Of a stretch of DNA of 44,212 nt, positions 1-44,212 are shown in pieces; position 1 is the first letter of the stretch, and each line of letters opens with the position of its first letter. The notes beneath the pieces are model-generated. The model worked only from the letters and a program-made list of their open reading frames with translations. It was not told where the DNA came from and did no database searches. The stretch covers positions 13,138 through 57,349 of the forward strand of contig CAZTWC010000002.1 of assembly GCA_964617105.1 (NCBI GenBank). The letters run 5' to 3'. This DNA comes from an uncultured Myxococcia bacterium (GTDB taxonomy: Bacteria > CAZTWC01). The position numbers and the translations under genes were made by a program.

Positions 1-18
1 CTTGAAAGTAAAACTCAC
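1..18 (-). CDS. rnfC: 5' end of a probable RnfC (electron transport complex subunit C), truncated by the window edge
   Basis: Minus strand reads AAGGAG-N7-GTG AGT TTT ACT TTC AAG (MSFTFK), resembling the 'TFKGGxHP' start of RnfC. It directly follows rnfA-rnfB. Only 6 codons are visible. Confidence 0.55.
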
Positions 19-52
19 CTGGTTTCTCCTTTATCCTTTATCTTTCGGTGGT

Positions 53-1018
53 CTAGGTCTCTTTGGGCACCTTGACCTCTTTCACTTCTTTAGTTTCTTT
101 GGCCTCTTTAGCCTCTTTGGCTTTTTTGGCTGCTTCAGCTTTGGCCGCTTTTTTCTTAGCCTTTTGTTCTTTTTTAAAGGCCTTATACTCATCTTTGGCC
201 TGGTGATCATTCACCCAAGAGGCTAATTGGTAGCGCTCAAGGTCGATTATACTTTCCACCGGGCAGGCCTGTGCTTGATCTACCAGTTCCACCTGGTTTT
301 GATAGTCAATAACCGCCAGAAAATCGTCAATTTTTATACAGGCATCTTTGAATTTCTTAGAGCAGACACCACAACCAGTGCAACCTACTTTGCAAATTTT
401 CTTTATCTCTTTGGGGCTATAGTGGTTGCTGCACAATACATGCATCTTTCTCCCCTTGGGTACCATCTTTATTAGATTCCGGGGGCAAGTATTTACACAT
501 TTCTTGCAGCCAATACACTTCTCTTCATCTATCCAGGCCAAACCGGTTTCTGTAATGTTGATGGCATCATAATCGCAAACCTTCTGACAACTGGAATATC
601 CCAGGCAACCGTATTTACAGGCCTTGGGACCATCGCCCACCAGGTGAGCGTAGGTGCAGTCATAAGGACCATGATACTCGGCCAAATCGGAACAGTCGTC
701 ACTGCCCCCAGCGCACATTACCATGGCGGTTATCGGCTCCACAGCCACCGCTTCCACCCCCATGATAGCGGCAACCTTTTCCACAGTGTCGGAACCACCT
801 GGAGGGCAGAGGCTGATATCTACCTCACCTTCCACAATGGACCTGGCATAGTCGCTGCAGCCGGTGTAGCCACAAGCGCCGCAATTGGCCTGAGGTAAAA
901 TTTCGTTTATAGCTTCTATTTTGGGGTCAACATATACGTAAAAAACCTTGGAGGCCACCCCTAAACCTATCCCTGCTATCAACCCCACTCCGGAAAGAAC
1001 TGCAATGGCGGTAAGCAA
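53..1018 (-). CDS. rnfB: RnfB electron transport complex subunit B
   Basis: N-terminal membrane anchor, LPQANCGACGYTGC and CPPGG Fe-S motif, CKYGCLGYSSC and CIGCKKCVNTCP ferredoxin motifs. TTG start preceded by AGGAG. Confidence 0.95.
   Translation of the reverse strand: MLTAIAVLSGVGLIAGIGLGVASKVFYVYVDPKIEAINEILPQANCGACGYTGCSDYARSIVEGEVDISLCPPGGSDTVEKVAAIMGVEAVAVEPITAMVMCAGGSDDCSDLAEYHGPYDCTYAHLVGDGPKACKYGCLGYSSCQKVCDYDAINITETGLAWIDEEKCIGCKKCVNTCPRNLIKMVPKGRKMHVLCSNHYSPKEIKKICKVGCTGCGVCSKKFKDACIKIDDFLAVIDYQNQVELVDQAQACPVESIIDLERYQLASWVNDHQAKDEYKAFKKEQKAKKKAAKAEAAKKAKEAKEAKETKEVKEVKVPKET
71..133 (-). repeat. Seven imperfect 9-nt tandem units encoding the K/E/A/V-rich RnfB tail
   Basis: Plus-strand units cttgacctc, tttcacttc, tttagtttc, tttggcctc, tttagcctc, tttggcttt, tttggctgc; protein AAKKAKEAKEAKETKEVKEVK. 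Confidence 0.75.
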
Positions 1019-1032
1019 CTCAAAACTCCTTT

Positions 1033-1611
1033 CTACATGGGTACCAAATTGGCAAATCCCATGAAACTAAGGGATAAAAGACCGGCAACAATCATGGCTA
1101 TGGCATTCCCCTTGTAACTCTCCGGCAGGTTGGACAACTCCAGCCGTTCCCGCAAACCAGCAAAAAGAACAATGGCAATGGTAAAGCCGATGGAAGCGCC
1201 GATGCCATTAACCAGGGCGCCTAAAAAATCTAAATCTTTTTTGATATTCAAAACTGCCACACCCAGAACCGCGCAATTGGTGGTAATCAAAGGTAGAAAG
1301 ATACCCAAAGCCTGGTATAAAACCGGTGATAGTTTCTGAATGGCCATCTCTACCAACTGCACCAGTGAAGCAATAACTAAAATAAAGACAATGGTCTGTA
1401 AATATTGAAGATTGAAAGGGGCCAATAAAAAATTTTGAATCAACCAGGTGACAATACTGGCGATACTCATAACAAACATCACCGCAAACCCCATCCCCAA
1501 CGCTGTTTCCACCTTTTTGCTTACCCCCAGGAACGGGCAAATACCCAAAAACTGAGCCAGAACAAAGTTGTTTACCAGCATAGCGCCAATAATCAAAATA
1601 ATATATTCCAT
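1033..1611 (-). CDS. rnfA: RnfA electron transport complex subunit A
   Basis: NNFVLAQFLGICPFLGVSKK and GIFLPLITTNCAVLG signatures. ATG at 1611 preceded by GAGG (ORF track extends to a TTG at 1617). Confidence 0.95.
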   Translation of the reverse strand: MEYIILIIGAMLVNNFVLAQFLGICPFLGVSKKVETALGMGFAVMFVMSIASIVTWLIQNFLLAPFNLQYLQTIVFILVIASLVQLVEMAIQKLSPVLYQALGIFLPLITTNCAVLGVAVLNIKKDLDFLGALVNGIGASIGFTIAIVLFAGLRERLELSNLPESYKGNAIAMIVAGLLSLSFMGFANLVPM

Positions 1612-1760
1612 GGGCAAACCTCTTAAAAAATTAGAAAAACCTGGTCAAAATGATGGTTTGATTTTTTGGTCAATATTCTCTTCTTTACCAAACAATTTCA
1701 TACGCTTTTCGCAAAATTATTGTTCAGAATTTATGAAAGTATCACTGATTAAAAAGATTG

Positions 1761-2564
1761 TCAATTCTGGTTTTTAGAAATTTGTTTCATAACCTCGTAC
1801 ATGGCTATGGCGGCAGCTGTAGAGGCGTTGAGATTGTTGAAAGTTCCCGCTGAGGGTATTCGGATGGTAAAATCACACTTTTTTTTCATCAACGGACGCA
1901 AACCGCGATCTTCTCCACCTAGCAGCAGTAAGGTCTTATCGGCGAATTCGGTCTGAAAAACGGGCTGTTCCCCTTTTAGATCCAGCCCATATACCCAGTA
2001 CCCCTCCTGCTTTAAAATCTCCACTGTCCGGGCCAAATTGCCACCCTGCACTGTGGGCAGGGCTGATACTGTCCCCTGAGAGCAAAAAAAAGTGGTGGCA
2101 TTAATACCGGCACTCCTGTCTTTGCCCACAATCAATCCCCGGGCGCCAAAGACATAGGCTGAGCGGATTATGGCTCCCAGGTTTCTCTGGTCCTGAAGAC
2201 AATCGGCCATCAGCAACATTCCCCTACCCTCCCCTTTTAACAGATCGGCCACACTATGGTAAACAAACTCCCCAATATCTGCCGCTACTCCTCCATGGCG
2301 GCTGTGGCCCACTAACTTACCGATGAAATCCCGGCTCTCAAAACCGAGATCGACCCCCGCTTTTTGGACTCTTTTGGCAATTTTGGCCGCCTTTTTATCG
2401 TTCTGCTTTTTTCTGTCTAAATAGACCCTCTTTATCCGGTTAAGCCTGGACCGGTTGTTATCTACAGCCTTCTCTGCTCCATTACCCGCCCGGGACTGGC
2501 CTCTAACTTCCATGTGCCAATTTTTCAGCACCTCTTCAACAGTATTTAAACCATAGATAATCAT
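1761..2564 (-). CDS. rlmB: 23S rRNA Gm2251 2'-O-methyltransferase (SpoU/TrmH family)
   Basis: IYGxNxV start, HGGV, QDQRNLGAIIRSA, GGEDRGL and NLNAS SPOUT motifs. Confidence 0.8.
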   Translation of the reverse strand: MIIYGLNTVEEVLKNWHMEVRGQSRAGNGAEKAVDNNRSRLNRIKRVYLDRKKQNDKKAAKIAKRVQKAGVDLGFESRDFIGKLVGHSRHGGVAADIGEFVYHSVADLLKGEGRGMLLMADCLQDQRNLGAIIRSAYVFGARGLIVGKDRSAGINATTFFCSQGTVSALPTVQGGNLARTVEILKQEGYWVYGLDLKGEQPVFQTEFADKTLLLLGGEDRGLRPLMKKKCDFTIRIPSAGTFNNLNASTAAAIAMYEVMKQISKNQN

Positions 2565-2624
2565 AAAAGTGACTTTCCGGTGTTAATCTTCAGGCTGTTT
2601 ATCGCTGTTTTCAATTTGTATTTT

Positions 2625-3320
2625 CTATAAGTCAGGTCCCATCTCCTGGCAAATCTGCTCTACTGCCAGCGCGGCATCGGCAGCCCCACTGATAGCCCGC
2701 CCTATAACCAGGTAATCGGCGCCGTTTTTCACCGCCTCTTTTGGGGTAGAGACTCTCTTTTGATCTTCTACCGCCACTCCCGCCGGCCTGATACCGGGAG
2801 TTACCAGCAGAAAATCATCTGAAACCTCGGCTCTCAGAGCGGCTACCTCCTGGGGAGAGGTGACCACCCCGTGAATATTGGCCTCTCTGGCCAAATGCAC
2901 CATCTTCAGGCAGGTTTTGGCCGCACTATGGGCAAACCCAATTTCTATAAGGTCCTGGTCGGTCAAACTGGTTAAAACCGTTACCCCGATAATCTTCATC
3001 CTATCGGTGGCATTTTCCCGGGCCGCCTTTAACATAGCCAGGCCACCCGATAGATGAATAGTCAACATATCAACCTCCAGGCTGGCCGCCGACTTTACCG
3101 CTCCGGCTACAGTATTGGGTATATCGTGAAACTTCAGATCCAAAAAGACCCGGCCCCCATATTTTTTTACTCTTTCCACTGCCCGGGGACCAAAAGCAGT
3201 GAAAAGTTGCTTGCCAATCTTTACATATCCAACTCTATTGGCTACCTGAGACAAAACTCGATCCGCACTATCCAAATCTGGATAATCACAGGCAAAAATA
3301 ATTTTCTCAGCTGGATTCAT
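2625..3320 (-). CDS. pyrF: Orotidine-5'-phosphate decarboxylase
   Basis: FLDLKFHDIPNTV signature, GVTVLTS, VTPGIRP, DQKR, VIGR. Confidence 0.97.
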   Translation of the reverse strand: MNPAEKIIFACDYPDLDSADRVLSQVANRVGYVKIGKQLFTAFGPRAVERVKKYGGRVFLDLKFHDIPNTVAGAVKSAASLEVDMLTIHLSGGLAMLKAARENATDRMKIIGVTVLTSLTDQDLIEIGFAHSAAKTCLKMVHLAREANIHGVVTSPQEVAALRAEVSDDFLLVTPGIRPAGVAVEDQKRVSTPKEAVKNGADYLVIGRAISGAADAALAVEQICQEMGPDL

Positions 3321-3325
3321 ATATT

Positions 3326-5080
3326 TTACTCCTTATTACATTTTATAGCGATCTCCTGCAGGTCCGCCTCTTTAAGTTCAACCAGTCTCTCCACCGCCTT
3401 ATCCACCTTTTCATAAATAATTTCCCCGCTGCTCCTCACTTTGATCTCTACCTCACCTTTTTTCAAATTTCTGGGGCTCACTGTCATCCTGAGTGGAATA
3501 CCGATTAAATCTGCATCCTTGAATTTAACTCCTGGACGCTCATCCCGGTCATCGAAAAGCACCTCCACCCCTTTATCCATCAATTGATCATAGAGTTGCT
3601 GGCAGGTCTGGACCACTGCCTCTTGATTCAAATTAAGACCCACTATCACCACCTCCATAGGGGCAATAGGCATAGGCCAGATAATCCCATCTTTGTCGTG
3701 ATTTTGTTCAATAGCCGCAGCCCCGGTCCTACCCACCCCAATTCCGTAACAGCCCATTATCATGGGGTTTTGTTCACCATTTTCATCCACATAGAGAGCT
3801 TTCATACTCTTGGAGTACTTATCTCCCAGAAAAAAGACCTGTCCCACCTCTATTCCTCTGAACTCCTGGTAAACTCCCTTACTATCCTTACAGCGAGGAC
3901 AAAGGTCACCAGCCTGGCCAAACCGTAAATCTAAAAAACTATCCTCTTTTAGGGTAAAATCCCGGCCCAAATTTACATTGATATAATGGTAATCTTCCCG
4001 GTTGGCGCCGCAAACCGCGTTTTGCATATTTTTAATCTCATAATCAGCATAAATCGGCATATCCAGACCCATAGGGCCTACAAATCCCATGGTCAACCCA
4101 GCCTTGGAAATAGTTTCCTGATCTGTCACCATCTCCAAGGAGTCGCACTTTAAAAAGGAGGTAAGTTTTGCTTCACTCAGATCCCTATCTCCCCTGATCA
4201 ACACGGTGATCAACTGTTCTCCGGTCCGGTATACCAGCGCCTTGATTATCTGCTCCTGCTTAACCTTTAAAAAGCCGCCTACCTCTTCAATGCTCTTTTT
4301 ATCCGGTGTTTCAACCATCTCCATCTGTAAAAGTTCCACTTCCCCACTGGGTCCTGGCTGAAGGGCAGTCTCCGCTTTTTCCACATTCGCGGTATAGTCG
4401 CAACAGTTGCAGGACAAAATAGCATCTTCCCCAGATTCAGCCAAAACCTGAAATTCATGGGAAAGAGTGCCGCCTATATTACCAGTGTCAGCCTCCACTG
4501 GCCTGAATTTCAAACCACACCGGGTAAAAATCCGGTAATAGGTCTTATACATCTTCCAATACATCTGGTGAGCGCATTCATTATTCACATGAAAGGAGTA
4601 AGCGTCTTTCATTATAAATTCCCGCCCCCGCATCAAGCCAAACCGTGGTCTCATCTCATCTCTAAATTTAGTTTGGATTTGATAGAGATTTATAGGCAAC
4701 TCCCTATAAGAACTAAGGCTTGACCTGACAATATCGGTTATAACCTCCTCATGGGTAGGACCAAAACAGAACTCACCGTTTTTTCGGTCATTAAACCGCA
4801 GTAACTCCGGGCCGTAATAGTCCCAGCGTCCACTCTCCTTCCATAACTCAGCCGGCAGCACCGTGGGCATAAGCAATTCCTGAGCCCCTGCCCTGTTCAT
4901 CTCTTCCCGGATGATATTTTCTATCTTTCTTATAACCCGCAAACCCAGTGGTAAATAGTTATATATCCCTGCCGCCAACTTCCTAATCATTCCGGCCCTG
5001 AGCATCAATTGATGGCTCACCACCACGGCATCCATTGGGGTTTCCTTCAAAGTGGGCACCAGCATATTACTCATTCGCAT
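3326..5080 (-). CDS. proS: Proline--tRNA ligase (bacterial type with INS editing domain)
   Basis: SHQLMLRAGMIR, GPTHEE, QTKFRDEMRPRFGLMRGREF, MGCYGIG, GVKFKDADLIG. Confidence 0.98.
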   Translation of the reverse strand: MRMSNMLVPTLKETPMDAVVVSHQLMLRAGMIRKLAAGIYNYLPLGLRVIRKIENIIREEMNRAGAQELLMPTVLPAELWKESGRWDYYGPELLRFNDRKNGEFCFGPTHEEVITDIVRSSLSSYRELPINLYQIQTKFRDEMRPRFGLMRGREFIMKDAYSFHVNNECAHQMYWKMYKTYYRIFTRCGLKFRPVEADTGNIGGTLSHEFQVLAESGEDAILSCNCCDYTANVEKAETALQPGPSGEVELLQMEMVETPDKKSIEEVGGFLKVKQEQIIKALVYRTGEQLITVLIRGDRDLSEAKLTSFLKCDSLEMVTDQETISKAGLTMGFVGPMGLDMPIYADYEIKNMQNAVCGANREDYHYINVNLGRDFTLKEDSFLDLRFGQAGDLCPRCKDSKGVYQEFRGIEVGQVFFLGDKYSKSMKALYVDENGEQNPMIMGCYGIGVGRTGAAAIEQNHDKDGIIWPMPIAPMEVVIVGLNLNQEAVVQTCQQLYDQLMDKGVEVLFDDRDERPGVKFKDADLIGIPLRMTVSPRNLKKGEVEIKVRSSGEIIYEKVDKAVERLVELKEADLQEIAIKCNKE

Positions 5081-5105
5081 GATTAAACTCCTTTTATCTT
5101 TATAC

Positions 5106-6177
5106 CTAAAGTTCCTCTATTTTCTCCAGCATATATTCTTTTAGTCTATTTAAGGGGATTGCTTTGTCTACCACCTTCCCTTTGGTAAAAAATACCCCAC
5201 CCTTTTTAGTAAGCGCCATCCCCAAATCAGCTTCTTTGGCTTCCCCGGGTCCATTTACCTCACAACCCATAATCGCAAAACTGATATTTTTGCTCATCGC
5301 CACCACTTTCTCCTCCAGCCACTCAGCCATCTCTATAAGCAAATTCTGATCCTGGCAGCGGCCACAGGTTGGACAAGAAACTACTGTCAATCCTGGCCGC
5401 AGTTCCAGGGCCAACAATATAGACCTGGCCACTTTTATCTCCCACACCGGGTCAGCGGTTAAAGAAACCCTTACTGTATCACCGATACCATCCATAAGCA
5501 GGCTCCCCAAAGTGATGGAGTTTCTGATACTCCCCTGGTGGCGCGGACCAGCGGAGGTTAAACCAATATGAAAAGGGCAATCAACATTTTTAGCCAAAAT
5601 TTTAAATGAATTTATGGTGTCAAAAATGGAAGAAGATTTTAATGATATTTTAAAATTATTAAATCCCATATTTTCTAAAAACAGGGCATATTCCTGGGCC
5701 GAGGCAGCCAAAGCTTCGGCAGTAGGTCCATTATATTTGATTCGCATACTTTTCGATACTGAACCGCTGTTTACTCCCACTCGCATAGTTGCACCATAAT
5801 CCCGGGCACATTCCGCCACCTGTTTCAATCTCTGAATACTTCCAAGATTACCGGGATTTACCCGAACACAGTCAATCCCCTCTTTTATGGCTTGAATAGC
5901 AATTTTATAATCAAAATGGATATCAGCAATAAGCGGTAAATCTCCAAATCTCTGTTTGAATTTACCAATTAGGCGGCAGGATTCAATAGTTGGAAAAGCC
6001 AATCGGATAATTTCCGCTCCAGCGCTAGCCAGACGGCAGATCTGATCACAAGTTTGCTCATAATCTAAGGTATCGGTATTGGTCATGCTCTGTACTGAGA
6101 TGGGTGCGTCGCCCCCCACGGCCGCCTACCCCAACTTTTCCCACCATAATTGATCGGCATTTTCTTCTTTTAATCAT
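5106..6177 (-). CDS. ispG: 4-hydroxy-3-methylbut-2-en-1-yl diphosphate synthase; 10-nt insertion frameshifts the 5' end
   Basis: SVQSMTNT, ADIHF, RVNPGN, GDTVRVSLT, SCPTCGR, MGCEVNGPGE. The natural N-terminus MIKRRKCRSIMVGKVGVGG starts at ATG 6177 in another frame and joins the 5106..6119 ORF if 6111-6120 is removed. Confidence 0.93.
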
Positions 6178-6217
6178 TGTCCTTCTATCCTTATTAAAAG
6201 CTCTCAACGCCCGCAGA

Positions 6218-7308
6218 TTAACACTTTAACTTTCCCTTTTCAATATTAAAAACCCGGCTCTCTTTTAGTAAACCGGTATCAAAATTCATCTCGGTTGCAG
6301 TGATAAATGACTGTAAATTTGCGCTTACAATATATTCAAAAACATTAAAACACCGGCTGGAATCCAATTCGCTGCTAAAATCATCCAGCAAAACCAGAGG
6401 TAGTTTATTGGTTTGTTGTTTATATATCTCTATTTCGGCTATTTTCAACGCTAAAACCAAAGTTCGCAACTGTCCCTGAGAGGCAAATATCTTGCTGTTG
6501 TGTCCGTCAATAGTAAATAGGAGATCATCCACATGCGGTCCCACATTGGTGTATCCCAATTCAATATGTTTATTCCTCAGCCTGGATAGTTCTTTCTGAA
6601 AATTTTCACGGTAAAGGGATAGATTATTAGAAATAATTTTAAACATATATTTAATCTTCACTCTACCCTGGCCGCAGATTTGGTTATGAATGTCATTTAG
6701 TATGGGTTCCAGCAAGCCTAAATAAAAAAGCCGATTTTTTACCAGACCCTCTCCAAATTGGGACAGTTTTGAATCGCAGACATCTAAAAAATTGTGATCT
6801 GGGTAGGGTTGTTTTAAATGATTATTGCGATGAGATAGGATATGATTATAATCTTTGAGTAGTTTTATCTGGTTATTTCTTAAAAAAAAACAGACCGGTC
6901 GATAAATCTGCGCCTATCTTCCGGTCCCCCTTTTAATAGGGACAGATTATCGGGAGTAAACAGGACTGAATTTAAATAACCGTATTCGGTGGACCATTTT
7001 GATACCAGGACGCCACTTTCATACAGGCTCTTTTTTTCGGGAGTAAAGGTTAATTTATATTTTTTTTTTCGTTCTTGATCTTCTGTTTTCAGGCCAATTT
7101 CACAGTAATTATTATCCCAATTGATTATTTCGCTATTTTTTTTAGGTTTTCTAAAGGATTTGAAATTGGTGAGAAGATAGATGGCCTCAATTATATTTGT
7201 CTTTCCCTGACCATTATCGCCAATAATAAAATTAAGGTAGGGGGAAGATTCAAATTGTTCATCTTCGATATTTCTAAAATTTTTTAAATAAACTGATGAT
7301 ATTTTCAT
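6218..7308 (-). pseudogene. recF: RecF, split by a frameshift in a T9 run (likely sequencing error)
   Basis: N-part has NFRN, GDNGQGKTN and GGPEDRRRFID; C-part has GPHVDDL, SQGQ and LLDD. Adding one T at 6882-6890 gives a continuous 363-aa RecF (...VFFLRNNQIKLLKDYNHILSHRN...). Lies directly after dnaN. Confidence 0.92.
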
Positions 7309-7310
7309 AA

Positions 7311-8444
7311 TTACATTGTTTCAATTGGCATTAAAATACCGATATAATTCTCTTTTTTATCTTCAGACTCAACTCTGAGCGGAAGTTTTTTATTATTGGG
7401 ATTAAATTTCAAAACCACCTGATCACTTTCAATGACATTTAGGCAATCGAGAAAATAGTTGCAGTTAAAATTAACATTATAGGTTTCCCCATCATAACTA
7501 ATAGGGAGCACCTCTTCCATTTTTCCCTTGTCCACATCTACCGAAGAAAATTTAAAGTAGTCTTTCTCAATACCAATATCAACCAGAGGAGAACTTTCCC
7601 TGGAAATTATAGATGCTCTCCTTAAAATATTTACCAAATCCCTTTTATTAATACAGATCTCTTTCTCCGATTCCTGGATAAAAGCGGAGTAATTAGGAAA
7701 ATTAAAATCTATTAGTCTGGAAGATAACATAGTACAACCCACCAGAAAATAGATCTGATTTTTATCGATAGCAATCAAGACATCATCTTCAAAACTATCG
7801 ATTAACATTTTTATTTCCATTAAACAGCGCCTGGGAATAATTGCGTTTCTAATATCTTGTTTTTTTTCCTCCTCTTGATTAGACCCCTTTTTTTCAACCG
7901 AGTATTTAGCTAACCGGTAACTGTCGGTGGTAACAAAAGAGTAATAATTTTCAACATCTGTTTCAAAATAGGCACCGGTAAGATTAATTTTGGCGTTATT
8001 AGTTGAAACAGCATATAAAGTATGATTTATCAAGGACTTAAGTTTCTCCGCCTTTATTGGTATGTATGATAATCCCTGAGGAATATTTATACTGGGATAA
8101 TTATCTGTATCAAGACCCAAAAAATTAAAACTCCCATTATCAAAAGATACAATGCTAGAGTTATTGTGAGATTTGGAGATGTTTATAACCGCTGAATCAA
8201 TTGCCTTGATAGAATTAAAAAACATTACGGCATCTACCAGTAAGTCACCATTTTCAAAAGTTGAAGCCTGCAGAGTTGTTTTTAAGGTCATATCCAGGTT
8301 GGTGGAGATCAAAGTTAATTGTCCCTCATCATTTAGACTCATATAGATACAGGATATATAGGTGAGAGTTGTCCTCTTTTCTATTACTCCCATGTGTTTA
8401 ACTAAATCTTCAAGTAACAGATCTTTGTTTATTGAAAATCTCAT
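7311..8444 (-). CDS. dnaN: DNA polymerase III beta sliding clamp
   Basis: 377 aa between dnaA and recF. STNLD, TTDSYRLA, IIPRR, SRLIDxNFPNY and terminal ILMP motifs. Confidence 0.93.
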   Translation of the reverse strand: MRFSINKDLLLEDLVKHMGVIEKRTTLTYISCIYMSLNDEGQLTLISTNLDMTLKTTLQASTFENGDLLVDAVMFFNSIKAIDSAVINISKSHNNSSIVSFDNGSFNFLGLDTDNYPSINIPQGLSYIPIKAEKLKSLINHTLYAVSTNNAKINLTGAYFETDVENYYSFVTTDSYRLAKYSVEKKGSNQEEEKKQDIRNAIIPRRCLMEIKMLIDSFEDDVLIAIDKNQIYFLVGCTMLSSRLIDFNFPNYSAFIQESEKEICINKRDLVNILRRASIISRESSPLVDIGIEKDYFKFSSVDVDKGKMEEVLPISYDGETYNVNFNCNYFLDCLNVIESDQVVLKFNPNNKKLPLRVESEDKKENYIGILMPIETM

Positions 8445-8701
8445 ATCATCGTTTCCTTCTAAAATTTTTTTTTATTAACTTAACAACTTCAATAATAATA
8501 CTAATAGATAATTAAAATTTATTATAGTTATTATTAGGGTTGTGGAAATCAGGAAAACTATAATAACTATTTAATAAAAAAGGGATATTTTTATTAATAA
8601 AAAGTTAATATCAACTAATATAACCGATAAAAACCAAGAACAAAACCTTAAACCCTATAGTTTTTCGAAATTACTGGAGATTTTTTTCTATTTTTTCCAC
8701 A
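8445..8701. other. Probable oriC (dnaA-dnaN spacer): AT-rich unwinding element, DnaA-trios and DnaA boxes
   Basis: Very AT-rich. TAT TAT AGT TAT TAT TAG (8520-8537), then GGT, TGTGGAAAT (8541-8549) and an overlapping TCAGGAAAA; TTTTCCACA at 8693-8701. Gene orientation switches near dnaA. Confidence 0.75.
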
Positions 8702-10020
8702 AGGTTACTCAACTGCAAATCATTATTTAATGTTTCATTTATTTTATCAATACCATACATTACAGAGGTGTGATGTTTTCCCCCTAACTTTTCACCAATA
8801 TCACTATAAGTCAAATTAAGGTGTTTTTGTAATAAATACATTAATATATATCTTATATTTACAATGGGTTTGTTCCTTTTTTTTGACATGATATCTTTTT
8901 TGTTTATTTTACCAAAATTGGATACCAAATCTAAAATAGTATCGAAATTTATATATTTTTTTCTTTGGGCCACAAATAATTCTAAGGCTTTTTTGGCAAA
9001 ATCTATATTTATGTTAACTTTGGACATATTTGCTTTAAATAATAAAGTATTGAGATACATCTCCAATTCGCGGACATTTTCCTTGGCATGGTTGGCAATA
9101 TAAAATAACACCTCATTAGGGATATATTTGTTGGCTAATTCTGCTTTTTTTGCCAGAATAGCCACCCTGGTTTCAAACTCAGGTACCTCAATATCGGTTA
9201 TCAAACCACAGGAAAAACGGCTCTTAAGCCTATCATCCAACTCTTTGAGATCTTGAGGAAGTTTATCGGAGGTTAAAACAATTTGTTTAAAATGCCGGTA
9301 TAAATAATCAAAAGTATGAAAAAATTCAATCTGGGTTTGGGTAGCCTTGGTTAAAATCTGAATATCATCTAGTAATAACACATCGCAATTGTTTCGATAT
9401 TTTTCACGAAACTGGTTGATTTTCCTATTTTTAAGAGCATGATTAATTAATTCATCCATAAATTGTTCACATTGGACATAAATAATTTTTTTCTTACTAT
9501 TTTTTTCATTTATTTTAAGGCCGATGGCGTTTAGAAGATGGGTCTTTCCCAGACCGGGTGATGAATAAATAAAGAGAGGATTATAAGAACATGGATTTTC
9601 AGCTACCGAAAGAGCAGCGGTAAAGGCAAAATTGTTACTGCTGCCTACCACAAAATTATCAAAAGAGAAGTTTTGGTTTAAGCCTTCAATCTCTGGTGAT
9701 ATCTTTGTTTTATTGGTAACTGGTTTATTTTTTTTATGGTTAGATGTATTAGAAGAGGAATTCTTATCATTGGATGAATCTGTTGGGATATATTCTATGG
9801 AAATTTTTTCGTTGATTATAGTTGAACCGATCTCAACCAAAAGGTTATGATAATCATTAATTATACAATTTTTTTGTAAATCATTTTTTAAATTGACTAT
9901 TAATATAAATTTATCGGCATCATAAGATTTTAATGAGGTATCAGAGAGCCAAGCTTCATATTCAAAGCCGGATATTTTAGGTTTTATTTCAGATAATATC
10001 TGATTCCATAGATCTTTCAT
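8671..10020 (-). CDS. dnaA: Chromosomal replication initiator DnaA
   Basis: FDNFVVGSSN, YNPLFIY, GLGKTHL, LLDDIQ, RLKSRF, NVRELE and a domain IV HTH. ATG at 10020 preferred (ORF track starts at TTG 10032). Confidence 0.98.
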   Translation of the reverse strand: MKDLWNQILSEIKPKISGFEYEAWLSDTSLKSYDADKFILIVNLKNDLQKNCIINDYHNLLVEIGSTIINEKISIEYIPTDSSNDKNSSSNTSNHKKNKPVTNKTKISPEIEGLNQNFSFDNFVVGSSNNFAFTAALSVAENPCSYNPLFIYSSPGLGKTHLLNAIGLKINEKNSKKKIIYVQCEQFMDELINHALKNRKINQFREKYRNNCDVLLLDDIQILTKATQTQIEFFHTFDYLYRHFKQIVLTSDKLPQDLKELDDRLKSRFSCGLITDIEVPEFETRVAILAKKAELANKYIPNEVLFYIANHAKENVRELEMYLNTLLFKANMSKVNINIDFAKKALELFVAQRKKYINFDTILDLVSNFGKINKKDIMSKKRNKPIVNIRYILMYLLQKHLNLTYSDIGEKLGGKHHTSVMYGIDKINETLNNDLQLSNLVEKIEKNLQ

Positions 10021-10035
10021 AATGAAACCCAAGAG

Positions 10036-10067
10036 TTTTCCACATTTTTTTCCAGAGATCTGGAAAA
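10036..10067. promoter_or_regulatory. DnaA box cluster upstream of dnaA (autoregulation or second half of a bipartite origin)
   Basis: TTTTCCACA at 10036-10044, plus inverted pair TTTTCCAGA (10048-10056) and TCTGGAAAA (10059-10067). Confidence 0.65.
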
Positions 10068-10191
10068 CATTTTTAAAAGGACAAACTAATACTGTAATAT
10101 CGATATATTAATCGCCTGGTTGATAACATTATTTTGAAGGAATAAAATATTATTTGCAAGTTCATACTTTAATTAACCTGTAAAAAATACC

Positions 10192-10221
10192 TTGACAAAA
10201 GCACGGAAGAATAAGTAAACT
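10192..10221 (+). promoter_or_regulatory. Sigma70-type promoter for the rpmH operon
   Basis: TTGACA (10192-10197), 18-nt spacer, TAAACT (10216-10221). Confidence 0.55.
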
Positions 10222-10297
10222 ATACGACTTTCCAAAAAGAATAGATCGAATTAATTATATCTCCAAACCTTAACAAAAGGGGATAAAGGAGGCTGAA

Positions 10298-10447
10298 TTG
10301 AAAAGGACATATCAACCGCATACCAGAAAAGGCCTTAAAAAACATGGATTTTTAAAAAGGATGAGTACCTCGGATGGCCGGAAGATAATTAATAAACGGC
10401 GAAGAAAAGGCCGGGTCAAGTTGGCAGTCTGTTTTACTAAAAAGTGA
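10298..10447 (+). CDS. rpmH: 50S ribosomal protein L34 (not in the ORF track)
   Basis: TTG start after AAGGAGG. Translates to [49 protein letters not shown]; GTGA overlap with rnpA. Confidence 0.97.
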
Positions 10448-10800
10448 CCAGTGATCTTTCTCGACAATTTTATAAAAAAAATAGTAGAGTCAGGAAGAGA
10501 TCTGATTATAATCGTATAAAAAAACATAAAAATATTGTTAAAACAAAAAGTTGCATAGTTAACTTTGCAAAAAATCACTGTGAAGGTAAGCGACTAGGCC
10601 TGATAGTTACCAAAAAATATGGTAACGCTGTAACCAGAAATACAATAAAAAGAATAGTTCGAGAAATATTCAGAAAAAACCAAGAGTTATTTCCTGAAAA
10701 CCGAGACATTGTCTTTATTTTTACCCGCAAACTAAGAGAAATAAAATATAGAGAGTTGGAAATAGAGATCAAAAAGATACTAAAGCGGGTTCAAAATTGA
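10444..10800 (+). CDS. rnpA: Ribonuclease P protein component
   Basis: [28 protein letters not shown] (RNR motif); canonical position. Confidence 0.95.
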
Positions 10801-11003
10801 AAAAGATTCTTATTTGGCTTATCACGATATACCAAAAATTTGTCTCGCCGCTATTTCCGCCTCGGTGCAGATTTGTACCTTCCTGTTCCGAATATTCAAT
10901 AGGCTGTCTTAAAAAATATGGGATTTTACTTGGGATTATCAAAACACTCTATAGAATAATCAGGTGTAATCCATTCTGCCGGGGTGGATACGATCCTCCC
11001 TGA
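10797..11003 (+). CDS. yidD: Membrane protein insertion efficiency factor
   Basis: YQKFVSP, CRFVPSCSEY, RCNPFCRGGYDP. Confidence 0.96.
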   Translation: MKKILIWLITIYQKFVSPLFPPRCRFVPSCSEYSIGCLKKYGILLGIIKTLYRIIRCNPFCRGGYDPP

Positions 11004-11034
11004 AGAAAAATATAGGATATATAGGATATAATGT

Positions 11035-12723
11035 ATGGAAAATAAACGAGTATTATTAACCATGATTATTTGCATGGGTATATTATTACTCTGGCAGATA
11101 TTGTTTCCTCCGCCAATACACCATAAGGATAAAGTTGCAGATAAACTAAAGGCTGCTCAAAACCAAGCGGCAGATAAAAATATTCTCGAGCAAAATAACC
11201 GGCTTAAAAACCAAAATGATATCACCATTAAAGAAACTGCCCAAAAAGAGGGGACTATTCCAGATAAAGAAGAGGCAAAAGAGGATATACCTGAAAAATA
11301 CAAGACCTATGAAAATCAATTATATTCAGTAAAATTAACAAATTATGGTGGAAAGATCATATCCTGGAAGTTGAAAAATTTTAAAGTCAATACGGAAAAA
11401 GATGCTGAATTGATAGAGTTGATAAATGGAGAAAAACTGGCGGAAGAATTTTTTACTGTGAACAGCACTTTAAATAGCCGTAACCTGTTTGATGGCCAGG
11501 AAAGATTTCGAGTGATTAATGACAACGAAAGCAAGGTTACTTATCAATATGAAAAAAATAATATAGTTCTTACCAAGGAATTTAATTTTATAGACCAGAA
11601 TTATTATGCTGAAATAAATATAAACCTAAAAAATAATAGCCAAGACGACCAGGTGATACAGAATAAATATGCCTGGGTAAAGGCGAGTAATAAAGTTAAA
11701 TTGATGCATGGAGATTCTGGCGCCCGGGAAGATAGCGGCGGCTTTTTAGCCCCACCACAAGAAGTTGCCAGGTTGCTCTGTTTTACCAGGGAAAACATTG
11801 AAGAGATAGAAGAGAGGGAGTTAACTCAAAGTAAATATGAAGGTAAAACCGGTTGGATAGCACAGGATACCCGTTATTTTATTAGTTCTATTGTAAATAA
11901 AGAAAAGCAGAAGGCTCAATGCCAATTTACTAAAGATGGTCAAGGTTATATAAATTCAAACCTGACCTTCCCCTCTATGAACTTAAAACCAGGTGAAATA
12001 GTATCTAAAACCTTTAAAATTTACCTGGGTCCCAAATATCTGGAAAAATTAAAAGAGATAGACAAGTCTTTAGAAAACTCCATTGATTTCTGGGTGGTGG
12101 GTTTTTTATGCAAGCCAATGCTGTGGCTATTAAAAACTTTCTATTCAATGGTTAATAACTGGGGTCTAGCCATAATATTTCTTACCATTGTCATCAAAAT
12201 ATTTCTATTTCCATGGACTCAAAAGAGTTTTAAATCCATGGAAGATATGAAGAAAATAAAACCTCTTATGGATGAAGTAAAAGAGAAATACGGCAAAGAC
12301 AAAGAGCGGATGAACCAGGAGATGCTCAAACTCTACAAGACTCATAAAATAAATCCCTTAGGTGGATGCCTGCCCATGCTTTTACAACTGCCGATTTATA
12401 TTGCCCTATATAGAGCACTCTACAGTTCGGTTGAATTGTATCATGCCGCTTTTGTCAATGGTTGGATAGAGGATTTATCCCAAAAAGATCCCTATTTCGT
12501 TCTCCCCATTGTTTTGGGATTAACCATGTTTATTCAGCAAAAAATGACTCCATCAACCCTGGATTCAGCCCAGGCCAAAATGATGCTATATTTTATGCCG
12601 GGTTTTTTTACTTTTATTATGCTTTATCTCCCGGCAGGTTTGACTCTGTATATTTTTACAAATACGCTGTTGGGGATTGTGCATCAATACTATATATCAA
12701 GAAAAAAACCAGTGCCAAACTAG
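11035..12723 (+). CDS. yidC: Membrane protein insertase YidC
   Basis: N-terminal TM, large periplasmic domain, YLGPK, NWGLAII, NPLGGCLPMLLQLP, DLSQKDP, PAGLTLY. Confidence 0.97.
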   Translation: MENKRVLLTMIICMGILLLWQILFPPPIHHKDKVADKLKAAQNQAADKNILEQNNRLKNQNDITIKETAQKEGTIPDKEEAKEDIPEKYKTYENQLYSVKLTNYGGKIISWKLKNFKVNTEKDAELIELINGEKLAEEFFTVNSTLNSRNLFDGQERFRVINDNESKVTYQYEKNNIVLTKEFNFIDQNYYAEININLKNNSQDDQVIQNKYAWVKASNKVKLMHGDSGAREDSGGFLAPPQEVARLLCFTRENIEEIEERELTQSKYEGKTGWIAQDTRYFISSIVNKEKQKAQCQFTKDGQGYINSNLTFPSMNLKPGEIVSKTFKIYLGPKYLEKLKEIDKSLENSIDFWVVGFLCKPMLWLLKTFYSMVNNWGLAIIFLTIVIKIFLFPWTQKSFKSMEDMKKIKPLMDEVKEKYGKDKERMNQEMLKLYKTHKINPLGGCLPMLLQLPIYIALYRALYSSVELYHAAFVNGWIEDLSQKDPYFVLPIVLGLTMFIQQKMTPSTLDSAQAKMMLYFMPGFFTFIMLYLPAGLTLYIFTNTLLGIVHQYYISRKKPVPN

Positions 12724-12763
12724 AAACTTCAAAAATCTTTCAAAACATAAAGAGGAATGAAAA

Positions 12764-13507
12764 ATGGAAGAAGAAGCGATTTACAAGGGAAAAAAATTAG
12801 ATGAGATCCTGGATACTATTGCCGAAGAAAAGGGAATTGCCCGAAAGGATATCACTTATGAGGTAATTGAGACCAAAAAAGGCTTAATACCTATGTTTGA
12901 CAAAATTTTGGTAAAATATATAGAACCAGATTCTATTGAATCAACCGAGAATGAAGATAATAAAATGGATGTTAGTGATGATGTGCAGGAAAAGTCAACT
13001 CCGGAAGAAGAAAAGAATCAATATAAAACTAACCTCAATAGAATAAAGACCGATGATCAGGCTGGAGAAGTAGAGAAAATCTTCAATGATATCAAGGAAC
13101 TTATGGATATTGACATCCAGGCGGAATTTAAAGAGTTAGATAGAAAAATCAGTGTGTATTGCCAGGGAAAAGATTTAGATATATTTTTTGGCAAGGGAAA
13201 GAGGAATATTAAGAGTATCCAATATATTATTGGAAAAATATTCAGTAGAAAAGTAGAACAAACCAAAAAAATAGTTTTTGAAAGGTTACATAATGAAACT
13301 GAATTGATGGATAAAGAGATGGAAGATATGGCCATTAGATTGGCTGAAAAAAGTAAAAATATTAAAAAATCTATTACCATAAATGCTCTTACCGCCAGGG
13401 AAAGAAAAATTATCCACATGAAATTAAAAGATATGGAAGGGATAAATACCAACAGTCAGGGAGATGGATTGTATAGAAGTTTGATGCTAATACCAGAAGA
13501 ACAGTAA
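12764..13507 (+). CDS. jag: Jag/EloR/KhpB RNA-binding protein
   Basis: Jag_N-like start, KH-like middle, ERKIIH R3H motif and SQGDGLYR end; lies between yidC and mnmE. Confidence 0.85.
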   Translation: MEEEAIYKGKKLDEILDTIAEEKGIARKDITYEVIETKKGLIPMFDKILVKYIEPDSIESTENEDNKMDVSDDVQEKSTPEEEKNQYKTNLNRIKTDDQAGEVEKIFNDIKELMDIDIQAEFKELDRKISVYCQGKDLDIFFGKGKRNIKSIQYIIGKIFSRKVEQTKKIVFERLHNETELMDKEMEDMAIRLAEKSKNIKKSITINALTARERKIIHMKLKDMEGINTNSQGDGLYRSLMLIPEEQ

Positions 13508-13680
13508 ACAGCAACCAGTAATTCTTTCCCTACCCTTCTAAAGCAATTATTGATGTAACCATCACAAAAAGACAGTTATACAACCATTTGACTTTTTATA
13601 AGTTTATCAAATATTAGTTGTAACCTATAATCCAATCTATTGACCGAATAATCTCGTTAAAACCAGTTTATGGAAAAGAT

Positions 13681-15009
13681 ATGTATGTAAACGATACAAT
13701 TGCCGCTATTGCCACGGGCAACGAAAATTGTGCCATATCTATTATTAGAATCAGTGGAGATAGAGCTATCCAGATTATAGAGCCTCTGGTTAGAAAAAAA
13801 TTAAAAAAGTATCAAGTCAACTACTGTGTATTAAAACATGGAGGCCGGAAATTAGATGAGGCCATTGTATTATATATGCCGGCGCCAAATTCCTATTCTG
13901 GTGAAGATGTTGTTGAGATTCACTGTCACGGCGGAAGGGAGAATACCAGAGATATCCTTGAAAAAATAGTTAACCAGGGTGCCCGTCTGGCTAAAAAAGG
14001 TGAATTTACCAGACGGGCATATTTAAATAACAAGATAACCCTTAATAAAGCGGAACTGATTAACAAACTTATCCACGTACAGGGTACCCTGCAACTTGAG
14101 GGTATTCGTAAATCTTTAGACCAGGGATTGAATAAACTATTTGATCAAGAAGAAGAGGAACTTGAAAAACTTATAGTTGAGGCAGAATATCAGATAGAAT
14201 TTAGTGAAGATGATGAAAATACGATAAATACCAATAAGATAGAATCGTTATTTAAAAAAACAAAAGAGGTATTAGTTAACAACGAAAATGAGCAATACAG
14301 TATTAAAAGGATAGTGATTATCGGGGAGCCCAATGTGGGAAAATCAACCATATTTAATGGATTATTGGGATTTGAAAGATCTATAGTAGATTTGGAGCCG
14401 GGCACTACCAGAGATATTGTTTCTGAAAAAATATCCAAAAATACACTGATCGTAGACACCGCAGGAATTAGAGAAACCAGTAATCGAGTTGAGAAAAAAG
14501 GGATCGAAAAAGTTAAAGAATTGTTAGATCAGGGAGATTTGATTATTTGGGTTTTTGAAAAGGGGAATTCCCAAAACTTAGATCAACTAAAAAAAATTAA
14601 ACAGAGTTTAAAAAACAAAAAAACAATTGCAGTTATAAATAAAAATGATTTAAAAAAAAATAGTTGTTTAGAGTTGGAGGATCTTTTTACAAAAAAGATT
14701 TTTATGTCGGCACTCTCTGAAAAAGATTTACAAAAATTAAAACAAAGAATTTTATTCGAAATTCAAAAGCAGACCAACTATTTTGCCATTAGCAGTTATC
14801 AAAAAATAATTATAATCGATTTGATAAAAAAAATAGAACAGTTTAAAAAGAGTTTTGATCAAGATATCCCGATAGTATATCTGGTTGAAGAGTTAAAAGA
14901 GATTAAAAATCAATTAAGACAATTAACCGGTAAAGAGGAACTATCCTCCAAGTATATGAGTGAAAACAGAATAGGTAAACTATTTGATAGTTATTGTGTG
15001 GGTAAATGA
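13681..15009 (+). CDS. mnmE: tRNA modification GTPase MnmE
   Basis: DTIAAIAT, SYSGEDVVEIHCHGG, GEFTRRA, GEPNVGKS, PGTTRD, DTAGIR, terminal CVGK. Confidence 0.95.
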   Translation: MYVNDTIAAIATGNENCAISIIRISGDRAIQIIEPLVRKKLKKYQVNYCVLKHGGRKLDEAIVLYMPAPNSYSGEDVVEIHCHGGRENTRDILEKIVNQGARLAKKGEFTRRAYLNNKITLNKAELINKLIHVQGTLQLEGIRKSLDQGLNKLFDQEEEELEKLIVEAEYQIEFSEDDENTINTNKIESLFKKTKEVLVNNENEQYSIKRIVIIGEPNVGKSTIFNGLLGFERSIVDLEPGTTRDIVSEKISKNTLIVDTAGIRETSNRVEKKGIEKVKELLDQGDLIIWVFEKGNSQNLDQLKKIKQSLKNKKTIAVINKNDLKKNSCLELEDLFTKKIFMSALSEKDLQKLKQRILFEIQKQTNYFAISSYQKIIIIDLIKKIEQFKKSFDQDIPIVYLVEELKEIKNQLRQLTGKEELSSKYMSENRIGKLFDSYCVGK

Positions 15010-16889
15010 ATTGTTTAGATTTTGATGTAATAGTAATCGGCGGTGGTCATGCCGGCTGCGAAGCAGCATATGCCTCTTCAAAATTAGGCAAGAGAACCGG
15101 CTTATTGACAATCTCTATCGATTTTATTGCCAAAATGTCATGTAATCCAGCCATTGGCGGTATAGCAAAAAGTCACATTGTCAAGGAGATTGACGCTTTA
15201 GGTGGTTTAATGGCCAAGATAACAGACCACTGTGGAATTCACTACCGAAAACTAAATACCAAAAAAGGACGGGCGGTTCAGGCCACCAGAGTTCAAACTG
15301 ATAAGCAGATGTACTCCAGAATAATGAAAAATTATTTGGAAACCTGCGAAAATTTATTTTTAAAAGAAGAGATAGCCGAAAAAATCAAGAAAAAGCGACA
15401 AGTATTTGAAATAACAACAAATGTTGGCAATACGTATGCCGCCAAAACCGTAATTGTTACTACTGGAACCTTTCTAAATGGGACCATTTATATTGGATTG
15501 AATAAATTTTCAGGCGGACGGTTAGGTGAAATGGCTTCAGAAAAATTGGCCCAATGCATAAAAGAATTTTCTCTAGATACAGGCCGGTTGAAGACCGGCA
15601 CGCCTCCGAGGATAAATAAAAAAACTATTGATTTTAGCAGAATGGATATTCAGCCGGGAGATGAACAGATAAAATCGTTATCTTTTTATGGGGAGTCAAA
15701 TTCCTTACCCCAGGTAAACTGTTATATATCTTACACTAATGAACAGACTAAAAAAATAATACTGGGAAACATGGATAAATCACCTTTGTATCAAGGAATG
15801 ATTAAAGGTATTGGCCCAAGATATTGCCCCTCAATAGAGGACAAAATTGTTCGTTTCAAAGACAAAAATCGTCACCAGATATTTGTGGAACCAGAGGGGT
15901 TAGAAAATAATGAGATCTACTTAAACGGCCTTTCAACCAGTCTTCCGTACCAGGTACAGTATGATATTATCAGGACAGTAAAAGGTCTTGAAAATGCAGA
16001 GATAATCAGACCAGGATATGCTATTGAATACGATTTTGTAAAACCCTATCAGTTAACCCATGGGTTAATGGTTAAAAAAATTCCAGGCCTCTTTTTAGCC
16101 GGCCAAATAAATGGTACCAGCGGATATGAAGAGGCAGGTTGCCAGGGTCTTATAGCCGGAATTAATGCAAGTCTATATATTGATAAAAAAAACCCTTTTA
16201 CCATCTCCAGAAGAGAGGGATATACTGGGGTTCTTATTGATGATCTGGTTACTAAAAGTACTGATGAACCTTATCGAATGTTTACTTCCAGGGCTGAATA
16301 TCGATTGTTGTTAAGAGAAAACAACGCTGATTTACGCTTAAGTGAAAAAGGTTATAATATAGGTTTGCTTGGTAGAAAAAGTTATAAAAGGATGAAAGAA
16401 AAACAACAGTTTATCTCTGAAACAATTGATATTATTAAAAAAACGAGAATATCACCTAATCAGGAAACCAACCAGATTATAGAAAAAATGGGTACCACTC
16501 CAATAAAAAAAAGTTATACTTTGGAAGAAATATTGAAAAGACCAGAAATAAAAATATCTTCCCTGGTTGAACAGTTTGATATTGTAAAACTAGTTAACAG
16601 CCAGTATTATAACTATTTGGAAGAGGTTGAAGAAGAGATTAAATACCAGGGATATATATTAAAAAAAGAGAGAGAAGATAGACAGAGAAAAAAATATAAC
16701 CAGGCAAAAATTCCAGAAGAGATTGACTATGACAGTATTAAAACCTTGAGCAATGAGGTAAAAGAGAAGATTAAACTTATCAAACCAACCACTATTTCTG
16801 AGTTATCCAATATAAGCGGGGTGACTCCATCGGCGGTCGATTATATAATAATTCATTTAAAAAATGACCAAACTTATAAAAATAATTGA
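15006..16889 (+). CDS. mnmG: tRNA uridine 5-carboxymethylaminomethyl modification enzyme MnmG (GidA)
   Basis: GGGHAGCEAA, MSCNPAIGG, RLKTGTPPR, GPRYCPSIEDK, AGQINGTSGYEEA, EPYRMFTSRAEYRL. Confidence 0.98.
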   Translation: MNCLDFDVIVIGGGHAGCEAAYASSKLGKRTGLLTISIDFIAKMSCNPAIGGIAKSHIVKEIDALGGLMAKITDHCGIHYRKLNTKKGRAVQATRVQTDKQMYSRIMKNYLETCENLFLKEEIAEKIKKKRQVFEITTNVGNTYAAKTVIVTTGTFLNGTIYIGLNKFSGGRLGEMASEKLAQCIKEFSLDTGRLKTGTPPRINKKTIDFSRMDIQPGDEQIKSLSFYGESNSLPQVNCYISYTNEQTKKIILGNMDKSPLYQGMIKGIGPRYCPSIEDKIVRFKDKNRHQIFVEPEGLENNEIYLNGLSTSLPYQVQYDIIRTVKGLENAEIIRPGYAIEYDFVKPYQLTHGLMVKKIPGLFLAGQINGTSGYEEAGCQGLIAGINASLYIDKKNPFTISRREGYTGVLIDDLVTKSTDEPYRMFTSRAEYRLLLRENNADLRLSEKGYNIGLLGRKSYKRMKEKQQFISETIDIIKKTRISPNQETNQIIEKMGTTPIKKSYTLEEILKRPEIKISSLVEQFDIVKLVNSQYYNYLEEVEEEIKYQGYILKKEREDRQRKKYNQAKIPEEIDYDSIKTLSNEVKEKIKLIKPTTISELSNISGVTPSAVDYIIIHLKNDQTYKNN

Positions 16890-17472
16890 ACAAATTTGTC
16901 AAGAGCAAAAAATATTCTTTGACAAATACGCAGTAGATCAATTTATCGAATATAAAAATCAATTAAAAAAGTGGAATAAAATCCACAATATAATCAGATT
17001 AGCCAATGATGAGCAGTTGATTAGTAGAGATTTTTGTGATTCAATAATATTGAAAAAGATAATTAACAAAGGAGAGAAAGTTGCGGATATTGGCAGCGGC
17101 GCTGGAATACCAGGTTTAATATTAGCCATATTTGAAAGAGATATAGAGGTGGATTTAATTGAGAGTAAAAGAAAGAAGAGTAACTTTCTAAAAGAGGTCA
17201 AAAGAGTTCTTAATTTAGATAACGTAAAAATAATAGATCAATACTTGAACAAAAACAGCAAATTAGATGATTATGACACGGTTATTTCCCGAGCGGCTAT
17301 GAAGTTTGATAAATATTTAGACGTTGCCAAGAAATTAATTAAATCAGATGGAAAAATAATTTATTATTCCAATGATTTAAACCCAATGAACCGTAAGGGG
17401 GCCGAAAAGATTATTTCCTATCAAAATAGATTTATAATAGTATACAAACCAAAAACAAATAATCGTTGTTGA
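16864..17472 (+). CDS. rsmG: 16S rRNA m7G527 methyltransferase (GidB)
   Basis: KWNKIHNI, DIGSGAGIPG, ESKRKK, SRA; follows mnmG. Confidence 0.93.
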   Translation: MTKLIKIIEQICQEQKIFFDKYAVDQFIEYKNQLKKWNKIHNIIRLANDEQLISRDFCDSIILKKIINKGEKVADIGSGAGIPGLILAIFERDIEVDLIESKRKKSNFLKEVKRVLNLDNVKIIDQYLNKNSKLDDYDTVISRAAMKFDKYLDVAKKLIKSDGKIIYYSNDLNPMNRKGAEKIISYQNRFIIVYKPKTNNRC

Positions 17473-17496
17473 CAATAGTTTAAAAACCAGGATAAT
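17469..17496 (+). promoter_or_regulatory. Candidate sigma70 promoter for parAB
   Basis: TTGACA (17469-17474, overlapping the rsmG stop), 16-nt spacer, GATAAT (17491-17496). Confidence 0.45.
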
Positions 17497-17515
17497 TGAT
17501 GTCAATATTATTAAT

Positions 17516-17531
17516 TGTTTCACGTGAAACA
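17516..17531. promoter_or_regulatory. parS centromere-like site
   Basis: Perfect 16-bp palindrome TGTTTCACGTGAAACA, the canonical chromosomal parS, 2 nt before the parA ATG. Confidence 0.95.
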
Positions 17532-17533
17532 TT

Positions 17534-18310
17534 ATGGCAAAAATAATAAGCATTGCAAATCAAAAAGGGGGAGTCGGAAAAACGACTACCGCCTTAAATT
17601 TATCAGCATCCTTAGCGGTGGCTGAAAAAAAAGTGTTACTGGTTGACCTTGATCCTCAGGGTAACTCCAGTAGTGGATTAGGGATAAATAACAAAGATCT
17701 ATCGGGTAGCATCTACGAATCAATAATAGGAAATAGAAAAATTCAAGATGTGATAGTAAAAACAGAAATACCCTATCTTGAAATTGTCCCATCGAATAAC
17801 CATCTAGCTGGTGCTGAAATTGAACTTGTAGGCCAATATTCACGAGAGTATAAACTTAAAAAGATTTTGGCTGCTATTTCGTCTAATTATGATTTTATAA
17901 TGATCGACTGTCCTCCATCATTAGGGTTATTAACCATTAATGGTCTTGCTGCTGCCAATTCTATTATTATTCCATTGCAATGTGAATTTTATGCTCTAGA
18001 GGGACTAAGCAACTTATTTAACACTATTGAATTGGTTAAAGAAAACCTCAATAATAAACTATATGTTGAGGGAATATTATTAACCATGTTGGACAAAAGA
18101 AATAATATTTGTAAACAGGTGGCAAAAGAAGTAAATGAATTTTTTGCTCAACAAGTAAACGTGTTTAAGACAGTAATTCCCAGGAATGTTAAACTGAGTG
18201 AAAGTCCAAGTTTTGGTAAACCAATAATTTTATATGACGTTAATTCTATAGGTTGTAAATGTTATTTGGAATTTGCCAAAGAGTTACTTGAAAAACTGGG
18301 TGAGGTTTAA
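17534..18310 (+). CDS. parA: Chromosome partitioning ATPase ParA/Soj
   Basis: [49 protein letters not shown]. Confidence 0.97.
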
Positions 18311-18313
18311 GAT

Positions 18314-19237
18314 ATGAAAAAAAAAGTATTAGGAAAAGGGTTGGGAGCATTGTTTCCAGAAAAAAAAGAGATTTCTCTTAATGATGAAGATTTCAAAGAT
18401 GAAAATCTTAAAGAAGTAAATATTGAAGATATTGAGATAAATATATCCCAACCAAGGAAACTATTTGATCCGCAAAAACTAGAGGAATTGAAAAATTCTA
18501 TTGAAAATTATGGAGTACTACAACCAATAATTGTCAGGTATAATCCGGAGAGTGAAAAATACCTTATTATTGCTGGAGAACGGCGATATAGAGCTGCCAA
18601 ACTTTGCGGGTACCAAACCATTCCGGCGTTGGTTAAGAAGGATGAGGAAAAAAGGGATTACCAAATATCCCTGATAGAAAACATTCAGAGAGAAGATCTC
18701 AATCCTATTGAGAAGGCCAAAGCCTACGAAAAATTAATTCAAATAAACGAATATTCCCAAGAAGAAGTTTCTCTTCAATTGGGAATAAATAGAAGTACTA
18801 TTGCAAACAGTATAAGGTTGTTAAAATTACCAGACAAGATTAAAACCTATATTTGTGAAGGTAAAATAACTTCGGGACATGCCAGGGCAATTCTGGCTGT
18901 GGTAGAAGAAGATGGTCAAATAAAACTGGCCGACAAAATAATATCTGAAGAACTTAGTGTAAGACAAGCAGAAAAGTTATCAGGTGAAAATAATAAAAAG
19001 AGAAATAAAAAGAGCACCAAAAACGATAGGTTGCTAATGGTAAAAAAAGAGCATATTACTCAGATGTGCAGACTGCTTGAGAAAAAGTTTGACACTAAAG
19101 TAAAAATCAAAATAAAAGAAAACAAAAAAGGGACTAAGGGAAAAATTGAAATTGAATATTATTCTCCAGACGATTTTGGTAGAATTGTTACCAGGATTGT
19201 ACCAGAAATTGAATTTAGAAAAAATATCGGGGATTAA
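18314..19237 (+). CDS. parB: Chromosome partitioning protein ParB/Spo0J
   Basis: LGKGLGAL, QPRK, IAGERRYRA, ENIQREDLNPIE, RSTIAN, GHARA. Confidence 0.97.
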   Translation: MKKKVLGKGLGALFPEKKEISLNDEDFKDENLKEVNIEDIEINISQPRKLFDPQKLEELKNSIENYGVLQPIIVRYNPESEKYLIIAGERRYRAAKLCGYQTIPALVKKDEEKRDYQISLIENIQREDLNPIEKAKAYEKLIQINEYSQEEVSLQLGINRSTIANSIRLLKLPDKIKTYICEGKITSGHARAILAVVEEDGQIKLADKIISEELSVRQAEKLSGENNKKRNKKSTKNDRLLMVKKEHITQMCRLLEKKFDTKVKIKIKENKKGTKGKIEIEYYSPDDFGRIVTRIVPEIEFRKNIGD

Positions 19238-19326
19238 TCGAAGGCGTTTAATGCCTGGAGTAATGTGATAGCGTATATTTTTTAGCCAGATGGCTGAACT
19301 TATTGATTGATTGTTGGTGAAAAAAG

Positions 19327-19722
19327 ATGCGTAAAAGAGATGATGAAATGGTTTTGGATAATTCGGACGAGATTAATGCTTTGCTTGGCAAAGGGTGCGA
19401 ATTTCAAGGAAAACTTACTTTTAAAGGTACTGTAAGAGTTGAGGGAAAATTTAAAGGGGAGATAAAAACAAAAAGTAACCTGGTAGTGGGAGAAAATGCC
19501 CAGATAGATGGTGATTTAAATGTTGGTAGTATATTAATATTCGGAAACGTCACGGGGAATATCAGAGCTAATGATTATATTGTTATAAATCCAGGAGCCA
19601 GTGTGGAAGCTAACATTATTACCAAATCATTGGAGATAAAAAAAGGCGCAATTTTTGAAGGAAACTGTATGATGAACGATATAGTTGATTTCGACACACA
19701 AGCGAGACTGGATGAAATATAA
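19327..19722 (+). CDS. Bactofilin (polymer-forming cytoskeletal protein, BacM/CcmA-like)
   Basis: LGKGCEFQGKLTFKGTVRVEGKFKGEI and GAIFEGNCMM beta-helix repeats. Position after parB matches bacM of myxobacteria. Confidence 0.92.
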   Translation: MRKRDDEMVLDNSDEINALLGKGCEFQGKLTFKGTVRVEGKFKGEIKTKSNLVVGENAQIDGDLNVGSILIFGNVTGNIRANDYIVINPGASVEANIITKSLEIKKGAIFEGNCMMNDIVDFDTQARLDEI

Positions 19723-19733
19723 AGGGGTAAAAG

Positions 19734-20759
19734 ATGACCAATAAAAAAGATAAAAGTATTGAAAATCGAGAAAAAAAATTAGAGATCACAGTTGCTAATA
19801 TTGAAAGATCTTTTGGTAAAGGCGCGATAATGAGATTGGGAAAAAATGGCACAGATGCCATAAAAGTGCCTGTAATATCAACAGGATCGGTTGGATTGGA
19901 TCTCGCCCTGGGGGTTGGAGGAATTCCTAAAGGAAGGATTATAGAGATATTTGGACCGGAGTCATCGGGAAAAACTACCTTGAGTCTACATTTAATTGCC
20001 GAGGTTAACAAGGCGGGAGGAGTAGCCGCATTTATAGATGCTGAACATGCCCTTGACGCTGGATATGCCAAAAATATAGGTGTAAATGTTAATGATTTGC
20101 TGGTTTCACAACCCGATTACGGTGAGCAAGCCCTTGAAATTGCAGATACTTTAGTAAAATCAGGAGCGATAGATATAATAGTTGTTGATTCAGTAGCAGC
20201 CTTGACTCCCAGGGCTGAATTGGATGGTGACATGGGAGATTCTCACATGGGATTGCAAGCCAGATTAATGAGTCAAGCGATGAGAAAATTAACCGGCTCA
20301 ACCTATAAATCGCAAACTACAGTGGTTTTTATTAATCAAATTAGGATGAAAATTGGAGTAATGTTCGGCAGTCCAGAAACTACAACAGGTGGAAATGCGT
20401 TGAAATTTTATTCTTCTGTGCGGATGGATATCAGGCGAATCGGACAGTTAAAAATTGGTGATAATAAAGTGGGCAACAGAACCAAAGTTAAAGTAGTTAA
20501 AAATAAACTGGCGCCTCCTTTTAGGGAGGTTGAATTTGATATCATCTATGGTCAAGGAATATCAAAAGAGGGTGAATTGCTGGACATGGGAGTTCATTAC
20601 GGAATTATAGATAAAACCGGTTCATGGTTTGGTTACAAAAATCAGAGGTTAGGGCAGGGTAGAGAGAATTGCCGTGAATTTCTAAGAACTAACAAAGATT
20701 TGGCCGAAGAGATAACCCAAGCAATCTTTCAGCATCTTTCAGCCCCCAAGACGAGTTAA
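19734..20759 (+). CDS. recA: Recombinase A
   Basis: [56 protein letters not shown]. Confidence 0.99.
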
Positions 20760-20765
20760 TGAATG

Positions 20766-21197
20766 TTAACACTCGTGGGTATCTCCCTGAAAATTTAAAA
20801 GTTTAGATTTTTTCTGGTTGACATTACAAACATTTTTCCATTGGCAGAGGCCACAAATATTTTTCGTAACATCTCTTTGAGAAAGTTTTTGTTTTAAAAT
20901 TAAAAAAATTTGGCTGGCAGGAAATTTATTTCCTGCGGCAATATTAATTAAAGACAACACCTGGTGATCCATTTGCAAAACATTTTTTTCAGATGAGTTA
21001 TCCCTAAGGCAAATGTTATTTTGGAGATGAGGACAAAAAGCGCATATATCGTCACAGCCAACTTTAATGGTTATCTGTATATCTGGATTATTGAGTATAG
21101 CGTTAAAAATAGACAGTAAATTGTCAACAAAGGGCTGGCTGTATCCATAGCCTTGAAAGCCAAGTAAACATAAAAGATGATGAGGACGAAGGTTCAT
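20766..21197 (-). CDS. DUF1284 family Cys/His-rich putative metal- or Fe-S-binding protein
   Basis: LRPHHLLC..FQGYGYS..F, DDICxxCP and CxxCxWxxxC pattern. ATG at 21197 avoids overlap with the upstream gene. Confidence 0.85.
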   Translation of the reverse strand: MNLRPHHLLCLLGFQGYGYSQPFVDNLLSIFNAILNNPDIQITIKVGCDDICAFCPHLQNNICLRDNSSEKNVLQMDHQVLSLINIAAGNKFPASQIFLILKQKLSQRDVTKNICGLCQWKNVCNVNQKKSKLLNFQGDTHEC

Positions 21198-21204
21198 AAG
21201 AATT

Positions 21205-21999
21205 TTATTCTGATAACTCCAGGTTATCAACTTCAAATTCTATGTTGGTGGGATCTATTTTAAACAGCCAGCCCTTATTTTGGGGGCTTTCCAATAGTAA
21301 ATTGATATCTTGCAATATCTCTTCATTATTCTTAATAATTCTACCGCTTAATGGGCATCCAATGGAGTGAATATGACCATCGGCGGCAGAAACTTTGGCG
21401 CATATTTCTCCCTGTTTGATATCATCCTTTACAGTAGGGAGTTCAATATTCACTATTTTGCCGACCTGGTTAATAAAATTGGGATCAGCACCAATTATTA
21501 CGCAGCCATCAGCACATATTTTGGCCCAAGAATGATTGGGCATTTTAAATAATTTTCCCGGTTCAATTCTTTTATCATCACCTGGGCTAAACATATCCGA
21601 CTCCCGGGCATAATCGGCAGGCTCTCTGAAGGCTCTGATCACTACGCTGCGCAATTCTTCTTTGGTGAAGGGTTTGGCAATAAAATCATAGGCACCCTTG
21701 CGAAGGGCCTTCATGGCGGTCGCCATGGTAGCGTAACCAGTTATCATTATGACTTTGATACTGCTTTTTTTCTCCTTAATCACTGATAACAGGTCGAGAC
21801 CATTCATGCCAGGCATCATAATATCGGAGATAACCAGATGGTAGTTATTGTTATCCAGTAGTTTTATGGCTTCATCGGCTGAAGAAGCGGCGTCGACAAG
21901 ATAATCATCCTTTTTAAAAATTCTCTTGATACTGGCTAAGACCACTGGTTCATCGTCTACCAGCAAAATATTATTAGTTTTGTCCATTTTGATCTCCAT
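21205..21999 (-). CDS. Response regulator: receiver domain fused to a glycine cleavage H-protein-like domain
   Basis: Receiver: LLVDDE, ISDIMMPG, ITG, KPF. C-domain: HSWAK..IIG..IELP..QGE..PLSGRI..N..LL.SP..GWLFKI matches the GcvH fold. Confidence 0.88.
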   Translation of the reverse strand: MEIKMDKTNNILLVDDEPVVLASIKRIFKKDDYLVDAASSADEAIKLLDNNNYHLVISDIMMPGMNGLDLLSVIKEKKSSIKVIMITGYATMATAMKALRKGAYDFIAKPFTKEELRSVVIRAFREPADYARESDMFSPGDDKRIEPGKLFKMPNHSWAKICADGCVIIGADPNFINQVGKIVNIELPTVKDDIKQGEICAKVSAADGHIHSIGCPLSGRIIKNNEEILQDINLLLESPQNKGWLFKIDPTNIEFEVDNLELSE

Positions 22000-23558
22000 T
22001 AAAAGTTGTTTATAGGCAAAATGAAGTTAGTTTTGGTTCTGCGTACTGTATCGGGGATGGGTAAAAAAATTTTAAAAATAGCCCCTTGTCCAGGGATTGA
22101 TTCAACCTCCATCTGCCCATCGTGCTGCTCCACAATTCCCCAACTTACCGCCAGGCCCAATCCGCTATTATTTTTCCCGCCTTTGGTAGAATAAAAGGGT
22201 TCAAATATATGCTCAAGATGTTCCGGTGGGATACCAGAACCAGAATCTCCAATAGATATCAATACCTTGTATTCATTCCAAAGGGTTTTGGTGGTAATAG
22301 TAATTACGCCGCCTTCAGGCATAGCCTCAGAGGCGTTGAGAAATAAGTTTAGAAACACCTGCTGTAATTGTCCCGGATCTGCATAGACGCCCGGCATATT
22401 GGCATCGTAATTTTGATTCAGTTTTATATTGAGGAATGAGGCTTGCTTTTTAATCAGTTGTTGGACCATTTCCAGCACTCTATTAACTTGGACCTCTTCA
22501 AAATGGGGTTTTTCTTGACGGGAAAAGTCGAGCAGGGTGCGGACAATATTGCGGCAGCGTAAAGTTTCTCTTACAATCAACTGGTAATCGTCCCGCTTTG
22601 GGTCATGATCATCGGCCTCTTCCAATAGATCTTCGCCAAAGGTCAAAATGCCGGTTAAAGGGTTGTTGAGTTCATGGGCAACATTGGCGGCCAATTTGCC
22701 GGTAGAAGCCAATTTTTCCGAAATTATTAATTGCTTTCCGGTGTCCTTTAGTTTGTCCTGCATTTGGTTAAAGGCTTTGGCTACTTTGCCAATTTCACCG
22801 GCGCCCGGTTTGATCACCGCATTCAGGTTACCATCAGTAATTAAATTAATACCCCGGAGCAACTCTTTTATTGGTACCCCCACCAGCCGGTTGGTCAAAA
22901 AATAGGAGAGGATGAAAGAGATTAAAGCCAACAGGGTAATAGTTAAGATCATCATATATTGCCATTTGGCGATTTTAATATCCAGGGACTGGTAGGAGAT
23001 TTGGATGTTCATAACTCCTAATACGGATTGATTTTTATTATGGACATGGCAGGAAGCGGTGTAGCAACTGGGCTGGTTATAAATGGGCAAAATGGCGAAT
23101 AACTGATGTTCTGAATCAGCAAATTTAATCACCGCTTTTTTAGGCATGGGTTTTAATAGTTTGTTCTGGTCCTGATGGCAGATGCTGCACTTAATGTCCT
23201 TGAGATAGGGGGAGTTGGCAGCGGGGTTATTAGCAGCGGGAATTTTTGTGGTGGAATGGTTGAAATAAGTGAGTTTTTGAATCTCTTTTTTAGTTAATAG
23301 TGATAGGAGAGAGGAGCGAATATTTTTACCCTCTCCGTGAAGCATATTGGAGTTGATCAATTGAGCGATGATCCAGGTAAGGCGCTGGGTGTTGCGCATA
23401 ACTTCTTCCATGGCCACCTGGCGATGGGTAATCAAGTTGATGGCAGTAAAAATACTCATGGGCACAATTAAAAAGATTGCCACAGTAATCCCTACTCTAA
23501 AGGCGATGGATGACTGCTTTAATTTGCGTATAAAGTTTTGCTTCATGCTCAAAACCAA
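21999..23558 (-). CDS. Membrane sensor histidine kinase (HAMP, NtrB-like) with Cys/His heme-c-type motifs in the periplasmic domain
   Basis: Two TM segments flank CSICH and CYTASCH; HAMP domain; AHELNNPL, NLFLNA, DSGSGI, FEPFYSTK, GLGL. Start may be ATG 23546. Confidence 0.93.
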   Translation of the reverse strand: MVLSMKQNFIRKLKQSSIAFRVGITVAIFLIVPMSIFTAINLITHRQVAMEEVMRNTQRLTWIIAQLINSNMLHGEGKNIRSSLLSLLTKKEIQKLTYFNHSTTKIPAANNPAANSPYLKDIKCSICHQDQNKLLKPMPKKAVIKFADSEHQLFAILPIYNQPSCYTASCHVHNKNQSVLGVMNIQISYQSLDIKIAKWQYMMILTITLLALISFILSYFLTNRLVGVPIKELLRGINLITDGNLNAVIKPGAGEIGKVAKAFNQMQDKLKDTGKQLIISEKLASTGKLAANVAHELNNPLTGILTFGEDLLEEADDHDPKRDDYQLIVRETLRCRNIVRTLLDFSRQEKPHFEEVQVNRVLEMVQQLIKKQASFLNIKLNQNYDANMPGVYADPGQLQQVFLNLFLNASEAMPEGGVITITTKTLWNEYKVLISIGDSGSGIPPEHLEHIFEPFYSTKGGKNNSGLGLAVSWGIVEQHDGQMEVESIPGQGAIFKIFLPIPDTVRRTKTNFILPINNF

Positions 23559-23561
23559 TAT

Positions 23562-24536
23562 CTATTTCGGCAAATCAGCCAGGGCAAGTTTATAGTCGGC
23601 GATTAAATCATCCATCTGTTCGTAAAACAGGGTGGTGTTTACATTGAAATGCAAGAGGATATGGCTAAGGGTATGAGGAATATAGGGGAAGAGTTTTTTT
23701 AAATTGATAATCCGGTAATTGTAAAAGGCTGAAGCATCTTCATTGGTAAGGCTGTTGATGATTTTATCAGAAAATTCACCTGATTTTTTAACGCCGTGAA
23801 AAGTTTTCAACCCTTTGCCGGTGCAAAAACTCAATACATTACCCAGGCTCCAGATATCAAAATCGCTATAGTGTTGGGTTAAGTCAAAGTCGATCCAGCG
23901 GTAAAGACCGGTTTTCGCCTCAATCAGGATATGGTCGTTGCGGATATCACCATGACACAGCCCCTGGTTATGGAGTTCTTTGATAGCCTCAAGGCAGGTG
24001 AGCAGTTTTTTAAAAATTTTTGGAAATACTGTATGAAAGTACTCTTCATGGTCCATTTTCAGGTCAAATATATGGTGGTAAAGGGAAAGACCCTTTATAA
24101 AATCGATGATTCTAACCGGATTGTCCTTTGGATCATATAGAGTGTACCCTTGCATGAAGCGCTGGTCGCCATCGATATTGTCTAGTACAGCGCTCTCTTT
24201 TTGGGGGTCACGGTAACAGCGGATTCTCAGCGGTCCTATTCTGGCGATAAATTCTTCATTAAAGACCAGTTTAATAATTTTGGTTTGGCCGTTTTTCAAG
24301 TCAATACATTTTTTTACCCAATATTTGGGTTCATCCAGTCCAAAACGGGCTTCCCGCAGATCACCCAGAACAAAAAAATCTTGGTCTTCTAGTCTCAACA
24401 CCTGCCCGTGGTAAATGTCCATAAACTCAGTGGTATCTTGAACCACTTCAATCGGACCTCTAATAATTTTCTCGGTCCAGGTTTCGATTTTTTCCTTTAA
24501 TAGAGGAGAGTTGTCTTTTATTGGTATTGCACGCAT
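23562..24536 (-). CDS. Atypical Ser/Thr protein kinase-like protein
   Basis: KIIK (beta3 Lys), ESAVL (helix C Glu), CHGDIRNDHI catalytic loop, WIDFD, DIWSLG. Confidence 0.8.
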   Translation of the reverse strand: MRAIPIKDNSPLLKEKIETWTEKIIRGPIEVVQDTTEFMDIYHGQVLRLEDQDFFVLGDLREARFGLDEPKYWVKKCIDLKNGQTKIIKLVFNEEFIARIGPLRIRCYRDPQKESAVLDNIDGDQRFMQGYTLYDPKDNPVRIIDFIKGLSLYHHIFDLKMDHEEYFHTVFPKIFKKLLTCLEAIKELHNQGLCHGDIRNDHILIEAKTGLYRWIDFDLTQHYSDFDIWSLGNVLSFCTGKGLKTFHGVKKSGEFSDKIINSLTNEDASAFYNYRIINLKKLFPYIPHTLSHILLHFNVNTTLFYEQMDDLIADYKLALADLPK

Positions 24537-24744
24537 ATATTTTATACTACCTCTTTTACCCTAATTTAATCAAGCTATAGATTTAAGAACGAAAAGAATA
24601 TTCGGGATTTCAATGCCGGGTTGATATAGTGTTGATCCGGGAATTAACTTGGCCAGATAAAGCTTGCTGGCTCCCCTAATTTACTATACTTTAATATAAG
24701 ATGCCTTGAAAAAATTATCCATCTTCTAAACAGGGAGGAAAATT

Positions 24745-25671
24745 ATGCCGGAAGATGTTAGAGAAGTGGTTATCATAGGTTCCGGGCCGGGTGGACATAC
24801 TGCCGCCATTTATTTGGCCAGAGGACAATTGAGTCCATTGGTTATAACCGGAGGACAGCCTGGCGGGCAGTTAACCACTACCTCAGAGGTAGAGAATTAT
24901 CCAGGTTTTCCAGAGGGTATAAATGGGATGGACCTGGTGGATAAGATGCAAAAACAGGCTAAAAAATTTGGCGCTGAATATATCTTGGATGAGGTAAAGC
25001 AAGTGGATTTAGGGCAAACTCCTTTCAAAGTGACTTGCGGAAGAGAGATAAAAACTAAAGCACTGATTGTATGCACTGGGTCTTCGCCTAACAAGTTGGG
25101 ATTGACTTCAGAGGAGAAGTTGTGGGGCCGGGGAGTTTCAGCCTGCGCTACCTGTGATGGCTTTTTTTACCGGGAAAAAGTGGTGGCAGTAGTTGGAGGT
25201 GGTGATGTGGCCATTGAAGAGGCCATGTTTTTAACCCAATTTGCCACCAAAGTTTATTTGATTCACCGCCGGGATGAGTTTAGGGCATCCCGGATTATGC
25301 AGGAAAAATTGCAGGAAAACACCAAGGTAGAGCCGGTTCTAAGCTTTGTTGTAGAGGATATTCTTGATCCTGACCAGGGTGAAGTTAAGGGATTATTAGT
25401 CAAAAACCTGAAAACCCAGGAGACTTCTAACCTTGATGTGGATGGGCTATTTGTGGCCATTGGCCATCGGCCTAATACCGGTTTTTTTCAAGGTCAATTG
25501 GAATTGGATAAAAAAGGGTATATTGTCACCAAACCAGGGGGATTTACCAACATTCCCGGGGTATTTGCTGCCGGTGATGTCCAGGATCCGGTTTATCAGC
25601 AGGCTATTACCGCAGCTGGCTCCGGTTGCCAGGCGGCATTGAATTGCGAGAAATATCTATTGAATTATTAG
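24745..25671 (+). CDS. trxB: Thioredoxin-disulfide reductase
   Basis: IIGSGPGG, GGQL, ENYPGF, GVSACATCDG, GGGD, HRRD, FAAGDV; RBS GGAGG. Confidence 0.97.
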   Translation: MPEDVREVVIIGSGPGGHTAAIYLARGQLSPLVITGGQPGGQLTTTSEVENYPGFPEGINGMDLVDKMQKQAKKFGAEYILDEVKQVDLGQTPFKVTCGREIKTKALIVCTGSSPNKLGLTSEEKLWGRGVSACATCDGFFYREKVVAVVGGGDVAIEEAMFLTQFATKVYLIHRRDEFRASRIMQEKLQENTKVEPVLSFVVEDILDPDQGEVKGLLVKNLKTQETSNLDVDGLFVAIGHRPNTGFFQGQLELDKKGYIVTKPGGFTNIPGVFAAGDVQDPVYQQAITAAGSGCQAALNCEKYLLNY

Positions 25672-25707
25672 TGACTCTGGATGTGCGTTCTTGGATGAAA
25701 AGTAGAG

Positions 25708-25821
25708 AGTTGCCGTTCGAAAATACGCTTCGTCGCGAAAATTTGGCTGCGTTTCACCTGCAACGCAGCTGGTGGAGATGCAGCCGGATTTGCAGCAGAA
25801 GGGGGTTTTCGGACGGCAACT
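25708..25821 (+). repeat. 114-nt long imperfect palindrome (MITE/REP-like element or structured RNA)
   Basis: Outer arms AGTTGCCGTTCGAAAA / TTTTCGGACGGCAACT (15/16). Inner arms ATTTGGCTGCGTTTC (25741-25755) / GAGATGCAGCCGGAT (25775-25789). Confidence 0.7.
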
Positions 25822-25862
25822 AGATAGTTTAGTTTAATTTTAATAATAATCAGGAGGTTGTT

Positions 25863-26084
25863 ATGACTTCATCGTTGAGTGAAATCCAAAAAAAATGTCC
25901 CACTAAGCAGGGCAACATGACCAGGTGTAACTGCACTTACGAGCCTTGTCCCCGCAAAGGACTTTGCTGCGAATGTATGGCCTATCATTTAGGCGCCAAT
26001 GAACTGCCCGCTTGCTGTTTTCCCGATAATGTAGAGAGGACTTATGACCGTTCTTTCCGGCGTTTTGCCAAAATTTACAAGTAA
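25863..26084 (+). CDS. Small Cys-rich protein (DUF6485-like)
   Basis: [36 protein letters not shown] pattern; strong RBS AGGAGG. Confidence 0.85.
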
Positions 26085-26117
26085 AATTTGGCCATAAAAT
26101 AATAATAAGGTAATTAT

Positions 26118-27470
26118 ATGGATATTTTGATAAAAAATGCCAAACTTATCTGCACTATGGATGATAACCGCACCAAATTGGAAGGCGGAGATATTCGTAT
26201 TCATGGAAATAGCATTGTTGCGGTTGGGACTCTAGAAGCAAAGGACAACGAACAAGTTATCGATGCCTCCCACCATTTGGTACTGCCTGGGTTTGTCAAT
26301 ACCCACCACCATCTCTACCAAACCCTGACCAGGAACCTGCCAGCCTGTCAGGATGCTGAACTGTTTGACTGGATACGCACCTTGTACCCAATTTGGGCCA
26401 GGATAGATCAGGGAAGTGTTTATTTGAGCGGTTTGGCCGGCCTGTGCGAGTTGATGCTCACCGGATGCACTACCGCCTCAGACCACTTTTATCTTTTTCC
26501 TCGTTCAGCCACTTCTCATCTGTTTGATTACCTGGTAAAGGCGGGGCGTGATGCAGGCATACGTTTTCACCCCTGCCGCGGGAGCATGTCTCGAGGTCAA
26601 TCAAAGGGAGGTTTGCCGCCGGATCATGTGGTGCAGACCGAAGAGGAGATAATCGCCGACTGCCAGAGGGTAATCGAGCAGTATCATGATGCTTCACCTT
26701 TCTCTATGTGCCGGGTGGTTTTGGCGCCTTGTTCCCCGTTTTCGGTTTCTGAGGAGTTATTGGTTAAAACCAGAGATCTGGCAGAAAAGCACCATCTATC
26801 GCTTCACACCCACGTAGCTGAAACCATTGACGAGGAGAATTATTGCCTGGAAGTATATGGCCAGCGGCCTTTGGCCTATATGCACAGTGTTGGTTGGACC
26901 GGGGACAACTGCTGGTACGCTCACTGTGTTCACCTGAATGACCAGGAGATCGAACTGATGGCTGAAACCGGCACGGGAGTGGCTCATTGTCCGGTATCCA
27001 ATCTGCGGTTGGCTTCTGGGATAGCACCTATCCGCAAAATGATGGATGCAGGGGTAAAGGTAGGGCTGGCAGTAGATGGTTCAGCCTCCAACGACTCTTC
27101 TGATATCCTGGGAGAAGTCCGGCAGTGTACCTTGATTCACCGGATCAAATCCGGAGTAAAGTCCATGCCGGCCGAAGATGCTCTCTGGCTGGCCACCCGG
27201 GGAGGCGCAGCGGTTTTGGGACGTGATGATATCGGCAGCATAGAGGCGGGAAAGGCGGCCGATTTGGCCCTGTTTAATCTAAATCGGCTCGAATATGCCG
27301 GCGCCATGCACGATCCTTTGGCCGCCCTGGTTTTTTGTGGTTATTCCCACCAGGTTGATTACTTGTTTGTTGATGGCAATTTGCGGGTAAAAGGGGGTGA
27401 ACTGGTGGATATCGACAGTAATTGGTTGTTAGGAGAGATGAATAAAACGGCAGAGAGATTGGTAGGGTAG
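26118..27470 (+). CDS. 8-oxoguanine deaminase (amidohydrolase superfamily)
   Basis: NTHHHLYQTLTR, RGSMS, APCSPFSV, HTHVAET, HCPVSN, VDGSASND: motif set typical of the 8-oxoguanine deaminase subgroup. Confidence 0.85.
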   Translation: MDILIKNAKLICTMDDNRTKLEGGDIRIHGNSIVAVGTLEAKDNEQVIDASHHLVLPGFVNTHHHLYQTLTRNLPACQDAELFDWIRTLYPIWARIDQGSVYLSGLAGLCELMLTGCTTASDHFYLFPRSATSHLFDYLVKAGRDAGIRFHPCRGSMSRGQSKGGLPPDHVVQTEEEIIADCQRVIEQYHDASPFSMCRVVLAPCSPFSVSEELLVKTRDLAEKHHLSLHTHVAETIDEENYCLEVYGQRPLAYMHSVGWTGDNCWYAHCVHLNDQEIELMAETGTGVAHCPVSNLRLASGIAPIRKMMDAGVKVGLAVDGSASNDSSDILGEVRQCTLIHRIKSGVKSMPAEDALWLATRGGAAVLGRDDIGSIEAGKAADLALFNLNRLEYAGAMHDPLAALVFCGYSHQVDYLFVDGNLRVKGGELVDIDSNWLLGEMNKTAERLVG

Positions 27471-27518
27471 GGCTCGCACTATTTGCAGGATTAATTAATT
27501 TTTTAAAGGATTAACAAG

Positions 27519-28049
27519 ATGGAACTAAATCCATGGTTGCTGGAGAGGGGGATAAAATTCCAGCGTTTGCTGTCCGGTACTCTGCTGCTTATCGGTTTTA
27601 TTTTTCATTTTATCTATCTGACTGCGCTGGTGGCGGCTATATTGCTCATATCAGCGATTAAACCGGAATTTTCACCTTTCTTGCGTCTTTTTCGTGTGTT
27701 ATTTAATCCCGGGTTGACTAAGGAAATCTACCCGGGAGAAACCGGGGATAGTTCTGAAAATGGGATCAATATCGTTGGGAAGGGAGAGGGGACCGAAGAT
27801 TTTATCCAAACCAAAGAGAGAATTTGCCAGGATAAATACTGTGAGTCGGGTATGGTATGCTTTACCTGCACCCTGGGAGCGGTGTTGTTATCAGCGTCTC
27901 TTTTATTGTTTGCCCTGGGATATCAAAGTATATGTTGGGGGCTGGTGCTGGTGGTGGCGATTTTGTCTATTTTTGGAGGAGTCACCGATTTTTGCCTGGG
28001 CACCCTGGTTTATCTATGGATAAAAAATTTAAAAATGGTTAAAAGCTAA
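27519..28049 (+). CDS. DUF4395-like integral membrane protein
   Basis: Two TM hairpins, SPF motif after TM2, C-terminal FCLG motif. Confidence 0.65.
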   Translation: MELNPWLLERGIKFQRLLSGTLLLIGFIFHFIYLTALVAAILLISAIKPEFSPFLRLFRVLFNPGLTKEIYPGETGDSSENGINIVGKGEGTEDFIQTKERICQDKYCESGMVCFTCTLGAVLLSASLLLFALGYQSICWGLVLVVAILSIFGGVTDFCLGTLVYLWIKNLKMVKS

Positions 28050-28053
28050 ATTT

Positions 28054-29640
28054 ATGGCAACTATTAAGGGTAAAACAAATTTTACAAACCAAAATCAAAA
28101 TAACCTGCCGGTGAATTGTAACCTGGTAAAATATGCTAAATACCGCCCCTTTATCAGGTGCCAATTTTGCCAGTTGTCGTTTCTCCAATGCTATAGTTTT
28201 CAGGTAGTTTCTCTCTTACTGGCTTTGCTGGTTATTTTTGTGGCATTTATCGACCTGGAGGGCGTGGCAGGCAGGATTACCACGGTTTTGGTCATCGTGA
28301 TCAGCGCTATTATCGCCGGAATAACCAACCAGAGAACCAACCAGTTGGTGATGGCGGAACATAAGGTCCGGGAATATGCTAAACAGATATTCAGGCAAAA
28401 GGAGCAGGTGGAGGAGTTGGTCAATCAGCGGACTTTAGAGTTGCAGCAGGCCAATAACCAGTTAAAAGAGGAATTCAAAAACCGGCAGGCCATGGAGGAA
28501 GAGTTACTTAAGGTTAAAAAGTTAGAGTCCCTGGGAGTGATGGCCGGCGGCATTGCTCACGATTTTAACAATCTTCTTCAGGCGATGCTGGGCAATATCC
28601 AGTTTATCGAGTTGGCCATACCTATGCAGGATAAAGTCTTGCAAGATGCTCTCAATGATGCTAAAAGAGCGGTCAAGCGGGCCAGAGATATAACGTTTAA
28701 TCTAACCAGTCTGGTGGGCGGTGGTCTGATAAAAGGCCGGGTATTTTTGAGTGACCTGGTGCCGGATTGGATCGCGGAGAAATATCCTAATACTCAGGAG
28801 CAGTTTAAATATAATTTTCTTTCCAACCTATGGCCGGTGGAGGTAGATATAGAGCAATTTTGCCATGCTTTGAAAGATGTGGTGGACAATGCCTTGGAGG
28901 CTATGTCGGAAAAAGGGCAGGTAACGATTAAAGGGGAAAATATAGTTTTAAACCAGGTGGAGAGTAAAGTTTTGCAGCCGGGTAATTTTGTCCGGCTGAC
29001 AGTATTGGATCAAGGACCTGGTATCGATAAAAATATTGTACAATCCATATTTGATCCCTTTTTTACCACCAAAAATATGCGTAAGGGGTTAGGGCTGGCC
29101 ATGGGTTATGCGATATTGAGAAAGCATGGTGGAATAATTACGGTTGAGCCTGGAGAGGAGAGGGGATCGCAATTTCATTTTTTAGTACCCGCCTGTACGG
29201 CTTTACCGGAGGGTGAAGATAATTTGTCAAAACCCTCAGAGATTTCGGTCAAACCATCGGGTAAAATTCTATTGGTTGAAGATGATGATTTAGCAAGAGA
29301 GGCGGCGGAGAGGCTCATCGTGCAAGCGGGATTTTGGGTCGATTCTGTGCCGGATTATAACAAAGCAAAAGAGATACTGGAGAGGAAAAAAAATGATTAC
29401 GAAGAGTATAAAGTAGTTATTTTAGATTTATCTTTGCCAGGACCGAAGTCGGGCTGGTATCTGGTCGAGGAGATAAAAATTCTCTGCCCGAAGATGCAGT
29501 TCATTATCTGCAGCGGGCATATTGATGACGATTTAGCCGCTAATTATCGTGCTTACGGCTTTGCCGGAATAGTTCGTAAACCCTACCAGGCCGAGGATTT
29601 ACTATATTTGATTATACTGGCTATGCAAAAATGGGTCTGA
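28054..29640 (+). CDS. Hybrid sensor histidine kinase/response regulator (CckA-like)
   Basis: Two TMs, coiled coil, GGIAHDFNNLL, DQGPGI, FDPFFTTK, GLGL; C-terminal receiver (VEDD, ILDLSLP, KPY). Confidence 0.93.
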   Translation: MATIKGKTNFTNQNQNNLPVNCNLVKYAKYRPFIRCQFCQLSFLQCYSFQVVSLLLALLVIFVAFIDLEGVAGRITTVLVIVISAIIAGITNQRTNQLVMAEHKVREYAKQIFRQKEQVEELVNQRTLELQQANNQLKEEFKNRQAMEEELLKVKKLESLGVMAGGIAHDFNNLLQAMLGNIQFIELAIPMQDKVLQDALNDAKRAVKRARDITFNLTSLVGGGLIKGRVFLSDLVPDWIAEKYPNTQEQFKYNFLSNLWPVEVDIEQFCHALKDVVDNALEAMSEKGQVTIKGENIVLNQVESKVLQPGNFVRLTVLDQGPGIDKNIVQSIFDPFFTTKNMRKGLGLAMGYAILRKHGGIITVEPGEERGSQFHFLVPACTALPEGEDNLSKPSEISVKPSGKILLVEDDDLAREAAERLIVQAGFWVDSVPDYNKAKEILERKKNDYEEYKVVILDLSLPGPKSGWYLVEEIKILCPKMQFIICSGHIDDDLAANYRAYGFAGIVRKPYQAEDLLYLIILAMQKWV

Positions 29641-29760
29641 TAACCATATTAACTTGGCATTCACCCCATGAAATTGGAACTATGTCTGGAACTTAAGTTA
29701 TTTCATGGTGTTAAAATGCCGGAAATTCTTTTTATTCTTAACCAAAAGGAACCAAGACTT

Positions 29761-30924
29761 ATGAAAGTGAGAAACTATTTATTGATGTCCATGATTGCCC
29801 TTTTACTAGTAATTTTTGTCTCAGAGCCGGTTCGGGCCTGCCAGGATTATTGGTTGGACGGTTATTGCCCCAAGAGCCAGGCAGGTGAAAGCGTTTCTAC
29901 TCCGGAAAAGGGGAAAAATTTGGATATTTCCGGTTATGCCACCACCATGTTGGCTTTTAGGCAGAGCCAGGATGATATACCATACGTTGGCCGTCACGAT
30001 GGTTTTCAGTTACTGAGCGCCCGTCTAAAGTTTGAAGGGCAACACCAGTTTTTTGATTACTATATCTCCCTGGATGGCACCGCCTATCCTGAAACGAATA
30101 GCCGTAAACTGGATTTGGGAGCCAAGTATGTGCAACTCAAAGACTGCTTTGGCCGCATTAATATTGCCCCCTTTTTGCGCATCCGTTTTGGCCAGTTCAA
30201 AGCGCCTTTTAATGTGGAGGAGTTGGTAGATACCGAAAACCGCCTTTTAATCACCAATTCGGTGCTTAGTGAGGGAGTGCAGATTTATCAAGGGTTACAG
30301 GGGGCTCAGGAGGCTAATCCCATTAACCTTAAAAGGCAGGTAGGAATCTCTGTTATGGGGGATCTATTTAGCCTGCTGGGATATGAAATAATGGTATTCA
30401 ACGGTAATGGGTACAACCGTTTGGTAAATGACAACGACAACCTGGCAGTGGCAGGCAGATTAACCTTGAACCTGCTTAAGGGAGGCCTGGTTTTGGGTGC
30501 CAACAGCTATTACAACGAGATCTCGGTGGGGACGCCGGAGGATATGTTTCACGAGCGTTATCTGGCCTATGGAGCGGATCTCACTTTCAACCAATACAAT
30601 ATTACTCTGATGGCCCAGTTTTTAGGACGCAAAATCGAGTATCCCTCGTCCGGAGATTCTCAGGTTGACGGGTGGGGCGCTATGGCTTTAATAGGCTATA
30701 TGATCGAGGCTATAGATACACAACTGGTCTATCGTTTCTGCCAATTCGATCCCCTGAAAGATCCAGGGATTTACACTCTCCAGTACCACACTTTGGGAAT
30801 AAATTACTATTTTGCTCGAATTCCGGTGGTTCTAAAGACCAACTACCGGATTAAACTGGAGAAAGAAGACTCGAGAAGCATTAATAACGATGAGTTGTCT
30901 TTTTTATTGCAGTTCAGTTTCTGA
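29761..30924 (+). CDS. Outer-membrane porin (OprO/OprP-like beta-barrel)
   Basis: Signal peptide from ATG 29761, ARLKFEG, RFGQFKAPF, RQVG, amphipathic strands and terminal LQFSF. ORF track starts at 29668. Confidence 0.75.
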   Translation: MKVRNYLLMSMIALLLVIFVSEPVRACQDYWLDGYCPKSQAGESVSTPEKGKNLDISGYATTMLAFRQSQDDIPYVGRHDGFQLLSARLKFEGQHQFFDYYISLDGTAYPETNSRKLDLGAKYVQLKDCFGRINIAPFLRIRFGQFKAPFNVEELVDTENRLLITNSVLSEGVQIYQGLQGAQEANPINLKRQVGISVMGDLFSLLGYEIMVFNGNGYNRLVNDNDNLAVAGRLTLNLLKGGLVLGANSYYNEISVGTPEDMFHERYLAYGADLTFNQYNITLMAQFLGRKIEYPSSGDSQVDGWGAMALIGYMIEAIDTQLVYRFCQFDPLKDPGIYTLQYHTLGINYYFARIPVVLKTNYRIKLEKEDSRSINNDELSFLLQFSF

Positions 30925-31014
30925 GTCCGGTATGATTGTCCGCCTATTTAGTCAATTGGCGCTGGATAGAAGTTGCCGATCAAGTAAGAAATATCCATTT
31001 GGGAGATACGCAGG

Positions 31015-34000
31015 ATGAAAAAAAATATTTATATTGGTTTACGGACCATAGTGATATTGGGAATGTTGTTGCCTTTGTTTTTAACTCTTCAAGGCTGCAA
31101 AAAGGGTGGCAGGGCTGAAAAAGCCAAAGCGGTTAGAATTACTTCCCGTTCCCAACTGATCGGGGGACCCGGCGCTATGGGTGAAGTGGGTGACTACTTG
31201 CTGGAAAACTCCCGCATCAGAGCAATTATTCAAGGGCCTGACCCGCAAGGCAGGTTTCTACAGGATCGGGGATTCTCCTCTTACGGCGGCAATCTGATTG
31301 ACGCAGATCTGGTGCGCCCGGAGATGAAAGGTGATTCCAGCGGTGGCAAAGGTTTCGATCATTTAGGTGAAATATTTACCTCTTTTTTCCTGTCTGCTAT
31401 CAAGCCGGAAAAAATAGAGATAATTGAAGACTATACCCCGCAGGGAGCGGTTGCTATCAGGGTTGCGGGTTGGTTGAACTATTTTTTAGCAATCACCGAT
31501 ACCGCGTGTCACGCCAGCTTTAACAGCGATTATATTATATTCAACGGCATAGAAGATGCAGTCAAGTGGCACTATCGCGACGGCAAGACCCTGTGGGGAG
31601 AAAATCTTTATATTCTACATCCCAACCAGAACTATCTGGAGATAGTCTCAACCTTGTATAATAAGAAAGGCTTTAAGATAGACTTCAGCAATTTAAAGCC
31701 CATTCATCTAGCATTCAAAGATGTAGCAGGCTTTAGGATGCCCATAATCGATATTGTCCTGTTTGGCTCTGGTAACCAGATGTTTGTTCCTGGCGGAGGG
31801 TATGAACTCAGGCATACTCTGGAGAATGTCCAAAAACTAGCCAGCCAACGGGCGAAAGAGGGCAAGTTCGGCATGCCAGCCTGGCCAGGTTTGGCCGCCG
31901 AATTTATTGCCACCAGCGGTTTTGACGGCAAAGTCTCTTACGGAATAGTTAATGAGCCCTCAGATGCTAACTTCATCTTTCAGAGCAATCAAAAGAAAAA
32001 GGGGGTAAAATACTATCAGGTGGAAGATGAGGATAAGGGTAGATCCCTGGTTCCCTTTAGCGCCTCTTCATTTACCGGGGTGATGCACGCTTTTTTACCT
32101 TCCAGCCTGGAGGCCAGGGGGGAGGAGGGGAGCAGTTTCAGCCACAAGCGCTATTTTGTAATAGGCAGTGGTGATGTGGCCTCAATCCGGGAAACGTATA
32201 ATCAGTTGCGGGGCCGGGAAACCGTCACCCTGGCGGGACAACTTTTAGAGGATAAGTATAGGACTCCGGTTAAGGGTGGCTCTATTTTGATCTATCGAAC
32301 CAATCAACAAACTCAGCAGGAGGAGCTGATAAACCAGGTTTACACTCGCGCTAACGGTTTTTTTCGAGCCCAGGTGACCCCTGGCGAATTCCGGCTGGTA
32401 GCCAGGAAAGAGAGTGGTAATTATTTGTCTTCCACCGAGTTGGAGGAGTTTCGTCAGGGATTGAGTGTCAAGGTAGAAAAAGGAAAACCGAACTTTGTCA
32501 CCATGCTTTTACCCCGCCGCAGTTTTATCAACGTCAGGGTAACTGATGAGCAGGGCAGGTTGATTCCTGCCAAAGTAACGGTGATAGGCACCTATAATTG
32601 TCCTGCCGCCGGTTGTATAGTCCAGGATATGCCCAGGTCTTTTCTCTACAATCTCAAAGAGGGTGAAAAATATAAGACTACCGATTTTATTCCGGATAAA
32701 CCAGATGATTTAACTACCCGCCAGTACGTGGAGGCGGTTTTTACCACTGCTAATGGACGCGGCGTTTTTCCGGTCAAATATAGCGGCCATCTTTTGCCGG
32801 GACACGATAAGGGCAAGGGTTATACCTTAAACGATACCTATACCGTGGTTTTCTCCCGGGGCCCGGAATACAATCTTGATAAGCAAAAGGTGAAGATCAA
32901 GCCGGGTGAAACCGTAAAAGTGAGAGGTATGCTCAAGCGGGTTGTAGACAGTAGCGGTTTTATCAGTGCTGATATGCACATTCACAGCGCCAAATCTTTG
33001 GACAGTAACTTCAGTCTTGCTAAGCGAATTACCGCTCATGCCGCTGAAGGGGTGGAATACCTGGTGATGACTGATCACAACTATTTTACCGAACTAAAAC
33101 CACTAATCCAACAGTTGCGCCTGGAGGACTGGATGAATTCTATGGTGGGTGTGGAGTTGACAACCCTGGAAACCGGGCATTTCAACGCTTTTCCTCTGCT
33201 GGTGGACCCCGCCAGTTCCACCCGTGGTTCTTTTCCCTGGTTCCAAAAGCCAGTGAAAGAGATTATTGCCACTTTAAAGGCCAAAGGATCCATGAGTCCC
33301 TTTGATACCCTGGTTATGGTCAACCATCCTCGGGATAATAATATGGGATATCTTTATCAGTTCAGAGTGGATCCCGATACTATGACAGTGCCAGAGAGGC
33401 AAAATATAACCCTGGAATATATATTAAAAGAGTTGGATATCACCGCCCCTCCGCCAGAGGATAAAGGGCTGAGCACGGATAGTTTCACCTGGGATTTCGA
33501 TCTGCTGGAAGTGTTTAATGGTAAGAGGCAGGATTTGATCTGGACCCAGGTGGCTGATGATAGTTTGACCAAACCTCTGCCGGCTAATATCGACCCTAAA
33601 CAGCAGCCCGGCCAAATTGTACGAGACGAAAAGGGTAAGGTGGCTTTTCCCGGTGCAGTGGACGATTGGTATAAAATGCTGGCCAAAAAAATGGAAGGCT
33701 CCTATTTTTAAGAACACTATAAAAAAACCGATTTCCCCCGCTATACCGCCGTTGCCAACTCCGACTCCCATTACCTGGTGCACGAACCGGGCGCTCCCCG
33801 CAACTATTTATATGTGGAAAAGGATCTTCCTCTTCAGGTCAGCATGGGAGATTTTGTGGACGCGGTCAAGTACAACCGCAGTGTAGCTTCCTATGGTCCC
33901 TTTATAAACTTTGAAATTGCCGGTAAAAAAGTTGGCGCTAAAGTGGAAGTTAACCAGGATAGCAACGTGGAAGTCTGGATTAAGGTTCAGGGTCCCGATT

Positions 34001-34413
34001 GGATGAAGATGGGGGTGGTGAGGCTGATAAAAAATGGTGATCGCTTAAATCCTATTTTGGAGGAGGATATCTCTACCAGCACAGATGTTATCCGTTTTGA
34101 GAAAAAAATGGATTTAGAGGTCAAAGGAGATTGCTTCTATACGGTGGAGATTCTTAGTCCTGGGAAAATCGACAGGCAGGCTTCTCTTAAACCGGAAGAT
34201 ATTTATCCCTACTCTCTTTGGCCAGTGGTTTTACCCAGAGAGTTGCCGCCTTTGCTATTAAGCGAGGCTTTGCAGGTCGTTTTTCAGAATTTGATGCCGC
34301 AAAAAGATTTCGGCAATTTTAAGCCGCCCATCCCCCGGATAGTAACTGCCATGGCGGTGACAAATCCTATTTGGGTTGATGCTAACAGTGATGGATTTAA
34401 CCTTTCGAAGTAG
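31015..34413 (+). pseudogene. Large lipoprotein with PHP-fold (CehA/McbA-like) metallohydrolase domain, interrupted by one in-frame TAA
   Basis: Lipobox LQGC, GEVGDYLLEN, ADMHIHS, MTDHN, GVE, GHFNAFP, NHPR, EVFNG. ORFs 31015..33711 and 33778..34413 share a frame, and the codons between them encode TAVANSDSH. Full length would be 1132 codons. Confidence 0.85.
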
Positions 34414-34421
34414 GAGAAAAG

Positions 34422-37400
34422 ATGAACCGTCGACTTTTTAATTTTTGGTTTCCTATAGGGTTTTTGTTGTTAGTTACACTATTTCTGAGTCTCCTGCCTG
34501 GCTGCGGCCGGGACTTTGAGCAGCAGGAGACTCAAAAAGAGGTGGCTAAAGATGGCGGTAACGGCATTGATGAGGATACTGACCTTGATGGCTTGACCGA
34601 TAGCCGGGAAAAGAAGATTGGCACCGATCCTTTTCATGCTGATTCAGATGGTGATAGCTTGGGAGATGGCCAGGAGATCGATCAATTTGGCACCGATCCG
34701 CTCAAGGCTGATACTGATGGCGATGGACTGGACGACGGCCAAGAGATTAAAAAGTTTTCCTCCAATCCCCAGGAAGAGGATAGCGATGGTGATGGCCTTA
34801 AAGATGGTCAGGAAGTAGAAAAGGGGTGTGATCCCACTAAAAAAGATAGCGATGGTGACAGTTTTGGTGATAACTACGAATTGAAAACTGGCACCGATCC
34901 CCAGGATAAAAAATCAGTCCCTACCATAGAATTTCCTCAGGGTCCGGTTTATTTATTTAAAACCCTTAAAGTTGATAAGCCCGCCATGCTGGGTTTCTTT
35001 ATGACCCCCGAGTCCGATATTTTACTCTATTTTGATGGTTTCACCGATGGTAAAAATGACCAAATTAAACTAATCGGGGGACCAGGAGAATATTATGGCC
35101 CGGGTCAAGATAAAGAGAAGGGCACCGTAGATGATCTATTTCGCTTCAATCAGGCAGCTTATGAGCGGATCCGGGGGGATGGGTGGAATATAAAAATAGA
35201 GTGCCAAATAAAGCAGGACAAAATCGAATGTGGCCCCGGTGAGATTAAATTGACTTTGGGCGTTGCCCAGTTTTTACAAGGAGGATTGAATCTTACCCTG
35301 AAAGAGGTGAAGATAGAGGGCCAGTTTAACCAGCAGAGAACCAAGATAATCGATCTCTCCTTGACTGCCATAATAGATAAGCAGGAGTTGGAAGAAGCCA
35401 TAATAACCTCCAAGTTGCTTAATATTAATGTAGATACTGTGTTGAAACTATTTGATCCCGGCAAAGGGGAAAAGATCGATTTAGGTCTCAAACTTTCCGC
35501 TCGAAAAGTAGAGGCAGCGGGCTTTGCCCCGGTTGATTCCTCCAAAAAGATTTTGCCTCGCAAATTAAATGGACAGAAGAGTTTTAGTGGTGTTTTGGAA
35601 GAGGGAGATGTAATCGATCCCTATATCAGTTTCAAGCAGCAGGGGATAAGTGATCCGGAAGAGGCTGAGTTAGTGGATCGGGCCATGGCGGAGATAATCA
35701 AACAGGAGTCGGTGGATATGGTATTTACTACCCGCAAGGAGAGTAAAACGGGTGATCGTATTTACCAGGTAGTTTCCGCTCGGGGAGAAGTAGTTTTCAA
35801 GCGGGTAAGGGAAAAGGGGAAAGAGACTCAATATCAGATAATGAAAGTAACCGGAGTATCTCCTCTGGTAGGAGTTGATGATCCAACTCACATGGGAACC
35901 TATCAGCAGGAGCTCGCAGCCGGCTCCAATCCCAAAAACACATCGCTCAGTGGATACCAGGGAGCAGAAGATCCCAGGCTCAGTTTTGTGGAACCTGAAG
36001 ATCATGGCTATCCCCACGCCTATGAGCGGATCAGTGCTTTTTTTGATGAACCCAGAGCCGGTGATCTGGTTATTTTAGGAAAACCGTACAATGGTTCGGG
36101 CGGCACCCATGGCAACCTGGACATCACCCAGTCTCGAGCACCTCTTATTGTGGCTGGACCAGGAGTGCGGGCCTCTTCAGATGATCCAGCCAGTGCTGAT
36201 TTTGAAATCCTGGCTGATGGCAGCAAAGCTCTGTTTCTCAACCGGGCGGCCAAACTGGTTGATATCGCTCCCACTGTGGCGGCGTCCCTGGGCTGTAAGC
36301 GCACCACCGGCATAGACCAGCACGGACAATACAACTCCAGTCTCTACCTGAAGTGGCAGGATGGCAGCATGTTGGCGGAGGTGTTTGCCAATAAGCCCAA
36401 GTTTGAAATCGCCCAGGCGGAATATGCCGTAATTATAATAAATGACGGGCTCAACGGCAATGAATTGCTGCACCAGGTTTTTAACCAGGAGTTTAATGTT
36501 CCCAACTACCGGCGCCTGATGAAACAGGGAGTTACTTTTCGTTATGGCGCCATCGGTAATTTTCCTTCGTCCACTTTACCTAGTCACAATACCATTGGCT
36601 CAGGCGTTTATTCCGGTCACCACGGAATTCTGGATAATAGTTTTTATCATAGGGAGTTGGGAATTCATGTGAGTCCTGGCATGGATGCCAGTTATTTGCT
36701 GGGCACCTCTATTGAGGGGATTCCAATGGAAACCCTGCACGAAACAATTCACCGCAATTTTGGTGCCTACCATCCCTATAAGCGTACGGGCGCTTTTACG
36801 GTTTCGCTTTTTAATCCCTCCACCCGAGGGGCTGATTTTGCCACTTTGGATCGGGATTTGATGCCCTCTTATATTAACCTGGGGATTGCCGCCAACCAGG
36901 TTAAGATTAAGGAAAAAATCTATAATCTACCCGCTGTGCCGATGATGGATTACGGGGGATTAGTGGATAATTCCAGCACCTACAATTTTTATCGATTATA
37001 TACGGGCAAACAGGCTAAAATACCTAAGTTCAGCATCACCAATCTGGTATCCACCGATGGAGCAGGCCATCAGGCCGGTCCTCACGGCGATTATTTGCGC
37101 ACGGTTGTAGAGCGCAACGACAAGAGGCTGGAAATAATCCTCGATACTCTGGAGGCAGCTGGAATCTGGGAAAAGACCCTTTTTATTCTCACGGCTGATC
37201 ACGGCATGGAACTGCAGGATAAAAGTCGGCGTGGCGATAAATTGGAGGGCTTGAAAAAATCAGGTATCAAATATATTAGTTCGGGAAAATCGATTTACTT
37301 GCCCCGCCTTGTCACCCAGGTTACTCCCGCTCAGTTCAGGCAAAATCAGCCGGTCAAGTTGAAAGTAGTGGTCACCGACCTGCACACGGGCAAACCAGTC

Positions 37401-37568
37401 CAAAAGGCTCAGGTGAAGATAACCGAAGGGGGACCGGCCCTGAAGAAAGAGACTAACCAGAATGGCCAGGTCCTTCTCGATTTTACTCCCGAAGGTTCTC
37501 TCCTGAAGTTAGAAATTACCAGCCTTGACCATAACCGCAAGTTGTTGGAGTATACCGTAGATAAATAG
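34422..37568 (+). CDS. Lipoprotein with Ca-binding DxDxDG repeats and an alkaline phosphatase/nucleotide pyrophosphatase-fold domain
   Basis: Lipobox LPGC, five D(T/S)DxD(G/S)xxD..E repeats; NDG, PSSTLPSH, DGAGH, TADHG, THG and DIAPT motifs. Confidence 0.85.
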   Translation: MNRRLFNFWFPIGFLLLVTLFLSLLPGCGRDFEQQETQKEVAKDGGNGIDEDTDLDGLTDSREKKIGTDPFHADSDGDSLGDGQEIDQFGTDPLKADTDGDGLDDGQEIKKFSSNPQEEDSDGDGLKDGQEVEKGCDPTKKDSDGDSFGDNYELKTGTDPQDKKSVPTIEFPQGPVYLFKTLKVDKPAMLGFFMTPESDILLYFDGFTDGKNDQIKLIGGPGEYYGPGQDKEKGTVDDLFRFNQAAYERIRGDGWNIKIECQIKQDKIECGPGEIKLTLGVAQFLQGGLNLTLKEVKIEGQFNQQRTKIIDLSLTAIIDKQELEEAIITSKLLNINVDTVLKLFDPGKGEKIDLGLKLSARKVEAAGFAPVDSSKKILPRKLNGQKSFSGVLEEGDVIDPYISFKQQGISDPEEAELVDRAMAEIIKQESVDMVFTTRKESKTGDRIYQVVSARGEVVFKRVREKGKETQYQIMKVTGVSPLVGVDDPTHMGTYQQELAAGSNPKNTSLSGYQGAEDPRLSFVEPEDHGYPHAYERISAFFDEPRAGDLVILGKPYNGSGGTHGNLDITQSRAPLIVAGPGVRASSDDPASADFEILADGSKALFLNRAAKLVDIAPTVAASLGCKRTTGIDQHGQYNSSLYLKWQDGSMLAEVFANKPKFEIAQAEYAVIIINDGLNGNELLHQVFNQEFNVPNYRRLMKQGVTFRYGAIGNFPSSTLPSHNTIGSGVYSGHHGILDNSFYHRELGIHVSPGMDASYLLGTSIEGIPMETLHETIHRNFGAYHPYKRTGAFTVSLFNPSTRGADFATLDRDLMPSYINLGIAANQVKIKEKIYNLPAVPMMDYGGLVDNSSTYNFYRLYTGKQAKIPKFSITNLVSTDGAGHQAGPHGDYLRTVVERNDKRLEIILDTLEAAGIWEKTLFILTADHGMELQDKSRRGDKLEGLKKSGIKYISSGKSIYLPRLVTQVTPAQFRQNQPVKLKVVVTDLHTGKPVQKAQVKITEGGPALKKETNQNGQVLLDFTPEGSLLKLEITSLDHNRKLLEYTVDK
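34575..34907 (+). repeat. Five 22-23 aa bacterial TSP3-like calcium-binding repeats
   Basis: DTDLDGLTD..GTDP, DSDGDSLGD..GTDP, DTDGDGLDD..SNP, DSDGDGLKD..GCDP, DSDGDSFGD..GTDP. Confidence 0.85.
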
Positions 37569-37582
37569 CATGGCAATTTGAT

Positions 37583-39418
37583 ATGAACCCCAAAAAAATC
37601 AGAATTTTACCCGACCAGGTGATCAACCGAATAGCCGCCGGGGAGGTTATTGAGCGCCCCGCTTCGGTGGTCAAGGAGTTGGTGGAAAACTCCCTGGACG
37701 CCGAAGCCGACTCTCTGGAAGTGGAATGTCGAAAAGGGGGCAAGGAGTTTTTACGGATAATGGACAATGGGCAGGGTATGGGGGAGGAAGATATTGCCTT
37801 GGCTCTCAAGAGGCACGCCACCAGCAAACTCCAGGATTTCGACGATCTGTTCCATATTGCCACCAGGGGATTCCGGGGAGAAGCTTTGCCCGCCATTGCT
37901 TCGGTTTCGCGAATGAAAATTCTCAGCCGCCAGGAGAATAACCAGGTGGGAACAGAGTTGGAGTGCTCCGGCGGGAAGATGGCGGAGCAAAAACCGGTAG
38001 CCTGTTCCAAGGGTACGGTAATTGAGATAAGGGATCTGTTTTTCAACCAGCCAGCCAGGAAAAAATTTTTAAAGGCCGATTATACTGAGCAAAAGAGAAT
38101 AAACGAAGTGCTAACCCAGTTTGCTCTGCTGGAAACGCAAGTCGCTCTTCGATTTATTGCCAACGGCAATATCGTTTACCACCTGGACAGGGGCGATAGT
38201 ATGCGTCAGCGGGTGGCCCTTCTTTTTGGCGAGGAGATTATATCTCAATTGGTGGAGGTGGAGGAACAAGTAGGTCAGATAAAGGTAACGGGCTTTTTAT
38301 CTCTGGAAGAGAAGACTTTTCCCACTGGTGCCAATATATTTACCTTTGTCAACCGCAGGTGTATAAAAGACCGGACTATTAACGCCGCCTTGATGGATAT
38401 CTATCGGAAATATTTACCCAAGGGGCGGTTCCCTTTTGCTCTTCTTCTGATTCAGGCGCCGGGTGGGATAGTGGATGTTAATGTTCATCCTCAAAAACGG
38501 GAAGTTCGTTTTGCCGACCACTCTTTGATTTTTAAAGCAGTGCGCCGGTCTGCCGAGCGGGTATTTGTTGGTAATCAACGTATGTGGGAAGCCAATTTTC
38601 CCTTTATCGGCCAGAATAAAATAGATGATATAGATTCGCCTGCTCCTACCTGGAGTTTTACCGAGCCGGCGGTGGATCACCAGGCAACTCTGAATGAAGC
38701 CCTACCCGATTATGGAATTCAAAATCAGGTGCAACCGGTGCAAGATGTATTGACCGGAGAGCAGGAGAGACAGTCAAAAGGGGCAAAACCGCAATGGCTT
38801 TTTGGTGATTACAGTATTCTGGGCCAACTGTGGGATCAGTTTATCCTAATCCAGACCAGCCGTTCATTTTTGTTGATAGATCAGCATGCAGCCCACGAGC
38901 GGATCGCCTTTGAAGAGTTAAAACGCAGTTATCTGGACAGCGAATATACCCGCCGTCAAACCCTATTGCCTTTCAGCCTGGAAGTGGACAGATCCATGGT
39001 GGATATTTTAAGCCGTAATCTGCAGGCTTTGGAGAAAATTGGCATTGATTTGGAGCATTTCGGTGGCACTACCTTTGTGCTAAAAGCTGTTCCGCTGGCC
39101 ATTGTCCAGGCTGATCCAGCATCTCTGCTGGAAACTATCACCACCAATTTATCTTTACTGGAAGAGGTCTGCCAGCAAGAGGCAGAAGGAAACCAGGAGT
39201 GGGTAAAACAGTCTGTGGAGCCACTACTTGAGAAATTTTTAGCCACCCTGGCCTGCCACTCGGTGGTGAGAGGAAAAAGAAAGATGCGGGAGCAGGAAAT
39301 AGAGCAACTGTTGGTCATGATGCAGCGGGAAGAGTTTTCCCCCTACTGTCCTCATGGCCGACCGGTGATAAAAATTATCTCCAGAGGTCAGGTTGAGGAA
39401 TGGTTCAAAAGGAGTTGA
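37583..39418 (+). CDS. mutL: DNA mismatch repair endonuclease MutL
   Basis: NRIAAGEVIERPASVVKELVENS, GFRGEAL, DVNVHP; endonuclease motifs DQHAAHER, ACH and CPHGRP. Confidence 0.97.
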   Translation: MNPKKIRILPDQVINRIAAGEVIERPASVVKELVENSLDAEADSLEVECRKGGKEFLRIMDNGQGMGEEDIALALKRHATSKLQDFDDLFHIATRGFRGEALPAIASVSRMKILSRQENNQVGTELECSGGKMAEQKPVACSKGTVIEIRDLFFNQPARKKFLKADYTEQKRINEVLTQFALLETQVALRFIANGNIVYHLDRGDSMRQRVALLFGEEIISQLVEVEEQVGQIKVTGFLSLEEKTFPTGANIFTFVNRRCIKDRTINAALMDIYRKYLPKGRFPFALLLIQAPGGIVDVNVHPQKREVRFADHSLIFKAVRRSAERVFVGNQRMWEANFPFIGQNKIDDIDSPAPTWSFTEPAVDHQATLNEALPDYGIQNQVQPVQDVLTGEQERQSKGAKPQWLFGDYSILGQLWDQFILIQTSRSFLLIDQHAAHERIAFEELKRSYLDSEYTRRQTLLPFSLEVDRSMVDILSRNLQALEKIGIDLEHFGGTTFVLKAVPLAIVQADPASLLETITTNLSLLEEVCQQEAEGNQEWVKQSVEPLLEKFLATLACHSVVRGKRKMREQEIEQLLVMMQREEFSPYCPHGRPVIKIISRGQVEEWFKRS

Positions 39419-40335
39419 CCAAGATATTGGTTATAACCGGGCCTACTGCTTCGGGTAAGAGCCAATTGGCTTTGGATATTTGCCAACATTTTCCCGGCGA
39501 AGTGATCGGGGCTGATTCAATACAGGTTTACCGGCACCTGGACATAGGTTCCTGTAAATTGCTTTTCAATCAGCGCCAGGGTGTTCCCCACCACTTGGTG
39601 GACATTTTGGAGATAGGCCAGGATTTTAATGCTGGCCTATTTGTTAGCCTGGCTGATAAACTGATCCAAGAGATCCATGCCAGAGACCGGTTGCCCCTGG
39701 TGGTTGGCGGGACCCAACTCTTTATCAAGGCTCTGTTGCAGGGTCTGTGCCAGGCGCCCTCTGTGCCCCAATCTTTACGAAACCGTCTAAAAGAAAAGGC
39801 AGGAGAAGAGGGTGGACTAGAGAGATTGTACCTGATGTTGACCAATTTGGACCCAGCCAGCGCAGCCAGGATAAATCCTGGTGACAGCCAGCGGGTTCTC
39901 AGGGCTTTGGAAGTGATAATTAGTAGCGGGCAACCCCTATCTGTTTTGCAGCAACAGCACCAATTTCAGCAAAAAAGATATCAAAATCTAAAATTGGCCA
40001 TTGACCTGCCAAGAGAAAAATTATATAAAAAAATAGATCAACGAGCAAAAGAGATTTTTAGTGACAATATTATTGGCGAGGTGGAAGCGGTTTTAAAAGC
40101 GGGTTGTTCTCCGGCGTCAAAGCCCTTGCAGGCTCCGGGTTATTTGGAGGCGCAGCAACTATTGCGAGGAGATATCGATATTGAGCAGGCCATTGAAGTA
40201 ACCAGCCAAAAACACCGAAACTATGCTAAACGCCAGATTACCTGGCTGCGTAAAGAGCGGGAGATTACCTTTATTAAATATCCAGTAGATATTAAAAAGA
40301 TAATTTGCATGATTGAAAGGTTTTTAGATGCTTAG
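39400..40335 (+). CDS. miaA: tRNA dimethylallyltransferase
   Basis: GPTASGKS, DSIQVY, PHHLVD, VGGT, RVLRALEV, YAKRQITW; follows mutL. Confidence 0.96.
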   Translation: MVQKELTKILVITGPTASGKSQLALDICQHFPGEVIGADSIQVYRHLDIGSCKLLFNQRQGVPHHLVDILEIGQDFNAGLFVSLADKLIQEIHARDRLPLVVGGTQLFIKALLQGLCQAPSVPQSLRNRLKEKAGEEGGLERLYLMLTNLDPASAARINPGDSQRVLRALEVIISSGQPLSVLQQQHQFQQKRYQNLKLAIDLPREKLYKKIDQRAKEIFSDNIIGEVEAVLKAGCSPASKPLQAPGYLEAQQLLRGDIDIEQAIEVTSQKHRNYAKRQITWLRKEREITFIKYPVDIKKIICMIERFLDA

Positions 40336-40708
40336 TCAAAAGGCACAGATTCTAGTTGTGGATGATTTTGCAACAATGCGTAATATAATACGTAAGTGCT
40401 TAAAAATCCTTGGTTATATCTACGTTACCGAAGCCGAAAACGGTAAAGAAGCTCTGGACATATTGGCAGAGAAAGATTTTGATCTGGTTTTTTTAGACTG
40501 GACCATGCCAGAGGTGAACGGTATCGAAGTGTTAAAAGCCATACGGAAGGATCCATACTTGCGTGATATGGGCGTGATAATGATTACTGCGGAGTCGCGT
40601 GATGAAGATATCCGGACAGCGGTAGAGGCGGGGGTGGATAATTATATTGTTAAGCCCTTTACTGCCGAAGTGCTAAAAAATAAAATGAATAAGGTATTTC
40701 CAGACTGA
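40328..40708 (+). CDS. cheY: Single-domain response regulator, CheY-like
   Basis: VVDDFATMRNII, EAENG, DWTMP, MITAE, YIVKPFTAEVL. Confidence 0.85.
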   Translation: MLSQKAQILVVDDFATMRNIIRKCLKILGYIYVTEAENGKEALDILAEKDFDLVFLDWTMPEVNGIEVLKAIRKDPYLRDMGVIMITAESRDEDIRTAVEAGVDNYIVKPFTAEVLKNKMNKVFPD

Positions 40709-40750
40709 GCAGTTCTCCTCTAAGCGAAAGTTAAAGAGAGTCGCAAAAAA

Positions 40751-43135
40751 CTAGTCCCCATTTACAGCCACTGGTTTCCAACGGGAGCCAAGAGGCGTAT
40801 CCTCCACAATTATACCATGCTCGGTTTTTAAGTTTTCCCTTAATTGGTCTGCTTTTTGCCAATCTTTCTGCTTACGGGCTTTTTCCCGCTGTTTGATTAT
40901 AGAATAGATCTCTTCTGAAATAGCCTCCTCTTCCGGAGAGGGCATTATACCCAGTACCTGGTCCAGCCGGTTCAGGGACTGAATGATTTTGGGACCATCT
41001 TTTTTTGCCAGGGTACCGGCGCTGATCAGGCAGTTTGCCTTGCGGATAAAATTGAACACTGCTCCCAGAGCGGCCGAGATGTTCAGGTCATCATTCATAG
41101 ATTGCTCAAAACTAGTTTCCATCTCGTTTATGATCCGCGGCAAAGCATCGGAATCTTCCCCATTGCCGGTTATGGAGCGGGTATTCCAGATAAACATATC
41201 AAATCGCTGTAAAGCGTTTTTTGCGGCAGTCAGACGTTGTAGCGAGAAATGGAGCGGCTGGCGATAGTGGATGGAAAGCAGTGCATAACGGATCTCCCGT
41301 CCGCTGAAACCCTGGGAGAAAATATCTTCCAGAAAGATAGCGTTCTTTCCCTGATGCGACATTTTGCTGCCCTGGTTTAACACCGTTTCATTGTGGAGCC
41401 AGTAATTGGCCAGTTGCTTGCCGCTTAAGGCCTCGGTTATGGCGATTTCATTTTCATGGTGGGGAAAAGTTAAATCCAGGCAACTGGTGTGAATATCAAT
41501 GGATTCACCCAGCAGTTTTGTGCACATAGCAGCGCATTCAATATGCCAACTAGGCCTCATGTTACCCCATTTGGTTTTAAAGAAGATATTATTTTTTAAT
41601 TCCGCCAGGTTGGCCCGCTTGAACAGGGTAAAATCACGAGGGTTTTCTTTTTCATAATTATCTAGATCCACTGTGGCGCCTAACTTGATTTTGCTCAGGT
41701 CAACCCCGGACAATTTGCCATAATCAGCATATTTAGCGATATCAAAATAGACTGACCGGTGTTTAATGTAGGCATATCCCATCAAAACCAGGTTTTCTGC
41801 CATTTCGATCATCTCCTGCACATAATCGCTGGCTCTGGCGTACTGAAAGGGTTTGATGTTTAAAGCTTCCAATTCCTGGAGGAATTGCTCAAACACCTGG
41901 GTGGTTAATTCTCGCATATCCACCCCGGATTTCAGGGCTGCTTCGATGGTGTTGTCATCCAGATCAGTTATATTGATTACATGTTTAACTTCGTACCCGC
42001 AAAATTCCAGGTTGCGGCGCAGAAGATCGGCAACTATCAACCTCCGGTAGAGAGCCAGGTGGGGAACAGTATTGACCGTGGGGCCGCAGGTGTAGATAGA
42101 AACTTCATTAGGTTTGAGAGATTTGAAGGGCTCTTTTTTTCTGGCCAGGGTGTTGTAAATTTTCAGATTTGATTTGGTGGCCTCCGGGGTGAATCCCTGG
42201 AATAACTGAGTTGAGAGGTAGCGTTCACCGCCGTCTGGTAAAATGGTGACCACTATCCCCTCATCTAACTGCCTGGCCACTTGCTGAGCAGCATAGACCG
42301 CCGCGCCGGCACTCATACCCACCAGCAGACCCTCTTTTTTTGCCAGTTCTCTGGAGGTTTGAAAGGCTTGCTCATTCTCTACCACCAGTTTTTGATCCAT
42401 TAGAGAACGGTTAAAAATCCCGGGGATATAAGAATCTTTTAGATTTTTTAGCCCCTGGATAGCGTGGCCAACTGTGGGTTCGGCTCCTATTATTTTTATA
42501 TCAGAATTGTACTGTTTTAAGCGGGCGCCGGTTCCCATAAGCGTTCCGGTAGTCCCGATGGTAGCCACAAAATGGGTTACTGCACCCCTGGTTTGCTGCC
42601 AGATCTCCTTTCCGGTGCTGAAGTAATGAGCAAGAAGGTTGTAGGGGTTATTAAACTGGTCGGTTAAAAGATATTTATCGGGTTCCTGGCGGTACAGGTC
42701 ATAGGCCACTTCAATGGCGCCGTCAGTGCTGAGGTGCGGTGGAGTAAGCAAAAAATCGGCTCCATAGGCAGCCAGAATTTTTTTTCGCTCTTCACTGGCG
42801 TTCTCAGCCATGGCCAGGAGTATTTTATAACCTTTTATTGCAGCCACCATGGCCAGTCCAATACCGGTGTTGCCGCTGGTGGCCTCCAGGATTATTTTTT
42901 CGGGGGTCAACTCTCCTGACTGCTCAGCATGTTCGATCATAGAGAGGGCAATTCGATCTTTTACTGAGCCTCCAGTGTTTAAAAATTCCGTCTTGGCAAA
43001 TATTTTTACCCGGGGATTGGGGTTGAGGTGCACTATTTCAATCAGGGAAGTATTACCGATGCCGTCCAAAATATTGTTATAAGCCCGCTTTTTAAAAGGG
43101 TTGGTATACTGGGCCAGATTGTTATAGTCGATCAT
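40751..43135 (-). CDS. cysS: Fusion of cysteine synthase (CysM/CysK-type PLP enzyme) and cysteine--tRNA ligase
   Basis: About aa 20-312: GGSVKDR, EATSGNTG, DQFNN, GTTGT, PDGGERYLST. About aa 323-794: IYNTL, YTCGPTV, NITD, RDFTLFK, RPSWHIEC, FPHHENE, HYR, DDLN, ADxLR. One uninterrupted 794-aa ORF. Confidence 0.95.
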   Translation of the reverse strand: MIDYNNLAQYTNPFKKRAYNNILDGIGNTSLIEIVHLNPNPRVKIFAKTEFLNTGGSVKDRIALSMIEHAEQSGELTPEKIILEATSGNTGIGLAMVAAIKGYKILLAMAENASEERKKILAAYGADFLLTPPHLSTDGAIEVAYDLYRQEPDKYLLTDQFNNPYNLLAHYFSTGKEIWQQTRGAVTHFVATIGTTGTLMGTGARLKQYNSDIKIIGAEPTVGHAIQGLKNLKDSYIPGIFNRSLMDQKLVVENEQAFQTSRELAKKEGLLVGMSAGAAVYAAQQVARQLDEGIVVTILPDGGERYLSTQLFQGFTPEATKSNLKIYNTLARKKEPFKSLKPNEVSIYTCGPTVNTVPHLALYRRLIVADLLRRNLEFCGYEVKHVINITDLDDNTIEAALKSGVDMRELTTQVFEQFLQELEALNIKPFQYARASDYVQEMIEMAENLVLMGYAYIKHRSVYFDIAKYADYGKLSGVDLSKIKLGATVDLDNYEKENPRDFTLFKRANLAELKNNIFFKTKWGNMRPSWHIECAAMCTKLLGESIDIHTSCLDLTFPHHENEIAITEALSGKQLANYWLHNETVLNQGSKMSHQGKNAIFLEDIFSQGFSGREIRYALLSIHYRQPLHFSLQRLTAAKNALQRFDMFIWNTRSITGNGEDSDALPRIINEMETSFEQSMNDDLNISAALGAVFNFIRKANCLISAGTLAKKDGPKIIQSLNRLDQVLGIMPSPEEEAISEEIYSIIKQREKARKQKDWQKADQLRENLKTEHGIIVEDTPLGSRWKPVAVNGD

Positions 43136-43243
43136 GACAACTCCATAGTTCGTCGCTTACATAACTGTGAGTATGCGCGTTTATCAAGGCCTTTAGGCCA
43201 TCCCTTTAGGGACGCCATAATGTAAATATATTTTAAGCGTGCC

Positions 43244-43912
43244 CTAAGGGCAAACTTTTTTTCTGGGAGTAATGCCGTTTTTAGGGCAATGAGGCTCTAA
43301 AATACACTGGTGGCAGCATGGGGAGATGGGTCTACAGGTATGTTGACCATGGGCAACCAGGATACTGTTGATGGTCAGCCAGTATTTTGAGGGTAGTTTT
43401 TTCCTTAAAGCCATCTCTGTTTCCAGGGGGGTTTTAGTATCAACATATCCCCAGATGTTCATTATACGGTGTACGTGGGTATCCACGCAAATAGCCGGTT
43501 TGCCAAATCCGATAACTCTTACCAGGTTGGCGGTTTTCCGTCCAACCCCTGGTAGTTTAACCAAAGAATCGATTTGGTCAGGCACTATACCGTTAAATTT
43601 GTCAGCCAGCACTTTCGGAAGTTGCCGCAGGAATTTGGCTTTGTTGCGATAGAATCCCACCGGGTAGATTTTTTGGGCTATCTCTTCTTCCGACATCTTT
43701 TGCAGGTCATAAATGTGGTCCAGGCTATTGAATAGGCGTTTTACCGCTTTGGTGGTAATTTTATCGGTGGTGCGGGCCGAAAGAATGGTGGCCACCAGGA
43801 CCTTCCAGGGCTCTTTGGTCTGGGCCTGAACCAGATCCACTATTGGAACTTTATATTCCTTCGCTTTTTTTAACAAGGCGGGAATTGCTATGTCAAGGTC
43901 TATAACATTCAT
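43244..43912 (-). CDS. nth: Endonuclease III (HhH-GPD DNA glycosylase with 4Fe-4S cluster)
   Basis: ILSART, GFYRNKA, LPGVGRKTAN, VDTHVHR, CRPISPCCHQCILEPHC. ATG at 43912 preferred. Confidence 0.95.
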   Translation of the reverse strand: MNVIDLDIAIPALLKKAKEYKVPIVDLVQAQTKEPWKVLVATILSARTTDKITTKAVKRLFNSLDHIYDLQKMSEEEIAQKIYPVGFYRNKAKFLRQLPKVLADKFNGIVPDQIDSLVKLPGVGRKTANLVRVIGFGKPAICVDTHVHRIMNIWGYVDTKTPLETEMALRKKLPSKYWLTINSILVAHGQHTCRPISPCCHQCILEPHCPKNGITPRKKVCP

Positions 43913-44212
43913 TAGGGACAATCATTACTAAGGCTGATTTTTTTGTCAAGGGTAGATTGCACACGAGAGATGGTGATGAGCCAATCGACCTGTCCAGAAT
44001 CCCAAGAGTAATCAATAGTTGCTTCACCCCATCCAATCTTGACTAGTTTAGCGATTTGCATTCCTTCCCAGGCGGTGGTTCCCTGGTTGCGGCCATTTAG
44101 ATGTGGTGATAGCAACGATTAAATGAAATTAGCGATCAGTAGCCCTTTGATTAACCAGGTTAATTCGTCACGAGTTAATACTTTTTGCTGACATCGATAA
44201 AATCTATTAAGA

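Follow-up and report, generated by a model that had tools for sequence, protein, structure and literature searches.

Conserved Three-Gene Signalling Module of a Kinase-Fold Protein, a Histidine Kinase and a Receiver-GcvH Regulator, Predicted from an Uncultured Myxococcia Bacterium

Introduction

Single-domain and protein-binding response regulators, such as those of the CheY type, give their output by contact, and the Hanks kinases PknB or StkP act on regulators of the WalR type. The hairpin which carries the lipoyl lysine of glycine cleavage H protein (GcvH) has the motif ESVK. Phosphorylation of two-component proteins on Ser/Thr by Hanks kinases is treated in two reviews (PMC6213207, PMC12189002), and the serine phosphorylation of DegS is an example of such cross-talk (PMC3033389). 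Lipoylated GcvH-like carriers include GcvH-L of S. aureus and LbpA of the sHdr system. With regard to heme sensors, a heme-containing Cache family has been described (PMC12889525), and a second heme motif is reported for some members of the c-heme PAS-like sensor family (PMC3831638).

The window analysed here, i.e., the whole stretch of 44,212 nucleotides, contains genes for a protein kinase-like protein (PK), a sensor histidine kinase (HK), a response regulator (RR, or REC-GcvH) composed of a receiver and a GcvH-like domain, and a DUF1284 protein. As in Hanks/two-component cross-talk, one pathway would comprise a kinase of Hanks fold together with a His-Asp pair, and the nearest relatives of PK by fold are the PknB kinases of S. 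aureus and M. tuberculosis. Unlike the known cross-talk kinases, PK is a soluble protein of 324 residues which lacks sensor and PASTA domains, is almost devoid of an activation segment and has a His in place of the catalytic-loop Asn; moreover, it is encoded beside its two-component pair across phyla, and the regulator of that pair has a GcvH-like instead of a DNA-binding domain. Regulators which possess neither a DNA-binding nor an enzymatic output are poorly understood, and the REC-GcvH proteins are a large family of this kind, as PK represents a large uncharacterised kinase family. A literature search yielded neither a publication describing a PK-HK-REC-GcvH module nor a functional study of the receiver-GcvH regulator family.

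Results and Discussion

Layout of the locus: A first-pass annotation had reported four co-oriented genes with tight gaps; all four open reading frames are on the minus strand where it had placed them, and the junctions read from the sequence agree with its figures. The gene for PK (23562..24536) is followed by that for HK, which extends from 21999 to 23558 with a TTG start at 23558, or from 21999 to 23546 if the first ATG is used, the distance from the PK stop codon being 3 nt and 15 nt, respectively. The stop codon of HK and the first ATG of RR (21205..21999) overlap as TAATG. Another ATG, 12 nt downstream at 21987, is preceded by GGAG 7 nt upstream and agrees with a database copy of 260 amino acids (P0001); this is probably the true start of RR, and the gap between HK and RR would then be 11 nt. 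Seven nucleotides separate the RR stop codon from the ATG of the DUF1284 gene (20766..21197). On the other side, 208 nt (24537..24744) lie between the PK gene and a divergent thioredoxin-reductase-like gene, and this stretch is likely the promoter region of the operon, judging from consensus matches alone.

Conservation of the three genes: Among 80 metagenome loci with PK, 38 have an HK and a REC-GcvH regulator directly downstream (30 co-directional and 8 convergent), in 4 the contig ends within HK or RR, 28 are too short, and 10 have at least 2.8 kb of downstream sequence, yet no HK or RR. The trio is thus present in 38/48 informative loci or, after de-duplication at 90% identity of PK, in 29/38 clusters; no other neighbour recurs. 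In the phylum of genome G001, PK was found in 19/121 genomes; 18 of these carry a full-length REC-GcvH gene on the same contig at a distance of 1.2–2.9 kb, and in the nineteenth an RR gene on that contig is cut by the contig end. RR was detected in only one of the 102 PK-negative genomes of this phylum. In each genome searched for RR, here and in Desulfobacterota, only the first 12 to 21 candidates were scored, so that some regulators may have been missed. With midpoint rooting, the PK tree places all 62 trio-linked proteins in one clade of 68, the other six having no HK/RR neighbours. A different arrangement was seen in Desulfobacterota, where PK is present in 32/201 genomes and the trio at one of 30 fetched loci; a Usp gene adjoins PK in 18 of the 29 loci that have no trio. 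Full-length REC-GcvH genes at genome loci were without PK in 11 of 14 cases, two of the genomes concerned having no PK anywhere, and therefore the GcvH-like domain must have other targets there.

Since the trio has been kept in other phyla, it is no mere chance arrangement. We regard PK, HK and the REC-GcvH regulator as an undescribed three-gene signalling module, as far as can be deduced from sequences; the functional connection of the histidine kinase and the receiver-GcvH regulator with the kinase-like protein, which the first-pass annotation had proposed, is borne out by this conservation, while the DUF1284 gene, which it had included, was absent from the related loci (see below). The suggested association with NrfD/4Fe-4S/cytochrome clusters was observed solely at scattered loci of relatives lacking PK (e.g., L011, L007). 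According to the names in the sequence records, the module occurs mostly in uncultured lineages, namely Zixibacteria, Planctomycetota, Abyssubacteria, KSB1, Lindowbacteria and Myxococcota.

Histidine kinase and its sensor: HK consists of a transmembrane segment, a periplasmic sensor, a second transmembrane segment and the domains HAMP, HisKA and HATPase_c (33.2, 51.3 and 86.3 bits against Pfam, respectively), of which HisKA and HATPase_c exceed their cut-offs. The sensor domain (22947..23450, minus strand; residues 33–200 counted from the ATG start) is of the PAS-like/Cache type. Its periplasmic stretch contains the motifs CSICH (23175–23189), situated between the two transmembrane segments, and CYTASCH (23046–23066); both CxxCH and Cx4CH are kept in 20 of 22 homologues, and C88, C91, C129, C134 and H135 are invariant across 18 sequences. 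Matches to Pfam models remained below the cut-offs: Mcp40H-20_sensor with 19.3 bits (such matches being found in 11/18 members), a weak one to sCache_3_2, and weak ones to Tll0287-like/DUF3365 in 3/18 members (best E 0.011), the sensor lying under the threshold of the Tll0287/DUF3365 model. The best folds for the sensor model were the c-heme sensors of the Geobacter chemoreceptors GSU0935 (3b42, E 1.2e-4) and GSU0582 (3b47, E 1.6e-3), with which it shares the CxxCH motif; similarity to them is low (TM 0.33–0.43), the loop with the heme motifs is modelled poorly (pLDDT below 50), and, unlike in these proteins, the second motif is Cx4CH. The genome from which the window stems also contains three Cytochrom_C_asm matches above the cut-off (cytochrome c assembly proteins). 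Taken with the kept motifs and the 3b42/3b47 folds, these make it probable that the periplasmic sensor carries a c-type heme, as the notion of a heme-type sensor had implied. Such a sensor is not a defining part of the system, since most PK-HK-RR trios use a PAS-type HK instead.

The regulator: Matches of RR to Pfam reached 114.4 bits for Response_reg and 54.1 bits for GCV_H (cut-off 22.2). The receiver (about 21640–21969, minus strand) possesses D15, D16, D59, T87 and K109, and 18 relatives show no variation at D16, D59, T87 or K109. The two-component pair is intact: HK has HisKA/HATPase_c, and RR has the acidic pocket and an Asp as phospho-acceptor, together with the Thr and the Lys. At the level of the family, 1210 database proteins were found at E ≤ 0.001, with a receiver plus GCV_H in 95 of the best 120. 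The C-terminal domain (21235..21537, minus strand; residues 155–255) belongs to the same fold family as glycine cleavage H protein and matched GcvH of T. maritima (2ka7) with an E value of 4e-13. However, D207 of RR aligns with the lipoyl Lys of 2ka7, and in this column 34 of 44 related sequences have Asp and none has Lys. Because Asp replaces the lysine, the domain cannot carry lipoate; a role as lipoate carrier is ruled out and, unlike H protein, GcvH-L and LbpA, this domain, which is fused behind a receiver, cannot be a swinging-arm carrier. H211 is kept in 35 of the 44 sequences, and the corresponding hairpin of PK-linked regulators is rich in Ser or Thr, which occupy position 205 in 28/44, position 210 in 23/44 and position 212 in 27/44; comparison of the alignments revealed no RR residue clearly specific to the PK-linked set. 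A Pfam profile search found no DNA-binding domain in the four proteins, in agreement with the first-pass annotation. Output by protein contact, as in CheY-type regulators, would be expected, although here there is a dedicated C-terminal domain of H-protein fold for docking and the gene of a kinase-fold partner beside it.

The kinase-fold protein: The score of PK against Pfam Pkinase was 29.6 bits, under the curated cut-off of 31.7, and an NCBIfam profile search gave no model near its cut-off. The structural model (pLDDT 91.1) shows the bilobal fold of protein kinases. Its nearest fold was PknB of S. aureus (4eqm; Z 17.2, rmsd 3.4, 224 residues aligned), followed closely by PknB of M. tuberculosis (1mru; Z 17.1); Foldseek gave a probability of 1.00 for PknB, PknG and BRAF, and the top 50 structural neighbours were protein kinases without exception. 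K89, E114, the motif HGDxRxDH (H195-G-D197-I-R199-x-D201-H202), the motif WIDFD (W214-I-D216-F-D218) and D227 are invariant in 95 sequences, 62 from the trio clade and 33 from other clades. K89, E114, D197, D216 and D227-x-W-S-x-G align with the β-3 Lys, the α-C Glu, the catalytic Asp, the Asp of DFG that binds Mg and the subdomain IX motif DxWSxG, respectively, FG being found in place of WS in the Usp-linked clade. On these grounds PK looks like an active enzyme. The catalytic-loop Asn (+5 in HRDxKxxN) is absent, the invariant H202 being aligned at its position, and therefore activity is not assured. Only 8 residues lie between D218 of DFD and D227 of DxWSxG, there is no APE motif and almost no activation segment; PK would therefore not be switched on by autophosphorylation of a loop, and it has no sensor domain of its own.

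The PK family comprises 1428 database proteins at E ≤ 0.001 (49–61% identity among the best 120) and is represented above the cut-off by no Pfam or NCBIfam model. Three fused forms, each a single cluster, join PK to sensing or regulatory domains: a receiver domain with 43% identity to that of RR from the window (P0240), a cNMP-binding plus a rhodanese domain (P0241), and a LysR substrate-binding domain (P0242). From these fusions PK would appear to behave as a regulated effector.

Coupling of the two-component pair to the kinase: Complex prediction for PK and RR gave a score of 0.56 (0.43, 0.62 and 0.56 in single runs), compared with 0.01 for the best of three controls; contacts agreed between runs in at least 64%, and partner pLDDT was at least 79. 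Of 157 solved complexes, 116 attain the mark applied to such scores, as do 2 of 215 mismatched pairs; scores of up to 0.60, where only 18 of the 157 solved complexes and both passing mismatches are found, are more often wrong than right unless the pairing is likely beforehand. The tool itself classes the result as weak support. A contact between PK and RR as a whole is plausible on this basis, the prediction giving no interface. The suggestion that the H-protein-like domain passes the signal by contact to the kinase or to DUF1284 is weakly supported for the kinase and unsupported for DUF1284.

Our preferred reading, to which we would give slightly less than an even chance, is a node of three proteins, in which HK acts on RR and RR docks on and gates PK, with an unrelated DUF1284 gene behind. 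HK would read a periplasmic redox or small-ligand signal by its PAS-like/Cache sensor, probably with one or two c-type hemes, autophosphorylate, and hand the phosphoryl group to D59 of RR. The de-lipoylated H-protein fold would be the docking surface for the adjacent PK, in line with the weak complex score for whole RR; phosphorylated RR, bound to PK, would gate it, and PK would then phosphorylate its targets. The sensor part would be interchangeable, being of PAS type in most relatives, and PK and the GcvH-like regulator would be the constant partners. A stricter version, which we consider rather unlikely, is a direct relay from His-Asp to Ser/Thr phosphorylation, where the de-lipoylated H-protein fold is a phosphorylation-dependent clamp that switches on a loop-less Hanks kinase; Usp proteins would then be the equivalent partner of the PK family in Desulfobacterota. 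In a bolder variant, PK would phosphorylate the Ser/Thr-rich lipoate hairpin, and the old site of cofactor attachment would be reused as a phospho-switch. If RR gates PK, a dedicated docking domain would connect the two main phosphorylation systems of bacteria in series, and a cofactor-carrier fold would have been reused for signalling. The relation between PK and RR is directly testable with three recombinant proteins.

Control could also run in the reverse direction, PK being a second input which phosphorylates RR or HK on Ser/Thr, while the GcvH-like domain acts on a target common to all REC-GcvH regulators. This would explain the regulators without PK as well as the pairing of PK with Usp in another clade, the neighbour being the kinase substrate both times; Ser/Thr at 205, 210 and 212 of the lipoyl hairpin would be available, phosphorylation of this kind by Hanks kinases is already established, and the weak complex score fits equally well. 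The output of RR is left unexplained, however, all three fusions combine PK with domains for sensing or regulation, as would befit an effector, PK has neither an activation segment nor a sensor domain for receiving a signal, and no RR residue clearly marks the PK-linked set; we consider reversed control doubtful. Still less probable is that PK has lost catalysis and is a scaffold, or that it acts on small molecules, and in either case shares a neighbourhood with the pair without being directly coupled to it. The Pkinase score under the cut-off, the His in place of Asn, the activation segment missing as in small-molecule kinases, the database name "aminoglycoside phosphotransferase family protein" for one member of the family, and the absence of the HK/RR pair at ten loci and from one whole clade would be in accord with it; against it stand the invariance of the catalytic residues over 95 sequences, the protein kinases as sole structural neighbours among the top 50, the adjacency kept in co-directional and convergent layouts, and the near-perfect phyletic co-occurrence in one phylum.

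The DUF1284 neighbour: That DUF1284 is a fourth component, receiving a heme signal via HK and the H-protein-like domain as the kinase might, is very improbable in spite of the 7-nt distance from RR on the same strand and a Cys-rich sequence that could bind metal or an Fe-S cluster, since DUF1284 was found in 0/79 genome loci, 0/80 metagenome loci and 0/121 genomes of the phylum of G001, though 19 of the latter carry the trio, and since the region's best sigma-70-like match (10/12; 21230..21202) is located a short way ahead of the DUF1284 start. By these comparisons the gene is a local neighbour outside the conserved module. The protein (143 amino acids) matched PF06935 with 86.6 bits (cut-off 25; 86.9 bits in the genome search), contains 9 Cys including a Cx3Cx2C run, as counted by eye from the translation, and is encoded in single copy in the genome of the window.

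Gene arrangement and domains

Four co-oriented ORFs occupy positions 20766–24536 of the window on the minus strand. The first-pass annotation had described them as tightly spaced genes of a signalling operon, and their arrangement and domains were borne out by ORF positions, junctions and Pfam scores. The first gene (23562–24536, minus strand) encodes the Hanks-type kinase-like protein (PK, 324 amino acids), whose Pkinase score of 29.6 bits does not reach the Pfam cut-off of 31.7. It is followed by the sensor histidine kinase (HK), with HAMP (33.2 bits), HisKA (51.3 bits) and HATPase_c (86.3 bits) domains and two heme-type motifs, CSICH and CYTASCH, between its two membrane segments; by the regulator, with Response_reg (114.4 bits) and GCV_H (54.1 bits, cut-off 22.2); and by a DUF1284 protein (86.6 bits, cut-off 25). 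No NCBIfam model scored above its cut-off for any of the four proteins.

As read from the sequence, 3 nt separate the end of the PK gene from a TTG of the HK gene, and 15 nt separate it from the first ATG of that gene. One ATG of the regulator gene overlaps the stop codon of HK (TAATG); the true gap would probably be 11 nt, since a second ATG four codons downstream, with GGAG 7 nt upstream of it, agrees with the database copy P0001 of 260 amino acids. The regulator stop and the ATG of the DUF1284 gene are 7 nt apart.

The conserved unit

The regulator family comprised 1210 proteins at E ≤ 0.001 among 1747 candidates, and Response_reg and GCV_H occurred together in 95 of the 120 best matches. 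Of 79 genome loci retrieved through the regulator profile, 14 contained a full-length receiver-GcvH regulator. At three of the 14 (L003, L008, L010) the gene order was PK homologue (49–53% identity), PAS-type HK and regulator. PK was absent from the other 11, where the HKs were mostly of the sCache_3 type, or carried heme motifs like that of the window (L009, L011). At both of the latter loci two regulators stand in tandem behind the heme-motif HK (L009, 7001–8985; L011, 4456–8981), with an NrfD gene and a gene for a 272-aa GCV_H protein upstream in L011; no PK was found anywhere in the two genomes.

The PK family comprised 1428 proteins at E ≤ 0.001 among 2422 candidates, with identities to the window PK of 49–61% among the best 120 matches. 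For many of these PKs the longest contig recorded is exactly as long as that of a regulator match, as for P0128 and P0017 or P0133 and P0008. Among 80 metagenome loci fetched with the PK profile, HK and receiver-GcvH genes lay downstream and co-directional in 22 with a PAS-type HK and in eight with a heme-motif HK, and were convergent in a further eight; in four, a contig end cut the HK or the regulator. Ten loci with at least 2.8 kb of downstream sequence contained neither gene, PK being situated amid unrelated housekeeping genes, and 28 were too short to classify. When PKs of at least 90% identity were merged, the trio of adjoining PK, HK and regulator genes was found in 29 of 38 clusters.

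L003 belongs to genome G001, and in the phylum of this genome PK was detected in 19 of 121 sampled genomes, as a single copy each. A full-length regulator was located 1.2–2.9 kb away on the same contig in 18 of them; in the 19th (G075) a contig end cuts the regulator. Of the 102 PK-negative genomes only one, G096, had a regulator, with 21 first-look candidates scored per genome. Genes of the related loci were called crudely as ORFs, tblastn with the window proteins served to score adjacency, and the genome of the window (G000) was the sole one of its phylum in the species set compared.

The core is thus PK, HK and regulator, and the co-occurrence of homologues expected for the proposed operon was found for these three genes but not for DUF1284. 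The latter was missing from all 79 genome loci, all 80 metagenome loci and all 121 genomes of the G001 phylum, and its membership in the signalling system had to be given up. DUF1284, present in one copy in G000, is a local neighbour, because of this absence and because the best sigma-70-like match of the region (10/12, a consensus match only) is located at 21230..21202, directly upstream of its start. A PDB sequence search with DUF1284 gave no match below E 0.4, and no papers on it were found in the searchable literature. When 626 flanking ORFs taken from 83 loci were clustered, no recurrent family emerged besides PK, regulator and HK, and a conserved fourth gene was rejected; two other clusters that recurred look like antisense ORFs lying across PK and HK.

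The kinase-like protein

Protein kinases in the PDB were matched weakly by the PK family profile (best E 8.6e-07). In the profile alignment K89 occupies the column of the beta-3 lysine and E114 that of the alpha-C glutamate; H195-G-D197-I-R199-N-D-H202 is aligned to HxDxKxxN, with an invariant histidine in the place of the asparagine, D216-F-D to DFG, and D227-x-W-S-x-G to subdomain IX. Since only 8 residues separate the two last motifs, PK lacks the activation segment, the P+1 loop and the APE motif. The structure was predicted with confidence (pLDDT 91.1, pTM 0.86). Its nearest solved fold was Staphylococcus aureus PknB (4eqm; Z 17.2, rmsd 3.4, 224 residues aligned), followed by Mycobacterium tuberculosis PknB (1mru, Z 17.1), PknG and YabT; all 50 structural neighbours listed were protein kinases, and Foldseek was concordant.

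PK also occurs apart from two-component genes. In Desulfobacterota, the phylum of G126, PK was present in 32 of 201 genomes and a full-length regulator in only three; both together were found only in G134, where they adjoin (12 candidates scored per genome). A Usp-family gene abuts PK in 18 of 29 other fetched loci, which represent a sister clade (L184–L210 from Desulfobacterota), and Usp was confirmed by Pfam in 10 of 10 tested and in L157. No two-component genes were detected at the Usp-linked loci (L184–L210, L153, L157). A FastTree phylogeny of 101 PKs, midpoint-rooted and without support values, from which identical sequences and unclassifiably short loci had been dropped, placed all 62 trio-linked PKs, including that of the window, in one clade of 68; the second clade, with 33 members, took in all 20 Usp-linked PKs. 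Neither clade shows any variation at the catalytic-type residues.

The regulator and the direction of control

The receiver contains the usual D, D, D, T and K residues. When the GcvH-like domain was aligned to Thermotoga maritima GcvH (2ka7, E 4e-13), the lysine of the ESVK motif, the lipoyl lysine of GcvH, stood opposite D207. Lipoylation of this domain is not possible, because the column holds aspartate in 34 of 44 regulators and lysine in none; H211 is kept in 35 of the 44. The regulator also takes other forms: in P0075 and P0077 (440 aa) the receiver-GcvH regulator is fused to a 4Fe-4S dicluster domain, and in L002, L004 and L006, two labelled Aminicenantes and one Heimdallarchaeota, large HEAT/WD40 proteins are encoded directly downstream of the regulator. 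PF23198 was considered as a second output type and discarded, because its "PDE8A_N" label in relatives of the regulator stems from a second receiver domain matched below the cut-off.

A direct coupling of regulator and PK can be argued, since the former lacks an output and the latter an input of its own kind, and both are co-encoded whatever the sensor or the orientation. Complex prediction of PK with the whole regulator, alignments being given, resulted in scores of 0.43, 0.62 and 0.56, and three control pairings gave 0.01, 0.00 and 0.00. The modelling of protein pairs suggested in the first-pass annotation gave this pair a median of 0.56, versus 0.01 for the best control; the verdict of the tool was weak support. 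Of 157 solved complexes 116 reach the mark for this score, as do 2 of 215 mismatched pairs; only 18 of the 157, and both passing mismatches, reach it at 0.60 or below. At least 64% of contacts were common to the PK–regulator runs, with a partner pLDDT of at least 79; the output named no interface.

As to direction, a passage of control from the regulator to the kinase is favoured, because PK lacks the loop by which Hanks kinases are normally switched and because all three fused forms join PK to sensing domains, i.e., P0240 to a C-terminal receiver, P0241 to cNMP-binding and rhodanese domains and P0242 to a LysR substrate-binding domain. The receiver of P0240 belongs to the same subfamily, being 43% identical to that of the window regulator. 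A search for longer fused forms produced only two among 2096 candidates. The reverse direction, phosphorylation of the regulator by PK, is a strong rival: a single rule, that the neighbour is the substrate, would cover the PK-less regulators as well as the Usp-linked PK clade, and the hairpin at the former lipoyl-lysine site is rich in serine and threonine in the PK-linked regulators. Candidate residues linked to the presence of PK were three weak ones in the regulator (positions 69, 96 and 217), none of them in an obvious patch.

The sensor domain of the histidine kinase

CxxCH and, about 40 residues further on, Cx4CH were both present in 20 of 22 HK homologues, several of which are near-duplicates; the exceptions were L074, a mis-called frame, and L038, with CxxCY. 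Five Cys/His positions were invariant in 18 aligned sensor domains. Pfam matches of these 18 were all sub-threshold (Mcp40H-20_sensor in 11, sCache_3_2 in five, Tll0287-like in three). The model of the sensor domain had a pLDDT of 73.7 (below 50 in the motif loop), and its first fold matches were 3b42 (E 1.2e-4, TM 0.33/0.42) and 3b47 (E 1.6e-3), both c-heme sensor domains from Geobacter. According to PMC3831638, some members of the 3b42/3b47 family have a second heme motif, and heme-c Cache sensors binding NO are described in PMC12889525. Three Cytochrom_C_asm matches above cut-off were found in G000.

In Proteobacteria, heme-motif sensors of this type are paired with regulators matching the receiver part only (L023, L026, L033 and others), which hence lack the GcvH-like domain. 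The sensor is a swappable input.

Relation to published work

Each of the folds is already known, and Hanks kinases are known in general to engage in cross-talk with two-component systems. Searches of the literature, subscription journals not being covered, found nothing on the receiver-GcvH regulator, the PK family or their pairing; the papers found on GcvH-like proteins all dealt with lipoylated carriers. Galperin's censuses of response-regulator outputs could include the receiver-GcvH architecture.

Surroundings in the window and the genome

G000 consists of 4.07 Mb in 489 contigs and is 96.5% complete; the sequencing runs listed as containing the region were eight DNA runs, from two studies of marine or seawater samples, and no RNA run. 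Positions 6200–21000 of the window resemble a replication origin region, with a sign change of GC skew near 9 kb and a G+C content of 27–35% at 7 to 20 kb versus 42–51% in the flanks. The genes dnaN (7311–8444) and dnaA (8671–10032) are on the minus strand, the gap 10033–10443 is a candidate oriC, and the plus strand then carries rnpA, yidC, jag, mnmE, mnmG, rsmG, parA, parB, a bactofilin gene and recA. The stops of recA and the DUF1284 gene are convergent and 6 nt apart (20759–20766), an interval in which no hairpin resembling a terminator was detected. recF is seemingly split into two ORFs, N-terminal (6880–7308) and C-terminal (6218–6715), both matching SMC_N; possible causes are a frameshift, decay to a pseudogene and an assembly error.

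Divergent from the operon, at 24745–29640, is a redox- or signalling-type set of genes for a thioredoxin-reductase-like protein, a small Cys-rich DUF6485 protein, an amidohydrolase, a DUF4395 membrane protein and a hybrid HK-receiver protein. An amidohydrolase gene is likewise found a few kb downstream of the trio in L010, which is probably a coincidence. Further along, at 40751–43135, an ORF of 794 amino acids combines a PALP (cysteine-synthase-like) domain with a complete cysteinyl-tRNA synthetase.

What the first reader, a model, noticed from the sequence alone, without database searches (positions are those of the whole stretch)
40751..43135. Cysteine synthase fused in frame to cysteinyl-tRNA synthetase
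Seen: one 794-aa ORF with a complete PLP cysteine synthase, a ~10-aa linker (FQGFTPEATKSN) and a complete CysRS. Known: these are normally separate enzymes of consecutive steps. Inference: newly made cysteine is channelled to tRNA charging, or sulfur is inserted on a synthetase- or tRNA-bound precursor. I recall similar fusions annotated in sulfate-reducer relatives, so the architecture may not be new, but I know of no mechanistic study.
Basis: partly seen in the sequence, partly recalled or inferred. Interest (0 to 1): 0.7.

Follow-up and report, generated by a model that had tools for sequence, protein, structure and literature searches.

The report
Cysteine synthase fused to non-canonical CysRS
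One real gene joins an intact cysteine-making enzyme to a second, altered copy of the enzyme that loads cysteine onto its tRNA; this copy keeps its cysteine and tRNA-reading sites but has lost key ATP-site residues, so it probably binds rather than charges the tRNA, and I found no paper that studies this widespread design.

Summary
Window 40751-43135 (-) is one 794-aa ORF: a CysK/CysM-type PLP cysteine synthase, a short linker, then a full-length CysRS-like body. Contigs from four sequencing runs bridge the junction without change.

The CysRS half is not a complete canonical enzyme. HIGH reads HLAL and KMSKS reads KMSHQ. The zinc/cysteine ligands and the tRNA-Cys anticodon-contact residues are intact.

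The genome also has a stand-alone cysS, a cysE-cysK pair and one tRNA-Cys, but no SepRS or SepCysS.

The fusion is a large family, labelled 'cysteine--tRNA ligase' in databases. It occurs in 131 of 301 near-complete genomes of the sulfate-reducer phylum, and 129 of those 131 keep a separate cysS. None of 198 fused proteins has both class-I motifs canonical. The CysRS-like half is nevertheless under purifying selection as strong as the synthase half (dN/dS 0.061 against 0.058).

Best reading: a paralogue that binds cysteine and tRNA-Cys, charges poorly or not at all, and couples cysteine synthesis to cysteine or tRNA-Cys status. An active second CysRS is not excluded.

This scan has met the family before in other genomes. 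This copy is a deep-branching one, from a marine genome that is the only member of its phylum in the collection. I found no paper on the fusion.

The parts
40751..43135 (-). Whole fused gene, 794 aa plus stop (protein P0001)
   Evidence: ORF list and translation. Contigs of 4 runs cover it without change.
43141..43144 (-). GGAG Shine-Dalgarno-like site, 5 nt upstream of the ATG
   Evidence: Read directly from the sequence.
42200..43072 (-). CysK/CysM-type PLP cysteine synthase domain, residues 22-312
   Evidence: Pfam PALP, E 2.2e-64. TIGR01136 scores 362.1 bits, above the 344.15 cut-off. E. coli CysM 2bhs matches at 1.3e-77. The PLP lysine K59, the TSGNTG loop 86-91, G194/T195/G197/T198 and S275 are invariant in the family.
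42959..42961 (-). Codon of the PLP-binding lysine K59 (in SVKDR)
   Evidence: K in 198 of 198 fused proteins. Aligned to the same motif of E. coli CysM. That this lysine binds PLP is my recollection.
42167..42199 (-). Inter-domain linker, residues 313-323
   Evidence: Lies between the family-model matches. AF2 pLDDT is below 50 at residues 314-319.
41219..42166 (-). CysRS-like class-I catalytic body, residues 324-639 (includes the CP insertion)
   Evidence: Pfam tRNA-synt_1e, E 3e-88. Matches 8qhp at 4.7e-93 and 1li5 at 3.8e-81.
42050..42061 (-). HIGH-equivalent, reads HLAL (residues 359-362)
   Evidence: Aligned to HIGH of E. coli CysRS. The 4th position is H or N in 20 of 20 stand-alone CysRSs, against 56 of 198 fused proteins.
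41351..41365 (-). KMSKS-equivalent, reads KMSHQ (residues 591-595)
   Evidence: Aligned to KMSKS 266-270 of E. coli CysRS. The second Lys is present in 27 of 27 stand-alone CysRSs, against 2 of 198 fused proteins.
40946..41110 (-). DALR_2 helical anticodon-binding domain, residues 676-730
   Evidence: Pfam, E 9.1e-08, 33 bits, above the cut-off of 22.
40787..40924 (-). CysS_C anticodon-binding domain, residues 738-783, holding R754, W759, D763, R766 and D779
   Evidence: Pfam, E 1.5e-07. By the alignment these residues are E. coli R427, W432, D436, R439 and D451. R754, D763, R766 and D779 are present in 198 of 198 fused proteins. PMC13449415 names R427, W432, D436 and R439 as anticodon-domain residues.

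Best explanation
The gene encodes a working CysK/CysM-type cysteine synthase permanently joined to a paralogue of cysteinyl-tRNA synthetase. That paralogue still binds cysteine through its zinc pocket and still reads the GCA anticodon of tRNA-Cys. It is no longer selected for the ATP-dependent activation step, so it does not serve as the cell's charging enzyme; a separate canonical cysS does that job.

Most likely mechanism (inferred, not shown): the CysRS-like half acts as a built-in sensor or docking module. It reports free cysteine and/or uncharged tRNA-Cys to the attached synthase, so that cysteine production follows the demand of translation. The logic resembles HisZ controlling HisG.

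Shown here:
- the architecture;
- which sites are kept and which are lost;
- co-existence with the housekeeping genes;
- strong purifying selection on both halves.

Inferred:
- loss of physiologically relevant charging (my odds about 0.65);
- the regulatory coupling itself (about 0.4).
For: (1) Motifs. By alignment to E. coli CysRS, HIGH reads HLAL and KMSKS reads KMSHQ.

(2) The family-wide pattern is selective.
- Kept: zinc/cysteine-site residues C350 and C534 in 196 of 198, H559 in 198 of 198, E563 in 187 of 198, W530 in 193 of 198, T390 in 196 of 198.
- Kept: anticodon-domain residues R754, D763, R766 and D779 in 198 of 198.
- Lost: the second Lys of KMSKS is K in only 2 of 198, and 16 different residues occupy that position. 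The 4th HIGH position is H or N in only 56 of 198. No fused protein (0 of 198) has both motifs canonical.
- By contrast, stand-alone CysRSs keep the second Lys in 20 of 20 and 7 of 7.

(3) The fusion is not the housekeeping enzyme.
- G000 has a separate cysS with HIGN and KMSKS, on a contig compositionally typical of the bin.
- Of 301 genomes at least 95% complete from the phylum of G045, 131 carry the fusion. 129 of those 131 also have a separate cysS-type sequence.

(4) The CysRS-like half is not a relic.
- Median dN/dS is 0.061, against 0.058 for the synthase half. This uses 21 usable pairs among 7 related genes that carry HLAH/KMSAD (KMSVD in one of them, L019); 7 further pairs were saturated and dropped.
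- The window copy keeps 217 of the 226 positions that are at least 95% conserved in the family.

(5) Close relatives of the CysRS-like half exist essentially only as fusions: 119 of the 120 best hits carry PALP, and the exception is a fragment on a 1.6-kb contig.

(6) The synthase half has all the hallmarks of an active enzyme.

(7) Precedent. HisZ is a HisRS paralogue without adenylation activity that mediates allosteric control of histidine synthesis (passages of PMC9437257).
Against: (1) Akaike et al. 2017 (PMC5660078, passages read) report that the E. coli CysRS mutants K266A, K269A and K266/269A 'had intact protein synthesis potential' in a cell-free system. Loss of the second Lys alone therefore does not prove that charging is lost.

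(2) The first half of the loop is well kept (K591 in 192 of 198). So is the entire 470-residue body, including the anticodon domains. This is also what a still-active synthetase would look like. HisZ, by contrast, has lost its anticodon-binding domain (my recollection).

(3) Two of the 131 fusion-bearing genomes, G154 and G324, show no other CysRS and no SepRS. Assembly gaps can explain this: 0 of 170 non-fusion genomes lack cysS altogether, and by my own rough, uncomputed estimate 2 of 131 is not a significant excess. It is equally compatible with a charging-competent fusion.

(4) No fixed inter-domain geometry is predicted: AF2 pTM is 0.63 and the linker has low confidence.

(5) No conserved neighbours or leader RNA point to regulation.

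(6) Nothing here measures any activity.
Confidence: 0.42

Rival explanations
1. It is still a working, if unusual, second cysteinyl-tRNA synthetase. The protein is truly bifunctional: cysteine made by the N-terminal half is activated and loaded onto tRNA-Cys by the C-terminal half. A high local cysteine concentration could compensate for a weakened ATP site. It would be used under particular conditions alongside the housekeeping enzyme.
For: - It scores above the curated cysS cut-off, 410.8 against 340.
- The zinc site, W530, T390, the anticodon contacts, and K591-M-S of the loop are all kept.
- Purifying selection on this half is strong, dN/dS 0.061.
- E. coli CysRS K269A was reported to keep 'intact protein synthesis potential' (PMC5660078).
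- G154 and G324 show the fusion as their only detectable CysRS.
- The nearest unfused relative is a canonical archaeal CysRS (HIGN/KMSKS) lying directly after a cysM.
Against: - 129 of 131 fusion-bearing genomes keep a separate cysS.
- 16 different residues occupy the second-Lys position, and 11 different residues the 4th HIGH position. This argues that these catalytic positions are no longer constrained.
- The Gly of HIGH is Ala in this copy and in 43 of 198 family members.
- Further canonical invariants are replaced family-wide, for example R488 to T in 197 of 198. At position 355, Y is invariant in stand-alone enzymes (20 of 20) but present in only 18 of 198 fused proteins.
Confidence: 0.3
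2. It is a tRNA-dependent sulfur-chemistry enzyme. The CysRS-like half holds tRNA-Cys, perhaps already charged by the housekeeping enzyme. The PLP half then makes or exchanges a beta-substituent, or the protein is a dedicated cysteine persulfide synthase related to the CPERS activity described for CysRS.
For: - tRNA-Cys recognition residues and a PLP enzyme are held in one chain.
- CysRS has a reported PLP-dependent persulfide synthase activity (PMC5660078).
- In one lineage the gene follows an NrfD-type polysulfide-reductase-like membrane subunit.
- The organisms are sulfur-cycling anaerobes, judging by the names.
Against: - The four lysines that the CPERS activity needs in E. coli (K73, K76, K266, K269) are N, E, K and H here, so 1 of 4 is kept. 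They are poorly kept in the family too: K73-equivalent 52 of 198, K76-equivalent 13 of 198, K269-equivalent 2 of 198.
- The two active sites lie in separate domains with no predicted fixed contact.
- The NrfD neighbour is confined to one group of close relatives.
- There is no SepRS or SepCysS to supply a tRNA-bound precursor.
Confidence: 0.1
3. It is a fusion without functional coupling: an ordinary cysteine synthase that happens to carry a CysRS-derived tail. The tail would serve only folding, oligomerisation or localisation, for example tethering the synthase near the translation machinery. No sensing and no catalysis would be involved.
For: - No specific inter-domain interface is predicted (pTM 0.63).
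- There is no conserved gene neighbourhood.
- Most fusion-bearing genomes already have separate cysK and cysS genes.
Against: A passive tail would not keep four zinc/cysteine-site residues and four anticodon-domain residues at 94-100% across 198 sequences from several phyla. Nor would it evolve at dN/dS 0.06.
Confidence: 0.08

Closest known systems
Canonical bacterial/archaeal cysteinyl-tRNA synthetase (TIGR00435; E. coli CysS, PDB 1LI5/1U0B; archaeal-type 8QHP)
   Same: - Full-length class-I body with CP insertion, DALR and C-terminal anticodon domains.
- Matches 8qhp at 4.7e-93 and 1li5 at 3.8e-81.
- Zinc/cysteine ligands and anticodon-domain residues are conserved.
- Scores above the curated cut-off.
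   Different: - HIGH reads HLAL and KMSKS reads KMSHQ.
- Family-wide replacements occur at several canonical invariants (Y355, R488, W505, W519, G526, K594).
- It is fused to a cysteine synthase.
- It is a paralogue present beside a housekeeping cysS.
- It forms its own clade, with SH-like support 0.975.
CysM / CysK O-acetylserine sulfhydrylase (TIGR01136; E. coli CysM, PDB 2BHS)
   Same: The N-terminal half matches E. coli CysM at 1.3e-77 over its whole length. It keeps the PLP lysine, the TSGNTG loop, the phosphate-binding loop and S275.
   Different: - It scores below the CysM equivalog cut-off, 368 against 394.2.
- It carries K230-N231 where E. coli CysM has R-R.
- Its C-terminus runs on into a 470-residue CysRS-like body.
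- Its substrates are unknown.
HisZ-HisG (HisRS paralogue as regulatory subunit of ATP phosphoribosyltransferase)
   Same: An aaRS paralogue without the charging role, physically tied to a biosynthetic enzyme for its own amino acid and present beside the real synthetase. HisZ mediates allosteric inhibition by histidine (PMC9437257, passages).
   Different: - HisZ is a class-II paralogue and a separate subunit. It lacks the anticodon-binding domain (my recollection).
- Here the paralogue is class I, covalently fused, and keeps the anticodon readers.
- Regulation is not shown here.
Known CysRS paralogues: CysRS* of Desulfobacterales and MshC
   Same: Both are CysRS-derived proteins with non-housekeeping roles. 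CysRS* occurs in related bacteria (PMC9437257).
   Different: - CysRS* lacks the anticodon-binding domain and is coupled to SelC*/SelB*. Here the domain is present, and no tRNA gene lies in the window.
- The MshC model scores 192.7 bits against a 485.1 cut-off.
Unfused archaeal cysM-cysS-nifS-nifU cluster (locus L012)
   Same: Its CysM (364 bits) and its CysRS (421 bits) are the closest unfused relatives of the two halves. Its CysRS is sister to the fused clade.
   Different: There are two separate genes overlapping by 10 nt. The CysRS has canonical HIGN and KMSKS, and it is the only CysRS found in that 0.4-Mb bin.

Membership tests
Cysteinyl-tRNA synthetase (TIGR00435, EC 6.1.1.16) | Whole-protein match above the curated cut-off | tested here: met
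   410.8 bits against a cut-off of 340, residues 324-787.
Cysteinyl-tRNA synthetase (TIGR00435, EC 6.1.1.16) | Class-I HIGH signature (x-x-G-H/N) | tested here: not met
   HLAL aligns to HIGH of E. coli CysRS. All 20 stand-alone CysRSs have G at position 3 and H or N at position 4.
Cysteinyl-tRNA synthetase (TIGR00435, EC 6.1.1.16) | KMSKS loop with its second lysine | tested here: not met
   KMSHQ. The second Lys is present in 27 of 27 stand-alone CysRSs and in 2 of 198 fused proteins.
Cysteinyl-tRNA synthetase (TIGR00435, EC 6.1.1.16) | Zinc/cysteine-binding residues (E. coli C28, C209, H234, E238; W205) | tested here: met
   C350, C534, H559, E563 and W530 are all present. Their roles in E. 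coli are recalled; PMC5660078 confirms that two conserved cysteines bind the zinc.
Cysteinyl-tRNA synthetase (TIGR00435, EC 6.1.1.16) | Anticodon-binding domain with the GCA-reading residues (E. coli R427, W432, D436, R439) | tested here: met
   R754, W759, D763 and R766 are present. The residues are named in PMC13449415.
Cysteinyl-tRNA synthetase (TIGR00435, EC 6.1.1.16) | Aminoacylation of tRNA-Cys | not testable with these tools
   Needs enzyme assays.
Cysteine synthase CysK/CysM (TIGR01136) | Whole-domain match above the subfamily cut-off | tested here: met
   362.1 bits against 344.15. The equivalog models are not reached: cysM 368 against 394.2, cysK 320.4 against 350.95.
Cysteine synthase CysK/CysM (TIGR01136) | PLP lysine, substrate (Asn) loop, PLP-phosphate loop | tested here: met
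   K59, T86-G91, G194/T195/G197/T198 and S275 are invariant in 83 aligned family members. The roles of these motifs are recalled.
Cysteine synthase CysK/CysM (TIGR01136) | Substrate pair (O-acetylserine or O-phosphoserine; sulfide, thiosulfate or a thiocarboxylate) | not testable with these tools
   Needs assays. The genome does have cysE: it is split over the ends of contigs C380 and C188, and the C188 part lies just upstream of cysK.
SepRS/SepCysS tRNA-dependent cysteine synthesis | SepRS and SepCysS present in the genome | tested here: not met
   sepS best hit 57.6 bits against 380.65. SepCysS best hit 28.1 bits against 365.25. The genome is 96.5% complete.
CysRS* (UGA-to-Cys system of Desulfobacterales) | Lacks the anticodon-binding domain; coupled to SelC*/SelB* | tested here: not met
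   DALR_2 and CysS_C are present. There is no tRNA gene in the window. The genome shows one tRNA-Sec and one tRNA-Cys. SelB* was not searched for. The definition comes from PMC9437257.
MshC (Cys:GlcN-Ins ligase) | Match to the MshC equivalog model | tested here: not met
   TIGR03447 scores 192.7 bits against a cut-off of 485.1.
CysRS as cysteine persulfide synthase (CPERS) | PLP-binding lysines of KIIK and KMSK (E. coli K73, K76, K266, K269) | tested here: not met
   N395, E398, K591 and H594, so 1 of 4 is kept. The requirement is taken from PMC5660078.
HisZ-like regulatory aaRS paralogue (works-like comparison only) | Paralogue beside a real synthetase, tied to the cognate biosynthetic enzyme, catalytic motifs lost | tested here: met
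HisZ-like regulatory aaRS paralogue (works-like comparison only) | Allosteric control of the biosynthetic enzyme by the amino acid or the tRNA | not testable with these tools
   Needs kinetics with and without cysteine and tRNA-Cys.

The most novel reading that the evidence does not exclude
The protein is a tRNA-gated or tRNA-using cysteine enzyme, in one of two versions. In the first, it is a protein-based counterpart of a T-box: uncharged tRNA-Cys, read by its anticodon, switches the attached synthase on, and cysteine bound at the zinc site switches it off. In the second, bolder version, it holds Cys-tRNA-Cys made by the housekeeping enzyme and lets the PLP domain remodel the side chain on the tRNA, for instance to a persulfide or a selenol. 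That would be a new route for altered residues to enter proteins in sulfur-cycling anaerobes.
Probability: 0.3. Interest if true: 0.85.

Novelty: new variant of a known kind. Interest (0 to 1): 0.62.

Why it matters
Databases label thousands of these proteins 'cysteine--tRNA ligase'. The evidence here says they are not the housekeeping ligase. Automated metabolic reconstructions of sulfate reducers and their relatives therefore miscount both cysS and cysteine synthases.

Biologically, this would be a class-I counterpart of HisZ. It would also be a rare case of a metabolic enzyme carrying a complete, sequence-specific tRNA reader. It offers a directly testable link between amino-acid supply and the charging state of one tRNA, in a phylum where nearly half the sampled genomes have it.

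The copy in this window extends the family to a deep-branching marine lineage that stands alone in its phylum in the collection searched.

Tried and rejected
- **Complex prediction of the two halves as separate chains.** No verdict: score 0.41, with a control at 0.40. It counts neither for nor against an interface.
- **RNA evidence.** No RNA holder is listed among the runs, so nothing can be said on expression.
- **Regulatory RNA.** An Rfam gathering-threshold scan of the window and 6 related loci found no riboswitch or leader near the gene.
- **tRNA next to the gene.**
  - The tRNA about 75 nt downstream in 8 Desulfurivibrio-type loci is tRNA-Arg(TCT), not tRNA-Cys.
  - L011 and L013 have no tRNA gene in the stretch held, and ARAGORN finds none in L012.
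  - The window has none either.
- **Conserved neighbourhood.** None across lineages:
  - nth sits upstream here.
  - A GT2 gene sits upstream in L011.
  - NrfD sits upstream in the 6 Desulfurivibrio-type loci whose upstream gene I scanned (L015, L016, L017, L019, L021, L022).
- **G015 as a possible fusion-only genome.** Rejected. Its 793-aa frame is a GC-rich artefact around an ordinary CysRS.
- **G006 as a fusion genome.** Rejected. Its long frame is a CysRS catalytic domain plus a GT2 domain, with no cysteine synthase.
- **In-frame stops flagged in 13 of 131 fusion matches.**
  - Where tblastn showed a stop (5 loci), it lay at query positions 7-13 or 783-792, which is outside the real ORFs.
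  - In the other 8 loci the alignment held no stop.
  - None is at the junction.
- **Literature.** Searches found no paper on this fusion. PMC2922099 and PMC5424206 mention the two enzymes only separately.
- **Script reruns.**
  - A dN/dS script failed on a motif look-up and was fixed.
Full report
**Observation.** The window has one uninterrupted 794-aa ORF at 40751..43135 on the minus strand, with a GGAG site 5 nt before the ATG. Pfam places a PALP domain at residues 22-301, the CysRS catalytic domain at 337-639, DALR_2 at 676-730 and CysS_C at 738-783. NCBIfam scores it above the curated cut-offs of both cysS (410.8 against 340) and the cysKM subfamily (362.1 against 344.15). The junction, at about 42160-42200, is bridged without any difference, indel or joint by contigs of four metagenome runs. 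Two of these runs may be the source of the DNA; the other two are not so flagged but belong to the same study as X1.

**The CysRS half is full-length but not canonical.** In the alignments to solved structures, HIGH of E. coli CysRS aligns to HLAL, and KMSKS (266-270) aligns to KMSHQ. The same alignment maps these E. coli residues onto identical residues here:
- the zinc/cysteine-site residues C28, C209, H234 and E238, plus W205 and T68;
- the anticodon-domain residues R427, W432, D436 and R439.

PMC13449415 (passages) names those four as the anticodon-binding-domain residues, with R427 bonding to G34. The functional assignment of the zinc ligands is from my memory of the E. coli structures. 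PMC5660078 confirms that two conserved cysteines bind the active-site zinc.

**Genome inventory.** The window's genome (G000: 489 contigs, 96.5% complete, 3.35% contamination) also contains:
- a stand-alone cysS of 476 aa with HIGN and KMSKS;
- a stand-alone cysK;
- cysE pieces at the end of contig C380 and on C188 just upstream of that cysK;
- one tRNA-Cys(GCA) and one tRNA-Sec among 36 tRNAs.

It has no SepRS (57.6 bits against 380.65) and no SepCysS (28.1 bits against 365.25). The contigs carrying the fusion, cysS, cysK and tRNA-Cys are all compositionally typical of the bin, at the 11th to 56th percentile of tetranucleotide distance. So the fusion is an extra copy of both functions. G000 is the only genome of its phylum in the collection, and all 40 'relatives' offered were kin only at domain level.

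**The family.**
- All 120 best database relatives of the whole protein are fusions of 765-818 aa at 51-56% identity. Where they are named, they are called cysteine--tRNA ligase.
- Scored on the CysRS-like half alone, 119 of the 120 best hits carry PALP. The exception is a fragment on a 1.6-kb contig. The hits include cultured Desulfobulbus propionicus DSM 2032.
- The ESM Atlas holds several clusters of this architecture (143, 113, 71 and 64 members), mostly Thermodesulfobacteriota and Myxococcota.
- I built a FastTree tree of 121 fused CysRS-like domains and 20 diverse stand-alone CysRSs. The fused domains form one clade (support 0.975). Its sister is the CysRS of an archaeal MAG (L012) in which a separate cysM overlaps a canonical cysS by 10 nt, followed by nifS and nifU.
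- The housekeeping CysRSs of fusion-bearing genomes lie far away in that tree.
- The window copy is a long-branch singleton (branch length 0.618), sister with support 1.0 to a 60-member TLGL/KMSRS clade.

The tree has few stand-alone sequences and is rooted arbitrarily on one bacterial group, so the origin from an adjacent gene pair is a reasonable inference, not a proof.

**Which sites are kept and which are lost.** I compared 20 stand-alone CysRSs with the fused proteins, then tallied 198 full-length fused sequences, which were not de-duplicated.

Kept:
- C350 and C534 in 196 of 198;
- H559 in 198 of 198;
- E563 in 187 of 198;
- W530 in 193 of 198;
- T390 in 196 of 198;
- R754, D763, R766 and D779 in 198 of 198;
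- K591 in 192 of 198.

Lost or changed:
- The second Lys of KMSKS is K in 2 of 198, and 16 different residues occupy that position. It is K in 27 of 27 stand-alone enzymes.
- The 4th HIGH position is H or N in 56 of 198, against 20 of 20.
- The HIGH glycine is Ala in 43 of 198, including this copy.
- R488 is T in 197 of 198, while 19 of 20 stand-alone enzymes have R.
- Position 355 is Y in 18 of 198, against 20 of 20.

No fused protein (0 of 198) has both motifs canonical. The pattern is therefore selective. Binding sites for cysteine and for the anticodon are held, while the two residues that class-I enzymes use to stabilise the ATP transition state (established knowledge of class-I synthetases, recalled) are free to vary.

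**Does the fusion ever replace cysS?**
- I searched 301 genomes of the phylum of G045, all requested at 95% completeness or more.
- 131 carry a full-length fusion (E at most 1e-150, one frame, query residues about 15-790).
- All 301 have at least one cysS-family match.
- I cross-tabulated the two printed tables by hand.
- 123 of the 131 have a best cysS match of E 1e-154 or better. Fused halves never reached that level, scoring 1e-99 to 1e-134.
- I inspected the remaining 8 directly. Six have a separate stand-alone-type cysS. In G081 it is frame-broken, in G173 it is incomplete (a 419-aa frame matching model positions 1-384), and in G234 it is fragmentary at contig ends.
- Two, G154 (HLGE/KMSHE) and G324 (HIGQ/KMPNT), have only the fusion. 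They have no SepRS and no other CysRS catalytic domain.
- So 129 of 131 keep a separate cysS.

Caveats:
- None of the 170 genomes without a fusion lacks cysS altogether.
- Two of 131 is therefore a small excess. By my own rough, uncomputed estimate it is not significant, and assembly gaps in fragmented MAGs could produce it.
- The match list was cut at 150 rows, so most second matches were judged by score and not inspected.
- Related genomes are not independent.

In the smaller named set, 9 of 10 fusion-bearing genomes also had a stand-alone cysS. The exception, G049, is a low-coverage MAG. Seven of those 10 had a separate cysK.

**Not a relic.**
- I compared seven closely related fusion genes with HLAH/KMSAD motifs (KMSVD in one of them, L019).
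- Median pairwise dN/dS is 0.058 for the synthase half and 0.061 for the CysRS-like half.
- This uses 21 usable pairs. The 7 pairs involving L011 were saturated and dropped.
- The window copy departs from only 9 of the 226 positions that are at least 95% conserved in the other 120 family members. One of the nine is the HIGH glycine. It ranks 118th of 121 for such departures: divergent, but clearly constrained.
- The synthase half keeps the PLP lysine, the TSGNTG loop, the phosphate loop and S275 as family invariants.

**Structure and context.**
- AlphaFold2 on an 83-sequence alignment gives confident domains (mean pLDDT 88.6). The linker at residues 314-319 has low confidence, and pTM is 0.63, so no fixed inter-domain arrangement is predicted.
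- The gene follows nth (43244-43921, same strand). It converges on a CheY-like receiver gene, miaA and mutL.
- No neighbourhood is conserved across lineages, and no known RNA element lies upstream.

**Literature.**
- Searches found no paper on this fusion.
- A 2022 review of aaRS paralogues (PMC9437257, passages) lists only CysRS* and MshC for CysRS. This protein meets the definition of neither: its anticodon domain is present, and the MshC model scores 192.7 against 485.1.
- Akaike et al. 2017 (PMC5660078, passages) matters in two ways. The persulfide-synthase activity of E. coli CysRS needs K73, K76, K266 and K269, of which this copy keeps one. They also report that K266A and K269A mutants kept 'intact protein synthesis potential' in a cell-free system. 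That warns against calling the fused domain dead from its motifs alone.
- I did not see the supplements of these papers.

**Reading.**
- The weight of evidence points to a non-housekeeping paralogue that still binds cysteine and tRNA-Cys but is not selected for efficient activation. The evidence is near-universal co-existence with cysS, unconstrained catalytic positions, constrained binding positions, and strong purifying selection.
- I put about 0.65 on loss of physiologically relevant charging.
- I put about 0.4 on the specific idea that the domain senses cysteine and/or uncharged tRNA-Cys and tunes the attached synthase, as HisZ does for HisG.
- The main rival, a still-active second CysRS fed by its own synthase, keeps about 0.3. 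The reasons are the whole body being retained, the Akaike result and the two fusion-only genomes.
- tRNA-dependent sulfur chemistry and a passive tail are less likely.

**Novelty.** Earlier agents of this scan noted the same family in other genomes and reached similar readings. I re-tested the anatomy independently and added:
- the 301-genome co-occurrence count;
- the dN/dS comparison;
- the read support;
- the caution from Akaike et al.;
- the placement of this copy in a phylum-level singleton genome.

It is best classed as a new variant of a known kind, namely an aaRS paralogue tied to the synthesis of its own amino acid. I found no study of it in print, and databases mislabel it.

Noticed in passing
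window 6880-20759: This is the chromosomal origin region: a recF-like N-terminal fragment, dnaN and dnaA on the minus strand, then rnpA, yidC, jag (R3H), mnmE, mnmG, rsmG, parA, parB, a bactofilin and recA on the plus strand. GC skew turns from negative to positive around 8-10 kb. oriC probably lies in the dnaA-rnpA gap, about 10033-10443.
   Followed up: partly
window 8000-20000: This 12-kb stretch of housekeeping genes has GC 0.33, against 0.44 for the genome. Its tetranucleotide distance of 0.046 lies beyond the bin's 95th percentile of 0.024. It could be real local bias near the origin or a chimeric join in the contig. The part holding the fusion (20-44 kb) is typical of the bin.
   Followed up: partly
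window 21205-21999 (-): A response-regulator receiver domain fused to a glycine-cleavage H-protein (lipoyl-carrier) domain, directly downstream of a HAMP histidine kinase at 21999-23558. This is an unusual output domain for a two-component system.
   Followed up: no
window 6218-7308 (-): The recF-like ORF is only 142 aa (N-terminal AAA/SMC part). A 165-aa ORF without any Pfam match follows it. recF may be split or truncated here.
   Followed up: no
L027 1658-3775 (Nitrospirota MAG): A 705-aa protein with an N-terminal hexapeptide-repeat region (possibly serine acetyltransferase-like) fused to a canonical CysRS with HIGH and KMSKS. This is a second kind of fusion between a cysteine-pathway enzyme and CysRS.
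   Followed up: no
L051 316-2493 (genome G006): A 725-aa protein: a CysRS catalytic domain (HIGN, KMAKS) without the DALR or CysS_C domains, fused to a family-2 glycosyltransferase. It may be an MshC-like cysteine ligase for a sugar thiol. It sits beside a normal cysS in the same genome.
   Followed up: no
L012 5953-10073 (archaeal MAG): A cysM-cysS-nifS-nifU cluster. A weak tRNA-like Rfam hit (32.7 bits, gathering score 29) overlaps the annotated 5' end of cysS at 6918-6973. ARAGORN does not call it.
   Followed up: partly
L018 949-3344 (genome G047): Here the fusion appears as two overlapping ORFs in different frames, a 393-aa PALP part and a 456-aa CysRS-like part. It is a frameshift or an assembly error in that MAG.
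   Followed up: no
window 34422-37568 (+): A 1048-aa protein with bacterial TSP3 repeats and a type I phosphodiesterase/nucleotide pyrophosphatase domain. Two large upstream ORFs, 29668-30924 and 31015-33711, have no Pfam match.
   Followed up: no
genome G000, outside the window: The genome encodes a tRNA-Sec(TCA), so the organism probably uses selenocysteine. I did not search for SelA, SelB or SelD.
   Followed up: no
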